Source: Escherichia coli (lineage in GTDB: Bacteria; Pseudomonadota; Gammaproteobacteria; Enterobacterales; Enterobacteriaceae). From it: a stretch of DNA of 64,000 bases. This document shows positions 1 through 64,000 of the stretch, piece by piece (positions within the stretch are counted from its first letter, which is position 1; each line of letters begins with the position of its first letter). The notes below the pieces were generated by a model that worked only from the letters and a program-made list of their open reading frames with translations, was not told where the DNA came from and searched no databases. The translations under genes and the position numbers were made by a program. The stretch is taken from the NCBI RefSeq assembly GCF_965641715.1, contig NZ_OZ282453.1; one strand, 5' to 3'.

Positions 1-2288
1 CCACAACACGAAAATTTAAAACCGTTATCACCGATACGGGTGCAAAAAAATTAGCTCAGGCAGCCGCGCCAGATGGTAAGCCTGTCCGCCTGACTCATAT
101 GGCCGTGGGCGACGGTGGCGGCACGTTGCCCACACCAGACAGTAAGCAGACCCGTCTGGTGCATGAGGTGTGGCGACACACTGTTAATCGCGTCATCCTG
201 GACGCAACACATCAGAACCGCATTATTGCGGAGCTGGTTATTCCTCCAGAAACGGGCGGATTCTGGATCCGGGAAATTGGTGTGTTTGATGAGCACGGCG
301 ATTTAATCGCAGTAGGCAATACTGCCGAAAGTTACAAGCCAACCGTTGCCGAAGGGTCAGGACGTGCACAAACATTTCGCACCATTCTGACCGTATCCAG
401 CACTGCCACCGTGGCGCTTACCGTGGATAACACCATGGTAATGGCCACAGTGGATTACGTGGATGACAAACTGAAAGAGCATGAACACTCACGACGTCAC
501 CCGGACGCCTCGCTGACCGCAAAAGGCTTTGTTCAACTTAGCAGCGCCACTAACAGCACGTCTGAAACGCTTGCGGCAACGCCAAAGGCTGTTAAGGCGG
601 CATATGACCTGGCTAATGGCAAATACACCGCACAGGACGCTACCACTGCGCGAAAAGGGATAGTTCAGCTCAGTAGCGCCACCAACAGCACGTCTGAAAC
701 GCAGGCTGCAACGCCGAAAGCAGTAAAGGCCGCGTATGACCTTGCTAACGCAAAATATACCGCTCAGGACGCCACGACGGCACAAAAAGGGATAGTCCAG
801 CTCAGTAGTGCCACCAACAGCACGTCTGAAACACTGGCCGCGACATCGAAAGCGGTTAAGGCGGTAATGGATGAAACGAACAAGAAAGCGCCCTTAAACA
901 GTCCTGCGCTGACCGGAACGCCAACAACGCCAACTGCGCGACAGGGAACGAATAATACCCAAATCGCAAGCACGGCTTTCGTTATGGCTGCGATTGCCGC
1001 CCTTGTAGATTCGTCACCTGACGCACTGAATACGCTGAACGAGTTAGCGGCGGCGCTGGGAAACGACCCGAATTTTGCGACCACCATGACTAACGCGCTT
1101 GCGGGTAAGCAACCGAAAGATGCCACCCTGACGGCGCTGGCCGGGCTTGCTACTGCGGCAGACAGGTTTCCGTATTTTACGGGGAATGATGTCGCCAGCC
1201 TGGCAACCCTGACAAAAGTCGGGCGGGATATTCTTGCGAAATCGACCGTTGCTGCCGTTATCGAATACCTCGGTTTACAGGAAACGGTAAACAGGGCTGG
1301 TAACGCCGTGCAAAAAAATGGCGATACTTTGTCCGGTGGGCTTACTTTTGAAAATGACTCAATCCTTGCCTGGATTCGAAATACTGACTGGGCGAAGATT
1401 GGATTTAAAAATGATGCCGATGGTGACACTGATTCATACATGTGGTTTGAGACAGGCGACAACGGCAATGAATATTTCAAATGGAGAAGCAAACAAAGCA
1501 CCACAACAAAAGACCTGATGAATCTTAAATGGGATGCTTTGTATGTTCTTGTTAAAGCTCTTTTCAGCAGTGAAGTAAAAATATCGACAGTCAATGCACT
1601 GAGGATATTTAATTCATCTTTTGGTGCCATTTTTCGCCGTTCTGAAGAATGCCTGCATATCATCCCTACACGAGAGAATGAGGGGGAAAATGGTAATATA
1701 GGGCCACTACGTCCCTTTACGCTTAATCTCAGAACTGGCCGCATAACTATGGGGCATGGTCTGGATGTTACAGGAGATATAACAACTAACGCCTGGGTGT
1801 ATGCAAACAGGTTTGCTATTAATAGTGGCTCAACCTCATGGATTGATATGCGAAACCAGAATGTCATTTTTGGTAGAAACGCAGTATCAACAAGTTCTGC
1901 GCAGGCTTTGTTAAGACAAGACCATGCAGAACGCAAATTTTTTGTCGGTGGACTTGGTAACTACCAGTTTGGTTTTTACATGATTAATAACTCAAGGACA
2001 GCCAATGGCACCGATGGTCAGGCGTACATGGACAATAACGGTAACTGGCTTTGTGGCTCGCAAGTTATTCCTGGCAACTATGGCAATTTTGATTCCAGAT
2101 ATGTGAGAGATGTTCGCCTGGGTACGCGAGTTGTTCAATTGATGGCGCGTGGTGGTCGTTATGAAAAAGCCGGACACGCAATTACCGGATTAAGAATCAT
2201 TGGTGAAGTAGATGGCGATGATGAAGCCATCTTCAGGCCAATACAAAAATACATCAATGGCACATGGTATAACGTCGCACAGGTGTAA
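1..2288 (+). CDS. Phage tail fibre protein (P2 gpH-like), 5' end outside window
   Basis: Reading frame is open from base 3 to stop at 2286-2288. N-terminal MAVGDGGG and AKGFVQLSSATNSTSETLAATPKAVK motifs are typical of P2 H-type fibres. C-terminus ends in INGTWYN-like motif. Confidence 0.85.
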   Translation, partial: TTRKFKTVITDTGAKKLAQAAAPDGKPVRLTHMAVGDGGGTLPTPDSKQTRLVHEVWRHTVNRVILDATHQNRIIAELVIPPETGGFWIREIGVFDEHGDLIAVGNTAESYKPTVAEGSGRAQTFRTILTVSSTATVALTVDNTMVMATVDYVDDKLKEHEHSRRHPDASLTAKGFVQLSSATNSTSETLAATPKAVKAAYDLANGKYTAQDATTARKGIVQLSSATNSTSETQAATPKAVKAAYDLANAKYTAQDATTAQKGIVQLSSATNSTSETLAATSKAVKAVMDETNKKAPLNSPALTGTPTTPTARQGTNNTQIASTAFVMAAIAALVDSSPDALNTLNELAAALGNDPNFATTMTNALAGKQPKDATLTALAGLATAADRFPYFTGNDVASLATLTKVGRDILAKSTVAAVIEYLGLQETVNRAGNAVQKNGDTLSGGLTFENDSILAWIRNTDWAKIGFKNDADGDTDSYMWFETGDNGNEYFKWRSKQSTTTKDLMNLKWDALYVLVKALFSSEVKISTVNALRIFNSSFGAIFRRSEECLHIIPTRENEGENGNIGPLRPFTLNLRTGRITMGHGLDVTGDITTNAWVYANRFAINSGSTSWIDMRNQNVIFGRNAVSTSSAQALLRQDHAERKFFVGGLGNYQFGFYMINNSRTANGTDGQAYMDNNGNWLCGSQVIPGNYGNFDSRYVRDVRLGTRVVQLMARGGRYEKAGHAITGLRIIGEVDGDDEAIFRPIQKYINGTWYNVAQV
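522..870 (+). repeat. Tandem in-frame coding repeats in tail fibre (two full 132-138 nt units plus a partial third)
   Basis: Peptide (G/I)VQLSSATNSTSET(L/Q)AATPKAVKAAYDLAN(G/A)KYTAQDATTA(R/Q)KG occurs twice in full and a third time partially. Nucleotide copies differ at synonymous positions. Confidence 0.8.
1258..1283. other. gix/pix-like invertase crossover site (left), inside tail fibre gene
   Basis: ttatcgaatacctcggtttacaggaa is an imperfect inverted copy of 4323-4348 and resembles the Mu gix site as recalled. Confidence 0.7.
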
Positions 2289-2819
2289 ATGATGCAGCAT
2301 TTAAAAAATATTAAGTCTGGAAATCCTAAAACGAAAGAACAATATCAGCTAACAAAGAATTTTGATGTTATCTGGTTATGGTCCGAAGACGATAAAAACT
2401 GGTATGAGGAAGTGAAAAACTTTCAGCCAGACACAATAAAGATTGTTTACGATGCAAATAATATTATTGTCGCCATCACTAAAGATGCCTCCACGCTTAA
2501 CCCTGAAGGTTTTAGCGTCGTTGAGGTTCCTGATATTACAGCCAACCGCCGCGCTGATGATTCAGGAAAGTGGATGTTTAAGGATGGAGCTGTAGTTAAA
2601 CGGATTTATACGGCAGACGAACAGCAACAACAAGGCGAATCACAAAAGGCCGCATTGCTTTCCGAAGCTGAATCAGTCATCCAGCCGCTGGAACGCGCTG
2701 TCAGGCTGAATATGGCAACAGACGAGGAACGCACACGACTGGAAGCATGGGAACGCTACAGTGTTCTGGTCAGCCGTGTGGATACGGCAAATCCTGAATG
2801 GCCACAAAAGCCTGAATAA
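2289..2819 (+). CDS. Tail fibre assembly chaperone (gpG/Tfa-like), cassette A
   Basis: 176 aa ORF directly after fibre stop. N-terminus [23 protein letters not shown] and C-terminal region match the Tfa family; paralogous to 2848-3381. Confidence 0.85.
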
Positions 2820-2826
2820 AAATTAA

Positions 2827-2842
2827 GGCCCGCGATCGGGCC
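2827..2842. terminator. Short GC hairpin between convergent tfa genes
   Basis: ggcccg-cgat-cgggcc palindrome; T-rich flank on the minus-strand side only. Confidence 0.4.
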
Positions 2843-2847
2843 TTGTC

Positions 2848-3381
2848 TCATTCAGGTTGTTCGGGAAATGTTACTGGCAGGCTGGAGGTGTCTGTAGATT
2901 CGACTTTCTGCGCATAGAGCATCCACTCGGTTAATTTTTGTTTATTCTCGTCGGAAATGATGCCCAGCCGTAGCTGTGAGTCCCATAGCTGGGTTTTATC
3001 CCTAACGAGCTGTAGCAGGCTTTGCTTTTCATTTTCCGCCTGCTGCCTCTGCTCTTCCTCGGTATAAGTTCGCTTTACCACTACGCCATCTTTGAACATC
3101 CATTTACCAGAAATATCAGCCCGGCGATTTGCTGTAATATCAGGAACCTCAACGACGCTTGCGCCTTCTGGATTAATTGCTGAAACATCCTTTTCAATAC
3201 AAATAATAACGTTGTTGTGGTCATAGACCATTTTCAACGTATCAGGCTGAAAGTTCTTTTGTTCCTCATACCAGTTTTTCCCATCCTCTGTATAAAGCCA
3301 TTTGATGTTAAATTGTTTCGTTAGCTGGTATTGCTCTTTTGTTTTAGGGTTGCCAGCAGTAATATTTTTTAAGTGCATCAT
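2848..3381 (-). CDS. Tail fibre assembly chaperone, alternative cassette B
   Basis: 177 aa minus-strand paralogue of the 2289-2819 product ([22 protein letters not shown]...), convergent with it. Confidence 0.8.
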
Positions 3382-3383
3382 AA

Positions 3384-4322
3384 TTAAATACTCCCCGCGT
3401 TATACCACGTCCCATTAATGCAATACTGAATTGGCCTTGCCTGAGTTGTATCAATTAATTCATCACGGTTTCCGTTAACTGAACCCGTAACGACATAACC
3501 TGACCTGTCAGACCAGCCGGGACCATTCCATGTCTGAACAGATGACAGACCGCCAAGGCGAATACCTGTAATAAACCTTGAGTTACATTCTGCCTGCGTG
3601 TATGCACCAACATCTCCCGCAGAGGGTTTGCGGGTCGTGGTGTAAAACTCTGACCAGTTAGCCTCAAATCCATAACCATCACGCGCTGAACGATAAAAAA
3701 TACCGCCGTTCCTGTAATTCACGCGGAACTGTACAGCAGGGCAGCTCCCCGTATTCATATTGAAGTGGAGGATTAATGTCGATGCACCGCTGATATCTGC
3801 ATCATAAACACCGCTATTCCAGTTCCAGCCAACAGCTTTATCATTTGCAACCCTGCTTCCTGTTTGCCCTAAAGCAAATGCAGGCTGCTGGTTTTTCGTG
3901 TTGTAGTCTCTTCGCCAGCCAGGAGCATAAGCATCACCATGATTAATATAAGTGAATTGAGCGTTAGAGGTGCCGCCTCCGGTGGAAGTGCTTGGTGTTG
4001 TTACACGGATGGTCATGGCACCTTTATTACCCATAACCTCAATAACGCAACCTGCAAGATGAATAGTTCCACAGCCAGTATCGGTAATAATTTTATTATT
4101 GCCGTATGACCATGAACATTTGCACATCCAGTATGGGTGATTGAATGCCCCTTGAGAATCCAGCCATTCAATCAATTGTGCCGTTGTCCAGTTCCCTGCC
4201 CCTGTACTAATAGCACTGTGAAAAGCGCGACATGCACCAATATTTTTTGTGAAGGTATCTTTTCCTGGAATATCTGCGCCGTTCTGGTTTTTCTGTAATG
4301 CGCCAGAAGCCTGATTTACCGT
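3384..4322 (-). CDS. Promoterless alternative tail-fibre C-terminal cassette, expressed only after inversion
   Basis: Minus-strand frame is open from the crossover site at 4323 to a stop at 3384. It begins ...[12 protein letters not shown], matching the [11 protein letters not shown] junction of the plus-strand fibre, and ends [11 protein letters not shown]. It has no start codon of its own upstream. Confidence 0.75.
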
Positions 4323-4348
4323 TTCTTGTAAACCGAGGTTTTAGATAA
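4323..4348. other. gix/pix-like invertase crossover site (right)
   Basis: ttcttgtaaaccgaggttttagataa, inverted partner of 1258-1283, immediately upstream of the invertase gene. Confidence 0.7.
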
Positions 4349-4402
4349 TGGCCGTTTCTGACCTGCATGGCATGATTTACGCTTTTGGACGGGAGATTCA
4401 GC

Positions 4403-4990
4403 GTGCTGATTGGCTATGTAAGGGTATCAACAAATGACCAGAATACAGACCTGCAACGAAACGCTCTTGTTTGTGCAGGATGTGAACAAATATTTGAAGA
4501 TAAATTAAGCGGGACAAAGACAGACCGACCGGGATTAAAACGCGCTTTAAAGCGTCTTCAAAAAGGTGACACGCTGGTTGTCTGGAAACTGGATCGCCTC
4601 GGGCGAAGCATGAAACATCTGATTTCTCTCGTCGGGGAACTACGGGAGCGAGGGATTAATTTTCGCAGTCTGACCGACAGCATAGATACATCTTCTCCAA
4701 TGGGGCGTTTTTTCTTCCACGTGATGGGTGCCCTGGCTGAAATGGAACGTGAATTAATTGTTGAACGTACACTGGCCGGACTGGCAGCAGCGCGCGCACG
4801 GGGGCGCACAGGCGGACGTCGCCCGAAGCTGACAAAAGAACAGCATGAGCAAATAGCAAGGCTGATTAAAAACGGTCACGACAGAAAACAACTGGCAATA
4901 ATTTACGGCATTGGTACATCGACGATTTATCGTTACCACCCCGCAGGAGAATCAAGCGGAGCAATAGAGAAGAGTCAGAAAACAAAATAA
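4403..4990 (+). CDS. Serine DNA invertase (Pin/Gin/Hin/Cin family)
   Basis: N-terminus (V)LIGYVRVSTNDQNTDLQRNAL with catalytic serine context and a C-terminal helix-turn-helix region. Probable GTG start at 4403; the ORF track starts at a TTG at 4385. Confidence 0.9.
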   Translation: MLIGYVRVSTNDQNTDLQRNALVCAGCEQIFEDKLSGTKTDRPGLKRALKRLQKGDTLVVWKLDRLGRSMKHLISLVGELRERGINFRSLTDSIDTSSPMGRFFFHVMGALAEMERELIVERTLAGLAAARARGRTGGRRPKLTKEQHEQIARLIKNGHDRKQLAIIYGIGTSTIYRYHPAGESSGAIEKSQKTK

Positions 4991-5018
4991 CCGCTAATCT
5001 GACCATTAGCGGTTTTTG
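4990..5018. terminator. Bidirectional intrinsic terminator between invertase and tail gene U
   Basis: accgctaat-ctgacc-attagcggt hairpin followed by TTTTT; the reverse strand is also T-rich. Confidence 0.65.
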
Positions 5019-5025
5019 TGTTAAA

Positions 5026-5520
5026 TCAGAACAGCCCTTTAACTGAACTGGCCGCGCTGTTAAGAGATGATGTCACCTTATCTTTGAAGCCGGACAGCAT
5101 ATCGCTGAACGATGAGGATTGCAGGCGCTCCCGCAAATCCTCATCACAGCGTTCAAGGGTCAGTGAAAATTCTATCTTTTTCGCCTTACCGTAGCGATCA
5201 AACTCGGAACGGGTCGTATTCGTTCCGGTCAGGACATACATGCCGTAAATCTGCCCGACACCATCAATCAGAGGCCAGGGGCGTCCTGTATATGCCTGCG
5301 TGGTCAGCAACGAAAGCGACACTTCGCCACCTGTAATTTCAGGATAAAGCACACCAGAAAGAACGATGCGATCATCGCCTGCCCCGATATACTGCCAGCT
5401 TGCTGAACGGTTAACGCGTTCATTTTTCACATGCCGCCAGCTTTTGTTTTGCTGTAACTGCTGATGCGGCAACGTGCGCAGCTCAAAAACAAACATGCCG
5501 TAGATCATCATCATGGCCAT
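5026..5520 (-). CDS. Phage tail protein (P2 gpU-like)
   Basis: 164 aa ORF immediately downstream of the tape-measure gene on the minus strand; size and position match gpU. Exact start among the N-terminal Met codons is uncertain. Confidence 0.7.
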   Translation of the reverse strand: MAMMMIYGMFVFELRTLPHQQLQQNKSWRHVKNERVNRSASWQYIGAGDDRIVLSGVLYPEITGGEVSLSLLTTQAYTGRPWPLIDGVGQIYGMYVLTGTNTTRSEFDRYGKAKKIEFSLTLERCDEDLRERLQSSSFSDMLSGFKDKVTSSLNSAASSVKGLF

Positions 5521-5526
5521 GACTCC

Positions 5527-8334
5527 TCAATCTTTATCGTAAAAACTGCCACGCCCGGCACGGGCGCGCCGTTCCATTTCTGCCCTGACCATTTCACCGA
5601 CCAGTTTCGCCAGTTCGCGGGGATTCTGCGTAACAACGTTATGCAGATGAACATGAATTTCACCACCAAATCCGGAGGCAACAGGCTCCCGGTTACGGGA
5701 AGTTACAGGAACTGATGCCACTGGAGATCGTATGGCCTCCGCCACCGGGCGGGAGCTGGCCGCAACAACAGGGACCAGCGCCGGAGGCAGCGGAGCCGGG
5801 ACCACGGGGGTGATATTAATTGCGGGGGCAGGCTTACTGACCTGCGCAATCTTCCGCTCCTGCCACTCCCCACGAACAGCAAGTGCGCGGGGCAGGTTCT
5901 TAAAGACAATATCGCCGGGGCCAATGCGTTTTTTCGTCTCATCAACCAGCTTACCTGTGTTATCAGCAATTTTGCTGAGTCTGCGTAGCGTCCCGGTATT
6001 GCTGTCTGTGAGCGGTTTATTGTCTTTGGGGTTATCACCTCCGGTGCCATTGCCATTTTCCACAGGCTTCGGCGGATTGATTTTCGCCAGGTCCCCCTGA
6101 AGCAAGGCAACCTTGTCCTGAAGAATGGCCGCACGCTGTGCGTCTTCGATTTTCTTTCTCGCCCTTTCCGCTTCATCCGGAAGCACACCGAGTTTTTCAA
6201 GTATCCACGCCAGCGTATCCAGCAGCATTTTTGCAGGCGTCAGAACAAGCTGTAGCGCGCCACCAAGAACGTTACCGAATATCTCGCCAGCACTGGTACA
6301 TTTATCCAGCGTTTCCTTGCTGGACTCCATCGGTGACAGCAGCGATTTAAACCAGTTAAAGAGCTGAATAATCCCATCGCGCACGACATCAAAAACAGGA
6401 CCAAACCGTTCAAAGGTTTCGCGCAACGGAGCCAGCCGTTCCATAATTCCACTGAACACCCCGGCATAAAACGCCTTGATGGGTTCCCAGTATTTCCAGA
6501 TGAGAACCGCCGCAGCCACAAACGCGGCAACAATCAATCCGACCGGACTGAACAGCGCCCCGATAGCGCCACCCAGCAACGAGATGGAACCTGTTACCAT
6601 TCCCCATAGTGCTGGCAGCACCCTGACGACATTCATTGATCCGGTCAGGAGAGAAAAACCAAGACGTAACGTGGCCAGTTTCCCGTGAAGCACGCCAATA
6701 ACCAGCGACAACGAGCCAATCGTTGCAGTCATTGCCAGCAACGCACCGCCTGCTATCAGTAGCTGGCGCGTCAGTGCCGGATGGGCCTGCGCCAGCGCCG
6801 TCACCCTTGATACCACCCGCGTGAGCCACTGCGTGACAGAACGCAGCGGGCCGTCAATCAGATCTGCAATGCGGATGCGCAACCCTTCCCATGCACTGCC
6901 GAGTGATTTCAGATCGCCGTCAAGGTTGTTGGCCATAACCTTTGCTGTGCGTTCAGCCTCACCGCGCGCGCCTTCAAGTTCTTTTCTCAGTTTAGGTAAG
7001 GAACCGTCACCCGCTGCATCAACGAGCGCCATAAACGATGTGAAAGCCTCTTCTCCGGCAATGTCCTTAAAGAACGATACCCGGTCAACTTCCCCGTATT
7101 TGCGGGTGGCTTTATAAAGGTCGGCCAGCACATCCTCCATCGGGCGCATTTTGCCGTTCGCGTCAGAGACTGCCACACCAAGCTCTTTCAGCGCCTCTGC
7201 TGCCGCCTTTGGCGGTGATGCAAGACGAGCCAGGCTGGCACGCATTGCCGTCCCGGCATCACTTCCCCTGATACCCATATTCGCCAGCACGCCCGCCATC
7301 GCTGCGGCCTGCTCCAGCGATATTCCCAGCTTGCCCGCCACCGGACCTGCATATTTCATGGTTTCGCCCAGTGCGCGAAGGTCAGTGTTGGTACGGGTAA
7401 ACGCTGCGGTGAGCGTGTCACCGACCCGGTCCATCTGGTCAGCAGAAAGGCCGAACTGCGTCAGGATATTTGAGCCAATATCTGCCGTCTCGCCGAGATC
7501 CATACCGCCAGCCGTTGCCATGCTCAGCACTCCGGGGAGCGCAGCCTGAATGGCCTGCGGTGTGAAGCCAGCCATTGCAAGAAATGCCTGCCCACTGGCG
7601 GCATCGCCTGCGGTGAACTGCGTTTCAGAGCCAAGTTTTAACGCCTGCTCACGCAGCGCCTTAAACTGCGGGCTGTTCTGGTCGATTCGCGTCAGCGCCT
7701 GAACGCGGGACATCTCTTTGCCGAACCCGATCGCGGGCTGCAAAAAACGCCCGGCAGCATAGCCGCCCGCCGCTGCCGCACCAATTGCCAGCGCACCACC
7801 TGTTTTCAGTTTTCCCGCGGTTTCCTGCGCGCGCGAATACCGCTCACGCGCCCGCGTTACACGCGCAAGCGCCTGCCGTTCGCGTTCAAGCTGGTTGTTG
7901 TACTGTTCGGTGCGTCTGATGGCCTGCTGGATGGTGTTATCGCTGCCTGTCAGGGAAATGCCGTGGCGTTTCAGCTCTCCGCCAAGTTCCCGCATTTTCT
8001 GAATTTCCCGTGTGCGCGATTCATTCAGGCGTTCAAGCCGGGTGCTTAACTGCTGCATCAGCTTTTGTTGTTTTTCGCTGAGCACTGTACCCGTGCGTTG
8101 TAACTGATTAAGAGCGTTAAGCTGGCGTCGTGCTTTCAATATGCCAGCATCCGCTTTACTGACAGCGTCACGGGCGCGCTCAAATGAACGCGCCTGACGC
8201 TCGAGATTTTTGATCGCCCCCTGCGTTCGCTGGATGGAGTCACCAAACTGCCCCATCAGGCGGCGGGCGTTTTCGGCAGGCCGGGTCAGCCTGTCAACGG
8301 CGCTGAAAGCGACCCGGATATCAAGAGTCTTCAT
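5527..8334 (-). CDS. Tail tape-measure protein (P2 gpT-like)
   Basis: About 935 aa, Ala/Gly-rich with predicted coiled-coil and membrane-like segments, downstream of the E/E' pair. ATG start at 8334 preferred over the GTG at 8370. Confidence 0.85.
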   Translation of the reverse strand: MKTLDIRVAFSAVDRLTRPAENARRLMGQFGDSIQRTQGAIKNLERQARSFERARDAVSKADAGILKARRQLNALNQLQRTGTVLSEKQQKLMQQLSTRLERLNESRTREIQKMRELGGELKRHGISLTGSDNTIQQAIRRTEQYNNQLERERQALARVTRARERYSRAQETAGKLKTGGALAIGAAAAGGYAAGRFLQPAIGFGKEMSRVQALTRIDQNSPQFKALREQALKLGSETQFTAGDAASGQAFLAMAGFTPQAIQAALPGVLSMATAGGMDLGETADIGSNILTQFGLSADQMDRVGDTLTAAFTRTNTDLRALGETMKYAGPVAGKLGISLEQAAAMAGVLANMGIRGSDAGTAMRASLARLASPPKAAAEALKELGVAVSDANGKMRPMEDVLADLYKATRKYGEVDRVSFFKDIAGEEAFTSFMALVDAAGDGSLPKLRKELEGARGEAERTAKVMANNLDGDLKSLGSAWEGLRIRIADLIDGPLRSVTQWLTRVVSRVTALAQAHPALTRQLLIAGGALLAMTATIGSLSLVIGVLHGKLATLRLGFSLLTGSMNVVRVLPALWGMVTGSISLLGGAIGALFSPVGLIVAAFVAAAVLIWKYWEPIKAFYAGVFSGIMERLAPLRETFERFGPVFDVVRDGIIQLFNWFKSLLSPMESSKETLDKCTSAGEIFGNVLGGALQLVLTPAKMLLDTLAWILEKLGVLPDEAERARKKIEDAQRAAILQDKVALLQGDLAKINPPKPVENGNGTGGDNPKDNKPLTDSNTGTLRRLSKIADNTGKLVDETKKRIGPGDIVFKNLPRALAVRGEWQERKIAQVSKPAPAINITPVVPAPLPPALVPVVAASSRPVAEAIRSPVASVPVTSRNREPVASGFGGEIHVHLHNVVTQNPRELAKLVGEMVRAEMERRARAGRGSFYDKD

Positions 8335-8538
8335 TGTCTGTATTCCCGCTGCGAAGTGCCGCCCGCTCACGCCAGCTAACCACTTCGCCGGGAGTCATCA
8401 TGAAGATTTCGGCGGGCGACCAGTTAAAAATGGCGGCAATATCCGCCACAAAGTCTTCTATGTGCTCAAAGCACACAACCGTGATCAGGCTTCCGTCGCC
8501 TGTTCGTTCTTCCCGCCAGAGTCCGCACCGCTCAAAAA
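8321..8538 (-). CDS. E' extension frame of tail chaperone, reached by programmed -1 frameshift from E
   Basis: A 78-codon frame overlaps the 3' end of E and ends at the tape-measure start. It is entered at the minus-strand TTTTTTG heptamer. Confidence 0.6.
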
Positions 8539-8850
8539 ATTTACGGCAACCACACATAACTGAATAAAGTCACGGGATGCCATTTTTTTGATCGTCACTT
8601 CATCCAGTCGCGGTGATGTCACGCGTGACAGCAGCGTAAACATGGATTCCGCTTTCAGATTCAGCACATCAGACAGCGACAAATCTCGCAGAGATCCAGC
8701 CTGCTCAATAGCCCCGGTGATCTCCACATACGTGATTTTTTCGCCGCCTCGCTCAATTGGTTGGGTAAGTTTTACGCCACGCTCACTGGTTTCTTTCACA
8801 GTGTCAGTAACTACCGTGTTTTCGGTATCGATGTTTTTCGTCTCTTTCAT
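8485..8850 (-). CDS. Tail assembly chaperone (P2 gpE-like)
   Basis: Small ORF between the tail tube and tape-measure genes, with an overlapping -1 frame. True start may be internal. Confidence 0.7.
   Translation of the reverse strand: MKETKNIDTENTVVTDTVKETSERGVKLTQPIERGGEKITYVEITGAIEQAGSLRDLSLSDVLNLKAESMFTLLSRVTSPRLDEVTIKKMASRDFIQLCVVAVNFLSGADSGGKNEQATEA
8532..8538 (-). other. Candidate -1 frameshift slippery heptamer TTTTTTG (E/E')
   Basis: Plus strand reads caaaaaa at 8532-8538; on the minus strand the E frame reads gta aat ttt ttg agc. Same arrangement as the P2 E/E' recoding site. Confidence 0.6.
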
Positions 8851-8904
8851 CAGGAAACTCCTTTCAGTCAGAGGCGACGCACTGCGCCGCCTGCATATTA
8901 CTTA

Positions 8905-9417
8905 TCAGCCAAGCCCAAGCGCGGAACGGATACGGTCAGGCACAATGTCCTTGCCGTCCTTCCGGTAGATGAAGTTCAGCAGGTCAATCTCCCACAACGG
9001 GCGATCGTTAACACTCAGCTTGTAGTAGGTGTTTTTAATGGCGTAAGTGTGTGATGTGGCTTCGCCCTGTTTGGCTTCCCCCATATCAATTTCCGTCACA
9101 CGTCCGCGCATTTCGACTTCATACAGGTCGCTTTCTGCATCGGTGTAGTATTCACCCGCAAAACGCAGCAGCGTGCCGTCAATCGTGCCGCCATACTTAA
9201 GGAACAGCTCACGAACTGCGCCCCCCATGACAAAGCTCGCATCAAGCGCGGAGTCGTCCAGACCGAGATCAATACTTACCGCACCCATCATGCCGCCACC
9301 CCGGTAGCTGTCGGTTTTGCGCGTCAGCTTAGGCAGAGTGACGGACGTCACCTTACCCACTTCGTTTTCACCATCCACAAACAGCGTAAAAAAGCGAAGA
9401 TGTTTTGGCACAGCCAT
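8905..9417 (-). CDS. Tail tube protein (P2 gpFII-like)
   Basis: 170 aa, start overlaps the sheath stop (shared A at 9417); position and size match FII. Confidence 0.85.
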   Translation of the reverse strand: MAVPKHLRFFTLFVDGENEVGKVTSVTLPKLTRKTDSYRGGGMMGAVSIDLGLDDSALDASFVMGGAVRELFLKYGGTIDGTLLRFAGEYYTDAESDLYEVEMRGRVTEIDMGEAKQGEATSHTYAIKNTYYKLSVNDRPLWEIDLLNFIYRKDGKDIVPDRIRSALGLG

Positions 9418-10601
9418 CAGGCACCTCCCAGCACCGCAAATGCGGGTTCAAAGTATTCATCAGTAAACGTCTGGTAAAGCTCCATGTCTTCCAGTGGCGG
9501 AACGGGCGTATATTTGTAGCGAATACGCACGCGCCCCTGACGTAAATCCGTGGTGCTGTTATCCACCACGTCATACCAGCACTCCGCGCCAATCAGTTTC
9601 CCGGCAGTAACCAGTGAATCCAGTTTTGCCCTGATGGCACTGATAACATCCTTCACGTTCGCAGGCGTCAGTGGACTGTCGATGGTTTCAAACTGCGCTT
9701 CCGCAATTGAATCAGCCAGCACCTGTGCGGTTCGGGTATACACCTCAAAGATGTAGGCGTTCGTTTCCGGTGTGCGGTTGCCCCAGAAGCGGAACCCGTT
9801 GCGACGAATAATGGTCGTGATTTCTTTGTTGTTGAGGCTGTTGGCATCGCTGTCTTCGGCCTGCAACGACCAGAACACATGCTTCGACATCCCCAGCACA
9901 TTTTTAACCGGAACGTTGGACAGTGATTTGTGCCACCCCTGCTCATGGTCAATGTACGCACGAAGGCCGCACGCATAGGCAGGTGCGGGGAACGTTTCGT
10001 TTTTGCCACTTTTCGGGTTGTAGGCGATGAAGTCCGGCCATAAGAGCATCACCTCACGTTCGTTGAATTTCTGGCGGTAGGTAATCGCCTCAGCCATCGT
10101 GTTACAGCCGTGACATGAGGCATACACAAACGCGCGCAGTTTACCCGCAATCACGCACAGGGATTTTGTTACAGCCTCCGTGTCCAGCTCCGGCGCGGCC
10201 AGAATACGCGGACGGTATCCGATGCTTTCATCCTGCTCTGCAACAAGCAGCGCATACATCCCCGTATAGCTGCCGTCAGATTCAGAACCACCGATAACCA
10301 GTTGATCCTGCGTCTTTCCGTCTTCTTCTTTGTGTTCAGCCACGCGAACGACGATCACCTTTGTGCTCACCTGGTCTGCGATGGCCTTAAGCGCACGATA
10401 AAGCGTCCCCGTTGTCCCGCATTTTCCCAGCACGTCATTGACGCGGGTCAGCAGTGTGGGCTTGTTCAGCGGGAACAGCTTCGCGTCCGCATCATCCGCC
10501 GTTGCCACGATACCGATAACGCTGGAATCAACATCGTTAATCGCTGTTACCAGGTCGGTATTTTCCGTAACACGGGCACCATGAAAACGAGTTTCACTCA
10601 T
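9417..10601 (-). CDS. Contractile tail sheath protein (P2 gpFI-like)
   Basis: 394 aa, MSETRFHGARVTENTDLVTAINDVD...; sheath family by size and position upstream of the tube gene. Confidence 0.85.
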   Translation of the reverse strand: MSETRFHGARVTENTDLVTAINDVDSSVIGIVATADDADAKLFPLNKPTLLTRVNDVLGKCGTTGTLYRALKAIADQVSTKVIVVRVAEHKEEDGKTQDQLVIGGSESDGSYTGMYALLVAEQDESIGYRPRILAAPELDTEAVTKSLCVIAGKLRAFVYASCHGCNTMAEAITYRQKFNEREVMLLWPDFIAYNPKSGKNETFPAPAYACGLRAYIDHEQGWHKSLSNVPVKNVLGMSKHVFWSLQAEDSDANSLNNKEITTIIRRNGFRFWGNRTPETNAYIFEVYTRTAQVLADSIAEAQFETIDSPLTPANVKDVISAIRAKLDSLVTAGKLIGAECWYDVVDNSTTDLRQGRVRIRYKYTPVPPLEDMELYQTFTDEYFEPAFAVLGGA

Positions 10602-10758
10602 AGCTTCAGCCCCTTGTATCCGTTAAATGATTCGGCAACAATCATCACCCACCACGCGCGTAATCTCACCCCTGCGCCGTTCTCCCGCCACGGCGACAAC
10701 AAAAAGCAGTAACCCCCTCCGCACGCACATGCGACCATGCCGCACAGGGAGGGAGCAG

Positions 10759-11868
10759 ATGACCGACACCACCATGCAATTGCTCAGTCAGGGCACAGAC
10801 CCCGTGAAAATGCCGGATTTTGATATTCTCGCGGAGGGTAAAACGCTGTCAGGCGTGGCAGAGCGCCTGATGAGCCTGTCAGTGACCGACAACCGGGGAT
10901 TTGAAGCGGACCAGCTCACCATCACGCTGGATGATGCGGATGGTCAGTTGCAGCTACCGCCACGGGGCGCGCGCCTGACGGTTCTCATTGGCTGGAAAGG
11001 AGAACCGCTGACAGAAAAAGGCACTTACATTGTTGATGAAATCGCTCACGAAGGACCGCCGGACAGGCTGACTGTTTCAGCCAGAAGCGCAGATTTTCGG
11101 GATGAATTTAACGTTAAACGTGAGGTGTCCTGGCATGATGTGACCGTTGAGCGTGTGGTATCCGCCATCGCTCATCGGTACGGTCTGAAACCGCAAATCA
11201 GCGAAATGCTGATGGATATCGAAATCGACCACGCCGACCAGACCGAAGAAAGCGACATGTCCTTTCTTACGCGCATGGCGGAAATGCTGGGCGCAATCAC
11301 CACGGTAAAAAGCGGTAATCTGTTATTCATTATGCCAGGCGGTGGCGTGAACGCACAGGGCCAGCCGTTGCCCTCGTTCGCCATCACGCGCAGCAGTGGC
11401 GATCGCCATCAGTTCCGCATTGCTGACCGCGAAGCGTATACGGGGGTACGCGCTTACTGGCTTGATCTTAATTACGGGAAAAAGAAAAAAGTCAGCGTGA
11501 AACGCCGCAAACCGCCAAAACCCAAAAAGGAGAAAAGCAGCAGCCGTGAAGGTGATTATATGGAAGGTGCGGAAGGCAATGTGTTTGTGTTACGCAAGAC
11601 TTATCAGAACGAGCAGGCAGCAAGACGCGCAGCGGCGGCAAAGTGGCAGCAACTACAACGCGGAGCCGCATCATTCTCCATCACGCTGACACGTGGACGA
11701 GCAGAACTCTACCCCGAAATGCATGGCACGGTAACAGGATTTAAAAGCGAGATTGATAATCAGGACTGGATTATTGCGAAAGCCGAGCACACCATTGATA
11801 ACAGTGGCTTTACCACGCAGCTTGAGCTTGAAGCAAAAATCCCGGAATGGATAGCAGAAACAGAGTGA
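10759..11868 (+). CDS. Phage late gene D protein (P2 gpD-like tail protein)
   Basis: 369 aa from the ATG preceded by GGGAGGGAG. Lysine-rich central linker and overall layout match gpD. Divergent from the sheath gene. Confidence 0.8.
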   Translation: MTDTTMQLLSQGTDPVKMPDFDILAEGKTLSGVAERLMSLSVTDNRGFEADQLTITLDDADGQLQLPPRGARLTVLIGWKGEPLTEKGTYIVDEIAHEGPPDRLTVSARSADFRDEFNVKREVSWHDVTVERVVSAIAHRYGLKPQISEMLMDIEIDHADQTEESDMSFLTRMAEMLGAITTVKSGNLLFIMPGGGVNAQGQPLPSFAITRSSGDRHQFRIADREAYTGVRAYWLDLNYGKKKKVSVKRRKPPKPKKEKSSSREGDYMEGAEGNVFVLRKTYQNEQAARRAAAAKWQQLQRGAASFSITLTRGRAELYPEMHGTVTGFKSEIDNQDWIIAKAEHTIDNSGFTTQLELEAKIPEWIAETE

Positions 11869-11910
11869 GCAACTTAGAATAGCGGCAGCACCACGTTAAG
11901 GGAGGTCGCT

Positions 11911-12171
11911 ATGTTCCGTTGTCCGCTTTGTGGCGCATCTGCCCGTATCCGCACCAGTCGTCCGGAAAATGATTCAAACACCGTGCGGCAAAAGTATTAC
12001 CAGTGTAACAATCTGGAATGCGGCGTATGCTTCTCAACACTGGAAGCTTTCCATAAATTCACATCGAAACACGCCTCCGGCGTTCACTCTTCAGAAGGTA
12101 TCCCGTGGCATGAGCTGCCAGCTTCACACAGGGGAAACAATCAGATGAGTTTGCCTTTATCTCAGAATTAA
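11911..12171 (+). CDS. ogr: Ogr/Delta-family zinc-finger late transcription activator
   Basis: 86 aa, CPLC...X...CNNLEC four-cysteine pattern, N-terminus MFRCPLCG like P2 Ogr, directly after D. Confidence 0.8.
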   Translation: MFRCPLCGASARIRTSRPENDSNTVRQKYYQCNNLECGVCFSTLEAFHKFTSKHASGVHSSEGIPWHELPASHRGNNQMSLPLSQN

Positions 12172-12259
12172 CAGGCAGAATTGCCGGAGTAACAAAAAAG
12201 CGATAGATTACGCGCGGGTGCCTTTCGGCTGATGGTCGGAGGGAATACCCGAAGGCCAG

Positions 12260-12496
12260 ATGTGGAAAGGCCCCGGAAAACATTTCTGTTTAACCGAGGC
12301 CCTAACACTTCTTACCTTCGCAAGTAGAAGGTTAGCGCCTCTCCTCTCAGGAGACAAGCGTTATGACGCAAATTCCGTTAAAAACCCTGTTACTTTGCAT
12401 AACTGCGGTAGCGATAATCTGGATCCTCCACACATCACCGTGCGAGTTACGATTCAGGTTTGCTGGCACGGAAATTGCGGCATTCTTACTATGTAA
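12260..12496 (+). CDS. mok-like overlapping reading frame of the hok locus
   Basis: 78-codon frame starts 103 nt upstream of hok and overlaps it out of frame, as mok does in hok/sok loci; GAAGG precedes the ATG. Confidence 0.4.
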   Translation: MWKGPGKHFCLTEALTLLTFASRRLAPLLSGDKRYDANSVKNPVTLHNCGSDNLDPPHITVRVTIQVCWHGNCGILTM

Positions 12497-12503
12497 TAAG
12501 TAA
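12363..12503 (+). CDS. Hok/Gef-family type I toxin (small membrane peptide)
   Basis: 46 aa MTQIPLKTLLLCITAVAIIWILHTSPCELRFRFAGTEIAAFLLCNK: hydrophobic helix followed by C-E-L-R-F-R and E-I-A-A-F motifs. AGGAG lies 9 nt upstream. Below the 60-aa cutoff of the ORF track. Confidence 0.75.
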   Translation: MTQIPLKTLLLCITAVAIIWILHTSPCELRFRFAGTEIAAFLLCNK

Positions 12504-12590
12504 GATAACCGCGACGGGGGAGTAATCCCCCGTCAATCGGTTGCTAAGGTTGGTCGAAACGGCATCCTATCTCACAGACATGAACAACAA

Positions 12591-12622
12591 ACCCGCAGCG
12601 TAAAAACTGCGGGTTTTCTTTT
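12591..12622 (+). terminator. Intrinsic terminator downstream of hok
   Basis: acccgcag-cgtaaaaa-ctgcgggt hairpin followed by tttctttttg. Confidence 0.6.
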
Positions 12623-12670
12623 TGCTACCCTCACAAATGAGGGCACCATACATAAGCAATAGGCATAACA

Positions 12671-12710
12671 GATCGATGCAATAAATCCGATCGATAAAAA
12701 CGATCGATTT
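12671..12710. promoter_or_regulatory. Cluster of three GATCGAT (Dam-site) repeats upstream of com
   Basis: GATCGAT at 12671, 12690 and 12703, 40-80 bp upstream of the com start. Resembles the three-GATC regulatory region of the Mu mom operon. Confidence 0.4.
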
Positions 12711-12752
12711 GTTATCATATCGGCAGCAGTAACCACACAAGAGGTGCCGCAA

Positions 12753-12950
12753 ATGACGCAAAATGTACGATGCAAAAATTGCAACAAACTACTTGCCCGC
12801 GCCTCATTTCACTACATTGAAATAAAATGTCCGCGCTGCAAAACACTTAACCAGATAACGAGAGCCATCGAGCACCCCACACACATGAGGAGTTATGACC
12901 GTGGGGATCGCAATCCAGCACCAACCAGCACATACGCCAGAACACACTAA
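12753..12950 (+). CDS. com: Com-like zinc-finger translational regulator (Mu Com family)
   Basis: 65 aa, MTQNVRCKNCNKLLARASFHYIEIKCPRCK..., matching the Mu Com CKNCNKLL...IEI(R/K)CPRCK pattern. AAGAGG RBS; 3' end overlaps the methyltransferase start. Confidence 0.7.
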   Translation: MTQNVRCKNCNKLLARASFHYIEIKCPRCKTLNQITRAIEHPTHMRSYDRGDRNPAPTSTYARTH

Positions 12951-13701
12951 GGTTTATCAGACTGACAATGTCACGCTCTGTTGTGGGAATGCACTGGAAA
13001 TATTGCCGCTGATTGAGCCAGAAAGCATTGATGCCTTAATCACTGACCCGCCTTACAGTTCGGGTGCGACACACAAGGCCGGACGCACCAATCAGGGCAG
13101 CCATGCAAAATATCTGAACGGCGAGAACCTTCACCGCTTTGATGGGTTCGCGGGTGAAAACATGGACGCCCGTTCGTGGGCTTACTGGACACAATTATGG
13201 ATGGCACAGGCACACCGCGCAGTCAGGCCAGGCGGTTATGCCATGGTATTTACTGACTGGCGACAACTACCAGCTTTAACCGATGCGTTTCAGGCCAGTG
13301 GCTTTACATGGCGCGGCATCATTGCGTGGAACAAGGGGAGGGGGTCACGAACACCACATACCGGGTATTTCCGGCATCAGTGCGAATACATCGTCTGGGG
13401 CAGCAAAGGCCATTTAGATAAATCGCCTTCGGGGCCGTTCGACGGCTGCATGACGTACCCGGTTATCCCGTCAAAGAAAATGCACCCGACCGGAAAACCA
13501 GAAGAACTAATGGCGGAACTGGTCAGGACTGTGAATAGTGGCGGAACAGTCCTTGATCCTTTTATGGGGTCAGGGACAACGGGTGTGGCTGCACTGAAAG
13601 CAGGGCGAAAATTTATTGGTATAGAAACCAGTGATCATTATTTTGAGGTAGCAGCGCAGCGGCTTCGGGGGACTATTACCACAACCATTTCGGCTACATA
13701 A
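12895..13701 (+). CDS. DNA methyltransferase, beta-class (N6-adenine or N4-cytosine), no restriction partner in window
   Basis: 268 aa with motif order DPPY before FMGSGTT. No restriction endonuclease nearby. Start overlaps the end of com by 56 nt. Confidence 0.85.
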   Translation: MTVGIAIQHQPAHTPEHTKVYQTDNVTLCCGNALEILPLIEPESIDALITDPPYSSGATHKAGRTNQGSHAKYLNGENLHRFDGFAGENMDARSWAYWTQLWMAQAHRAVRPGGYAMVFTDWRQLPALTDAFQASGFTWRGIIAWNKGRGSRTPHTGYFRHQCEYIVWGSKGHLDKSPSGPFDGCMTYPVIPSKKMHPTGKPEELMAELVRTVNSGGTVLDPFMGSGTTGVAALKAGRKFIGIETSDHYFEVAAQRLRGTITTTISAT

Positions 13702-13704
13702 GAC

Positions 13705-13730
13705 AAAGCCCGCATTTTTTGCGGGCTTGT
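13705..13730 (+). terminator. Hairpin after the methyltransferase gene
   Basis: aaagcccgc-atttttt-gcgggctt stem-loop four bases after the stop codon. Confidence 0.45.
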
Positions 13731-13803
13731 ATATCATTACTGATGTGGACAGTTTGTGGATGTTTATAAGAAATAAGCTAATAGAAACAATTTGTTAGCT
13801 TTA

Positions 13804-13828
13804 CAAAAAACGCGCCCGAAGGCGCGTT
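13804..13828 (-). terminator. raiA intrinsic terminator
   Basis: Minus strand reads gcgccttcgggcgcg followed by TTTTTTGT, just downstream of the raiA stop. Confidence 0.8.
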
Positions 13829-13851
13829 GGCGATACACTCAATATAAAGGA

Positions 13852-14247
<396 letters not shown>

Positions 14248-14416
14248 TCAAAATGTGTGATGGAAATCTCATAATTTTGTCACTTTTTGTCAACGAATCT
14301 TTTTTGTGAGAAATCGCAGGAAGAGGTGTTTTTTTACTTGAGGAATATCTCAAAGCGAGCCATATTTGATGAGATCGATAGTGACTAAATCGCTTCAGTT
14401 TCACAACTGACAGAAT

Positions 14417-14447
14417 AAAAAAACGGCAGCTCAAGGGCTGCCGTTTT
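14417..14447 (-). terminator. bamD intrinsic terminator
   Basis: aacggcagc-tcaagg-gctgccgtt hairpin with T-run on the minus strand. Confidence 0.6.
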
Positions 14448-14463
14448 GTGTTTCAGGTTTCTG

Positions 14464-15201
14464 TTATGTATTGCTGCTGTTTGCGGCGATGATTTTCGCT
14501 ACTTTTTCAGCTTGCGCATTCATCTGCATCTGACGGTATGCATTTTCCATCAGCGGCAGCGCATCACGCGTAGCCTGGGTATCCGGGTAGTCGCGCAACA
14601 TGCCTTCTACGCGGTTAACGACGGCAACCCATGCGCCACGTTCTGTATAGTACTCGGCCACGGAGTATTCATATTTCGCCAGACGATCTTTCAGGAATAC
14701 CAGACGTTTGGTGGCATCGGTGGTGTACTGACTGTTTGGATAGCCGCGCACCAGTTTGGAAAAGTCACTAAACGCAGCTCGTGCATGTTGAGGATCGCGA
14801 TCGCTACGGTCAACGCCAAAGAACCCTTGCAGCGCACTGTCATCCAGCGCCATATTGGTCAGGCCACGCATGTACATGACATAATCGATATTCGGATGGG
14901 TCGGGTTAAGGCGAATAAAACGATCGATGGCAGCCTGCGCTAACGGCAAATCGGCGTTTTTATAGTAGGCGTAGATGAGATCCAGCTGCACCTGCTGCGA
15001 ATACGGACCAAACGGATAGCGATTATCTAACGCTTCCAGTTGCGTTATTGCCTGTCTCCAGTTACCGTCCTGCAGCTTTTGTTGTGCAGTCGCGTAAATT
15101 TCATTTGGCGGATTATCAGGTACTTCTTCCTTTGACCCCGAGCAACCCGCCAAAAACAGGCTTAGTGTGGCGGCTGCCACCAGATATTTCATGCGCGTCA
15201 T
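14464..15201 (-). CDS. bamD: Outer-membrane protein assembly lipoprotein BamD (YfiO)
   Basis: 245 aa, lipoprotein signal [11 protein letters not shown]-like body; synteny. Confidence 0.95.
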
Positions 15202-15335
15202 GACGTTTTGACTTTCCTCAAAATGTAATACGGGAGATTCTCTGTTCCTGCTCCCGGTTAAGACCAGCTACAATAGCACACTATATTAAACGGCAAAGCC
15301 GTAAAACCCCAACGATAAACGAAGAAGCAGTATAT

Positions 15336-16316
15336 ATGGCACAACGAGTACAGCTCACTGCAACGGTGTCCGAAAACCAACTCGGTCAACGCTTAGATCA
15401 GGCTTTGGCCGAAATGTTCCCGGATTATTCACGTTCGCGAATAAAAGAATGGATCCTCGACCAGCGCGTGCTGGTTAACGGCAAACTTTGTGATAAGCCG
15501 AAAGAAAAAGTATTGGGTGGCGAGCAGGTTGCCATCAACGCAGAGATTGAAGAAGAAGCGCGTTTTGAACCGCAGGATATCCCGCTGGATATCGTCTATG
15601 AAGATGAAGACATCATCGTCATTAATAAACCGCGCGACCTGGTGGTTCATCCTGGCGCGGGTAACCCGGATGGCACGGTACTGAATGCGTTGCTTCATTA
15701 TTATCCGCCTATTGCCGATGTACCGCGTGCGGGCATCGTCCATCGTCTGGATAAAGACACCACTGGCCTGATGGTTGTGGCAAAAACCGTTCCGGCTCAG
15801 ACGCGTTTAGTCGAATCTTTGCAAAGGCGTGAAATTACTCGTGAGTACGAAGCGGTGGCGATTGGTCATATGACCGCTGGCGGTACGGTGGATGAGCCAA
15901 TCAGTCGCCACCCGACCAAACGTACTCACATGGCGGTGCATCCGATGGGCAAACCAGCGGTGACTCACTATCGCATCATGGAACACTTCCGTGTGCACAC
16001 GCGTCTGCGGTTGCGTCTGGAAACTGGACGTACGCACCAGATCCGCGTGCATATGGCCCATATCACTCATCCGCTGGTGGGCGATCCGGTTTATGGTGGC
16101 CGTCCGCGTCCGCCAAAAGGTGCTTCGGAAGCGTTTATCTCCACGCTGCGTAAATTTGACCGCCAGGCGCTTCATGCAACCATGCTGCGTCTTTATCACC
16201 CGATCTCCGGTATCGAAATGGAATGGCATGCGCCTATTCCACAAGATATGGTGGAGCTGATTGAGGTGATGCGCGCCGATTTCGAAGAGCATAAAGATGA
16301 AGTGGACTGGTTATGA
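15336..16316 (+). CDS. rluD: 23S rRNA pseudouridine synthase RluD
   Basis: 326 aa, S4 domain plus RluA-family catalytic core (HRLDKDTTG). Confidence 0.95.
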   Translation: MAQRVQLTATVSENQLGQRLDQALAEMFPDYSRSRIKEWILDQRVLVNGKLCDKPKEKVLGGEQVAINAEIEEEARFEPQDIPLDIVYEDEDIIVINKPRDLVVHPGAGNPDGTVLNALLHYYPPIADVPRAGIVHRLDKDTTGLMVVAKTVPAQTRLVESLQRREITREYEAVAIGHMTAGGTVDEPISRHPTKRTHMAVHPMGKPAVTHYRIMEHFRVHTRLRLRLETGRTHQIRVHMAHITHPLVGDPVYGGRPRPPKGASEAFISTLRKFDRQALHATMLRLYHPISGIEMEWHAPIPQDMVELIEVMRADFEEHKDEVDWL

Positions 16317-17044
16317 GTAAGCTGATTGTCCCGCAGTGGCCGCTGCCAAAAGGTGTTGCGGCCTGTAGCTCTACTCGTATCGGCGGCGTGAGCTTGCCCC
16401 CGTATGACTCGCTCAACCTCGGTGCCCATTGTGGCGATAACCCGGATCACGTTGAGGAGAATCGCAAGCGACTTTTTGCTGCGGGCAATTTGCCTTCTAA
16501 ACCGGTCTGGCTTGAGCAGGTACACGGCAAAGATGTGCTTAATCTTACTGGCGAACCTTATGCCTCAAAACGAGCAGATGCCTCTTATAGCAATACGCCC
16601 GGCACGGTTTGCGCAGTGATGACTGCCGACTGCCTCCCTGTGCTGTTTTGCAATCGAGCGGGAACGGAAGTCGCCGCCGCTCATGCTGGCTGGCGTGGAC
16701 TGTGCGCAGGCGTGCTGGAAGAGACAGTTTCCTGTTTTGCTGATAATCCAGAAAATATTCTCGCCTGGTTAGGGCCGGCAATTGGTCCACGCGCGTTCGA
16801 AGTGGGGGCGGAGGTTCGCGAGGCGTTTATGGCAGCAGACGCCAAAGCGAGTACAGCTTTCATTCAGCATGGTGATAAGTATCTGGCGGATATTTATCTG
16901 CTTGCCCGGCAGCGTCTGGCGAGCGTTGGTGTTGAACAAATTTTCGGCGGCGACCGTTGTACATATACGGAAAATGAGACTTTCTTCTCTTATCGTCGCG
17001 ACAAGACCACCGGGCGTATGGCAAGTTTCATTTGGCTGATATAA
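16313..17044 (+). CDS. yfiH: YfiH/PgeF family protein (DUF152)
   Basis: 243 aa, overlaps rluD stop; K-12 synteny. Confidence 0.9.
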   Translation: MSKLIVPQWPLPKGVAACSSTRIGGVSLPPYDSLNLGAHCGDNPDHVEENRKRLFAAGNLPSKPVWLEQVHGKDVLNLTGEPYASKRADASYSNTPGTVCAVMTADCLPVLFCNRAGTEVAAAHAGWRGLCAGVLEETVSCFADNPENILAWLGPAIGPRAFEVGAEVREAFMAADAKASTAFIQHGDKYLADIYLLARQRLASVGVEQIFGGDRCTYTENETFFSYRRDKTTGRMASFIWLI

Positions 17045-17106
17045 CCTAAAGAATCAAGACGATCCGGTACGCGTGATTTTCTTTTCACATTAATCTGGTC
17101 AATAAC

Positions 17107-17134
17107 CTTGAATAATTGAGGGATGACCTCATTT
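17107..17134 (+). promoter_or_regulatory. Sigma-32 heat-shock promoter of clpB
   Basis: CTTGAA, 14 nt spacer, CCTCATTT (consensus CCCCATnT), about 40 bp upstream of the clpB start. Confidence 0.65.
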
Positions 17135-17173
17135 AATCTCCAGTAGCAACTTTGATCCGTTATGGGAGGAGTT

Positions 17174-19747
17174 ATGCGTCTGGATCGTCTTACTAATAAA
17201 TTCCAGCTTGCTCTTGCCGATGCCCAATCACTTGCACTCGGGCACGACAACCAATTTATCGAACCACTTCATTTAATGAGCGCCCTGCTGAATCAGGAAG
17301 GGGGTTCGGTTAGTCCTTTATTAACATCCGCTGGCATAAATGCTGGCCAGTTGCGCACAGATATCAATCAGGCATTAAATCGTTTACCGCAGGTTGAAGG
17401 TACTGGTGGTGATGTCCAGCCATCACAGGATCTGGTGCGCGTTCTGAATCTTTGCGACAAGCTGGCGCAAAAACGTGGTGATAACTTTATCTCGTCAGAA
17501 CTGTTCGTTCTGGCGGCACTTGAGTCTCGCGGCACGCTGGCCGACATCCTGAAAGCAGCAGGGGCGACCACCGCCAACATTACTCAAGCGATTGAACAAA
17601 TGCGTGGAGGTGAAAGCGTGAACGATCAAGGTGCTGAAGACCAACGTCAGGCTTTGAAAAAATATACCATCGACCTTACCGAACGAGCCGAACAGGGCAA
17701 ACTCGATCCGGTGATTGGTCGTGATGAAGAAATTCGCCGTACCATTCAGGTGCTGCAACGTCGTACTAAAAATAACCCGGTACTGATTGGTGAACCCGGC
17801 GTCGGTAAAACTGCCATCGTTGAAGGTCTGGCGCAGCGTATTATCAACGGCGAAGTGCCGGAAGGGTTGAAAGGCCGCCGGGTACTGGCGCTGGATATGG
17901 GCGCGCTGGTGGCTGGGGCGAAATATCGCGGTGAGTTTGAAGAACGTTTAAAAGGCGTGCTTAACGATCTTGCCAAACAGGAAGGCAACGTCATCCTGTT
18001 TATCGACGAATTACATACCATGGTCGGCGCGGGTAAAGCCGATGGCGCAATGGACGCCGGAAACATGCTGAAACCGGCGCTGGCGCGTGGTGAATTGCAC
18101 TGCGTAGGTGCCACGACGCTTGACGAATATCGCCAGTACATCGAAAAAGATGCTGCGCTGGAACGTCGTTTCCAGAAAGTGTTTGTTGCCGAGCCTTCTG
18201 TTGAAGATACCATTGCGATTCTGCGTGGCCTGAAAGAACGTTACGAATTGCACCACCATGTGCAAATTACTGACCCGGCAATTGTTGCAGCGGCGACGTT
18301 GTCTCATCGCTATATTGCTGACCGTCAGCTGCCGGATAAAGCCATCGACCTGATCGATGAAGCAGCATCCAGCATTCGTATGCAGATTGACTCAAAACCA
18401 GAAGAACTCGACCGACTCGATCGCCGTATCATCCAGCTCAAACTGGAACAACAGGCGTTAATGAAAGAGTCTGATGAAGCCAGTAAAAAACGTCTGGATA
18501 TGCTCAACGAAGAACTGAGCGACAAAGAACGTCAGTACTCCGAGTTAGAAGAAGAGTGGAAAGCAGAGAAAGCATCGCTTTCTGGTACGCAGACCATTAA
18601 AGCGGAACTGGAACAGGCGAAAATCGCTATTGAACAGGCTCGCCGTGTGGGTGACCTGGCGCGGATGTCTGAACTGCAATACGGCAAAATCCCGGAACTG
18701 GAAAAGCAACTGGAAGCCGCAACGCAGCTCGAAGGCAAAACTATGCGTCTGTTGCGTAATAAAGTGACCGACGCCGAAATTGCTGAAGTGCTGGCGCGTT
18801 GGACGGGGATTCCGGTTTCTCGCATGATGGAAAGCGAGCGCGAAAAACTGCTGCGTATGGAGCAAGAACTGCACCATCGCGTAATTGGTCAGAACGAAGC
18901 GGTTGATGCGGTATCTAACGCTATTCGTCGTAGCCGTGCGGGGCTGGCGGATCCAAATCGCCCGATTGGTTCATTCCTGTTCCTCGGCCCAACTGGTGTG
19001 GGGAAAACAGAGCTTTGTAAGGCGCTGGCGAACTTTATGTTTGATAGCGACGAGGCGATGGTCCGTATCGATATGTCCGAGTTTATGGAGAAACACTCGG
19101 TGTCTCGTCTGGTTGGTGCGCCTCCGGGATATGTTGGTTATGAAGAAGGTGGCTACCTGACCGAAGCTGTGCGTCGTCGTCCGTATTCCGTCATCCTGCT
19201 GGATGAAGTGGAAAAAGCGCATCCGGATGTCTTCAACATTCTGTTGCAGGTACTGGATGATGGGCGTCTGACTGACGGGCAGGGGAGAACGGTCGACTTC
19301 CGTAATACGGTTGTCATTATGACCTCTAACCTCGGTTCCGATTTGATTCAGGAACGCTTCGGTGAACTGGATTATGCGCATATGAAAGAGCTGGTGCTCG
19401 GTGTGGTAAGCCATAACTTCCGTCCGGAGTTCATTAACCGTATCGATGAAGTGGTGGTCTTCCATCCGCTGGGCGAACAGCACATTGCCTCGATTGCGCA
19501 GATTCAGTTGAAACGTCTGTACAAACGTCTGGAAGAACGTGGTTATGAAATCCACATTTCTGACGAGGCGCTGAAACTGCTGAGCGAGAACGGTTACGAT
19601 CCGGTCTATGGTGCACGTCCTTTGAAACGTGCTATCCAGCAGCAGATCGAAAACCCGTTGGCACAGCAAATACTGTCTGGTGAATTGGTTCCGGGTAAAG
19701 TTATTCGCCTGGAAGTTAATGAAGACCGGATTGTCGCCGTCCAGTAA
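17174..19747 (+). CDS. clpB: Chaperone/disaggregase ClpB
   Basis: 857 aa from [11 protein letters not shown], two AAA+ modules ([16 protein letters not shown]); GGGAGGAG RBS. Confidence 0.97.
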
Positions 19748-19752
19748 TGATA

Positions 19753-19780
19753 AAACGAGCCCTTCGGGGCTCGTTTTTGT
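19753..19780 (+). terminator. clpB intrinsic terminator
   Basis: aaacgagccc-ttcg-gggctcgttt followed by TTTGT. Confidence 0.8.
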
Positions 19781-19861
19781 CTATAAGTTAGACGGAAAAG
19801 ACTATATTTAAGATGTTTTGCCTGAAAAATGAGCGAACGATAAAGTTTTTATATTTTTCGC

Positions 19862-19889
19862 TTGTCAGGCCGGAATAACTCCCTATAAT
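19862..19889 (+). promoter_or_regulatory. rrnG P1 promoter
   Basis: TTGTCA, 16 nt spacer, TATAAT, with an A/T-rich UP-like element upstream. Confidence 0.8.
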
Positions 19890-19979
19890 GCGCCACCACT
19901 GACACGGAACAACGGCAAACACGCCGCCGGGTCAGCGGGGTTCTTCTGAGAATCTCAACAGAGAAAAGCAAAAAAATGC

Positions 19980-20007
19980 TTGACTCTGTAGCGGGAAAGC
20001 GTATTAT
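19980..20007 (+). promoter_or_regulatory. rrnG P2 promoter
   Basis: TTGACT, 16 nt spacer, TATTAT. Confidence 0.8.
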
Positions 20008-20044
20008 GCACACCCCGCGCCGCTGAGAAAAAGCGAAGCGGCAC

Positions 20045-20057
20045 TGCTCTTTAACAA
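20045..20057 (+). promoter_or_regulatory. rrn leader boxA antitermination element
   Basis: tgctctttaacaa matches the boxA consensus. Confidence 0.8.
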
Positions 20058-20188
20058 TTTATCAGACAATCTGTGTGGGCACTCGAAGATACGGATTCTT
20101 AACGTCGCAAGACGAAAAATGAATACCAAGTCTCAAGAGTGAACACGTAATTCATTACGAAGTTTAATTCTTTGAGCATCAAACTTTT

Positions 20189-21730
<1,542 letters not shown>

Positions 21731-21815
21731 CCTTAAAGAAGCGTACTTTGCAGTGCTCACACAGATTGTCTGATAGAAAGTGAAAAGCAAGGCGTCTTGC
21801 GAAGCAGACTGATAC

Positions 21816-21891
21816 GTCCCCTTCGTCTAGAGGCCCAGGACACCGCCCTTTCACGGCGGTAACAGGGGTTCGAATCCCCTAGGGGACGCCA
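21816..21891 (+). tRNA. gltW: tRNA-Glu (anticodon UUC) in the 16S-23S spacer
   Basis: GTCCCCTTCGTCTAGAGGCCCAGGACACCGCCCTTTCACGGCGGTAACAGGGGTTCGAATCCCCTAGGGGACGCCA. Confidence 0.97.
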
Positions 21892-22084
21892 CTTGCTGGT
21901 TTGTGAGTGAAAGTCGCCGACCTTAATATCTCAAAACTCATCTTCGGGTGATGTTTGAGATATTTGCTCTTTAAAAATCTGGATCAAGCTGAAAATTGAA
22001 ACACTGAACAACGAAAGTTGTTCGTGAGTCTCTCAAATTTTCGCAACACGATGATGGATCGCAAGAAACATCTTCGGGTTGTGA

Positions 22085-24988
<2,904 letters not shown>

Positions 24989-25080
24989 ACAACGCCGAAG
25001 CTGTTTTGGCGGATGAGAGAAGATTTTCAGCCTGATACAGATTAAATCAGAACGCAGAAGCGGTCTGATAAAACAGAATT

Positions 25081-25200
25081 TGCCTGGCGGCCGTAGCGCG
25101 GTGGTCCCACCTGACCCCATGCCGAACTCAGAAGTGAAACGCCGTAGCGCCGATGGTAGTGTGGGGTCTCCCCATGCGAGAGTAGGGAACTGCCAGGCAT
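25081..25200 (+). rRNA. rrfG: 5S ribosomal RNA
   Basis: TGCCTGGCGGCCGTAGCGCGGTGGTCCCACC ... GAACTGCCAGGCAT; 120 nt. Confidence 0.97.
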
Positions 25201-25214
25201 CAAATTAAGCGAAA

Positions 25215-25239
25215 GGCCATCCTGACGGATGGCCTTTTT
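25215..25239 (+). terminator. rrnG terminator
   Basis: ggccatcc-tgac-ggatggcc hairpin followed by TTTTT. Confidence 0.8.
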
Positions 25240-25258
25240 GCATTGGCGCAGAAAAAAA

Positions 25259-25284
25259 TGCCTGATGCGACGCTGCGCGTCTTA
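25259..25284. repeat. Partial REP-like element
   Basis: gcctgatgcgacgctgcgcgtcttat resembles one arm of a REP palindromic unit. Confidence 0.4.
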
Positions 25285-25522
25285 TACTCCCACATATGCC
25301 AGATTGAGCAACGGATACGGTTTCCCCAACTTGCCTACTTCCATACGTGTCCTCCTTACCAGATATTTATCCTTAAGCTCCTCAATAACCATTTTCCTGC
25401 TAACTAAATTCATGGTTAAGGTTGCATAATGATACGCAACAAATGTATAACATTTTCTTTACCAAAAGAAATAAACAAAAGCGACCGACAAAAGCATCGG
25501 ATTACGGCAGGAGACTAATGGC

Positions 25523-26821
25523 ATGGCTGAAAGTACTGTAACGGCAGACAGCAAACTGACAAGTAGTGATACTCGTCGCCGCATTTGGGCGATTGTGGGG
25601 GCCTCTTCAGGTAATCTGGTCGAGTGGTTCGATTTCTATGTCTACTCGTTCTGTTCACTCTACTTTGCCCACATCTTCTTCCCTTCCGGGAACACGACGA
25701 CTCAACTACTACAAACAGCAGGTGTTTTTGCTGCGGGATTCCTGATGCGCCCAATAGGCGGTTGGCTATTTGGCCGCATAGCCGATAAACATGGTCGCAA
25801 AAAATCGATGCTGCTATCGGTGTGTATGATGTGTTTCGGCTCACTGGTAATCGCCTGTTTGCCTGGTTATGAAACAATCGGTACGTGGGCTCCGGCATTA
25901 TTGCTTCTCGCGCGTTTATTTCAGGGATTATCCGTTGGCGGAGAATATGGCACCAGCGCCACCTATATGAGTGAAGTTGCCGTTGAAGGGCGCAAAGGTT
26001 TTTACGCATCATTTCAGTATGTGACGTTGATCGGCGGACAACTGCTAGCCCTACTGGTTGTCGTGGTTTTACAACACACCATGGAAGACGCTGCACTCAG
26101 AGAGTGGGGATGGCGTATTCCTTTCGCGTTAGGAGCTGTGTTAGCTGTTGTGGCGTTGTGGTTACGTCGTCAGTTAGATGAAACTTCGCAACAAGAAACG
26201 CGCGCTTTAAAAGAAGCTGGATCTCTGAAAGGATTATGGCGCAATCGCCGTGCATTCATCATGGTTCTCGGTTTTACCGCTGCGGGCTCCCTTTGTTTCT
26301 ATACCTTCACCACTTATATGCAGAAGTATCTGGTAAATACTGCGGGAATGCATGCCAACGTGGCGAGTGGCATTATGACTGCCGCATTGTTTGTATTCAT
26401 GCTTATTCAACCACTCATTGGCGCGCTGTCGGATAAGATTGGTCGCCGTACCTCAATGTTATGTTTCGGTTCGCTGGCAGCCATTTTTACCGTTCCTATT
26501 CTCTCAGCATTGCAAAACGTTTCCTCGCCTTATGCCGCTTTTGGTCTGGTGATGTGTGCCCTGCTGATAGTGAGTTTTTATACATCAATCAGTGGAATAC
26601 TGAAGGCTGAGATGTTCCCGGCACAGGTTCGCGCATTAGGCGTTGGTCTGTCATATGCGGTCGCTAATGCTATATTTGGTGGTTCGGCGGAGTACGTAGC
26701 GTTGTCGCTGAAATCAATAGGAATGGAAACAGCCTTCTTCTGGTATGTGACCTTGATGGCCGTGGTGGCGTTTCTGGTTTCTTTGATGCTACATCGCAAA
26801 GGGAAGGGGATGCGTCTTTAG
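25523..26821 (+). CDS. kgtP: Alpha-ketoglutarate permease (MFS transporter)
   Basis: 432 aa, 12-helix MFS layout; K-12 synteny directly after rrnG. Confidence 0.95.
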
Positions 26822-27162
26822 TGACGGGTCAGTTGCCAGACGGTATAGCCGGTGCTTGCACCGGCGACATCCCAGGCCAAATCCTTCCAGCTCCAGCCGC
26901 TCCCTTCGGGGCGGCTATCCCAAAGCTCTTTTGACGCCCCCAAACTGACAGAGAACATCAATCCAAACATGGCACTGCGATCCCGGCTCATCCCCTGATG
27001 CTGTGAATATTCATTTCCGGCGGCGGAAAGCATCGCCGAGGCGATAAAGTGTTGAGCTTTATCCTGCCCGCTCCAGCTATCGTTAGCCATATGGCTGCAT
27101 CCAGAAAGTAACAATAGCGAACAGACAAAAAGAATACGCAAAACGTGGCCTCCAAAAAACAA
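26818..27162 (-). CDS. yfiM: Lipoprotein YfiM
   Basis: Small ORF with lipobox LLSGC; synteny. Exact start uncertain. Confidence 0.8.
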
Positions 27163-27186
27163 ACCCCGTACAGGGCGGGGTTGTGA

Positions 27187-28542
27187 TTACAGGATGCGGC
27201 TAATTAATCGGTCGATGCGGATACGGCGCAAACGGCGGATGAGTTTACGAACCTTCACCGGATAATCGGCAATACTTTGCAGATCGCGATAGTGCTTAAC
27301 GATGGTGGTATGCTCGCGGATCAGCTCCAGTTCTTTCTCTCGCTGCGGCGCAAGCTCCAGTTGTGGATCGTGGATCAAAATGGCGTTTTCCAGATCCAGA
27401 CGCCAGGCGCGCGGGTTCAGGTTATTACCGGTGATCAACATCCACTTATCATCAACCCACATCCCTTTTAGGTGATAGGTGTTGTCGTCATCTTTCCATA
27501 ACCGAACCACAAGCTGGTCAGTATTGACGTAATACTGCAAACGGCTCAGGAAACGACGCAGATTGATCTCATAGAGATAAGGCAATGCGCCAATTATCTT
27601 GAAAGGTTCATCTTCCGGAATGTAGAAGTCGTTCGCGGTTTTATCACCAACAATAATTTCGACCTTTTTCCCTTCGCGCAGCAACTGGATAATATTGCGC
27701 ACAAGGATTGCTGGCAGGTTGAAGTATGGCGTACAGATGGTTAGTTTCTGCTCGGCACAAGGCATAAGATGGAAAATGGTCTTGTTCAACAGACTCGATT
27801 TCCCCAGCCCCACTAGCGGCGTTACGGAAAGCTGATCGTTGTCGGCATCGCCCTGGAAATGATAAGCGGCATCACGCAGCTCCTGGCGGAACAGACGAAT
27901 ATCGTTCTTGATTTCCGGGCTTTTTGGCCGATTAACATCATCCAGACGATTAACGCCGCGGCCATTCATAATATTCTGTGTAACCCATTCAAACATAATG
28001 TCTGACATCTTACGGTTACGGATAAGATGATAACGGTCGTAGCGATATTTATCGTGCTGATGCAGGTAAACATCGTTCAGGCTGGCACCGCTATAAAGTA
28101 CGCTATCGTCGATGATAAAGCCTTTAAAGTGCAGAACGCCAAGGGCTTCACGGGTATTGATTGGAACGCCATAAACCGGAACATCTACGCCCGGATTTTC
28201 CTGCGCCATGCGGCAGTACCAGTCAGCGTTAGTGTTAGATGCCGCAGCGCCAATGCGTCCACGTTGTGCACGATGCCAGTCGACCAGCACCCGCACATCC
28301 AGTTCCGGACGCTGCCTTTTAGCTTCATACAACGCGTTCAGAATGCCTTTGCCACCGTCATCCTGTTCGAGATACAGGGCGACAATGCAAATGCGCTGCT
28401 TCGCGCTGGCTATTTTTTCCAGCAGCGTCTCCCGGAAGTCGGCGGGAGCGTAAAAGAAATCGACATCATCAACTGATTGAGAAATCTTGGGTAGTTGGGC
28501 AAGGTGTTGTTGATGTTTATTACGCTTAAATTTTGACAACAT
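27187..28542 (-). CDS. pssA: Phosphatidylserine synthase PssA
   Basis: 451 aa from MLSKFKRNKHQQ; two PLD-type HKD motif regions. Confidence 0.95.
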   Translation of the reverse strand: MLSKFKRNKHQQHLAQLPKISQSVDDVDFFYAPADFRETLLEKIASAKQRICIVALYLEQDDGGKGILNALYEAKRQRPELDVRVLVDWHRAQRGRIGAAASNTNADWYCRMAQENPGVDVPVYGVPINTREALGVLHFKGFIIDDSVLYSGASLNDVYLHQHDKYRYDRYHLIRNRKMSDIMFEWVTQNIMNGRGVNRLDDVNRPKSPEIKNDIRLFRQELRDAAYHFQGDADNDQLSVTPLVGLGKSSLLNKTIFHLMPCAEQKLTICTPYFNLPAILVRNIIQLLREGKKVEIIVGDKTANDFYIPEDEPFKIIGALPYLYEINLRRFLSRLQYYVNTDQLVVRLWKDDDNTYHLKGMWVDDKWMLITGNNLNPRAWRLDLENAILIHDPQLELAPQREKELELIREHTTIVKHYRDLQSIADYPVKVRKLIRRLRRIRIDRLISRIL

Positions 28543-28655
28543 CACAGTGCATTTCTTCTCTGTTCATTGAAGGGTCCTCTGTGCAATGCAGACGACATAA
28601 GCGGGCAATAATAACACCAGTCCCGATTAAGTGGTCAACATTTCCAGTACCTTAC

Positions 28656-31316
28656 TCATGATTCCTCGCGTTGGGCAAGATTTAGCGTAAGCCCAACGAT
28701 CCCCTCTTCGAGCTGGATATCAACGTTAAACCCGAGCTTGCGGGCCAGCGCCACCATGCCACGATTATTTGGCATCGTAATACCATTCAGACGTTGTAGT
28801 CCGTGATCTCGCGTATAGGTAATCAACTTTTCCATTAAGCGTCGACCTAAGCCTAACCCTTTGAGATCCGAGCGAACCAGCACGGCAAATTCGGCATCGA
28901 TGTTATCAGGGTCGGAGATCGCACGCGTGACGCCGAGGATCTCTTCCGTTTGATCAATACGTCGTACCGCTACAAACGCCATTTCCCGATCGTAGTCGAT
29001 CTGCGTCATGTTGGCTAAATCTTCATGGGTAAATTCGTTGATCTCGCTAAAGTAGCGGTAATAAAGATCTTCTTTGGTGACTCGCGAAATGAATTGCTGA
29101 AGTTGTGGCTCATCTTCTGGCAAAATCGGGCGGAACAAGCAGCGTTCACCGTTTTTCAATTCTACCCATTCTTCCAGCTGATGCGGATAAGGGCGCACTG
29201 CCAGCCGACTCTCGTTATCGCCTTCAAACGGCGCGATATCCAGCGTGACATCCAGCGCGGTAAATTCACTGCCAGAAGCCAGCAAAGGATGAATATCCAG
29301 ACGCTGAATTTCCGGGCAATCGACAATCAAGTTGGAAACCTGCACCAGAAGCTGGCTCAAGCCTGCAACATCCAATGGGCGTAGCGCACTGCGCGCACGA
29401 ATCTTTTTACTTTTGATCCCCTGAATAACCAGATAGCGGGCCAGGTTCATATTCAGCGGCGGCAGTGCGACGACGGCTTGATCTTCAGGACGCCACTCCA
29501 CACCGCCTTCACCCAGCATGATCAACGGCCCAAAAACCGGATCGTGCTCAACCACAACCCGCAACTCCTGAGCGCCAGCACGGTTAGCCATACTTTGCAC
29601 CAACAGGCCGTGGACCCGCGCCTGCGGCCAGGTCATTTTTACGCGATCGAAAATAGCGTTTGCCGCTTGCTGGACTTCATTGGCTGTACGCAGGTACAGC
29701 ATGACGCCCTGAACTTCCGATTTATGTGGAATATCCGGCGAACGCAATTTCAGCGCCACCGGATAACCAATCTGTTCGGCAATATGCACCGCTTCCGTGC
29801 TATCACTGGCAATCCAGGTAGGGAGCGTGTTCATGCCATACGCTTGCATGATGGGCTGAACTTCATGGGTATCGAGCGACGTAGCCCCTTCGGCAATCGC
29901 CTGTTGCAACAGAAGATGCGCTTTTGCGGTATTGGAAGTCAGATTGCTGGGCAACGCCGGCGTTTCGCGTAGTTGCTTCTGATTACGCCGGTACTCCACC
30001 ATATGCATAAAAGCAGTGATGGTTCCTTCCGGGGTACGGTAGGTCGGCAGCCCGGCTTCGCTGAATAAACGTCGTGCCTCTTGCGAGGAGTGCTCGCCGC
30101 ACCAGTTCGTCAGCAGAGAAACATACTTGCTGCGGGGATGATGCTTTACCGCTTCAATTAATGCTTGCGCACTTTCTGTTGCGGGAGCAGCGGCGCTGGG
30201 CGAATGAATAACCATCAGCGCATCAAAATCCTGGCTATGGAGCAGAATGTCCAGCGTTTTGACATAATGCTCGCTGCTGGCGTCATCGCGCAGATCGAGC
30301 GGGTTAGAGATTGCCACATGTCCTGGCAGTGCATCGCGCAGTTTCTGGCAGGTTTCTTCGCTTAGTGTTGCCAGCTTGCCATTGCGTGACCATAAGGCAT
30401 CCAGCGCCAGCGCGGCAGGCGCAGCACCGTTGCTGATAATCATCAACCGGTCGCCACGCAGCGGGCGCATATGGCTAAGGGTTTCTACCGCCGAAAACAG
30501 TTCGTGGGTGTCCTGTACCCGCAACAAACCGGCACGCTGAATAGCCGCATCCCATGCCGGGTCCATTCCTGCCGTCGTGTTGAGCAGTCGCTGTGCCGCC
30601 GGGCTACGTCCGCTTTTAATCACCAGAATCGGTTTATTACGCGAGGCACTACGGGCCGCCGAAACAAAGCGTCGCGCGTCGCTTAACTGTTCGAGATAGA
30701 GCAGGATGGCGCTGGTTTTACTGTCGCGTGCCAGATAGTCAAGCAATTCATCAACGTCGATATCCAGGCTGTCGCCGAGCGCAATAAAGTAGGAAAAGCC
30801 CATCTCACGCTGTTGCGCCCAGTCGAGGATGGTGTTGGAGACGGCAGCCGATTGTGAAATAAACGCCAGCTTGCCGCGTTTAATCGGCACAGGCGAAAAG
30901 CTGGCATTCAGACCTTGCCAGGGAGCCAGTAAACCCAGACTGTTTGGTCCAAGCAGGCGCATGTTATGGCGCAGGGCGCAGGCGCGGAGATCTTCGTGTT
31001 GCGATGCCGGGGCGGAAAGAATAATGCAGGTTTTACAGCCTTTCTCGCCGAGCTCTTCCAGAAGAGCAAGATTACGGCTGGCATTGGTACATAAAACCGC
31101 AAGGTCGGGTGTAAAGGGCAAGCTGGCAATATCCGGCCAGGCCAACACACCCAACACCGCTTTCCAGGCTGGCGTCACCGGGAGTACCGGTCCGTTAAAG
31201 CCTCCCGCCAGCAGGTTACGCATCATCAGGTAACCTGCGCGATTGGGTTTCATCGACGCGCCAATTACCGCTATCGATTTTGGTCGCAGTAGTGCTTCCA
31301 GTCCTCGCTGACTCAT
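28656..31316 (-). CDS. patZ: Protein lysine acetyltransferase PatZ/Pka (YfiQ)
   Basis: 886 aa, N-terminal CoA-binding/ATP-grasp-like region with C-terminal GNAT domain. Confidence 0.93.
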   Translation of the reverse strand: MSQRGLEALLRPKSIAVIGASMKPNRAGYLMMRNLLAGGFNGPVLPVTPAWKAVLGVLAWPDIASLPFTPDLAVLCTNASRNLALLEELGEKGCKTCIILSAPASQHEDLRACALRHNMRLLGPNSLGLLAPWQGLNASFSPVPIKRGKLAFISQSAAVSNTILDWAQQREMGFSYFIALGDSLDIDVDELLDYLARDSKTSAILLYLEQLSDARRFVSAARSASRNKPILVIKSGRSPAAQRLLNTTAGMDPAWDAAIQRAGLLRVQDTHELFSAVETLSHMRPLRGDRLMIISNGAAPAALALDALWSRNGKLATLSEETCQKLRDALPGHVAISNPLDLRDDASSEHYVKTLDILLHSQDFDALMVIHSPSAAAPATESAQALIEAVKHHPRSKYVSLLTNWCGEHSSQEARRLFSEAGLPTYRTPEGTITAFMHMVEYRRNQKQLRETPALPSNLTSNTAKAHLLLQQAIAEGATSLDTHEVQPIMQAYGMNTLPTWIASDSTEAVHIAEQIGYPVALKLRSPDIPHKSEVQGVMLYLRTANEVQQAANAIFDRVKMTWPQARVHGLLVQSMANRAGAQELRVVVEHDPVFGPLIMLGEGGVEWRPEDQAVVALPPLNMNLARYLVIQGIKSKKIRARSALRPLDVAGLSQLLVQVSNLIVDCPEIQRLDIHPLLASGSEFTALDVTLDIAPFEGDNESRLAVRPYPHQLEEWVELKNGERCLFRPILPEDEPQLQQFISRVTKEDLYYRYFSEINEFTHEDLANMTQIDYDREMAFVAVRRIDQTEEILGVTRAISDPDNIDAEFAVLVRSDLKGLGLGRRLMEKLITYTRDHGLQRLNGITMPNNRGMVALARKLGFNVDIQLEEGIVGLTLNLAQREES

Positions 31317-31347
31317 ACCGGTCTCCCGCAGAAGTGACCGAATGATT

Positions 31348-32046
31348 TTAAACGCTTTCTAACTGTTCTGCTGTGATGCTACCCAGATGTTGCGTTTTTC
31401 CTGCCAGATAGCGTGTTTTAAAGCGGGTAAAATGCTCGCCTAACCCTGCTGCCGCCCCGGTATCGCCGGCCATATCTAACAGTGCGATGGCTACCTCGGC
31501 AGTACAATATTGGCCTTCAGCCTGGGCTTCACGCAGGCGATAGGCAGAAAGCCGGGAAAGATCGACGGAAATGACGGGAAGATTATCCAGATACGGACTT
31601 TTACGAAACATCTTGCGAGCTTCCGGCCAGGTACCATCGAGCATGATAAACAGCGGTGGCTTACCGGAAGGCGGGGTGAAGATCACTTCCCGTTGCTCAT
31701 CAGCATACGAGGCGGGAAAGACCACCATTGGCTGATAATCCGGGTTTTGTACCAGATCCAGCAAATCCTGCGAGGGTTCGGTACGCGACCATTGAAACGC
31801 AACGGTATCAGGCAAAATATCAGCAATCAGACGCCCGGTATTACTGGGCTTCATTGGCTCGGTGTCGAACATCAGCAAACAGAAGCGACTTTTTGCTTGT
31901 GCTGGGGTAATTGTCGAACAGAGACATAATTTCTCTGGCAAAAGACAGCGTTGGCAGCGACGAACGCGATTACCGCGGGCAAGAAAAGGACGTGTTGCGC
32001 GCGCAATACGCTCGGCGCGTAACTGGAGAACAGCGTTTTCGGTCAT
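31348..32046 (-). CDS. yfiP: DTW-domain protein YfiP
   Basis: 232 aa from MTENAVLQL; DTW motif (LDGTW), N-terminal Cys cluster. Confidence 0.85.
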   Translation of the reverse strand: MTENAVLQLRAERIARATRPFLARGNRVRRCQRCLLPEKLCLCSTITPAQAKSRFCLLMFDTEPMKPSNTGRLIADILPDTVAFQWSRTEPSQDLLDLVQNPDYQPMVVFPASYADEQREVIFTPPSGKPPLFIMLDGTWPEARKMFRKSPYLDNLPVISVDLSRLSAYRLREAQAEGQYCTAEVAIALLDMAGDTGAAAGLGEHFTRFKTRYLAGKTQHLGSITAEQLESV

Positions 32047-32114
32047 AAGAGAGCGTCGAAAAAACGCCATTGTCGCAGAGGAGAAAACGGGGCACAAGAT
32101 GCGCCCCGGTAAGA

Positions 32115-32534
32115 TTAAAGAGATTCGTTCAGCCAGCTATCGAACGGCGCTTTCGGTACTGCGCCATTAAGCATGTCGACAACCTGACCGTTTTTGAAAA
32201 TCATGATCGTCGGTATACTACGAATTCCAAAGCGACTGCTCAATTCACGTTCAGCTTCGGTATTCACTTTCACAAAGCGCACTTTACCGCTACGCTCTTG
32301 CGCGACATCTTCAAAAATTGGTGCGAAATTACGGCAGGGGCCGCACCACGGTGCCCAGAAGTCGATCACCACTGGTAGATCATCTTTCAGCAATTTGTCG
32401 AGCGTTTCACCGGTCGCATTAATCACCTCTCCGTCAAACAAGTCGTGACCGCAGCGTCCGCATTTTGCCGCATCTTCGATCCGATCGTCGGGAATGCGAT
32501 TGATGGCCTGACAATGGGTACAAACGGTATTCAT
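32115..32534 (-). CDS. trxC: Thioredoxin 2
   Basis: 139 aa, N-terminal zinc-binding CxxC pairs and WCGPC active site. Confidence 0.97.
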
Positions 32535-32740
32535 AACTAACCTCGGGATGAGTAAGGAGACTTATCGGCAACGACGCCGGTATGTTTCTAATATGTTACA
32601 TATTATCGGGGACATTGTTCCAGACAACAATCTGTTTTATTCAATAGGTATGATAGTTGCAGGCTTTGGTACGAAATCATGGCGAACCGCGCGGACTTCG
32701 GGTAATCTGCGCGCTTCGCGCAGCGCTGGTGGAGAAAAGC

Positions 32741-33778
32741 ATGAACGATGAAATGAAAGGTAAAAGCGGCAAGGTCAAAGTGATGTATGTCCGCAGTGAT
32801 GATGATTCTGATAAACGTACCCACAACCCGCGTACCGGGAAAGGGGGCGGGCGTCCAGGAAAATCTCGTGCTGACGGTGGCCGTCGCCCCGCCCGCGATG
32901 ACAAACAGAGTCAGCCCCGTGACCGCAAGTGGGAAGAGTCGCCGTGGCGCACGGTTTCCCGCGCGCCGGGTGATGAGACGCCGGAAAAGGCCGATCACGG
33001 TGGCATCAGTGGTAAAAGTTTTATTGATCCAGAAGTTTTGCGTCGTCAGCGTGCGGAAGAAACCCGCGTCTACGGCGAAAATGCATGTCAGGCACTGTTC
33101 CAGAGCCGTCCGGAAGCGATTGTTCGCGCCTGGTTTATCCAGAGCGTAACGCCACGTTTTAAAGAAGCCTTGCGCTGGATGGCGGCAAACCGCAAAGCGT
33201 ACCATGTGGTGGATGAAGCGGAATTGACAAAAGCGTCAGGCACGGAACATCACGGTGGCGTTTGCTTCCTGATCAAAAAGCGTAATGGCACAACCGTGCA
33301 GCAGTGGGTAAGCCAGGCAGGTGCGCAGGATTGCGTTCTGGCACTGGAAAACGAATCTAACCCGCATAACCTGGGTGGCATGATGCGCAGCTGCGCGCAC
33401 TTCGACGTGAAAGGCGTTGTGGTGCAGGATGCGGCACTGCTGGAGTCGGGTGCGGCTATCCGTACCGCAGAAGGCGGCGCAGAGCACGTTCAGCCGATTA
33501 CTGGCGACAACATTGTTAACGTGCTGGATGATTTCCGTCAGGCGGGTTACACCGTAGTGACAACTTCCAGCGAGCAGGGGAAACCGCTGTTCAAAACCAG
33601 TCTGCCAGCGAAAATGGTACTGGTGCTGGGTCAGGAATATGAAGGGTTACCGGATGCCGCACGCGATCCGAACGATCTGCGCGTGAAGATTGATGGTACT
33701 GGCAACGTTGCCGGGCTGAATATCTCTGTTGCAACAGGCGTTTTGCTTGGTGAATGGTGGCGTCAGAATAAAGCCTGA
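32741..33778 (+). CDS. yfiF: SpoU/TrmH-family RNA methyltransferase YfiF
   Basis: 345 aa from MNDEMKGK, basic N-terminal tail, SpoU methylase C-terminal domain. Confidence 0.9.
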
Positions 33779-33825
33779 TAAATCAGCCGGGTGGCAACTC
33801 TGCCATCCGGCATTTTCCCGCAAAT

Positions 33826-34515
33826 TTACTCACTCTCTGCCGGTAATACTGGCATCCAGTCAATCGGCGTCTCGCCATGTTGTTCCAGCCACTGATTTGC
33901 CAGCACAAAATGGTTGCAGCCAAAGAATCCACGATGCGCCGAAAGCGGCGACGGATGCGGTGCTTTCAGTACATGATGGCGTTGCTTATCTATAATCGCC
34001 CCTTTCTTTTGCGCATGCGATCCCCACAACAAAAACACCACGCCTTCGCGATGCTGGTTAATCAGGCTGATCACTTTATCGGTGAAGGTTTCCCAGCCGA
34101 GGCTGGCGTGGGAATGCGCCTGACCTGCGCGTACCGTCAACACAGTATTGAGTAGCAGAACGCCCTGACGCGCCCAGCTTTCAAGATAACCATGATTAGG
34201 GCGGGTGAAGCCCGGAATAGTATTTTCCAGCTCTTTATACATATTCAGCAGTGACGGAGGAGTGGCGATTCCGGGGCGAACGGAAAATGCCAGCCCATGC
34301 GCCTGTCCCGGTCCGTGATAAGGATCCTGGCCGAGAATCACCACTTTAACGTCACCCAACTCGGTAAAGCGGAACGCGTTAAAGACATCTTTTTGTGGTG
34401 GATAGATAGTGACGCCGGACTGCCGCTCGCTGGCGACGGTCTGAAGGGTATTAAGAAAATAGGGTTGCTGCTTCTCTTCAGCCAGCACGTCATGCCAGGT
34501 TAATTCGTTAGCCAT
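33826..34515 (-). CDS. ung: Uracil-DNA glycosylase
   Basis: 229 aa, GQDPYH active-site motif. Confidence 0.97.
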
Positions 34516-34698
34516 CTCGCTCTCCTGCGAATCTTCAATCCGCCTAGCTTAACTGCTTCTTTCTACAGAACAAAATCATGCTCATTTTTTAGACTTAAAC
34601 GAGTGCAAAAAAATGTAAATTGGTAAAATTTCACACCCGCATAAGTTGATGTAAAACAATAAAATCCATTTGCGACCACAATCGATGTGTGGTTTTTA

Positions 34699-34712
34699 TT
34701 GATTTAAATCAA
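34699..34712 (+). promoter_or_regulatory. FNR/CRP-type box upstream of grcA
   Basis: TTGAT-TTAA-ATCAA exact palindrome about 120 bp upstream of the grcA ATG. Confidence 0.6.
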
Positions 34713-34819
34713 AGAATCAAGGGTGTTTGAGGAGTATATATACACTCAAGCAACAATGGTTTTACCAATTGGCCGCGACAGGCTGAACAAATCAAATAAT
34801 TTTGCCGGGGAGGCATCAC

Positions 34820-35203
34820 ATGATTACAGGTATCCAGATTACTAAAGCCGCTAACGACGATCTGCTGAACTCTTTCTGGCTGCTGGACAGCGAAAAAGGC
34901 GAAGCACGTTGCATCGTTGCGAAAGCAGGTTTTGCAGAAGACGAAGTGGTTGCAGTAAGCAAACTGGGTGACATTGAGTACCGTGAAGTTCCAGTAGAAG
35001 TGAAACCAGAAGTTCGCGTTGAAGGTGGTCAGCACCTGAACGTTAACGTTCTGCGTCGTGAAACTCTGGAAGATGCAGTTAAGCATCCGGAAAAATATCC
35101 GCAGCTGACCATCCGTGTATCCGGTTATGCAGTTCGCTTTAACTCTCTGACTCCGGAACAGCAGCGCGACGTTATCGCTCGTACCTTTACTGAAAGCCTG
35201 TAA
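34820..35203 (+). CDS. grcA: Glycyl-radical autonomous cofactor GrcA (YfiD)
   Basis: 127 aa from [14 protein letters not shown]; glycyl-radical motif RVSGYAV. Confidence 0.97.
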
Positions 35204-35224
35204 GGCTTAAGTAGCAAGTTACTA

Positions 35225-35256
35225 AGCGGAAGAGGGCGACCTCTTCCGCTTTTTTT
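35225..35256. terminator. Bidirectional terminator between grcA and eamB
   Basis: agcggaagag-ggcgac-ctcttccgct followed by TTTTTTT. Confidence 0.8.
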
Positions 35257-35258
35257 CA

Positions 35259-35846
35259 TTAATAGAAAATGCGTACCGCGCAATAGATCAACAGCAGCGC
35301 CAGCACGATATTTAACTGGCGACCATACTGGCGAAACAATCGCTGAAACAGATGCCCCGCCAGCGCCCAGCACACATTACCAAACGTCCCAATCATTGCC
35401 AGCAAAACGCTGACGCCAACTATCCAGCTTAACGCCTGTGTTTGCGGCAGAACAAATGTCGACAGTGCCGTAACACCGTACAAAATGATTTTGACGTTCA
35501 CAAACTGCAAAGCAAAGCTGGCCCAAAAACTGATTGGTTTTGTCTGAAGCCCGTCTTCCTTTGTTGGACTGGTAGCGATTTTCCACGCCAGCCAGACAAT
35601 ATATGCCGCCCCCGCCCAACTCAACAGATGCACAGCTGCCGGGTCGATAACAGCCAGTGAAAACGAAATGCCCGCACACAGCAACATGACTATTAAAAAT
35701 CCCAGACTCATCCCTGCCAGCACGCGGGTACTCTGACGAAATCCGTGCGTTGTGGCTGAGCTAAGGGCGAGAATATTGTTCGGTCCTGGCGTCATGGCGG
35801 TAATCAGGGTGTAAGTCCAAAAAGCACTTAAAAGGGTCGGTGTCAC
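35259..35846 (-). CDS. eamB: Cysteine/O-acetylserine exporter (LysE family)
   Basis: 195 aa, polytopic membrane protein; synteny. Confidence 0.9.
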   Translation of the reverse strand: MTPTLLSAFWTYTLITAMTPGPNNILALSSATTHGFRQSTRVLAGMSLGFLIVMLLCAGISFSLAVIDPAAVHLLSWAGAAYIVWLAWKIATSPTKEDGLQTKPISFWASFALQFVNVKIILYGVTALSTFVLPQTQALSWIVGVSVLLAMIGTFGNVCWALAGHLFQRLFRQYGRQLNIVLALLLIYCAVRIFY

Positions 35847-35948
35847 TTGTTATCTCCTCTGTTTTGGTAGACAGTACCCGACACGGAACATTTAAAAAAA
35901 TGAATGTTTTTACATTCTAAATTCGATATTTTCGATAGGTTTGGGGTT

Positions 35949-36830
35949 ATGGATCTGCGCCGTTTTATTACGCTTAAAACCGTGGTGGAAGAGGGTTCCT
36001 TTTTGCGAGCTTCGCAAAAATTGTGCTGTACACAATCGACGGTGACTTTTCATATTCAGCAGCTTGAGCAGGAGTTCTCGGTACAGTTATTTGAGAAAAT
36101 TGGCCGACGGATGTGCCTCACTCGCGAAGGTAAAAAGCTGCTGCCGCACATTTATGAACTCACCAGAGTGATGGATACCCTTCGTGAGGCTGCCAAAAAG
36201 GAGTCGGATCCGGACGGGGAACTACGCGTTGTTTCGGGCGAAACGTTGCTCTCTTACCGAATGCCGCAGGTGTTGCAGCGTTTTCGGCAACGCGCCCCAA
36301 AAGTGCGTTTATCGTTGCAGTCTCTGAACTGTTACGTGATCCGTGATGCGCTATTGAATGATGAGGCCGATGTCGGGGTTTTTTATCGCGTAGGGAATGA
36401 TGATGCCCTGAACCGACGAGAATTGGGTGAGCAATCGCTGGTGCTGGTAGCTTCACCGCAAATTGCAGATGTCGATTTGACTGAGCCGGGAAGACATAAC
36501 GCCTGTAGCTTTATTATCAACGAACCGCAATGTGTATTCCGGCAGATATTTGAGAGCACGCTGCGCCAGCGGCGGATCACGGTGGAAAATACCATTGAGC
36601 TGTTAAGCATTGAAAGTATCAAACGTTGTGTCGCGGCGAATATCGGTGTCAGTTACTTGCCCCGCTTTGCGGTGGAAAAAGAGCTTGAGAGCGGAGAATT
36701 AATTGAATTGCCTTTTGGCGAACACTCGCAGACCATTACGGCAATGTGCGCTCACCATGCCGGAAAAGCGGTTAGCCCGGCGATGCAAACTTTTATTCAG
36801 TGTGTTGAAGATTGTTTTTTGCCGGGATAA
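35949..36830 (+). CDS. yfiE: LysR-family transcriptional regulator YfiE
   Basis: 293 aa from MDLRRFITLKTVVEEGSF; N-terminal HTH, divergent from eamB. Confidence 0.9.
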   Translation: MDLRRFITLKTVVEEGSFLRASQKLCCTQSTVTFHIQQLEQEFSVQLFEKIGRRMCLTREGKKLLPHIYELTRVMDTLREAAKKESDPDGELRVVSGETLLSYRMPQVLQRFRQRAPKVRLSLQSLNCYVIRDALLNDEADVGVFYRVGNDDALNRRELGEQSLVLVASPQIADVDLTEPGRHNACSFIINEPQCVFRQIFESTLRQRRITVENTIELLSIESIKRCVAANIGVSYLPRFAVEKELESGELIELPFGEHSQTITAMCAHHAGKAVSPAMQTFIQCVEDCFLPG

Positions 36831-36835
36831 AAATA

Positions 36836-36857
36836 ATGCCGGGCTTAAACCCGGCAT
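36836..36857. terminator. Bidirectional terminator between yfiE and srmB
   Basis: atgccggg-cttaaa-cccggcat hairpin. Confidence 0.6.
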
Positions 36858-36862
36858 TGAGA

Positions 36863-38197
36863 TTACTCTTCTGTCGTTTGCGGTGGCACGCCCGTTCCGC
36901 TTGGTTTACGGCGCTTACCAATATTTTTGGTATCGCGATGGCGTTTTTTCACCCGCGGCTTCTCTTTCTCTTTAGCTTTTTTCTTCTCGGCGCGTTTTGC
37001 CAGTACTTTCTTCGATGGCTTGCCGGTCTGCTTCTCGCTTGGCGCACGCGTTTTCGGGCGTAACTCATCAATCACGCGAGCTTTAATTGGCTCTTCAATA
37101 TAGCGACCAACTTTGCCCAGCAGCAGATGGTCATGGGCTTCTACCAGCGAAATTGCGGTGCCTTTACGACCGGCGCGCGCGGTACGTCCGATACGGTGCA
37201 AATAAGTATCGCCACTGCGCGGCATATCGAAGTTAAAGACGTGGCTGACGTCAGGAATGTCGATACCGCGCGCGGCAACATCGGTTGCAACCAGTACGTT
37301 TACGCGACCTTCGGTCAAACGCTTGATCGCTTCGTTACGCTTGCCTTGTACCATCTCACCTTCGAGATAGCAGTTGTTGATGCCCGCTTCGCGCAGCCAG
37401 TTTGCCAGCTCATGCACACGTTCACGCTTACGCACAAACACAATTGAGCGGGTCGCTTCCGGCTGTTTTAACAGATGCACCAGCAACGCGGTTTTATGCT
37501 CAAGATCATCGGCGCGGTAATACCACTGATGAATTTTTTTGCGCTCACGAGTGGAAGGATTAGCAGAAACTTCCACCGGATCTTCCAGCAGACGCTCGGC
37601 AAAGTCTTGAATCGCATCGCCTTCCAGCGTTGCCGAAAAGAGCAGGGTCTGTTTACGCCAGCGCGTTTCGCCAGCAATATGTTCAATATCCTGGGCGAAG
37701 CCCATATCCAGCATACGGTCTGCTTCGTCGAGGATCAGCGTTTCAACCGCGCGGCAATCGAAGTTCTCTTCTTTTATGTATTGCAGCAGACGTCCGGTCG
37801 TGGCGACCACGATGTCCTGATTTTCGCTGAACACTTCCGCGTGGTTCATATAGGCTACGCCGCCGGTGATGGTGGCGATATCCAGATGCGTATGTTTCGC
37901 CAGTTCGCGGGCATGATCGGCCACCTGCATCGCCAGCTCGCGAGTTGGGGTGAGGATCAAAATACGCGGCGGACCGGATTTCTTACGCGGGAAATCGAGC
38001 AGGTGCTGCAACGCTGGCAGCAGATACGCCGCCGTTTTACCGGTGCCTGTCGGCGCAGAACCGAGTACATCACGGCCATCGAGCGCAGGCGGAATGGCGG
38101 CAGCCTGAATGGCGGTCGGGCGAGTGAAACCTTTATCCTGGAGGGCTTCCAGCAGGCTTTCGTCGAGTTCAAGTTCGGAAAAAGTCGTTACAGTCAT
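36863..38197 (-). CDS. srmB: DEAD-box ATP-dependent RNA helicase SrmB
   Basis: 444 aa with [10 protein letters not shown] and DEAD motifs and a basic C-terminal tail. Confidence 0.96.
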
Positions 38198-38328
38198 GTT
38201 CTACCTCTGTGTGGGGCGCTGATTATAGACGTTACGGCTGCAATCTTCATCTGTTTGTATGGATATCGCTTCTCGGGTATTGTTCTCACCCGGTGCTATC
38301 GCCGTTTTTCCTGCAAGGTTTTATTTTC

Positions 38329-40682
<2,354 letters not shown>

Positions 40683-40970
40683 TTAATTTACTAAACACGG
40701 TTTGGTCAGCATAGCATCATGTTGTGCGAATAAACACCTGCTATTTTAATATTTGTTACAGTGGCTAAACACGCTGACGCAGGGCGGCGAGAAAAAGAGA
40801 AGTTACTGGCTGGTGGAGGATTAGGTGGTGAAATAAAAAGGCCGTTGGGTTACTCTTCAGGCAGTTAAATGGGCATTTCTACACAGATAATGCGATGTTC
40901 AGATTCTGTAGACTTATAATGATAGATAATGATCCGTCTACAGCATGACAAACAAAAACAGATGCGTTAC

Positions 40971-40998
40971 GGAACTTTACAAAAACGAGACACTCTAA
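40971..40998 (+). promoter_or_regulatory. Sigma-E dependent promoter of rpoE (P2)
   Basis: GGAACTT, 16 nt spacer, TCTAA, about 85 bp upstream of the rpoE ATG. Confidence 0.75.
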
Positions 40999-41080
40999 CC
41001 CTTTGCTTGCTCAAATTGCAGCTAATGGAGTGGCGTTTCGATAGCGCGTGGAAATTTGGTTTGGGGAGACTTTACCTCGG

Positions 41081-41656
41081 ATGAGCGAGCAGTTAACGGA
41101 CCAGGTCCTGGTTGAACGGGTCCAGAAGGGAGATCAGAAAGCCTTTAACTTACTGGTAGTGCGCTATCAGCATAAAGTGGCGAGTCTGGTTTCCCGCTAT
41201 GTGCCGTCGGGTGATGTTCCCGATGTGGTACAAGAAGCTTTTATTAAAGCCTATCGTGCGCTGGATTCGTTCCGGGGAGATAGCGCTTTTTATACATGGC
41301 TGTATCGGATTGCTGTAAATACAGCGAAAAATTACCTGGTTGCTCAGGGGCGTCGTCCACCTTCCAGTGATGTGGATGCCATTGAAGCTGAAAACTTCGA
41401 AAGTGGCGGCGCGTTGAAAGAAATTTCGAACCCTGAGAACTTAATGTTGTCAGAAGAACTGAGACAGATAGTTTTCCGAACTATTGAGTCCCTCCCGGAA
41501 GATTTACGCATGGCAATAACCTTGCGGGAGCTGGATGGCCTGAGCTATGAAGAGATAGCCGCTATCATGGATTGTCCGGTAGGTACGGTGCGTTCACGTA
41601 TCTTCCGAGCGAGGGAAGCTATTGATAACAAAGTTCAACCGCTTATCAGGCGTTGA
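41081..41656 (+). CDS. rpoE: RNA polymerase sigma-E (sigma-24)
   Basis: 191 aa from MSEQLTDQVLVERVQKGDQKAFNLL. Confidence 0.98.
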   Translation: MSEQLTDQVLVERVQKGDQKAFNLLVVRYQHKVASLVSRYVPSGDVPDVVQEAFIKAYRALDSFRGDSAFYTWLYRIAVNTAKNYLVAQGRRPPSSDVDAIEAENFESGGALKEISNPENLMLSEELRQIVFRTIESLPEDLRMAITLRELDGLSYEEIAAIMDCPVGTVRSRIFRAREAIDNKVQPLIRR

Positions 41657-41688
41657 CGATAGCGGGATACTGGATAAGGGTATTAGGC

Positions 41689-42339
41689 ATGCAGAAAGAA
41701 CAACTTTCCGCTTTAATGGATGGCGAAACGCTGGATAGTGAGCTGCTTAACGAACTGGCTCATAACCCAGAAATGCAGAAAACCTGGGAAAGCTATCACT
41801 TAATCCGTGACTCAATGCGGGGTGATACTCCCGAGGTGCTCCATTTCGATATCTCTTCACGCGTGATGGCCGCCATTGAAGAAGAGCCAGTACGTCAACC
41901 GGCGACATTGATCCCGGAAGCCCAGCCTGCGCCGCATCAATGGCAGAAAATGCCATTCTGGCAGAAAGTACGTCCGTGGGCGGCACAGCTTACCCAAATG
42001 GGCGTAGCCGCATGCGTATCGCTTGCAGTTATCGTTGGCGTCCAGCACTATAATGGACAATCTGAAACGTCCCAGCAGCCCGAAACACCGGTATTTAATA
42101 CACTGCCGATGATGGGTAAAGCCAGCCCGGTTAGCCTGGGAGTACCTTCTGAAGCGACCGCAAATAATGGTCAACAGCAGCAGGTACAGGAGCAGCGTCG
42201 TCGCATTAATGCAATGTTGCAGGATTACGAACTGCAACGCCGACTCCACTCTGAACAGCTTCAGTTTGAGCAGGCGCAAACCCAGCAAGCCGCTGTACAG
42301 GTGCCAGGAATTCAAACTTTAGGAACGCAATCGCAGTAA
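41689..42339 (+). CDS. rseA: Anti-sigma-E factor RseA
   Basis: 216 aa from MQKEQLSALMDGE, single transmembrane segment, Gln-rich C-terminus. Confidence 0.97.
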   Translation: MQKEQLSALMDGETLDSELLNELAHNPEMQKTWESYHLIRDSMRGDTPEVLHFDISSRVMAAIEEEPVRQPATLIPEAQPAPHQWQKMPFWQKVRPWAAQLTQMGVAACVSLAVIVGVQHYNGQSETSQQPETPVFNTLPMMGKASPVSLGVPSEATANNGQQQQVQEQRRRINAMLQDYELQRRLHSEQLQFEQAQTQQAAVQVPGIQTLGTQSQ

Positions 42340-43295
42340 TGAAGCAACTTTGGTTTGCCATGTCATTAGTGACAGGTAGCCTGTTATTCTCTGCTAACGC
42401 CTCGGCCACTCCCGCGTCCGGGGCGTTATTACAGCAGATGAACCTGGCCAGTCAGTCACTGAATTACGAGCTGTCATTCATCAGCATCAATAAACAGGGT
42501 GTTGAGTCTCTGCGTTATCGACATGCACGCCTCGATAACCGTCCTCTTGCACAATTGTTGCAAATGGATGGCCCGCGCCGGGAAGTGGTACAGCGCGGCA
42601 ATGAAATCAGCTATTTTGAACCGGGCCTTGAACCGTTTACTCTTAATGGCGATTACATTGTTGATTCTCTGCCATCGCTCATCTATACCGATTTCAAACG
42701 CCTTTCTCCTTACTACGACTTTATCTCCGTCGGGCGCACGCGTATTGCTGATCGTCTTTGTGAAGTTATTCGCGTGGTTGCTCGTGATGGCACACGCTAC
42801 AGCTACATCGTGTGGATGGACACCGAATCGAAATTACCGATGCGGGTTGATCTTCTTGATCGCGATGGTGAAACGCTGGAACAATTTCGCGTGATTGCTT
42901 TTAACGTCAATCAGGATATCAGCAGCAGTATGCAGACGCTGGCGAAGGCAAATTTGCCGCCGTTGCTTTCTGTTCCTGTAGGTGAAAAAGCTAAATTCAG
43001 CTGGACGCCAACCTGGTTGCCACAGGGTTTTAGCGAAGTTTCCAGTAGTCGACGTCCGCTACCGACGATGGACAACATGCCTATCGAATCACGTCTCTAT
43101 TCCGACGGATTATTCAGCTTCTCGGTAAACGTTAACCGCGCTACGCCATCGAGCACCGATCAGATGTTGCGCACCGGACGCAGAACCGTCAGTACAAGCG
43201 TACGTGATAACGCCGAAATCACCATTGTCGGTGAACTGCCGCCGCAAACGGCGAAACGCATTGCCGAGAATATTAAGTTCGGGGCAGCGCAATGA
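42339..43295 (+). CDS. rseB: Sigma-E regulatory protein RseB
   Basis: 318 aa with signal peptide; operon position. Confidence 0.96.
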   Translation: MKQLWFAMSLVTGSLLFSANASATPASGALLQQMNLASQSLNYELSFISINKQGVESLRYRHARLDNRPLAQLLQMDGPRREVVQRGNEISYFEPGLEPFTLNGDYIVDSLPSLIYTDFKRLSPYYDFISVGRTRIADRLCEVIRVVARDGTRYSYIVWMDTESKLPMRVDLLDRDGETLEQFRVIAFNVNQDISSSMQTLAKANLPPLLSVPVGEKAKFSWTPTWLPQGFSEVSSSRRPLPTMDNMPIESRLYSDGLFSFSVNVNRATPSSTDQMLRTGRRTVSTSVRDNAEITIVGELPPQTAKRIAENIKFGAAQ

Positions 43296-43771
43296 TCAAA
43301 GAGTGGGCTACCGTCGTCTCCTGGCAAAACGGGCAGGCGCTGGTCAGTTGTGATGTTAAAGCCTCATGCAGCAGCTGCGCTTCACGCGCCGGTTGCGGTA
43401 GCCGCGTGTTGAATAAACTTGGCCCGCAAACCACGCATACCATTGTCGTACCCTGTGATGAGCCGTTAGTGCCGGGGCAAAAAGTGGAATTGGGGATCGC
43501 CGAAGGCAGCCTGCTTAGCTCCGCATTACTGGTTTATATGTCGCCGCTGGTGGGATTACTCCTCATCGCTTCGCTATTTCAGCTACTCTTTGCTTCTGAC
43601 GTCGCAGCATTATGTGGTGCGGTCCTCGGCGGTATTGGCGGGTTCCTGATTGCTCGCGGCTACTCGCGTAAGTTTGCTGCCCGGGCAGAATGGCAACCGA
43701 TCATATTAAGCGTGGCATTGCCGCCTGGCCTTGTGCGATTTGAAACATCTTCGGAAGACGCGAGCCAGTGA
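43292..43771 (+). CDS. rseC: RseC/SoxR-reducing system membrane protein
   Basis: 159 aa, Cys-rich N-terminus and two transmembrane segments; overlaps rseB stop. Confidence 0.95.
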   Translation: MIKEWATVVSWQNGQALVSCDVKASCSSCASRAGCGSRVLNKLGPQTTHTIVVPCDEPLVPGQKVELGIAEGSLLSSALLVYMSPLVGLLLIASLFQLLFASDVAALCGAVLGGIGGFLIARGYSRKFAARAEWQPIILSVALPPGLVRFETSSEDASQ

Positions 43772-43968
43772 TTTCACTGGCTTTGTTGCATTTTGCATAA
43801 CAAATGCGAGGACGTTTCCAGATACCACAATCCATACGGTATGAACATTTCCTCGCCTCAATGTTGTAGTGTAGAATGCGGCGTTTCTATTAATACAGAC
43901 GTTAAGCTCAGAACAGCGACTTCTAAAAGCCTGGTTAACCGGGCATTAAGGCACAATAATCATACTTT

Positions 43969-45768
<1,800 letters not shown>

Positions 45769-45783
45769 CCCTTAGGAGTTGGC

Positions 45784-46758
45784 ATGGCGAATATGTTTGC
45801 CCTGATTCTGGTGATTGCCACACTGGTGACGGGCATTTTATGGTGCGTGGATAAATTCTTTTTCGCACCTAAACGGCGGGAACGTCAGGCAGCGGCGCAG
45901 GCGGCTGCCGGTGACTCACTGGATAAAGCAACGTTGAAAAAGGTTGCGCCGAAGCCTGGCTGGCTGGAAACCGGTGCTTCTGTTTTTCCGGTACTGGCTA
46001 TCGTATTGATTGTGCGTTCGTTTATTTATGAACCGTTCCAGATTCCGTCAGGTTCGATGATGCCGACTCTGTTAATCGGTGATTTTATTCTGGTAGAGAA
46101 GTTTGCTTATGGCATTAAAGATCCTATCTACCAGAAAACGCTGATCGAAACCGGTCATCCGAAACGCGGCGATATCGTGGTCTTTAAATATCCGGAAGAT
46201 CCAAAGCTTGATTACATCAAGCGCGCGGTGGGTTTACCGGGCGATAAAGTCACTTACGATCCGGTCTCAAAAGAGCTGACGATTCAACCGGGATGCAGTT
46301 CCGGCCAGGCGTGTGAAAACGCGCTGCCGGTCACCTACTCAAACGTGGAACCGAGCGATTTCGTTCAGACCTTCTCACGCCGTAATGGTGGGGAAGCGAC
46401 CAGCGGATTCTTTGAAGTGCCGAAAAACGAAACCAAAGAAAATGGAATTCGTCTTTCCGAGCGTAAAGAGACACTGGGTGATGTGACGCACCGCATTCTG
46501 ACAGTGCCGATTGCGCAGGATCAGGTGGGGATGTATTACCAGCAGCCAGGGCAACAACTGGCAACCTGGATTGTTCCTCCGGGACAATACTTCATGATGG
46601 GCGACAACCGCGACAACAGCGCGGACAGCCGTTATTGGGGCTTTGTGCCTGAAGCGAATCTGGTCGGTCGGGCAACGGCTATCTGGATGAGCTTCGATAA
46701 GCAAGAAGGCGAATGGCCGACAGGTGTGCGCTTAAGTCGCATTGGCGGCATCCATTAA
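45784..46758 (+). CDS. lepB: Signal peptidase I
   Basis: 324 aa, catalytic Ser box SGSMMPTL and Lys box. Confidence 0.98.
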   Translation: MANMFALILVIATLVTGILWCVDKFFFAPKRRERQAAAQAAAGDSLDKATLKKVAPKPGWLETGASVFPVLAIVLIVRSFIYEPFQIPSGSMMPTLLIGDFILVEKFAYGIKDPIYQKTLIETGHPKRGDIVVFKYPEDPKLDYIKRAVGLPGDKVTYDPVSKELTIQPGCSSGQACENALPVTYSNVEPSDFVQTFSRRNGGEATSGFFEVPKNETKENGIRLSERKETLGDVTHRILTVPIAQDQVGMYYQQPGQQLATWIVPPGQYFMMGDNRDNSADSRYWGFVPEANLVGRATAIWMSFDKQEGEWPTGVRLSRIGGIH

Positions 46759-46773
46759 TAGCTCATCTTCGTT

Positions 46774-46802
46774 CACGTTGTCGCCGTTATGGCGACAACG
46801 TG
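46774..46802 (+). terminator. Hairpin downstream of lepB
   Basis: Perfect 12-bp stem cacgttgtcgcc / ggcgacaacgtg with a 5-nt loop. Confidence 0.6.
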
Positions 46803-46903
46803 AATTATTTATGAGATAAATCTCCCGTGGCTAACGACATCCCCCGTCGTTGTGTATAGAATATTCCCCCGAAGTTTAAGGTTGGCACCTCCAGGTTGCC
46901 ACG

Positions 46904-46997
46904 GCACACGAAACAGCGTTGGTCCCCATATACCGCTAAACTGAAACTGCAGCGAAGCAGTTAGCAGAGCCATGTATATCAGGTCTGTTTCGTGTGC
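46904..46997 (+). promoter_or_regulatory. rnc leader long-range stem (RNase III autoregulatory processing site)
   Basis: gcacacgaaacag (46904-46916) pairs with ctgtttcgtgtgc (46985-46997), just upstream of the rnc start. Confidence 0.6.
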
Positions 46998-47000
46998 TGA

Positions 47001-48613
<1,613 letters not shown>

Positions 48614-48624
48614 GAGTAACTCCG

Positions 48625-49353
48625 ATGGAAGGCTGGCAGCGCGCATTTGTCCTGCATAGTCGCCCGTGGAGCGAAACCAGCCTGATGCTGGACGTCTTCA
48701 CGGAGGAATCGGGTCGCGTGCGTCTGGTTGCCAAAGGCGCACGCTCTAAACGCTCTACCCTGAAAGGTGCATTACAGCCTTTCACCCCTCTCTTGCTACG
48801 TTTTGGCGGGCGTGGCGAAGTCAAAACGCTGCGCAGTGCTGAAGCTGTCTCGCTGGCGCTGCCATTAAGCGGTATCACGCTTTACAGCGGTCTGTACATC
48901 AACGAACTTCTCTCCCGCGTACTGGAATACGAGACGCGCTTCTCTGAACTCTTTTTCGATTACTTGCACTGCATTCAGTCTCTTGCAGGGGTCACTGGTA
49001 CGCCAGAACCCGCGCTGCGCCGCTTTGAACTGGCACTGCTCGGGCATCTGGGTTATGGCGTCAATTTTACCCATTGTGCGGGTAGCGGCGAGCCGGTAGA
49101 TGACACCATGACGTATCGTTATCGCGAAGAAAAAGGGTTTATCGCAAGCGTCGTTATCGACAATAAAACGTTCACCGGAAGGCAGTTAAAAGCGTTAAAC
49201 GCACGGGAATTTCCTGACGCAGACACACTGCGCGCCGCGAAACGCTTTACCCGCATGGCGCTTAAGCCGTATCTTGGCGGTAAACCTTTAAAGAGCAGGG
49301 AACTGTTCCGGCAATTTATGCCTAAGCGAACGGTGAAAACACATTATGAATGA
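48625..49353 (+). CDS. recO: DNA repair protein RecO
   Basis: 242 aa; operon position after era. Confidence 0.96.
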
Positions 49354-49364
49354 TGAGGATTGTC

Positions 49365-50096
49365 ATGGCTGAATTACTGTTAGGCGTCAACATTGACCAT
49401 ATCGCTACGCTGCGCAACGCGCGCGGTACCGCTTACCCGGATCCGGTGCAGGCCGCGTTTATTGCCGAGCAGGCGGGGGCGGACGGCATTACCGTGCATT
49501 TACGTGAAGATCGCCGCCACATTACTGACCGCGATGTGCGCATCCTGCGTCAGACGCTGGATACCCGCATGAATCTGGAGATGGCGGTGACCGAAGAGAT
49601 GCTGGCGATCGCGGTTGAGACGAAGCCGCATTTTTGCTGCCTGGTACCAGAAAAGCGTCAGGAAGTAACAACCGAAGGCGGCCTGGACGTTGCAGGGCAG
49701 CGTGAAAAAATGCGCAATGCCTGCAAACGTCTGGCGGATGCCGGGATTCAGGTTTCTCTGTTTATCGACGCCGATGAAGAGCAGATCAAAGCTGCGGCAG
49801 AGGTTGGCGCACCGTTTATCGAGATCCACACCGGTTGCTATGCTGATGCCAAAACTGACGCCGAACAGGCGCAAGAGCTGGCGCGTATCGCCAAAGCCGC
49901 GACCTTTGCCGCTAGTCTCGGTTTGAAAGTTAACGCCGGACACGGTCTGACCTATCACAACGTAAAAGCCATTGCCGCCATCCCTGAGATGCACGAACTG
50001 AATATCGGTCATGCCATTATTGGTCGTGCAGTGATGACCGGACTGAAAGATGCGGTGGCAGAAATGAAGCGCCTGATGCTGGAAGCGCGTGGCTAA
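49365..50096 (+). CDS. pdxJ: Pyridoxine 5'-phosphate synthase
   Basis: 243 aa from [21 protein letters not shown]. Confidence 0.97.
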
Positions 50097-50476
50097 TGGC
50101 AATATTAGGTTTAGGCACGGATATCGTCGAGATCGCTCGCATAGAAGCAGTGATCGCCCGATCCGGTGAGCGCCTGGCACGCCGCGTATTAAGCGATAAC
50201 GAATGGGAAATTTGGAAAACGCACCACCAGCCGGTGCGTTTTCTGGCGAAACGCTTTGCCGTAAAAGAAGCCGCAGCAAAAGCGTTTGGCACCGGGATCC
50301 GCAATGGTCTGGCGTTTAATCAGTTTGAAGTATTTAACGATGAGCTTGGTAAGCCACGGCTGCGACTGTGGGGCGAGGCATTAAAACTGGCGGAAAAGCT
50401 GGGCGTTGCAAATATGCATGTGACGCTGGCCGATGAGCGCCACTATGCTTGCGCCACGGTAATTATTGAAAGTTAA
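50096..50476 (+). CDS. acpS: Holo-ACP synthase (4'-phosphopantetheinyl transferase)
   Basis: 126 aa [16 protein letters not shown]...; overlaps pdxJ stop. Confidence 0.97.
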
Positions 50477-50896
50477 AAATAATACCGTTCTCTTTAAAAA
50501 GTAAAACCCCCGAACTGGTAAGGAACGGGGGTTTTACTTTGTAACTTTAATTTAGTGCAGCACGCACCCTCAACAACAGCGATTATGGATCAGGGTAGTT
50601 ATCTTTTACAAGCAACTTGCAATCTTTATCATAAAAACTCGAGCCTTTACGAAGAAAGCGATATTGATGGCAAGATTAACGTGACCGCCAATTCGTAAGT
50701 ACATTAAAATTGGTTTCGTTATTGGCGATTTTGCTGTGCTTTACACCATGCCACAGAATTCCCCCATTGAAACGAGTGGTGTCGTCAAAGCTCTGGTGTG
50801 GAGTGCAGCATGCACCCTCAATAACTCGCACGTTCAGTTTTGGGGAGATGTAAGGGCTAATCTGAACGGCTGCATTCCTTGTTTAAGGAAAAACGA

Positions 50897-50977
50897 ATGA
50901 CTGATTGCCGATACCTTATTAAACGGGCCATCAAAATCATCATTGCTGTTTTACAGCTGATCCTTCTGTTCTTATAA
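50897..50977 (+). CDS. shoB: ShoB small toxic membrane peptide (type I toxin)
   Basis: 26 aa MTDCRYLIKRAIKIIIAVLQLILLFL, AAGGAAAAACGA upstream. Below the ORF-track size cutoff. Confidence 0.8.
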   Translation: MTDCRYLIKRAIKIIIAVLQLILLFL

Positions 50978-51171
50978 CACAAGGAAACGTACTTAAGGTG
51001 CGTCCGGTGAACCAGTCGGACGCACCTTTAATAACTATAAATAAGTGTCTGGGCAGATACTATATAAATTAACTTAGTGAATGTTTGTGCTAATAATCAT
51101 CAATTAAATAAATATAATAGCGTTAAGGTTTCCCTATAAAATAATTAATACTCTACTTCAGGAGCAGAATA

Positions 51172-51468
<297 letters not shown>

Positions 51469-51487
51469 TTATACGCGCATTCTTTAC

Positions 51488-52336
51488 TCAGACCAGTTTT
51501 TTCACCAGCGCTTCACTATGACGAATACGTTCTGGTGCCAGTTCCAGATCCTGCTGAATCAGCGCAATGAACAGCAAATCCGTTAACATTCCCTGCGCGT
51601 GACAAGCAGAGATTGAAGCACTGTTTGTCGCTTGTTCTTCGGCAATGGTATACAGGCAATGAGAAGCACGCTGTTGCAGGGCATTGGGAGTAAAGCCGGT
51701 AATCGCCAGCACTTTTCCGCCCACTCGCAGCATCTCATCTGCCGCCAGGTTTAACTCGCGTCGTACACCGGTGTAAGAAATGGCTAATAACAGATCGTCA
51801 GGGGACGACGCCTGTACGGTAGCGAGTAGCGCATGCATATCGCGCACTGCGGCAGCATTGAAGCCAATCTTCATCAGCTTCCAGGCAAAGTTTTGCGCCA
51901 CCAGACCCGAAGCGCCAATACCGGTCAGAATTATCCGCCGCGCAGAGCGCAACATTGTTACGCATTCATGCAGTTTCTCTTCACTATTAACGTTTAGCGT
52001 TGCGTACATAGCGGCAGTATTTTCTTTAATCAGTTTTTCGCCGACCAGCCGTAACGGATCATCACCGCGGATTTGGTTATGAATGGGCACTGAGGGCGAT
52101 TCCGGCTGGCTTGCCAGCGCTTCACTCAACGCCAACTTAAGCGCCGGAAAACCTTTATAGCCGAGTTTTTGCGCGAACTTCACGACGCTGGACTGACTGA
52201 CTCCGGCTTCGTTGGCCAGTTGCTGAGAGCTTAAATGGCGCGCCGTATCAGGTTGTAGCAGCAGATAATCCGCCAGTTTTTTATCACTCTGGGCAAGCCC
52301 CTGGTAACGCTGACGGATACGAAGTAAGCCGTTCAT
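51488..52336 (-). CDS. yfhH: RpiR/MurR-family transcriptional regulator YfhH
   Basis: 282 aa from MNGLLRIRQRYQG; HTH plus SIS domain. Confidence 0.88.
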   Translation of the reverse strand: MNGLLRIRQRYQGLAQSDKKLADYLLLQPDTARHLSSQQLANEAGVSQSSVVKFAQKLGYKGFPALKLALSEALASQPESPSVPIHNQIRGDDPLRLVGEKLIKENTAAMYATLNVNSEEKLHECVTMLRSARRIILTGIGASGLVAQNFAWKLMKIGFNAAAVRDMHALLATVQASSPDDLLLAISYTGVRRELNLAADEMLRVGGKVLAITGFTPNALQQRASHCLYTIAEEQATNSASISACHAQGMLTDLLFIALIQQDLELAPERIRHSEALVKKLV

Positions 52337-52544
52337 ATCTTTCCTCGCGATGAAATAGTGGCGACAACAGGCAATATGAGACACACGCGAGTGAATTTTA
52401 TATTCCATTGCCGCTAATTGCCATGAATTAAAAATTCCAGTTAGCCATGATGCGGTCGATTGTTGCCGGAAAAGTGATGATCTATCTGTTAGGCTATGTA
52501 GTAGCGAAAATTAATCAGGATGTTTCAGTCCAGAGGAGTATGGT

Positions 52545-53180
52545 TTGGCAACTCACGAGCGTCGTGTGGTGTTTTTTGATTTAGATGGAACATTGCATCA
52601 GCAGGATATGTTCGGCAGTTTTCTGCGCTATTTACTGCGTCGCCAACCGCTGAATGCGTTACTTGTCCTGCCGTTGTTGCCGATTATAGCCATTGCGTTA
52701 TTGATAAAAGGTCGTGCGGCACGCTGGCCGATGAGTCTGCTTCTGTGGGGATGCACTTTTGGTCACAATGAAGCGCGTTTGCAGGCGTTGCAGGCCGATT
52801 TCGTACGCTGGTTTCGTGACAATGTTACCGCCTTTCCGCTGGTTCAGGAGCGATTAACCACCTACCTGTTAAGTTCCGATGCTGATATCTGGTTGATTAC
52901 CGGCTCTCCGCAGCCGCTGGTTGAAGCGGTTTATTTCGATACGCCCTGGCTGCCGCGAGTTAATCTTATCGCCAGCCAAATTCAGCGTGGCTATGGTGGT
53001 TGGGTATTGACGATGCGTTGTCTGGGACATGAAAAGGTCGCGCAACTGGAGCGCAAAATCGGCACGCCGCTGCGGCTGTACAGTGGCTATAGCGACAGTA
53101 ATCAGGACAACCCGCTGCTTTACTTTTGCCAGCATCGCTGGCGAGTAACCCCGCGCGGTGAACTCCAGCAACTGGAATAG
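52545..53180 (+). CDS. pgpC: Phosphatidylglycerophosphatase C (YfhB, HAD family)
   Basis: 211 aa with HAD motif FFDLDGTL. Confidence 0.9.
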   Translation: MATHERRVVFFDLDGTLHQQDMFGSFLRYLLRRQPLNALLVLPLLPIIAIALLIKGRAARWPMSLLLWGCTFGHNEARLQALQADFVRWFRDNVTAFPLVQERLTTYLLSSDADIWLITGSPQPLVEAVYFDTPWLPRVNLIASQIQRGYGGWVLTMRCLGHEKVAQLERKIGTPLRLYSGYSDSNQDNPLLYFCQHRWRVTPRGELQQLE

Positions 53181-53192
53181 AGTAAAGCATAG

Positions 53193-55294
<2,102 letters not shown>

Positions 55295-55459
55295 TTAGTT
55301 AATTCTCTGTGTCGTGCGCGTCCCAGCTTGAAAAAACGTAATAATAGTGAAAGGTTTACTCATAAATGAGCGGCATTTTGCGTAAACCTGCGCCAGATGG
55401 CAACTTATTACAGCCATTGGCGGCACGCGTTGCTAATTCACGATGGTGATTTTATTTCC

Positions 55460-55475
55460 ACGCAAACGGTTTCGT
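55460..55475 (+). promoter_or_regulatory. PurR operator (PUR box) upstream of purL
   Basis: acgcaaacggtttcgt, a near-palindromic PUR box, about 80 bp upstream of the purL ATG. Confidence 0.7.
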
Positions 55476-55553
55476 CAGCGCATCAGATTCTTTATAATGA
55501 CGCCCGTTTCCCCCCCCCTTGGGTACACCGAAAGCTTAGAAGACGAGAGACTT

Positions 55554-58500
55554 ATGATGGAAATTCTGCGTGGTTCGCCTGCACTGTCGGCATTCCGAAT
55601 CAACAAACTGCTGGCACGTTTTCAGGCTGCCAGGCTCCCGGTTCACAATATTTACGCCGAGTATGTCCATTTTGCTGACCTCAATGCGCCGTTAAACGGA
55701 GACGCGCACGCACAACTTGAACGCCTGCTGAAATATGGCCCGGCACTCGCCAGCCACGCCCCGCAAGGCAAACTCCTGCTGGTGACCCCGCGTCCTGGCA
55801 CCATCTCTCCCTGGTCTTCGAAAGCGACCGATATTGCCCATAACTGCGGGCTACAACAGGTAAACCGCCTTGAGCGCGGCGTTGCTTACTATATAGAAGC
55901 CGGTACGCTGACCAATGAACAATGGCAGCAGGTTACCGCTGAACTGCACGACCGCATGATGGAAACGGTCTTTTTTGCTTTAGATGATGCAGAGCAGTTG
56001 TTTGCCCACCATCAACCGACTCCGGTTACCAGCGTTGATTTGCTGGGGCAGGGCCGTCAGGCGCTGATCGACGCTAACCTGCGTCTTGGCCTGGCTCTGG
56101 CGGAAGATGAAATTGACTATCTGCAGGATGCTTTCACAAAGCTTGGTCGTAACCCGAACGACATCGAGCTGTATATGTTCGCTCAGGCGAACTCTGAGCA
56201 CTGCCGCCACAAAATTTTTAATGCCGACTGGATTATCGACGGTGAACAGCAGCCGAAATCGCTGTTCAAGATGATCAAAAATACTTTCGAAACCACGCCA
56301 GATCACGTTCTCTCTGCTTATAAAGATAACGCCGCCGTAATGGAAGGTTCTGAAGTGGGCCGCTACTTTGCTGACCACGAAACGGGCCGCTACGATTTCC
56401 ATCAGGAACCGGCGCATATTCTGATGAAAGTCGAAACTCACAACCACCCGACGGCGATTTCTCCGTGGCCGGGCGCGGCGACCGGTTCCGGCGGCGAAAT
56501 TCGTGATGAAGGCGCCACCGGACGCGGCGCGAAGCCGAAAGCGGGTTTGGTTGGTTTCTCCGTTTCCAACCTGCGAATTCCTGGCTTCGAACAGCCGTGG
56601 GAAGAAGATTTCGGTAAGCCTGAGCGCATTGTCACCGCGCTGGACATCATGACCGAAGGCCCGCTGGGCGGCGCGGCGTTTAACAACGAATTTGGTCGTC
56701 CGGCACTGAATGGCTACTTCCGTACTTATGAAGAAAAAGTGAACAGCCACAACGGCGAAGAGCTGCGCGGTTATCACAAACCGATCATGCTGGCGGGCGG
56801 GATCGGCAACATTCGCGCCGATCACGTACAAAAAGGCGAGATCAACGTCGGTGCGAAACTGGTCGTTCTCGGCGGCCCGGCAATGAACATCGGTCTTGGC
56901 GGCGGAGCGGCGTCTTCCATGGCGTCAGGTCAGTCTGATGCCGACCTCGACTTTGCTTCCGTACAGCGCGACAACCCGGAGATGGAGCGTCGCTGCCAGG
57001 AAGTGATCGACCGTTGCTGGCAGCTTGGTGATGCCAACCCAATCCTGTTTATCCACGACGTCGGCGCTGGCGGTCTTTCTAACGCGATGCCGGAACTGGT
57101 GAGCGACGGCGGGCGCGGCGGTAAATTTGAACTGCGCGATATTCTAAGCGACGAACCGGGCATGAGCCCGCTGGAAATCTGGTGTAACGAATCCCAGGAA
57201 CGCTACGTGCTGGCGGTTGCTGCCGATCAATTACCGCTGTTTGACGAACTGTGTAAGCGTGAGCGCGCACCCTACGCGGTGATTGGTGAAGCGACCGAAG
57301 AACTGCATCTTTCTCTGCACGATCGTCATTTTGATAATCAGCCGATCGATCTGCCGCTGGACGTCCTGCTTGGTAAAACGCCGAAGATGACCCGCGATGT
57401 ACAAACGCTGAAAGCGAAGGGCGATGCGCTGGTCCGTGAAGGGATCACCATTGCAGACGCGGTGAAACGCGTACTGCATCTGCCGACCGTGGCGGAGAAA
57501 ACTTTCCTGGTGACCATCGGTGACCGCAGCGTAACCGGCATGGTGGCGCGCGATCAGATGGTGGGGCCGTGGCAGGTGCCGGTCGCTAACTGCGCTGTCA
57601 CTACCGCCAGCCTCGACAGCTACTACGGTGAAGCGATGGCGATTGGCGAGCGTGCGCCGGTTGCGCTGCTGGATTTCGCCGCCTCTGCCCGTCTGGCGGT
57701 CGGTGAAGCGTTAACCAATATTGCCGCAACACAGATTGGCGATATCAAACGCATTAAACTTTCCGCCAACTGGATGGCGGCGGCAGGCCACCCTGGTGAA
57801 GATGCGGGCCTGTATGAAGCCGTTAAAGCCGTGGGCGAAGAGCTTTGTCCGGCGCTGGGCCTGACGATCCCGGTGGGTAAAGACTCTATGTCGATGAAAA
57901 CCCGCTGGCAGGAAGGTAACGAAGAGCGCGAAATGACGTCGCCGCTGTCGCTGGTGATTTCTGCATTTGCCCGCGTGGAAGATGTACGTCACACCATCAC
58001 GCCGCAGCTTTCTACCGAAGATAACGCACTGCTGCTGATTGATTTGGGCAAAGGCAATAACGCGCTGGGCGCAACGGCGCTGGCGCAGGTTTATCGTCAG
58101 CTTGGCGACAAACCGGCAGATGTACGCGATGTCGCGCAACTGAAAGGCTTCTATGACGCGATTCAGGCGCTGGTTGCACAGCGTAAGCTGCTGGCGTATC
58201 ACGACCGCTCTGATGGCGGTCTGCTGGTAACGCTGGCGGAAATGGCCTTTGCTGGTCATTGCGGCATTGACGCGGATATCGCCACTCTGGGTGACGATCG
58301 CCTGGCGGCGTTGTTTAACGAAGAACTGGGTGCGGTCATTCAGGTTCGTGCCGCTGACCGTGAAGCGGTCGAGTCCGTACTGGCACAGCATGGGCTTGCG
58401 GATTGCGTCCATTATGTTGGGCAGGCGGTTTCCGGTGACCGTTTTGTGATTACCGCCAACGGGCAGACTGTATTCAGCGAAAGCCGCACTACGTTGCGTG

Positions 58501-59441
58501 TCTGGTGGGCAGAAACTACCTGGCAGATGCAGCGCCTGCGTGACAACCCGGAGTGTGCCGACCAGGAGCACCAGGCGAAATCAAACGACGCCGATCCTGG
58601 CCTGAATGTGAAACTGTCGTTCGATATCAACGAAGATGTGGCAGCACCGTATATTGCCACTGGCGCACGTCCGAAAGTTGCCGTGCTGCGTGAGCAGGGT
58701 GTGAACTCACATGTTGAAATGGCGGCAGCCTTCCACCGTGCAGGCTTCGATGCAATCGATGTGCATATGAGCGACCTGCTGGCTGGACGCACGGGCCTGG
58801 AGGATTTTCACGCCCTGGTCGCGTGCGGAGGTTTCTCCTACGGTGATGTGCTGGGTGCCGGTGAAGGTTGGGCGAAGTCTATCCTGTTCAATGACCGTGT
58901 ACGCGATGAGTTTGCAACCTTCTTCCACCGTCCGCAAACGCTGGCGCTGGGGGTATGTAACGGTTGCCAGATGATGTCTAATCTGCGTGAACTGATCCCA
59001 GGTAGTGAGTTGTGGCCACGTTTTGTGCGCAATACCTCCGATCGCTTTGAAGCGCGTTTCAGCCTGGTTGAAGTGACCCAAAGCCCGTCGCTGCTGTTGC
59101 AGGGGATGGTGGGCTCGCAAATGCCGATTGCTGTCTCTCATGGTGAAGGGCGCGTGGAAGTGCGTGATGCGGCGCATCTGGCGGCACTGGAAAGCAAAGG
59201 GCTGGTGGCACTGCGCTATGTCGATAACTTCGGCAAAGTCACTGAAACCTACCCGGCTAACCCGAACGGTTCTCCGAACGGTATTACGGCGGTCACGACT
59301 GAAAGCGGTCGAGTCACCATTATGATGCCGCACCCGGAACGTGTTTTCCGTACTGTCAGCAACTCCTGGCATCCTGAAAACTGGGGCGAGGATGGCCCAT
59401 GGATGCGCATTTTCCGCAATGCACGTAAGCAGTTGGGGTAA
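55554..59441 (+). CDS. purL: Phosphoribosylformylglycinamidine synthase
   Basis: 1295 aa from [23 protein letters not shown]; large single-chain FGAM synthase. Confidence 0.98.
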
Positions 59442-59462
59442 GTCGTCAGCCCATTGGTTTTG

Positions 59463-59495
59463 CAGCCCGGATGAGGCATTCACGCCGCATCCGGC
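59463..59495. repeat. REP palindromic element
   Basis: gcccggatgaggcattcacgccgcatccggc is the typical REP inverted repeat. Confidence 0.6.
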
Positions 59496-59518
59496 ATTAA
59501 ATACTAACCGCTATTATA

Positions 59519-59544
59519 AGCTCCCAACTCAGGGAGCTTTTTTG
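59519..59544 (+). terminator. purL intrinsic terminator
   Basis: agctccc-aactca-gggagct followed by TTTTTTG. Confidence 0.75.
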
Positions 59545-60016
59545 TGTCTGTAAATCACGACAATGGGTGGTTTGCTGTGTCGCTTTTTGGTGACATTTAA
59601 CTCATTGATTTTAATGTCATCTAATAAGTTTTTCTTAAGTTGTCTCTTTTTAGCGACACAGTGGCTGATTTACATTCAAATAGCGGGGAAGCCATAAACC
59701 CCTCAAAGCAACGTATAATCAGTACGTTACCAAACTATTTTCTTTATTGGCACAGTTACTGCATAATAGTAACCAGTGGCTCATTCACCGACTTATGTCA
59801 GCCCCTTCGGGACGTGCTACATAAAATTCGAATGACGCACAACAAGGTGCCTGCCGTCCAACTTCTGATATCAGCGTAGCTATATCAACCATCGGGCGAA
59901 ACGTCGAGTTAGGCACCGCCTTATTCCATAACAAAGCCGGGTAATTCCCGGCTTTGTTGTATCTGAACTTCCCCTCGGTTAGCATCAGGCTATTCGCGTC
60001 TGACGAGAGTAACACC

Positions 60017-61444
60017 TTGAAACGCTGGCCCGTTTTTCCCCGCTCATTACGACAACTGGTAATGCTGGCATTTTTGCTGATTCTGCTACCCCTGTTGGTG
60101 CTGGCATGGCAAGCCTGGCAAAGCCTGAATGCGCTTAGCGACCAGGCGGCGCTGGTCAACCGCACCACGCTTATCGATGCCCGGCGCAGTGAAGCGATGA
60201 CCAACGCGGCACTGGAGATGGAGCGTAGCTACCGTCAGTATTGCGTGCTGGACGACCCTACGCTTGCGAAGGTTTATCAAAGCCAGCGCAAGCGTTACAG
60301 CGAAATGCTCGATGCCCACGCAGGCGTACTGCCAGACGATAAACTTTACCAGGCATTGCGTCAGGATTTGAACAATCTGGCCCAACTTCAGTGTAACAAC
60401 AGTGGTCCCGATGCTGCCGCCGCCGCGCGTCTTGAAGCCTTTGCCAGTGCCAATACCGAAATGGTGCAGGCCACGCGCACCGTGGTGTTCTCTCGTGGGC
60501 AGCAACTTCAGCGTGAAATCGCCGAACGTGGGCAATATTTTGGTTGGCAATCGCTGGTGCTATTTCTGGTGAGTCTGGTAATGGTACTGCTTTTCACGCG
60601 AATGATTATCGGTCCGGTGAAAAATATCGAGAGGATGATCAACCGGTTGGGGGAAGGGCGTTCTCTGGGCAATAGCGTTTCGTTCAGTGGACCGAGCGAG
60701 TTACGCTCGGTTGGGCAACGTATTCTTTGGTTAAGTGAGCGCCTGTCATGGCTGGAATCCCAACGCCATCAATTTTTAAGACATTTATCTCATGAATTAA
60801 AAACGCCACTGGCGAGTATGCGCGAGGGCACTGAATTACTGGCTGATCAGGTTGTCGGGCCGCTTACGCCAGAGCAAAAAGAGGTGGTGAGCATTCTTGA
60901 TAGCAGCAGCCGCAATTTGCAAAAACTGATCGAACAACTGCTTGATTACAACCGTAAACAGGCGGACAGTGCGGTGGAACTGGAGAATGTTGAATTAGCA
61001 CCGCTGGTGGAGACAGTGGTTTCTGCTCATAGCCTGCCCGCACGGGCTAAAATGATGCATACCGACGTCGATCTCAAAGCAACAGCTTGCCTGGCGGAGC
61101 CAATGCTGCTGATGAGCGTACTGGATAATCTTTACTCCAATGCGGTGCACTACGGGGCTGAATCCGGTAACATTTGCCTTCGCAGCAGTTTACATGGTGC
61201 GCGGGTTTATATTGATGTTATCAATACAGGCGCGCCCATTCCGCAAGAGGAACGCGCCATGATCTTCGAACCCTTTTTTCAGGGAAGCCACCAGCGAAAA
61301 GGGGCGGTGAAGGGCAGCGGTCTGGGATTAAGCATTGCCAGGGATTGTATTCGCCGTATGCAAGGGGAACTGTATCTGGTCGACGAGAGCGGGCAAGACG
61401 TTTGTTTCCGCATTGAATTACCGTCGTCGAAAAACACGAAATAA
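60017..61444 (+). CDS. glrK: Sensor histidine kinase GlrK/QseE (YfhK)
   Basis: 475 aa, two transmembrane segments, HAMP, HELKTPL H-box, ATPase domain. TTG start assumed to give (M)KRWPVF. Confidence 0.9.
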   Translation: MKRWPVFPRSLRQLVMLAFLLILLPLLVLAWQAWQSLNALSDQAALVNRTTLIDARRSEAMTNAALEMERSYRQYCVLDDPTLAKVYQSQRKRYSEMLDAHAGVLPDDKLYQALRQDLNNLAQLQCNNSGPDAAAAARLEAFASANTEMVQATRTVVFSRGQQLQREIAERGQYFGWQSLVLFLVSLVMVLLFTRMIIGPVKNIERMINRLGEGRSLGNSVSFSGPSELRSVGQRILWLSERLSWLESQRHQFLRHLSHELKTPLASMREGTELLADQVVGPLTPEQKEVVSILDSSSRNLQKLIEQLLDYNRKQADSAVELENVELAPLVETVVSAHSLPARAKMMHTDVDLKATACLAEPMLLMSVLDNLYSNAVHYGAESGNICLRSSLHGARVYIDVINTGAPIPQEERAMIFEPFFQGSHQRKGAVKGSGLGLSIARDCIRRMQGELYLVDESGQDVCFRIELPSSKNTK

Positions 61445-61608
61445 TGCTAACAGCCTATCCCATCAGGCTATTTTATTTGTCAGTTCGGCCCCGGGCAGTG
61501 CTCGAAATCCTCACGTACGACATGTACGCTCCGGTTTCTCCGCGCTGTCCATGTCCAAACTGTCTGCAACAATTACGCCCACTGGGATAGGCTTTAAGTC
61601 TGGTGAAT

Positions 61609-62322
61609 ATGCGACACATTTTTCAACGATTATTGCCCCGACGGCTGTGGCTGGCAGGGCTGCCATGTCTGGCATTGCTGGGTTGCGTGCAGAATCACAA
61701 TAAGCCAGCCATTGATACGCCAGCAGAAGAAAAAATTCCGGTTTATCAACTGGCTGACTATCTTTCTACTGAATGTAGCGACATCTGGGCGCTGCAAGGT
61801 AAATCAACCGAAACCAATCCGCTTTACTGGCTGCGGGCGATGGATTGTGCTGATCGTTTAATGCCTGCGCAGTCGCGTCAGCAAGCCCGCCAATATGACG
61901 ACGGCAGCTGGCAAAATACCTTTAAACAAGGGATTTTGCTCGCCGACGCCAAAATTACACCGTATGAGCGCCGCCAGCTGGTCGCGCGCATTGATGCGCT
62001 AAGTACCGAGATCCCGGCACAGGTTCGGCCTCTATATCAACTCTGGCGCGACGGTCAGGCGCTGCAACTGCAACTGGCGGAAGAGCGCCAACGCTACGGC
62101 AAACTCCAGCAATCCAGCGACAGCGAGCTGGATACTTTGCGCCAGCAACATCACGTTCTACAACAGCAGCTGGAACTCACCACCCGCAAGCTGGAAAACC
62201 TGACCGATATTGAACGCCAGCTCTCAACTCGCAAACCGGCTGGAAATTTCTCGCCGGATACGCCGCACGAGGGTGAAAAGCCCGCGCCATCCACCCATGA
62301 GGTCACTCCTGATGAGCCATAA
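61609..62322 (+). CDS. qseG: Lipoprotein QseG (YfhG)
   Basis: 237 aa from MRHIFQRLLP, lipobox LLGCVQ, Gln-rich coiled-coil C-terminus. Confidence 0.88.
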   Translation: MRHIFQRLLPRRLWLAGLPCLALLGCVQNHNKPAIDTPAEEKIPVYQLADYLSTECSDIWALQGKSTETNPLYWLRAMDCADRLMPAQSRQQARQYDDGSWQNTFKQGILLADAKITPYERRQLVARIDALSTEIPAQVRPLYQLWRDGQALQLQLAEERQRYGKLQQSSDSELDTLRQQHHVLQQQLELTTRKLENLTDIERQLSTRKPAGNFSPDTPHEGEKPAPSTHEVTPDEP

Positions 62323-63646
62323 ACCTGCGCATTTATTATTGGTCGATGACGATCCGGGATTGCTGAAACTGCTTGGCCTGCGCCTGACCAGCGAAGGCTA
62401 CAGTGTGGTCACGGCGGAAAGTGGCGCTGAAGGATTACGGGTACTGAATCGCGAAAAAGTAGATTTAGTCATCAGCGACCTGCGGATGGATGAAATGGAC
62501 GGTATGCAGCTGTTTGCTGAAATCCAGAAAGTGCAGCCGGGAATGCCAGTAATTATTCTTACCGCGCATGGTTCTATTCCCGATGCCGTTGCTGCAACAC
62601 AGAAGGGCGTGTTCAGTTTCCTCACCAAGCCTGTCGATAAAGATGCGCTATATCAGGCAATTGACGATGCGCTGGAGCAATCCGCGCCAGCCACCGACGA
62701 ACGCTGGCGCGAGGCGATTGTCACCCGCAGCCCGCTGATGCTGCGTTTGCTGGAACAGGCGCGGCTGGTGGCGCAATCAGACGTCAGCGTTTTGATTAAT
62801 GGCCAGAGCGGCACCGGGAAAGAGATTTTCGCCCAGGCTATCCACAACGCCAGCCCGCGCAATAGCAAACCATTTATTGCTATTAACTGTGGTGCATTGC
62901 CTGAGCAATTGCTGGAGTCGGAGCTGTTTGGTCATGCGCGTGGCGCGTTTACTGGCGCTGTCAGCAATCGCGAAGGTTTATTCCAGGCAGCGGAAGGCGG
63001 TACGCTGTTTCTCGATGAGATTGGCGATATGCCCGCACCGTTGCAGGTCAAACTGCTGCGCGTGTTGCAGGAGCGTAAAGTGCGCCCGCTGGGCAGTAAC
63101 CGCGATATTGATATCGACGTGCGGATTATTTCCGCCACTCACCGCGACCTGCCAAAAGCGATGGTGCGCGGGGAATTCCGTGAAGATCTCTATTACCGCC
63201 TTAACGTTGTCAGCCTGAAAATTCCGGCTCTGGCAGAGCGCACAGAAGACATTCCGCTACTGGCAAATCACCTGTTGCGCCAGGCGGCAGAGCGACATAA
63301 ACCGTTTGTCCGCGCGTTCTCCACCGATGCAATGAAACGCCTGATGACCGCGAGCTGGCCGGGTAATGTGCGCCAGTTGGTCAACGTGATTGAACAGTGC
63401 GTGGCGCTGACCTCATCTCCGGTGATTAGTGATGCATTAGTAGAGCAGGCGCTGGAGGGCGAAAATACGGCGCTGCCAACCTTTGTTGAGGCACGTAATC
63501 AGTTTGAACTCAACTATTTGCGTAAGCTGCTGCAAATTACCAAAGGCAACGTCACCCACGCGGCGAGAATGGCGGGGCGCAACCGGACAGAATTTTATAA
63601 ACTGCTTTCCCGACACGAGCTGGATGCAAACGATTTCAAGGAATGA
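62312..63646 (+). CDS. glrR: Sigma-54 dependent response regulator GlrR/QseF (YfhA)
   Basis: 444 aa from [14 protein letters not shown]; receiver domain, AAA+ sigma-54 activator core (GAFTGA), C-terminal HTH. Confidence 0.95.
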
Positions 63647-63670
63647 ATTGGCGTTATGTGTTACGTTTAG

Positions 63671-64000
<330 letters not shown>

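What the first reader, a model, noticed from the sequence alone, without database searches (positions are those of the whole stretch)
12660..13701. Mu mom-like control architecture driving a DNA methyltransferase: GATC cluster, Com zinc finger, overlapping start
A 65-aa Com-like zinc finger (CKNCNKLL...IEIKCPRCK) ends 56 nt inside a beta-class methyltransferase (DPPY then FMGSGTT). Three GATCGAT motifs sit 40-80 bp upstream of com. In phage Mu, three GATC sites control mom transcription through Dam methylation and OxyR, and Com activates mom translation by opening a hairpin over the start codon. Here the same regulatory logic appears attached to a methyltransferase with no restriction partner, suggesting a late-expressed anti-restriction or epigenetic function gated by host Dam status.
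Basis: partly seen in the sequence, partly recalled or inferred. Interest (0 to 1): 0.6.

Follow-up and report, generated by a model that had tools for sequence, protein, structure and literature searches.

The report
Mu-style gate on a prophage methyltransferase
A P2-like prophage of E. coli carries a small cassette that wires phage Mu's safety lock for its DNA-modification gene (a methylation-sensitive operator, the Com zinc finger and a hairpin over the start codon) to a stand-alone adenine methyltransferase; the parts are real and conserved, but the design principle is already known.

Summary
Window 12659-13701 is a self-contained cassette at the ogr/att end of a P88-like (P2-like) prophage.

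- **Operator.** It has three Dam sites with exactly Mu's spacing (18 and 13 bp). It holds the best OxyR-consensus matches in the whole 64 kb and closely resembles the E. coli agn43 OxyR/Dam switch.
- **Com.** The 65-aa protein matches Pfam PF10122 and is 60% identical to Mu Com.
- **Com RNA site.** The window's only match to the SELEX-defined motif, GAGAGCCAUCGAGCACC, lies at 12860-12876.
- **Hairpin.** It abuts a hairpin (12875-12906) homologous to Mu's translation-inhibition structure. The hairpin buries the Shine-Dalgarno sequence, ATG 12895 and GUG 12901.
- **Start codon.** Comparison with relatives makes GUG 12901 the likely methyltransferase start.
- **Cargo.** It is an intact, compact beta-class DPPY methyltransferase under purifying selection, with no nuclease partner.

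Two things differ from Mu. There is no C-activator box and no Ogr box, and the operator overlaps an extended -10 promoter. "Late" expression is therefore unproven, and agn43-like ON/OFF switching in lysogens is possible.

About 3% of complete E. coli genomes carry the cassette. Related Com genes gate Mom, Dam-type, C5 and beta-class enzymes. Com-gated methyltransferases are already published, so this is a new variant of a known kind.

The parts
12589..12616 (+). Intrinsic terminator that closes the upstream hok/sok-like module and insulates the cassette from ogr read-through
   Evidence: Stem of 10 pairs followed by a T-run. It is conserved in phages P88 and Chuche.
12659..12717 (.). OxyR-like operator with three Dam sites (GATC at 12671-74, 12689-92 and 12702-05), preceded by ATAG at 12659-62
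   Evidence: GATC spacing of 18 and 13 bp equals that at Mu Pmom. The three best matches to the 37-bp OxyR consensus in the whole window (15, 15 and 14 of 20) start at 12659, 12668 and 12672; Mu mom scores 13 and agn43 scores 14. It aligns with the Mu and K-12 agn43 operators. Identity to relatives is 78-82% where the sequence just upstream is 16-32% identical.
12691..12718 (+). Predicted sigma-70 promoter: -35 TCGATA, 16-bp spacer, TG at 12710-11 and -10 TATCAT at 12713-18. It overlaps GATC sites 2 and 3
   Evidence: It is the only promoter-like site found in 12150-13900. A -10-like hexamer sits 11 nt after the last GATC in three lineages: TATCAT, TATACT and TATAAT. The transcription start has not been mapped.
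12753..12950 (+). com: a 65-aa Cys4 zinc-finger translational activator, with Shine-Dalgarno AGAGG at 12740-44
   Evidence: Pfam PF10122 E=1.1e-11, phrog_13819, 60% identity to Mu Com and dN/dS of 0.22-0.27.
12859..12876 (+). Com-binding RNA element: a short hairpin (C12859-G12870, 6-nt loop GAGCCA) carrying the bipartite motif GAGAGCC-AUC-GAGCACC
   Evidence: It is the only match in the window to the SELEX consensus GAGNNCC-N3-GAGNNCC, where 0.09 are expected by chance. The motif comes from PMC6483171. The hairpin appears in the fold of the whole leader and com RNA. The element GA(R)nGCC-NNN-GAGCAYCCCAC is conserved in the enterobacterial lineages examined, with a few A-to-C variants.
12875..12906 (+). 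Translation-inhibition hairpin. Outer stem CCCCAC (12875-80) pairs with GUGGGG (12901-06). Inner stem 12884-88 pairs with 12893-97. The Shine-Dalgarno core GGAG (12889-92) is in the apical loop
   Evidence: The 49-nt segment folds at -15.8 kcal/mol with z=-2.45 and the hairpin persists in the 236-nt context. It is homologous to Mu's CCCAC/GUGGG hairpin and to those of com-mom and com-dcm loci.
12901..13701 (+). Orphan beta-class DNA methyltransferase with motif IV DPPY before motif I FMGSGTT. The likely start is GUG 12901; the alternative is in-frame ATG 12895
   Evidence: Pfam PF01555. The AlphaFold model has pLDDT 88 and matches CcrM, M1.HpyAVI and M.BceJIV among others. dN/dS is 0.10-0.14. 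No nuclease gene lies nearby.
13706..13728 (.). GC-rich hairpin just after the methyltransferase stop codon, a probable terminator at the prophage/att end
   Evidence: The scan scored it on the minus strand; on the plus strand the T-run is weak. It is conserved in Chuche and L010, after which the sequences diverge.

Best explanation
This is a portable cassette descended from the phage Mu com-mom regulatory unit. Its cargo has been exchanged for an orphan beta-class, probably N6-adenine, DNA methyltransferase. It sits as an optional insert between ogr/hok and the attachment site of a P88-like (P2-like) prophage.

**Proposed mechanism.**
1. Transcription starts at an activator-independent extended -10 promoter (about 12691-12718).
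2. That promoter is overlapped by an OxyR operator carrying three Dam sites. Unmethylated DNA binds OxyR and is silent. Dam-methylated DNA excludes OxyR and is transcribed.
3. com is translated first. The methyltransferase cannot initiate because its Shine-Dalgarno sequence, ATG 12895 and GUG 12901 are paired in the hairpin at 12875-12906.
4. Com accumulates and binds the GAGAGCC-AUC-GAGCACC element. That element overlaps the 5' arm of the hairpin, so binding opens it and allows initiation at GUG 12901.
5. The enzyme methylates DNA. The most likely benefit is protection of phage progeny from restriction in new hosts.

**Shown by sequence or comparison:** the anatomy of all parts, their homology to Mu and agn43, their conservation, and the integrity of both genes.

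**Inferred:** OxyR binding, the position of the transcription start, Com dependence, the enzyme's activity and target, and the timing of expression.
For: - **Com identity.**
- **Mu-identical GATC spacing.** The operator aligns with the Mu mom and K-12 agn43 operators.
- **OxyR consensus.** The best matches in the whole window fall on the operator and score at or above the two experimentally validated sites.
- **Operator retention.** It is kept in Yersinia (72% identical enzyme), in a 75% identical relative and in lambdoid com cassettes, while flanking DNA is unrelated.
- **Com RNA motif.** It is unique in the window and lies directly 5' of the hairpin.
- **Hairpin.** It is homologous to Mu's, and annotated cargo starts in related loci fall exactly on its GUG. 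The fold is stable and persists in context.
- **Start codon.** L032 and the lambdoid loci lack the ATG, so GUG is the only universal start.
- **Cargo integrity.** Catalytic motifs, a confident model and dN/dS of 0.10-0.14.
- **Independent unit.** Terminators flank both sides. P88, 95% identical over the adjacent 12.6 kb, lacks the cassette.
- **Prevalence.** Present at 95% identity or more in 171 of 5426 complete E. coli genomes.
- **Modularity.** Com homologues precede Mom, C5, Dam-family and beta-class enzymes.
Against: - No experiment exists for this locus, and every mechanistic step is by analogy.
- The hairpin's outer stem never varies among enterobacterial relatives, so there is no covariation support. 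Those loci were also found with a pattern that required the stem.
- The -35 element is weak and the transcription start is unmapped. One lambdoid lineage places its -10-like hexamer elsewhere.
- Variants L029-L031 have deleted the operator yet keep both genes intact and under purifying selection, so Dam/OxyR control is dispensable.
- Close relatives of the enzyme work without com. One sits directly after ogr in another P2-like prophage and others sit in Mu-like late operons. The enzyme is therefore not necessarily toxic.
- Ribosomes translating com pass through the hairpin, so coupling in cis could contribute.
- The methylation target is unknown.
Confidence: 0.72

Rival explanations
1. The cassette is a phase-variable epigenetic switch in lysogens rather than a late anti-restriction function. 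The operator overlaps an activator-independent promoter, so competition between Dam and OxyR after replication would give heritable ON and OFF states, as at agn43 or P22 gtr. A subpopulation of lysogens would then carry extra adenine methylation.
For: - The operator core is nearly identical to agn43: CGATCG-N7-CGATCGAT with a third GATC 18-19 bp upstream.
- P22 gtr also uses GATC pairs 13 bp apart in OxyR half-sites that overlap its promoter (PMC2909390).
- There is no C box or Ogr box.
- The unit has its own promoter and terminators at the prophage end, as a lysogenic-conversion insert would.
Against: - Whether even Mu mom phase-varies is unknown (PMC2909390).
- No expression data exist for this locus.
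- Prophage methyltransferases in E. coli methylome studies are typically silent in culture (PMC5778455; PMC4659465).
- The promoter may be too weak to act without a phage factor.
Confidence: 0.25
2. The methyltransferase is switched on only in cis. Ribosomes translating com run through the hairpin (com ends at 12950), melt it and allow re-initiation at GUG 12901. The Com protein itself would not be needed.
For: The hairpin lies wholly inside the com reading frame, and the two genes overlap by 50 nt.
Against: - Com protein and its SELEX-defined RNA site are both conserved, and the site is the only match in the window.
- The zinc-finger residues are invariant and com has dN/dS of 0.22-0.27. Neither would be needed for simple coupling.
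Confidence: 0.1
3. The GATCGAT repeats act without OxyR. They could be the enzyme's own target for autoregulation, or a direct Dam or SeqA effect on RNA polymerase binding.
For: - GATC sites 2 and 3 lie in the predicted -35 element and spacer.
- The conserved unit is the 7-mer GATCGAT, which also contains ATCGAT and TCGA.
Against: - The same operator precedes unrelated cargo (Mom, a C5 methyltransferase) and the host gene agn43, so it cannot be specific to this enzyme.
- ATCGAT approximates both OxyR half-site arms, which explains the 7-mer (my inference from the comparison).
- The upstream ATAG-N8-GATC is shared with Mu and agn43.
Confidence: 0.12
4. The cassette is an inert relic of a recombination between Mu-like and P2-like phages.
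For: - The neighbouring prophage shows some decay in a sister strain, where the tape-measure gene is frameshifted (UMNF18).
- A few copies are truncated (L016, L026).
Against: - The ORFs are intact in nearly all copies, and dN/dS is 0.10-0.27.
- The isolated phage Chuche carries the cassette.
- The regulatory elements are conserved across genera.
Confidence: 0.03

Closest known systems
Phage Mu com-mom operon (Dam/OxyR-controlled Pmom, Com translational activator, translation-inhibition hairpin)
   Same: - Com is 60% identical.
- The three GATC sites have identical 18/13-bp spacing.
- Both have a Com RNA motif and a short 6-nt-loop hairpin next to a CCCAC/GUGGG hairpin with a GUG start.
- The com stop codon lies 47-49 nt after the GUG in both (read).
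   Different: - The cargo is a beta-class methyltransferase, not Mom.
- The C-activator site (TTAT-N6-ATAA) and Mu's weak, T6-spacer promoter are absent. The operator abuts an extended -10 promoter and lies 27 nt closer to com.
- The host element is a P2-like prophage, not a transposable phage.
com plus non-specific adenine methyltransferases Hia5, Hin1523 and Nma1821 in Mu-like prophages of Haemophilus and Neisseria (PMC3299994)
   Same: A Com homologue sits upstream of a methyltransferase that occupies the mom position. Com control is proposed to keep the enzyme silent.
   Different: - Those enzymes are alpha-class, with FxGxG before DPPY (PMC5778455). This one is beta-class.
- They lie in Mu-like prophages.
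- The distant Com loci I examined, which carry Dam-family cargo, mostly lack the GATC operator.
E. coli agn43 (flu) Dam/OxyR phase-variation switch, and P22 gtr
   Same: - The operator core CGATCG-N7-CGATCGAT, a third GATC 18-19 bp upstream and a preceding ATAG are shared.
- The OxyR site overlaps or abuts the core promoter without a dedicated activator.
- P22 gtr also has GATC pairs 13 bp apart.
   Different: - agn43 and gtr control surface structures and have no Com or hairpin layer.
- In agn43 the GATC sites lie downstream of the apparent promoter; this is my reading of the sequence.
M.EcoGI / M.EcoGII, prophage-borne non-specific beta-class adenine methyltransferases of E. coli (PMC5778455)
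   Same: They are beta-class, prophage-encoded and silent in the lysogen.
   Different: M.EcoGII is 349 aa and is a different protein. That paper does not mention a zinc-finger or Com protein or an upstream regulator. The specificity of the enzyme studied here is unknown.

Membership tests
Mu-type com-gated DNA-modification operon | Com protein: a small Cys4 zinc ribbon (PF10122) | tested here: met
   Pfam E=1.1e-11. The four cysteines are invariant in the alignment. It is 60% identical to Mu Com.
Mu-type com-gated DNA-modification operon | com lies immediately upstream of the cargo gene and overlaps it on one transcript | tested here: met
   The overlap is 50 nt from GUG 12901, or 56 nt from ATG 12895. 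No terminator lies between the genes.
Mu-type com-gated DNA-modification operon | The cargo's Shine-Dalgarno sequence and GUG start are sequestered in a stem-loop | tested here: met
   The hairpin at 12875-12906 folds at -15.8 kcal/mol with z=-2.45. It is homologous to Mu's and persists in the 236-nt context. The stem never varies, so covariation says nothing either way.
Mu-type com-gated DNA-modification operon | A Com recognition motif (CC-N2-3-GAG; bipartite GAGNNCC-N2-3-GAGNNCC) in a short hairpin 5' of the stem-loop | tested here: met
   There is a single match in the window, at 12860-12876, against 0.09 expected by chance. The motif comes from PMC6483171. The hairpin has a 6-nt loop.
Mu-type com-gated DNA-modification operon | Three GATC sites within an OxyR-binding region upstream | tested here: met
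   The spacing of 18 and 13 bp equals Mu's. The OxyR consensus match is 15 of 20, the best in the window. This is met by sequence only; binding was not tested.
Mu-type com-gated DNA-modification operon | A promoter that depends on the late activator C, with a C-binding site | tested here: not met
   Mu's TTAT-gcccca-ATAA element and its T6 spacer have no counterpart here. No Ogr-type TGT-N12-ACA box is present either.
Mu-type com-gated DNA-modification operon | The cargo is Mom | tested here: not met
   The cargo matches PF01555. Related Com loci whose cargo BLASTs to Mom form separate groups.
Mu-type com-gated DNA-modification operon | Cargo translation requires Com protein, and transcription requires Dam or the absence of OxyR | not testable with these tools
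   This needs reporter fusions and gel-shift assays.
Beta-class N6-adenine/N4-cytosine DNA methyltransferases (PF01555) | Motif IV (D/S)PPY lies N-terminal to motif I FxGxG, on a Rossmann-type fold | tested here: met
   DPPY lies at residues 49-52 and FMGSGTT from residue 221. The model has pLDDT 88. Foldseek probability is 1.00 to CcrM, M1.HpyAVI, M.BceJIV, M.MboIIA and M.RsrI.
Beta-class N6-adenine/N4-cytosine DNA methyltransferases (PF01555) | Methyl transfer to DNA at a defined target | not testable with these tools
   DPPY favours adenine-N6 from general knowledge. No characterised close homologue was found.
Restriction-modification system | An adjacent restriction endonuclease gene | tested here: not met
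   The neighbours are ogr, a hok/sok-like module, terminators and the host gene raiA. PADLOC hits are methyltransferase models only.
Dam/OxyR phase-variation switches (agn43, gtr) | An OxyR site containing several GATC sites overlaps the core promoter or transcription start | tested here: inconclusive
   The operator at 12659-12717 overlaps the predicted -35 and -10 elements, but the transcription start is not mapped.
Dam/OxyR phase-variation switches (agn43, gtr) | Heritable ON and OFF states with differential GATC methylation | not testable with these tools
   This needs single-cell reporters or methylation data from lysogens.

The most novel reading that the evidence does not exclude
In lysogens the operator, fused to an activator-independent promoter, behaves like agn43. 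Dam and OxyR would then set heritable ON and OFF states of an orphan adenine methyltransferase. About 3% of E. coli strains would carry a prophage-borne, phase-variable methylome switch, with Com acting as a threshold device. If the enzyme also methylates the adenine in GATC or ATCGAT, it would lock its own operator ON.
Probability: 0.18. Interest if true: 0.7.

Novelty: new variant of a known kind. Interest (0 to 1): 0.4.

Why it matters
- **Modularity.** The Mu com/hairpin/OxyR-Dam lock is a mobile regulatory module. It moves between Mu-like, lambdoid and P2-like phages and accepts at least four unrelated DNA-modifying cargos.
- **Annotation.** The methyltransferase most likely starts at GUG 12901, not the annotated ATG. 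The database name 'Com family DNA-binding transcriptional regulator' conflicts with Com's documented role as an RNA-binding translational activator.
- **Methylome studies.** A common but uncharacterised E. coli prophage methyltransferase is probably silent in standard experiments. It might protect phage DNA, or switch on in only a fraction of cells.
- **Testability.** The re-wired promoter gives a simple system for asking whether Mu-type Dam/OxyR control phase-varies. The P22 gtr paper (PMC2909390) describes that question as still open for mom.

Tried and rejected
- **P2 late promoter.** I searched for an Ogr box (TGT-N12-ACA) upstream of com and found none.
- **Mu C-binding site.** It is absent by direct comparison.
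- **Covariation in the hairpin.** The outer stem is invariant in enterobacterial loci, and those loci were selected with a pattern that required it, so this is uninformative.
- **GATC clustering alone.** It is only the fifth tightest triple in the window, so I dropped it as an argument.
- **Solved structure of Com.** The sequence search gave only marginal hits to eS27 zinc ribbons.
- **Methylation specificity.**
  - Homologue names are generic across more than 7,500 hits.
  - PDB sequence relatives have different, unrelated specificities.
  - The structure search shows only the common beta-class core.
  - No specificity can be assigned.
- **M.EcoGII.** It is a 349-aa protein, so it is not this enzyme.
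- **Literature.** Five searches found no paper describing this P2-like com-methyltransferase cassette. E. coli methylome papers did not mention it.
- **Rfam.** No family covers the com/hairpin RNA; the only hit was the neighbouring sok-like RNA.
- **Other.** One dN/dS comparison (L032) was misaligned by indels and was discarded.
Full report
**Observation.**
- GATCGAT occurs at 12671, 12689 and 12702. These are three of nine copies in the 64-kb window, all within 38 bp.
- An ORF from ATG 12753 to 12950 encodes a 65-aa protein with two CxxC pairs.
  - It matches Pfam Zn_ribbon_Com at E=1.1e-11.
  - It matches PHROG 'gpCom control of modification'.
  - It is 60% identical to Mu Com over 42 residues.
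- It overlaps an ORF ending at 13701 that matches Pfam N6_N4_Mtase, with DPPY ahead of FMGSGTT. That motif order defines the beta class.
- A triple of GATC sites is not exceptional in this window on its own; it is the fifth tightest. The weight of the argument therefore rests on homology and conservation.

**Context.** The cassette sits at the end of a P2-like prophage.
- The gene order is tail genes, gpD, ogr (11911-12171), a hok/sok-like module, a strong terminator (12589-12616), com, the methyltransferase and a GC-rich hairpin. The host genes raiA, bamD, rluD and yfiH follow.
- The 12.6 kb to the left is 95% identical to phage P88. P88 has a different small ORF where the cassette would be.
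- The isolated phage Chuche carries the cassette between its hok-like gene and integrase.
- The unit is therefore an optional insert with its own promoter region and terminators.
- No nuclease gene is adjacent.
- The cassette occurs at 95% identity or more in 171 of 5426 complete E. coli genomes. NCBI's pipeline annotates it there as 'Com family DNA-binding transcriptional regulator' plus 'DNA-methyltransferase'.

**The transcriptional operator is homologous to known Dam/OxyR operators.**
- In Mu, the three GATC sites upstream of com are 18 and 13 bp apart. Here the spacing is identical.
- The aligned block ATAG-N8-GATCGAT-N11-CGATCG-N7-CGATCGAT is shared with Mu and with the agn43 (flu) regulatory region of E. 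coli K-12. In agn43 the spacing is 19 and 13 bp and the core reads TATCGATCGTTTATATCGATCGATAAG.
- I scanned the whole window with the 37-bp OxyR consensus ATAGnTnnnAnCTAT-N7-ATAGnTnnnAnCTAT.
  - The three best matches (15, 15 and 14 of 20 specified positions) all fall in 12659-12708.
  - By the same measure the Mu mom site scores 13 and the agn43 site scores 14.
- ATCGAT approximates both arms of an OxyR half-site. This explains why the conserved unit is GATCGAT rather than just GATC (my inference).
- The operator is retained in diverged relatives.
  - A Yersinia kristensenii prophage, whose enzyme is 72% identical, keeps all three sites.
  - So does a 75% identical relative.
  - Lambdoid com cassettes keep the 13-bp pair at the same -64/-51 offset from the com ATG.
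  - Operator identity to these relatives is 78-82%. The DNA just upstream is 16-32% identical, and com third codon positions are 63-69% identical.

**Difference from Mu at the promoter.**
- Mu's C-activator site and T6-spacer promoter have no counterpart here. The operator lies 27 nt closer to com.
- The only promoter-like site in the region is TCGATA-16-TATCAT, preceded by TG, at 12691-12718. It overlaps GATC sites 2 and 3.
- A -10-like hexamer sits exactly 11 nt after the last GATC in three lineages: TATCAT, TATACT and TATAAT.
- No Ogr-type box is present.
- OxyR bound here would occlude the promoter directly, as at agn43 or the repressing site of P22 gtr.
- 'Late' expression is therefore not demonstrated, and ON/OFF switching in lysogens is a live alternative.
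- The gtr paper notes that it is unknown whether Mu mom itself phase-varies.
- Variants L029-L031 have lost the operator through a deletion between the first and third repeats, which creates TAGGCA-16-TATCAT. Both genes stay intact in them, with methyltransferase dN/dS of 0.10-0.13, so the Dam/OxyR layer is dispensable.

**The translational gate.**
- A published SELEX and probing study defined the Com target as CC-N2-3-GAG, with a bipartite form GAGNNCC-N2-3-GAGNNCC.
[quoted passage not shown] - The window has exactly one match to GAGNNCC-N3-GAGNNCC: GAGAGCCATCGAGCACC at 12860-12876 on the plus strand. Only 0.09 matches are expected by chance.
- It forms a 3-bp hairpin with a 6-nt loop. Its second half overlaps the 5' arm of a hairpin at 12875-12906.
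  - The outer stem is CCCCAC paired with GUGGGG.
  - An inner stem pairs ATG 12895-97.
  - The Shine-Dalgarno core GGAG lies in the apical loop.
- The 49-nt segment folds at -15.8 kcal/mol with z=-2.45. The hairpin persists when the whole leader and com RNA is folded.
- The same CCCAC...GUGGG hairpin is present in Mu and in E. coli com-mom and com-dcm loci, where the annotated cargo starts fall exactly on that GUG.
- The element GA(R)nGCC-NNN-GAGCAYCCCAC is conserved, with rare A-to-C variants, across 36 distinct sequences from all enterobacterial lineages.
- ATG 12895 is absent from L032 and from the lambdoid loci. The Shine-Dalgarno spacing is 8 nt to the GUG and 2 nt to the ATG. GUG 12901 is therefore the probable start.
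- The stem never varies, so covariation gives no independent support.
- Ribosomes translating com also cross the hairpin, so a contribution from coupling in cis cannot be excluded.

**The cargo.**
- The enzyme has all the invariant residues of a very large family.
- The model is confident, with pLDDT 88. It superposes on compact beta-class enzymes: the CcrM catalytic domain, M1.HpyAVI, M.BceJIV, M.MboIIA and M.RsrI.
- dN/dS is 0.10-0.14.
- DPPY suggests adenine-N6 from general knowledge. The target sequence cannot be inferred.
- Close relatives occur without com. One follows ogr directly in another P2-like prophage (81% identity). Others sit inside late operons of Mu-like prophages (62% and 55% identity).
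- The enzyme is therefore a common phage orphan methyltransferase that has been placed under Com control in this lineage. It is not obligatorily toxic.

**Modularity of the Com gate.**
- Among 80 viral-contig loci encoding Com relatives, plus E. coli loci, the gene after com is one of four kinds:
  - Mom;
  - a C5 cytosine methyltransferase (TIGR00675);
  - a Dam-family alpha-class methyltransferase (TIGR00571);
  - a beta-class methyltransferase.
- One Com lineage (MPHNVRC...) carries three of these with the same operator and hairpin. This points to cargo exchange at the hairpin junction.
- The GATC operator is largely absent from the distant Com loci, which lack the enterobacterial-type hairpin and operator.

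**Comparison with what is known.**
- Com-gated methyltransferases that replace mom were described for Mu-like prophages of Haemophilus and Neisseria, with Com control proposed (PMC3299994).
  - Those enzymes are alpha-class (PMC5778455).
- The present case differs in three ways: the enzyme class, the host phage type, and the loss of the C-dependent promoter in favour of a direct fusion of operator and promoter.
- I found no paper on this cassette.
- It is therefore a new variant of a known kind. It is solidly real, moderately interesting and readily testable.

Noticed in passing
window 12216-12503: A hok/sok-like toxin-antitoxin module lies between ogr and the cassette. The Rfam sok match (12216-12374) scores 47 bits, below the gathering score of 59. 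A 46-aa Hok/Gef (MokW-like) ORF lies at 12363-12503.
   Followed up: partly
L029-L031, about 2440-2500 (IMG/VR contigs): These cassette variants have a deletion between the first and third GATCGAT repeats that removes the whole operator, leaving CATAACAAATCAATTTGTTATCAT. This creates a better -35 element (TAGGCA-16-TATCAT). com and the methyltransferase stay intact.
   Followed up: partly
L097 2151-3295 (E. coli GCA_018118545.1): An 81% identical methyltransferase sits 20 nt after an extended 109-aa ogr-like gene in another P2-like prophage. It has no com, and its N-terminus is replaced.
   Followed up: partly
L050-L057 and L095: One lambdoid-type Com lineage (MPHNVRC...) carries Mom, a C5 methyltransferase or a beta-class methyltransferase behind the same operator and hairpin. 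This suggests the hairpin junction is a recombination point for cargo exchange.
   Followed up: partly
L076, L077 and L086, about 2600-2670: Distant Com loci with Dam-family cargo show a different hairpin. GCGUC pairs with GACGC (or GCGC) around the AAGGA(G) Shine-Dalgarno sequence just before the AUG. The 5' arm could alternatively pair upstream with ACGC. I read this by eye and did not test it.
   Followed up: no
window 12753-12950 and database annotation (L001): NCBI's pipeline names the protein 'Com family DNA-binding transcriptional regulator'. The literature read here describes Com as an RNA-binding translational activator.
   Followed up: yes
L007 (plasmid pCREC455-3, NZ_CP183151.1): The same prophage end, with com and the methyltransferase, lies on a 129-kb plasmid record. 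An extra TM2-domain ORF is inserted there between hok and com.
   Followed up: no
window 13664-13860, compared with L002 and L010: Similarity to phage Chuche and many viral contigs breaks about 12 codons before the methyltransferase stop. It resumes at the terminator hairpin and is then lost. The enzyme's C-terminus therefore differs between phage lineages, probably near the attachment-site or integrase module boundary.
   Followed up: partly
L001 7948-9285 (E. coli UMNF18): The 99.9% identical sister locus has an IS4 insertion between raiA and bamD that is absent from the window. Its tape-measure gene is frameshifted.
   Followed up: no

What the first reader, a model, noticed from the sequence alone, without database searches (positions are those of the whole stretch)
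13700..13830. Prophage-chromosome junction sits at the raiA terminator, where K-12 has the pheA promoter
From about 13803 rightward the sequence (acaaaaaacgcgcccgaaggcgcgttggcgataca) matches, as I recall it, the K-12 raiA terminator that in K-12 runs straight into the pheL/pheA promoter. Left of that point the sequence is phage-derived (methyltransferase terminator at 13705-13730). So the element appears inserted between raiA and pheLA, separating the pheA promoter from the raiA terminator by a whole prophage. The att core cannot be defined without the other prophage end.
Basis: partly seen in the sequence, partly recalled or inferred. Interest (0 to 1): 0.45.

Follow-up and report, generated by a model that had tools for sequence, protein, structure and literature searches.

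The report
P2-like prophage junction in raiA terminator
This is the right-hand end (attR) of a P2-type prophage that integrated inside the E. coli raiA transcription terminator; the 27-base terminator is copied at both prophage ends, so raiA and the neighbouring pheA operon keep their signals, which is an ordinary kind of event at a site I could not find described.

Summary
Homology to prophage-free E. coli starts exactly at window 13803. To the left lies the right end of a P2-like prophage (ogr, hok, com, DNA methyltransferase, hairpin 13706-13728). To the right lie raiA, bamD, rluD and clpB.

The interpretation needs one correction. The phage did not land between the terminator and the pheA promoter. 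It recombined inside the terminator.

In four sister lysogens, ACAAAAAACGCGCCCGAAGG[C/T]GCGTTG (window 13803-13829) occurs at both prophage ends. The far end reads integrase, then core (T), then the intact pheL promoter, pheL and pheA. One IMG/VR contig carries the contiguous attP.

The layout copies the attP annotated for phage P2: terminator hairpin, two TGTGGAC-type arm repeats, 27-nt core, and int next to the core. The integrase is 54% identical to P2 Int.

A second integrase, 58% identical and carried on a lambdoid prophage, uses the same site. Its junctions confine strand exchange to CCCGAAGG, the hairpin loop plus two pairs on each side.

About 2.8% of complete E. coli genomes have the site interrupted (152 of 5425). 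No deposited phage and no searchable paper describes this attB.

Verdict: a real, well-defined feature of low to moderate interest, and a new member of a known kind.

The parts
1..13802 (+). Right-hand part of a P2-like (Peduoviridae) prophage: tail fibre genes, invertible segment, tail sheath/tube/tape measure, gpD, ogr, hok-like ORF, com, DNA methyltransferase, and the P arm of attR. The left part of the prophage lies outside the window.
   Evidence: Pfam hits to Phage_sheath_1, Phage_GPD, Ogr_Delta, Zn_ribbon_Com and N6_N4_Mtase. 95-96% identity to RefSeq prophages annotated with P2-family capsid, terminase and tail genes.
12895..13701 (+). DNA methyltransferase, the last prophage gene before attR. 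It is preceded by an overlapping Com-like zinc-ribbon ORF at 12744-12950.
   Evidence: Pfam PF01555 at E = 3e-33 and PF10122 at E = 1e-11.
13706..13728 (.). Stable 9-bp hairpin right after the methyltransferase stop codon. It sits where P2 has the ogr/F-operon terminator, just before the P arm.
   Evidence: Fold energy -17.5 kcal/mol with z = -5.3 on the + strand and -18.0 on the - strand. Flagged as terminator-like on the - strand only. P2 layout from AF063097.
13744..13761 (+). P-arm integrase arm-type sites: direct repeats TGTGGAC (13744-13750) and TGTGGAT (13755-13761), 11 bp apart.
   Evidence: Read directly from the sequence. They match the P2-type arm consensus tgTGGaCa (PMC3448106) and P2's own P and P' arm repeats. 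The same repeat pair lies in the P' arm over the int stop codon in sister lysogens.
13785..13797 (+). Possible IHF site AAACAATTTGTTA (one mismatch to WATCAANNNNTTR) between the P arm and the core. This is weak evidence.
   Evidence: Such matches occur at chance frequency in the window (58 found, 50 expected). Only the position is suggestive, being equivalent to the annotated P2 IHF site.
13803..13829 (.). att core, attR copy: ACAAAAAACGCGCCCGAAGGCGCGTTG. This is the raiA intrinsic terminator. On the - strand the stem is 13828-13809 and the U-tract runs 13808-13803. Position 13823 is C here and in attB, and T in attP and attL.
   Evidence: Four-way attB/attP/attL/attR alignment. Both junctions read in four lysogens. 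Terminator scan. Fold energy -14.4 kcal/mol, the same as at the empty site.
13815..13822 (.). Inferred strand-exchange (overlap) region CCCGAAGG: the hairpin loop CGAA plus the two closing G-C pairs on each side.
   Evidence: For the window's phage type the crossover must lie in core positions 1-20, because T is always at attL and C at attR. The second phage type shares only these 8 bases between its attP and attB.
13852..14193 (-). raiA, the ribosome-associated inhibitor gene. Its terminator is the attachment site.
   Evidence: Pfam PF02482. RefSeq annotation of identical sequence.

Best explanation
Window 13803 is the attR junction of a P2-family prophage. A tyrosine integrase of the P2 type recombined the phage attP with a bacterial attB that is the Rho-independent terminator of raiA. 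The raiA 3'UTR also gives rise to the sRNA RaiZ. The integrase is encoded at the far end of the prophage, outside the window.

The shared core is 27 bp (26/27 identical) and spans the terminator hairpin plus its T-tract. Integrase bound to the TGTGGAC-type arm repeats and to the two stem arms of the hairpin would exchange strands within CCCGAAGG, the loop plus two pairs on each side. This produces two hybrid sites:
- attR: methyltransferase side, core, raiA.
- attL: pheA, pheL, pheL promoter, core, int.

Because the whole terminator lies inside the core, integration is close to neutral. raiA keeps an unchanged hairpin and U-tract. The pheL promoter, whose -35 abuts the core, keeps its native upstream sequence except for one base.

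What is shown: the junction position, the duplicated core, the flanks, the attP contig, the P2-like architecture, the integrase homology, and the site frequency. What is inferred: the binding roles, the exact cleavage positions, the involvement of IHF and Cox, and the neutrality for expression.
For: - Junction and empty site.
- Both ends in four lysogens always read pheL promoter + ACAAAAAACGCGCCCGAAGGTGCGTTG + int arm, and P arm + ...GGCGCGTTG + raiA.
- 124 genomes carry each junction.
- Contiguous attP (P arm, core with T, int arm) in IMG/VR contig L011. Its other 6.7 kb match window 7539-13829 at 95-97%.
- The integrase has Int_N and Phage_integrase domains and is 54% identical to P2 Int.
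- C repressor, Cox, Ogr, gpD and P2-family capsid genes are present in the same prophages.
- The P2 record annotates the same order: terminator, P arm, IHF, 27-nt core, Cox, then a P' arm overlapping the int 3' end.
- The arm repeats match the published P2-type consensus tgTGGaCa (PMC3448106).
- A second integrase (58% identical) on a lambdoid prophage uses the same attB, with junctions that share only CCCGAAGG.
- The terminator fold is unchanged on the raiA side.
Against: - The window does not contain int, attL or the left half of the prophage. No RefSeq complete genome matches the window's prophage at better than about 96%. The far junction of this particular genome is therefore inferred from relatives.
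- The attP evidence is a single contig that ends 69 nt past the core. A small-k assembly chimera cannot be fully excluded.
- An exact attP pattern was absent from the JGI metagenome contigs and from 50,697 deposited phages.
- Cox scores just below Pfam's cut-off (25.3 against 27.5).
- The IHF-like match is at chance level.
- No experiment shows recombination, cleavage positions or effects on expression.
Confidence: 0.9

Rival explanations
1. The prophage sits in the spacer between an intact raiA terminator and the pheA promoter. The terminator stays only with raiA, and the pheA promoter is left next to pure phage DNA.
For: Within the window only one copy of the terminator is visible, next to raiA.
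Against: In every lysogen read, the pheL promoter is still preceded by the 27-bp terminator sequence with one substitution before phage DNA begins. The attP contig carries the same core. So the crossover is inside the terminator, not beside it.
Confidence: 0.03
2. The junction belongs to a decayed, immobile prophage remnant. The att structure would then be a fossil with no current activity in this strain.
For: Only 13.8 kb of the element is in the window, so its integrity cannot be judged. Some relatives carry frameshifted tail genes or IS insertions (UMNF18, GPEC548, MSI001).
Against: Many relatives have full-length int, C, cox, replication, capsid and tail genes. The same module is found in 124 genomes of very different sources and with mosaic content, which implies repeated mobility. 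An attP form exists in a metagenome. This rival also does not change what the junction is.
Confidence: 0.15
3. The island arrived by homologous recombination or transduction of a chromosomal segment that already carried the prophage. It would not be an integrase event in this lineage.
For: Flanking chromosomal DNA is >=99% identical across E. coli, so transfer of a lysogenic segment by recombination is feasible. It cannot be told apart from direct integration using one window.
Against: The junctions are base-for-base those expected from attP x attB exchange. The original event was therefore site-specific whatever its later spread.
Confidence: 0.1

Closest known systems
Bacteriophage P2 Int/attP-attB system (AF063097; integrates at locI)
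   Same: - Tyrosine integrase 54% identical to P2 Int.
- int is transcribed toward attP, with the C repressor and cox upstream.
- A 27-nt core.
- Two TGTGGAC-type direct repeats in each arm, with the P' pair overlapping the int stop codon.
- A terminator hairpin of the last late/cargo gene just before the P arm.
- The arm consensus tgTGGaCa is published for the P2 group (PMC3448106).
   Different: - The core sequence differs (P2: AAAAAATAAGCCCGTGTAAGGGAGATT), and so does the chromosomal target. The sites listed for P2, WPhi, PhiD145 and 186 in PMC3448106 are at other MG1655 coordinates.
- Cargo genes (hok, com-methyltransferase) lie between ogr and attP.
- No deposited phage carries this attP. 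The best deposited integrase is only 64% identical.
Klebsiella phage 3LV2017 (Peduoviridae, KY271397), the closest deposited integrase
   Same: - 64% identical integrase.
- Its annotated attL/attR core AAACCCGGAGCACTCCGGGTT is also a G+C-rich terminator-like hairpin next to a T/A run.
- GTGGATG-type arm repeats overlap the int 3' end.
   Different: The core sequence is different and the host flank is different (not raiA). It infects a different genus.
Lambdoid prophage with a P2-type int-C-cox module at the same site (E. coli 1604D011, SCU-111, CFIAFB20140388)
   Same: - Same attB.
- Same orientation, with int next to pheL.
- The crossover is in the same hairpin loop region.
- ATGGAC arm repeats lie in both arms.
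   Different: - The integrase is only 58% identical.
- The chassis is siphovirus/lambdoid, with a Q antiterminator and tRNA genes.
- Its attP shares only CCCGAAGG with attB. The raiA-side hybrid therefore has a weaker hairpin (-9.9 against -14.4 kcal/mol) and an A-run where the U-tract was.
- The window's phage type leaves the terminator intact.
Phage attachment sites at the 3' ends of small-RNA genes
   Same: [quoted passage not shown] The core is therefore the terminator at the RaiZ 3' end. The sdsR locus is described as a recurrent phage attachment site (PMC3333887). From my own memory, not checked here, the P2 locI site lies at the 3' end of cyaR/ryeE.
   Different: No paper I could search names raiA/RaiZ as an attachment site. 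No Rfam family covered RaiZ in the window, so the RaiZ link rests on the literature statement alone.

Membership tests
P2-type (Peduoviridae) integrase/att site-specific recombination module | Tyrosine recombinase with an arm-binding N-terminal domain and a catalytic domain, homologous to P2 Int | tested here: met
   Tested on the integrase of sister lysogens, because int is outside the window. Pfam Int_N (E = 5e-23) and Phage_integrase (E = 4e-17). 54% identity to P2 Int over 329 aa.
P2-type (Peduoviridae) integrase/att site-specific recombination module | At least two direct arm repeats of consensus tgTGGaCa on each side of the core (PMC3448106) | tested here: met
   Window TGTGGAC 13744-13750 and TGTGGAT 13755-13761. 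P' arm ATGTGGATGAAATGTGGATG over the int stop codon. The P2 arms were read for comparison.
P2-type (Peduoviridae) integrase/att site-specific recombination module | A common core shared by attP and attB and present at both attL and attR | tested here: met
   The 27-nt core matches at 26 of 27 positions. The attB/attP/attL/attR quartet is aligned, and both junctions were read in four lysogens.
P2-type (Peduoviridae) integrase/att site-specific recombination module | Cox-type excisionase/directionality factor divergent from the C repressor | tested here: inconclusive
   An ORF in the right position is named 'Cox family' by RefSeq, but its Pfam Phage_Cox score is 25.3, below the cut-off of 27.5. 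Cox boxes were not searched for.
P2-type (Peduoviridae) integrase/att site-specific recombination module | IHF site between the P arm and the core | tested here: inconclusive
   A one-mismatch match lies at 13785-13797 in the expected place, but such matches are at chance frequency.
P2-type (Peduoviridae) integrase/att site-specific recombination module | Demonstrated integrative and excisive recombination | not testable with these tools
   Only indirect evidence is available: one contig with a contiguous attP, and many independent lysogens alongside many empty sites.
P2-like prophage (Peduoviridae) | P2-type late genes (sheath FI, tube FII, E/T/U, gpD, Ogr activator; P2-family capsid and terminase) | tested here: met
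   Pfam hits in the window. RefSeq annotations of prophages 95-96% identical to it.
Rho-independent (intrinsic) terminator | G+C-rich stem-loop directly followed by a U-tract downstream of the gene | tested here: met
   An 8-bp stem with 6 G-C pairs, a UUCG loop and the tail UUUUGU, 23 nt after the raiA stop codon. Energy -14.4 kcal/mol. Actual termination was not measured.
Attachment site at an sRNA 3' end (RaiZ) | The core overlaps the terminator of a documented sRNA | not tested
   RaiZ is reported as derived from the raiA 3'UTR (PMC7059120). Its E. coli 3' end was not mapped here, and no Rfam family matched.

The most novel reading that the evidence does not exclude
The raiA/RaiZ terminator is a convergent target of at least two P2-family integrases that are only 58% identical and are carried by unrelated phage chassis. 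Each phage's attP core is itself a hairpin of the same geometry. The second type differs from attB by two compensatory base-pair changes. This would suggest that these integrases read the dyad or hairpin form of a terminator, with exchange in the loop, and that attP doubles as a structured element downstream of int. How much of the U-tract lies inside the core would then decide whether lysogeny is silent (this window) or disrupts raiA/RaiZ 3'-end formation (the lambdoid type).
Probability: 0.15. Interest if true: 0.5.

Novelty: new member of a known kind. Interest (0 to 1): 0.28.

Why it matters
The result defines to the base a chromosomal attachment site that is interrupted in about 2.8% of complete E. 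coli genomes. The site is not among the P2-like coliphage sites listed in the literature I could read.

It shows how this phage type integrates without harming either neighbour, because the whole terminator lies inside the duplicated core. It gives an 8-bp candidate overlap region that a simple in vitro assay can test.

It adds raiA/RaiZ to the examples of phages using terminators of stress-related RNAs as landing pads. The integrase/att pair could serve as an extra orthogonal integration tool.

No new principle is involved.

Tried and rejected
- Deposited phages. A megablast of a reconstructed 412-nt attP against 50,697 phage records gave no match. The best integrases by tblastn were 64% identical (Int1) and 73% identical (Int2). 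No named phage can therefore be assigned.
- Exact attP pattern including the window's own P-arm bases. It gave 0 hits in IMG/VR, because the one attP contig has two SNPs in those bases. A shorter pattern found it. An attP pattern against JGI metagenome contigs gave 0 hits.
- Exact source genome. No complete RefSeq genome matches the window's prophage above about 96% identity, so the window's own attL could not be read.
- Literature. Ten full-text searches combining raiA, yfiA, pheL, pheA, prophage, attB, integrase and P2-like found no description of this site. Figure 5 of PMC3448106, which shows the sites of PhiECO5 and PhiECO6, is not held, and Karlsson et al. 2006 is not held. An earlier listing therefore cannot be excluded.
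- IHF consensus. The match is present but not above chance, so I do not count it as evidence.
- Promoter scan. The simple sigma-70 scan did not call the pheL promoter even in K-12. The promoter assignment rests on the TTGACA read in the sequence, the RefSeq 'Phe leader' annotation, and general knowledge of the pheA promoter.
- Uncharacterised sites. About 22 of the 152 interrupted sites are neither of the two junction types I counted. I did not characterise them.

Full report
**1. What is at the coordinates**

I ran a megablast of window 13400-14300 against 5426 complete E. coli genomes. It matched 5425 of them. In more than 5300 genomes the match starts at query base 404, which is window 13803. 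Only 124 genomes match across the junction.

Alignment with a K-12-type chromosome (L001; MG1655 is 100% identical over this stretch) shows perfect identity from 13803 rightward and none to the left.

To the right lie raiA (13852-14193, - strand; Pfam Ribosomal_S30AE), then bamD, rluD, yfiH and clpB. This is the K-12 order.

To the left lies phage DNA:
- tail sheath, gpD and Ogr;
- a hok-like ORF at 12363-12503;
- a Com-like zinc ribbon at 12744-12950;
- an N6/N4 DNA methyltransferase at 12895-13701.

The methyltransferase stop codon is followed by a stable hairpin at 13706-13728 (-17.5 kcal/mol, z = -5.3). The simple scan calls it terminator-like only on the - strand, because the + strand has no T-run after the stem.

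**2. The other end and the att core**

The window begins inside the prophage, so I used sister genomes. In strain 23CRST027 the junction is 100% identical to the window. Its prophage is a ~37-kb P2-like element whose far end reads cox, C repressor, integrase, then pheL and pheA.

Reading that far junction gives, in window orientation...ctgttttcacgctgtca ACAAAAAACGCGCCCGAAGGTGCGTTG taaaacccactg....

The window junction reads...tttgttagcttt ACAAAAAACGCGCCCGAAGGCGCGTTG gcgataca....

The element is therefore flanked by a 27-nt direct repeat that matches at 26 of 27 positions. UMNF18, GPEC548 and ETEC1718 show the same two sequences. In all four lysogens T is on the integrase/pheL side and C is on the raiA side.

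124 genomes carry the int-pheL junction. The same number carry the methyltransferase-raiA junction.

An IMG/VR contig (L011) carries the contiguous phage form: P arm (window 13640-13802 with a few SNPs), core with T, then the integrase arm. The rest of that contig matches window 7539-13829 at 95-97% identity. Alignment A2 is thus a classical attB/attP/attL/attR quartet.

One caveat applies. It is a single contig that ends 69 nt past the core, so an assembly chimera is unlikely but not excluded.

**3. The core is the raiA terminator**

On the raiA strand the core reads CAACGCGCC-UUCG-GGCGCGUUUUUUGU. This is an 8-bp stem with six G-C pairs, a UUCG loop and a U-tract, starting 23 nt after the raiA stop codon. 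Its energy is -14.4 kcal/mol at both the empty site and the window's attR.

In K-12 the next bases are the pheL promoter. Its -35 hexamer TTGACA begins with the outermost base of the core.

The phage therefore did not insert between terminator and promoter. It recombined within the terminator, and each side keeps a copy.
- raiA keeps an exact hairpin and the tail UUUUUUGU.
- The pheL promoter, leader and pheA are intact at attL. The native upstream sequence is retained except for one base.
- On the int/pheL strand that base puts an A·C mismatch in the hairpin, giving -9.6 kcal/mol.
- A 13-bp inverted repeat between the int stop codon and the core may also stop int transcripts.

I infer that this integration is close to neutral for both neighbours. 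No expression data exist to confirm it.

[quoted passage not shown] The core would then also be the RaiZ terminator.

**4. How it most likely works**

The integrase of these prophages has Int_N and Phage_integrase domains and is 54% identical to P2 Int.

The GenBank record of P2 annotates these features in order: the ogr/F-operon terminator, the Int P arm, an IHF site, a 27-nt core, Cox sites, and a P' arm overlapping the int 3' end.

The present element has the same order:
- the hairpin at 13706-13728;
- two direct repeats, TGTGGAC (13744-13750) and TGTGGAT (13755-13761), 11 bp apart;
- an A+T-rich spacer with a one-mismatch IHF-like sequence at 13785-13797, which is not above chance;
- the 27-nt core;
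- in the sister genomes, a second pair of ATGTGGATG repeats lying over the int stop codon.

The repeats fit the published P2-group arm consensus tgTGGaCa (PMC3448106).

The two stem arms of the terminator form a perfect dyad, and I take them to be the core-type integrase binding sites. This is an inference.

**5. Locating strand exchange**

For the window's phage type, T is always at attL and C at attR. The crossover must therefore lie in core positions 1-20.

A second element narrows this further. In strain 1604D011 the same site holds a lambdoid prophage with a Q antiterminator and tRNA genes. It carries a P2-type int-C-cox module, and its integrase is only 58% identical to the first. SCU-111 and CFIAFB20140388 carry a related int module with the same attL. 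Six genomes in all carry this junction type.

Its junctions are:
- attL: ACAAAAAACGCG CCCGAAGG TGCTTTA
- attR: TTTTTTAAAGCA CCCGAAGG CGCGTTG

 The attR was read in one genome only (1604D011). That phage's attP shares only CCCGAAGG with attB. These eight bases are window 13815-13822: the loop CGAA plus two closing pairs on each side.

The inferred attP hairpin AAAGCACC-CGAA-GGTGCTTT differs from the attB hairpin by two compensatory pair changes and folds at -14.0 kcal/mol.

In that second type, the raiA-side hybrid loses the U-tract, leaving UUU followed by A6, and weakens to -9.9 kcal/mol. The window's phage type has a core that includes the U-tract, so it leaves raiA termination signals untouched.

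**6. Frequency and spread**

A 401-nt probe across the K-12 pheL-raiA spacer is intact in 5273 of 5425 genomes and interrupted in 152, or 2.8%.
- 124 of these carry the window's junction type.
- 6 carry the lambdoid type.
- About 22 were not characterised.

The type-1 integrase (WP_000974887.1) is attached to different late-gene modules. Most are P2-like, but ETEC1718 has a different late-gene module. The prophages closest to the window are only 95-96% identical to it and are mosaic. Hosts range across human, cattle, pig, poultry and water isolates. This pattern indicates repeated, independent use of the site.

**7. Comparison with what is known**

The mechanism and architecture are those of the P2 Int/att system. 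The membership features I could test are met: integrase homology, arm repeats, shared core, and the position of int. Cox and IHF are inconclusive, and activity cannot be tested here.

Only the target and the core sequence are new.
- No deposited phage has this attP.
- The closest deposited integrase is 64% identical, from Klebsiella phage 3LV2017. Its annotated core is a different terminator-like hairpin.
- The P2-like coliphage sites tabulated in PMC3448106 (P2, WPhi, PhiD145/D160, 186) are at other MG1655 coordinates.
- Ten full-text searches found no mention of a raiA/yfiA-pheL attachment site.
- The figure showing the PhiECO5 and PhiECO6 sites is not held, so an earlier listing cannot be excluded.

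Phage use of terminators and sRNA 3' ends as attB is a known theme. The sdsR locus is one example (PMC3333887). From memory, and not checked here, P2 itself sits at cyaR.

**8. Verdict**

This is a clean new member of a well-understood kind. Two modest points add interest. First, two divergent integrases on different phage chassis converge on the same terminator. Second, the 8-bp loop-centred overlap region can be deduced from sequence alone. Interest is 0.28.

Noticed in passing
window 1254-4990: There is an invertible tail-fibre segment. 65-nt inverted repeats at 1254-1318 and 4288-4352 (77% complementary) flank alternative tail-fibre C-terminus and assembly genes: 2289-2819 (+), 2848-3381 (-) and 3384-4175 (-). 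A serine invertase gene at 4385-4990 lies next to them (Pfam Resolvase + HTH_7). This is a Mu G / P1 C-type host-range switch.
   Followed up: partly
window 12363-13701: Cargo genes lie between ogr and attR. They are a 46-aa Hok/Gef-like ORF (12363-12503) and a Mu Com-like zinc-ribbon ORF (12744-12950) that overlaps the start of an N6/N4 DNA methyltransferase (12895-13701). This is a com-mom-like arrangement, but with a methyltransferase in place of mom. Some sister prophages add a TM2-domain gene here. No Sok-type RNA reached Rfam threshold.
   Followed up: partly
window 5026-11868: The tail sheath, tube, E, tape-measure and U block is on the - strand (5026-10601), while gpD (10627-11868) and ogr are on the + strand. 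From my memory of P2, not checked here, this block is inverted relative to the co-directional FI-FII-E-T-U-D-ogr order of P2. Sister prophages in RefSeq show the same arrangement.
   Followed up: no
L007/L014 (E. coli 1604D011, NZ_CP149553.1 1210441-1259238): A lambdoid prophage with a Q antiterminator, Ile/Arg/Arg tRNA genes and lambda-like tail genes occupies the same raiA-terminator attB. It carries a P2-type int-C-cox module. Its attR hybrid replaces the raiA U-tract with an A-run, so raiA/RaiZ 3'-end formation may be affected in those strains.
   Followed up: partly
L003 20750-20797 (23CRST027, P' arm between int stop and core): A 13-bp perfect inverted repeat, AAAACCCACTGAA...TTCAGTGGGTTTT, lies between the int stop codon and the core. 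This is the stretch where P2 has its Cox-binding region. It could be an int terminator or a protein-binding dyad.
   Followed up: no
window 17055-17193: There is an Rfam match to the RyfD sRNA (RF02768, 125 bits) upstream of clpB. This is ordinary chromosomal content.
   Followed up: no
NZ_CP035755.1 (25.4-kb record of E. coli E110019), 23090-23355: This is the only match of window 13400-14300 that BLAST placed on a plasmid record. It carries a methyltransferase segment 95.5% identical to the prophage's, so the cargo gene also occurs outside this prophage.
   Followed up: no

What the first reader, a model, noticed from the sequence alone, without database searches (positions are those of the whole stretch)
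59442..60016. 575-bp purL–glrK gap with REP element and several hairpins but no ORF
After the purL terminator (59519-59544) there is a REP element (59463-59495), an inverted repeat tgtgtcgct / agcgacaca about 60 nt apart (around 59575-59665), and a hairpin aaagccggg-taatt-cccggcttt (59931-59958) directly upstream of glrK. This may simply be the glrK promoter and leader, but the density of structure is compatible with an unannotated small RNA or regulatory leader.
Basis: seen in the sequence. Interest (0 to 1): 0.15.

Follow-up and report, generated by a model that had tools for sequence, protein, structure and literature searches.

The report
Known GlmY small RNA gene
The "empty" 575-bp gap between purL and glrK holds the well-studied E. 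coli small RNA gene glmY with its sigma-54 promoter and activator-binding sites, so the finding is real but ordinary and already explained.

Summary
Together with a few more motifs, they account for the whole purL–glrK gap using known elements.

- **glmY:** window 59775–59958 (+) is the small RNA gene glmY (SroF/Tke1). It matches Rfam RF00128 at 147 bits against a cut-off of 33. It aligns base for base with the annotated K-12 ncRNA glmY (b4441, 184 nt), with one mismatch.
- **Hairpin "upstream of glrK":** 59930–59958 is the GlmY terminator.
- **Inverted repeat:** tgtgtcgct/agcgacaca is not an RNA stem. It is the left half of GlrR/QseF-binding site ABS2 and the right half of ABS3.
- **GlrR sites:** three exact TGTC-N10-GACA motifs lie at 59545–59658, the only exact ones in the 64 kb.
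- **Promoter:** these sites sit upstream of a sigma-54 promoter (TGGCAC-N6-TGCA, 59748–59763) that overlaps a sigma-70 −10 box. Two IHF consensus sites lie in between.
- **purL 3′ end:** the REP (59465–59495) and the hairpin at 59518–59545 belong to the purL 3′ end.

In 120 Enterobacterales species the order purL→glmY→glrK, the sigma-54 motif and the GlrR sites recur. The GlmY fold shows compensatory base changes.

Verdict: already known. Interest is low.

The parts
59465..59495 (-). Single REP (repetitive extragenic palindromic) unit in the purL 3' untranslated region
   Evidence: Exact palindromic unit located. The REP head motif is shared with a canonical REP elsewhere in K-12 and with orthologous copies in other Escherichia. 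Sub-threshold match to the REP-derived Rfam family naRNA4. K-12 has an 18-bp deletion inside it.
59518..59545 (+). Intrinsic terminator of purL (8-bp G+C-rich stem, 6-nt loop, T run)
   Evidence: Only terminator-like site found by the scan. Inverted repeat I8. Folds as a clean hairpin.
59545..59562 (.). GlrR/QseF activator-binding site ABS1 (TGTC-N10-GACA), -230..-213 from glmY +1
   Evidence: Exact motif match. Motif and site arrangement as described in PMC3045617. A site at -226..-230 recurs in most related species.
59578..59595 (.). GlrR/QseF activator-binding site ABS2, -197..-180.
   Evidence: Exact motif match. Direct-repeat family D1 with ABS3. A site at about -195..-197 recurs across species.
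59598..59610 (-). IHF consensus site (distal, between ABS2 and ABS3)
   Evidence: Exact match to WATCARNNNNTTR. PMC3045617 reports two IHF-like sites flanking ABS3 and that the distal one is essential for the sigma-54 promoter. The assignment to this exact site is inferred.
59641..59658 (.). GlrR/QseF activator-binding site ABS3, -134..-117.
   Evidence: Exact motif match. Inverted repeat I5 with ABS2.
59717..59729 (+). IHF consensus site (proximal, between ABS3 and the promoter)
   Evidence: Exact match to WATCARNNNNTTR. Position agrees with PMC3045617. The assignment is inferred.
59748..59767 (+). glmY promoter: sigma-54 element TGGCAC-N6-TGCA (59748-59763) overlapping the sigma-70 -10 box CATAAT (59762-59767)
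   Evidence: Only match to the sigma-54 pattern in 64 kb. TGGCAY-N6-TGCW is present at -27..-25 in 118 of 119 species loci, against 5 matches in 1.87 Mb of background. The CATAAT -10 and the overlapping-promoter arrangement are described in PMC3045617.
59775..59958 (+). glmY small RNA gene, 184 nt. Stem-loop 1 is 59776-59840, stem-loop 2 is 59846-59917, and the terminator stem-loop is 59930-59958. The processed 148-nt form would end near 59922.
   Evidence: Rfam RF00128 GlmY_tke1 hit at 59775-59922, 147.1 bits against a cut-off of 33. The K-12 ncRNA glmY b4441 maps exactly to 59775-59958 with one mismatch. Fold of -64.2 kcal/mol, z = -5.5. Covariation across 119 sequences. The 184-nt and 148-nt sizes come from PMC4152352.
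59957..59992 (+). Inferred sigma-70 promoter of the glrK(qseE)-qseG-glrR(qseF) operon: -35 TTGTAT 59957-59962, -10 TAGCAT 59980-59985, start near 59992
   Evidence: [quoted passage not shown] 60017 minus 25 gives 59992. The hexamers are my reading of the sequence and were not detected by the consensus scan. This part is an inference.
60017..61444 (+). glrK/qseE sensor kinase gene (TTG start), context only
   Evidence: ORF. HisKA and HATPase_c domains. Annotated as glrK/qseE in the homologous E. coli records.

Best explanation
The purL-glrK gap is the glmY locus of Escherichia coli. After the purL stop codon come a REP element and the purL terminator. Next is the glmY control region: three palindromic binding sites for the sigma-54 activator GlrR (QseF), two IHF sites that bend the DNA, and a sigma-54 promoter that overlaps a weak sigma-70 promoter. 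Transcription starts at 59775 and ends at the 59930-59958 hairpin, giving the 184-nt GlmY RNA, which is trimmed to about 148 nt.

From the literature, GlmY acts as a decoy. It mimics its homologue GlmZ and sequesters the RNase E adaptor RapZ. GlmZ therefore survives and activates translation of glmS, the enzyme that makes glucosamine-6-phosphate for the cell envelope. The kinase and activator that switch glmY on (GlrK, QseG, GlrR) are encoded immediately downstream and have their own weak promoter in the 58-nt spacer.

Shown here: the identity and boundaries of the gene, the motifs, the fold, its conservation and covariation, and the synteny.

Taken from the literature and not tested here: transcription start sites, processing, protein binding and the decoy mechanism.
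For: - Rfam GlmY_tke1 match at 147 bits, E = 8e-33, over the full model.
- The annotated K-12 glmY (b4441, 184 nt) maps to 59775-59958 with 1 substitution. The upstream control region carries 11 substitutions in 203 nt.
- Three exact TGTC-N10-GACA sites, the only exact ones in 64 kb.
- A unique sigma-54 motif 27 nt upstream of +1.
- Exact IHF consensus sites flanking ABS3.
- The predicted three-stem-loop fold has z = -5.5.
- Across 120 Enterobacterales species the element always lies between purL and glrK in the same orientation.
- The fold is 92.3% paired, against 35-43% when the partners are slid. 26 pairs show compensatory changes, against 17.9 in shuffles.
- The sigma-54 motif is present in 118 of 119 loci.
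- Two or more exact GlrR motifs occur in 99 of 114 upstream regions, against 0.012 per 300 nt of background.
- The downstream genes encode a histidine kinase, the YfhG/QseG lipoprotein and a response regulator with a sigma-54 interaction domain.
- The published architecture matches: PMC3045617, PMC4152352, PMC6075780.
Against: Nothing substantive.

- No expression data exist for this particular strain.
- The window is at most 99.2% identical to any complete E. coli genome in the collection over this stretch.
- The sigma-70-only promoter scan found nothing.
- The terminator scan missed the GlmY terminator, probably because its T run is interrupted and partly inside the extended stem.
- The cross-species set was chosen by an exact match inside stem-loop 2, so helices 5, 6 and 8 are invariant partly by construction.
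- The tested structure was derived from the window's own fold.
Confidence: 0.97

Rival explanations
1. The structures are only the promoter and 5' leader of glrK, and no separate RNA gene exists.
For: The hairpin at 59930-59958 lies 58 nt before the glrK start. In Proteus mirabilis, glmY-qseE-qseG-qseF is reported as one operon (PMC8745638 abstract).
Against: - A full-length Rfam GlmY match and the K-12 ncRNA annotation cover 59775-59958.
- In K-12 the qseEGF operon is reported to start 25 nt upstream of its start codon, and read-through from glmY is reported as virtually absent (PMC6075780).
- The spacer itself has no significant structure, z = -0.9.
Confidence: 0.02
2. In addition to GlmY, the gap encodes a second, undescribed transcript. 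One candidate is a purL 3'-UTR-derived RNA ending at the 59518-59545 terminator and carrying the REP. Another is an RNA using the 59575-59661 inverted repeat as a stem.
For: The REP plus terminator segment folds with z = -3.8 and the 59545-59774 segment with z = -2.8. 3'-UTR-derived small RNAs are common in enterobacteria (general knowledge).
Against: - No Rfam family reaches threshold outside GlmY.
- The inverted repeat is fully explained by two palindromic GlrR sites that share the half-site TGTGTCGC. It lies between a terminator and a promoter.
- The REP region is the least conserved part of the gap, with an 18-bp deletion and 6 substitutions in K-12.
- The region 59563-59697 is only 75-80% identical in other Escherichia species.
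Confidence: 0.03
3. One of the mechanical ORFs in the gap (44, 79 or 139 aa) encodes a small protein.
For: The ORFs exist.
Against: No Pfam match. In-frame stops are present in the orthologous regions of other Escherichia and related genera. The ORFs overlap the GlrR sites, glmY itself, or the antisense strand of glmY and glrK.
Confidence: 0.01

Closest known systems
GlmY (SroF/Tke1) small RNA of Enterobacteriaceae, Rfam RF00128
   Same: Sequence (1 mismatch to K-12 over 184 nt), three-stem-loop fold, length, position between purL and glrK, sigma-54/sigma-70 overlapping promoter, three GlrR sites and IHF sites.
   Different: Nothing of note. There is one substitution in an unpaired stretch (59828 T, where K-12 has A) and a few substitutions in the upstream activating region that leave all three TGTC-N10-GACA cores intact.
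GlmZ (SraJ/RyiA), Rfam clan CL00011 with GlmY
   Same: Homologous RNA with the same two 5' stem-loops. It is bound by the same protein, RapZ (PMC4152352).
   Different: GlmZ is encoded at another locus, carries the glmS base-pairing site that GlmY lacks, and in E. coli is transcribed from a plain sigma-70 promoter (PMC3045617). In the Rfam clan competition the window sequence scored best as GlmY.
REP (repetitive extragenic palindromic) elements of E. coli
   Same: A ~31-nt imperfect palindrome with the GCCGGATGCGGCG head, located between a stop codon and a terminator.
   Different: A single unit rather than a BIME cluster. It is partly deleted in K-12.

Membership tests
GlmY_tke1 (Rfam RF00128) | Sequence and secondary structure score above the family's curated gathering threshold | tested here: met
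   147.1 bits against 33, model positions 1-163 of 163, + strand only.
GlmY_tke1 (Rfam RF00128) | Orthology with the annotated E. coli K-12 glmY gene (b4441) | tested here: met
   The K-12 ncRNA at 2691157-2691340 aligns to window 59775-59958 with 1 substitution and no indel.
GlmY_tke1 (Rfam RF00128) | Conserved position immediately upstream of the glrK(qseE)-qseG-glrR(qseF) operon and downstream of purL | tested here: met
   Window gene order. purL and/or glrK were found next to the element in all 120 species loci, as far as the flanks were held. In each case purL lies upstream, glrK lies downstream, and the orientation is the same.
GlmY_tke1 (Rfam RF00128) | Fold of two 5' stem-loops plus a terminator stem-loop, supported by covariation | tested here: met
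   MFE fold with z = -5.5. RNAalifold recovers the main stems. 92.3% of cells are paired against 35-43% when slid, and 26 pairs have compensatory changes. Caveat: helices 5, 6 and 8 overlap the search pattern.
GlmY_tke1 (Rfam RF00128) | Transcription from a sigma-54 promoter activated by GlrR bound to three TGTC-N10-GACA sites, with IHF | tested here: met
   The motifs are present at the published distances and conserved across species. Actual binding and activation were not testable here.
GlmY_tke1 (Rfam RF00128) | 184-nt primary transcript processed to a 148-nt active form | not testable with these tools
   The sizes come from PMC4152352. The Rfam match spans exactly 148 nt (59775-59922) and the gene spans 184 nt, which is consistent but is not an experiment.
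GlmY_tke1 (Rfam RF00128) | Binds RapZ and protects GlmZ (decoy function) | not testable with these tools
   Literature only (PMC4152352, PMC7073468).
REP element | Imperfect ~35-nt palindrome with the conserved GCC(G/T)GATG(C/A)G(G/A)CG head, extragenic and multi-copy | tested here: met
   Palindrome and head motif at 59465-59495. The same head and body occur in an unrelated K-12 intergenic region and at the orthologous site in other Escherichia. Copy number across a whole genome was not measured.
Intrinsic (Rho-independent) terminator | G+C-rich stem-loop followed directly by a U run | tested here: met
   The purL terminator at 59518-59545 is detected by the scan. The GlmY terminator at 59930-59958 has a 12-bp stem, but its tail TTTGTTGT is interrupted and the scan did not call it.

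The most novel reading that the evidence does not exclude
Beyond GlmY, the strain-variable REP-containing purL 3' end (intact here, carrying an 18-bp deletion in K-12) might give rise to a stable 3'-UTR-derived RNA. Alternatively it might alter purL mRNA stability, or the insulation between purL transcription and the glmY upstream activating sites, in a strain-specific way.
Probability: 0.03. Interest if true: 0.2.

Novelty: already known. Interest (0 to 1): 0.04.

Why it matters
It matters only as a clean-up. The gap is not empty and not mysterious. It contains a textbook regulatory RNA that links a two-component system (GlrK/QseG/GlrR) to cell-envelope precursor synthesis through the GlmY–RapZ–GlmZ–glmS cascade.

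The practical lesson is about annotation. A PGAP-annotated E. coli genome shows no feature here, whereas the curated K-12 record does. Scans that flag "structured gaps without ORFs" should therefore first be screened against Rfam.

Tried and rejected
- **Sigma-70 promoter scan of 59300–60200:** no sites found. This is uninformative, because the main promoter is sigma-54 type and the sigma-70 promoters here are weak.
- **Terminator scan:** it missed the GlmY terminator. I accepted the hairpin from the repeat finder and the fold instead.
- **More REP copies in the window:** searches with the full unit and with the 14-nt head found only the one copy. A degenerate head motif then found related copies in K-12 and other Escherichia.
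- **REP annotation in K-12:** the K-12 RefSeq table lists no repeat features for the 50 kb fetched, so REP annotation could not be used.
- **Sigma-54 pattern across species:** my first regular expression was too strict (63 of 114). Relaxing one position gave 118 of 119.
- **RNAalifold on the MAFFT alignment:** it recovered only 28 pairs, because the variable loops are poorly aligned. I therefore counted pairs on the window's own fold and note the bias this introduces.
- **Small-protein idea:** tested and rejected.
- **Riboswitch or leader for glrK:** considered and rejected. There is no Rfam match outside GlmY, and the spacer fold is no better than shuffled sequence.

Full report
**What is in the sequence**

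  - a REP-like palindrome around 59454–59507 (I1; exact unit at 59465–59495);
  - a terminator-like hairpin at 59518–59539 followed by a T run;
  - a perfect 10-nt inverted repeat, 59575–59584 with 59652–59661 (I5);
  - a perfect 12-bp hairpin at 59930–59958 (I4).
- The only slips are in wording. The REP precedes the terminator, and the last hairpin ends 58 nt before glrK.

**What it is**

- A scan of the whole window against Rfam gives a full-length match to GlmY_tke1 (RF00128) at 59775–59922 on the + strand. The score is 147.1 bits against a gathering score of 33, E = 8e-33. A sensitive rescan of the gap gives the same hit and nothing else above threshold.
- The stretch is present in 5425 of 5426 complete E. 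coli genomes.
- In the curated K-12 MG1655 record, the homologous place carries the ncRNA gene glmY (b4441, 184 nt) between purL and glrK.
- Aligning the window to K-12 maps that gene exactly onto 59775–59958, with one substitution and no indel.
- A PGAP-annotated genome that is 99.2% identical to the window lists no feature in the gap. That explains why the gap can look empty.

**The RNA**

- The 184-nt sequence folds into two stem-loop domains (59776–59840 and 59846–59917) plus a terminator stem-loop (59930–59958). The energy is −64.2 kcal/mol and the z-score −5.5 against shuffles. This agrees with the Rfam consensus structure.
- The literature describes GlmY as a 184-nt RNA rapidly trimmed at its 3′ end to an active 148-nt form (PMC4152352). 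The Rfam match spans exactly 148 nt, ending at 59922.

**The control region**

[quoted passage not shown] The sigma-54 activator GlrR binds three TGTC-N10-GACA sites more than 100 bp upstream. Two IHF-like sites flank the third site (PMC3045617).
- All of this is present in the window:
  - three exact TGTC-N10-GACA motifs at 59545–59562, 59578–59595 and 59641–59658, which are the only exact matches in 64 kb;
  - the only TGGCAC-N6-TGCA match in the window, at 59748–59763, overlapping CATAAT at 59762–59767;
  - exact IHF consensus matches at 59598–59610 and 59717–59729.
Two palindromic protein sites that share the half-site TGTGTCGC necessarily look like an inverted repeat.
- The repeat lies upstream of the transcription start, so it is not an RNA stem.
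- The modest folding z-score of this segment (−2.8) is what such palindromes would produce.

**The ends of the gap**

- The REP and the 59518–59545 hairpin form the purL 3′ end. Together they fold with z = −3.8.
- The REP has the canonical head and body of E. coli REPs. K-12 has an 18-bp deletion inside it.
- The 58-nt glmY–glrK spacer has no significant structure, z = −0.9.
- In K-12 the qseEGF operon is reported to start from a sigma-70 promoter immediately downstream of glmY, 25 bp before the start codon. Read-through from glmY is reported as virtually absent (PMC6075780).
- That places the start near 59992. I read plausible hexamers TTGTAT (59957–59962) and TAGCAT (59980–59985). This is an inference, and the consensus scan did not call them.
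- The downstream genes encode a histidine kinase, the YfhG/QseG lipoprotein and a response regulator with a sigma-54 interaction domain. These are the proteins that act on the sites found upstream.

- One exact-pattern scan of species-representative genomes, using 20 specified bases from stem-loop 2, returned 120 loci, all Enterobacterales by title except one mislabelled record.
- Wherever the flanks were held, purL lies upstream and glrK downstream in the same orientation.
- I built a structure-blind MAFFT alignment of 119 distinct sequences and counted pairs for the window's fold:

| Measure | Observed | Control |
|---|---|---|
| Cells forming a standard pair | 92.3% | 87.4% shuffled; 35–43% with partners slid |
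| Pairs with changes on both sides | 26 | 17.9 shuffled (0 of 500 shuffles reach 26) |
| Cells with changes on both sides | 254 | 62 shuffled |

- The compensatory changes sit in helices 3, 4, 7 and 9, which were not part of the search pattern.
- Helices 5, 6 and 8 overlap the pattern and are invariant partly by construction. The structure came from one of the aligned sequences. Both caveats temper the numbers but not the conclusion.
- RNAalifold independently recovers the main stems.
- Upstream, TGGCAY-N6-TGCW occurs at −27 to −25 in 118 of 119 loci, against 5 matches in 1.87 Mb of flanking sequence.
- Two or more exact GlrR motifs occur in 99 of 114 upstream regions, against a background of 0.012 per 300 nt.

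**Coding potential**

- The mechanical ORFs in the gap (44, 79 and 139 aa) have no Pfam match.
- They carry in-frame stops in orthologous regions.

**How it works**

- Shown here: gene identity, boundaries, motifs, fold, covariation and synteny.
- From the literature, not tested here:
  1. [quoted passage not shown]
  2. GlmY is processed to 148 nt and accumulates when glucosamine-6-phosphate is low.
  3. It sequesters the RNase E adaptor RapZ by mimicking GlmZ.
  4. GlmZ is thereby spared and activates glmS translation (PMC4152352, PMC3045617, PMC7073468).

**Verdict**

A small RNA is there, but it is the known, annotated GlmY, and only one of the four listed structures belongs to it.
- Novelty: already known. 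Interest: very low.

Noticed in passing
window 59475-59492, compared with L002 (K-12): K-12 MG1655 lacks 18 bp from the middle of the purL-proximal REP that is intact in the window and in strain Res13. The purL 3' UTR is the most variable part of the gap, with 6 substitutions plus the deletion in 103 nt.
   Followed up: partly
L001 (NZ_CP062811.1) 1643-2217: A PGAP-annotated complete E. coli genome lists no feature between purL and qseE, although the glmY sequence there is identical to the window. The curated K-12 record annotates glmY.
   Followed up: yes
L089 (MAG Enterobacteriaceae bacterium UBA3516) 1045-7687: In this relative, about 6.7 kb is inserted between purL and glmY. It encodes three proteins that match the PADLOC models RT_XIII, SWIM_XIII and WGR_XIII with E-values from 1e-191 to 1e-296, which indicates a type XIII retron defence system. 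The purL-glmY spacer can therefore host a defence island.
   Followed up: partly
L067 (Yersinia pestis NCTC5923) 1844-2350: An IS200-like transposase gene (Pfam Y1_Tnp, E = 1e-37) sits between glmY and glrK. It stretches that spacer to about 1.2 kb.
   Followed up: partly
L015, L016, L019, L021, L023, L028, L029, L033, L040, L059, L064 and others: In Serratia, Yersinia, Pectobacterium, Dickeya and Brenneria, the distance from the GlmY core to glrK is 160-525 nt rather than about 97 nt. The sequence after the conserved CCGCC differs from the Escherichia terminator. I did not examine what fills the longer spacer.
   Followed up: no
L004 (E. albertii), L009, L028, L029, L109: The distance from the purL stop codon to GlmY is 1.1-1.6 kb rather than about 0.4-0.6 kb, which suggests further insertions upstream of the glmY control region. 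Not examined.
   Followed up: no
L109 (CACSKA010000009.1): A record titled Chryseobacterium sp. 18061 carries a typical enterobacterial purL-glmY-glrK locus, with PurL 88% and GlrK 81% identical to the window. It is probably a mislabelled or contaminated assembly.
   Followed up: no
window 17055-17193, 20189-25198, 43256-44087, 46871-47085, 50498-50574: Other Rfam matches in the window: RyfD, a complete rRNA operon with a tRNA and StyR-44 in the spacer, AsrC antisense to rseC, the rncO leader, and OhsC. The gene order matches K-12 at about 2.69-2.75 Mb in reverse orientation. All are known features.
   Followed up: partly
window 59563-59697, compared with L024, L055, L086: The GlrR/IHF upstream activating region is only 75-80% identical between the window and the other Escherichia species representatives, while glmY itself stays above 90%. 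The exact TGTC/GACA cores are kept where they were checked.
   Followed up: partly
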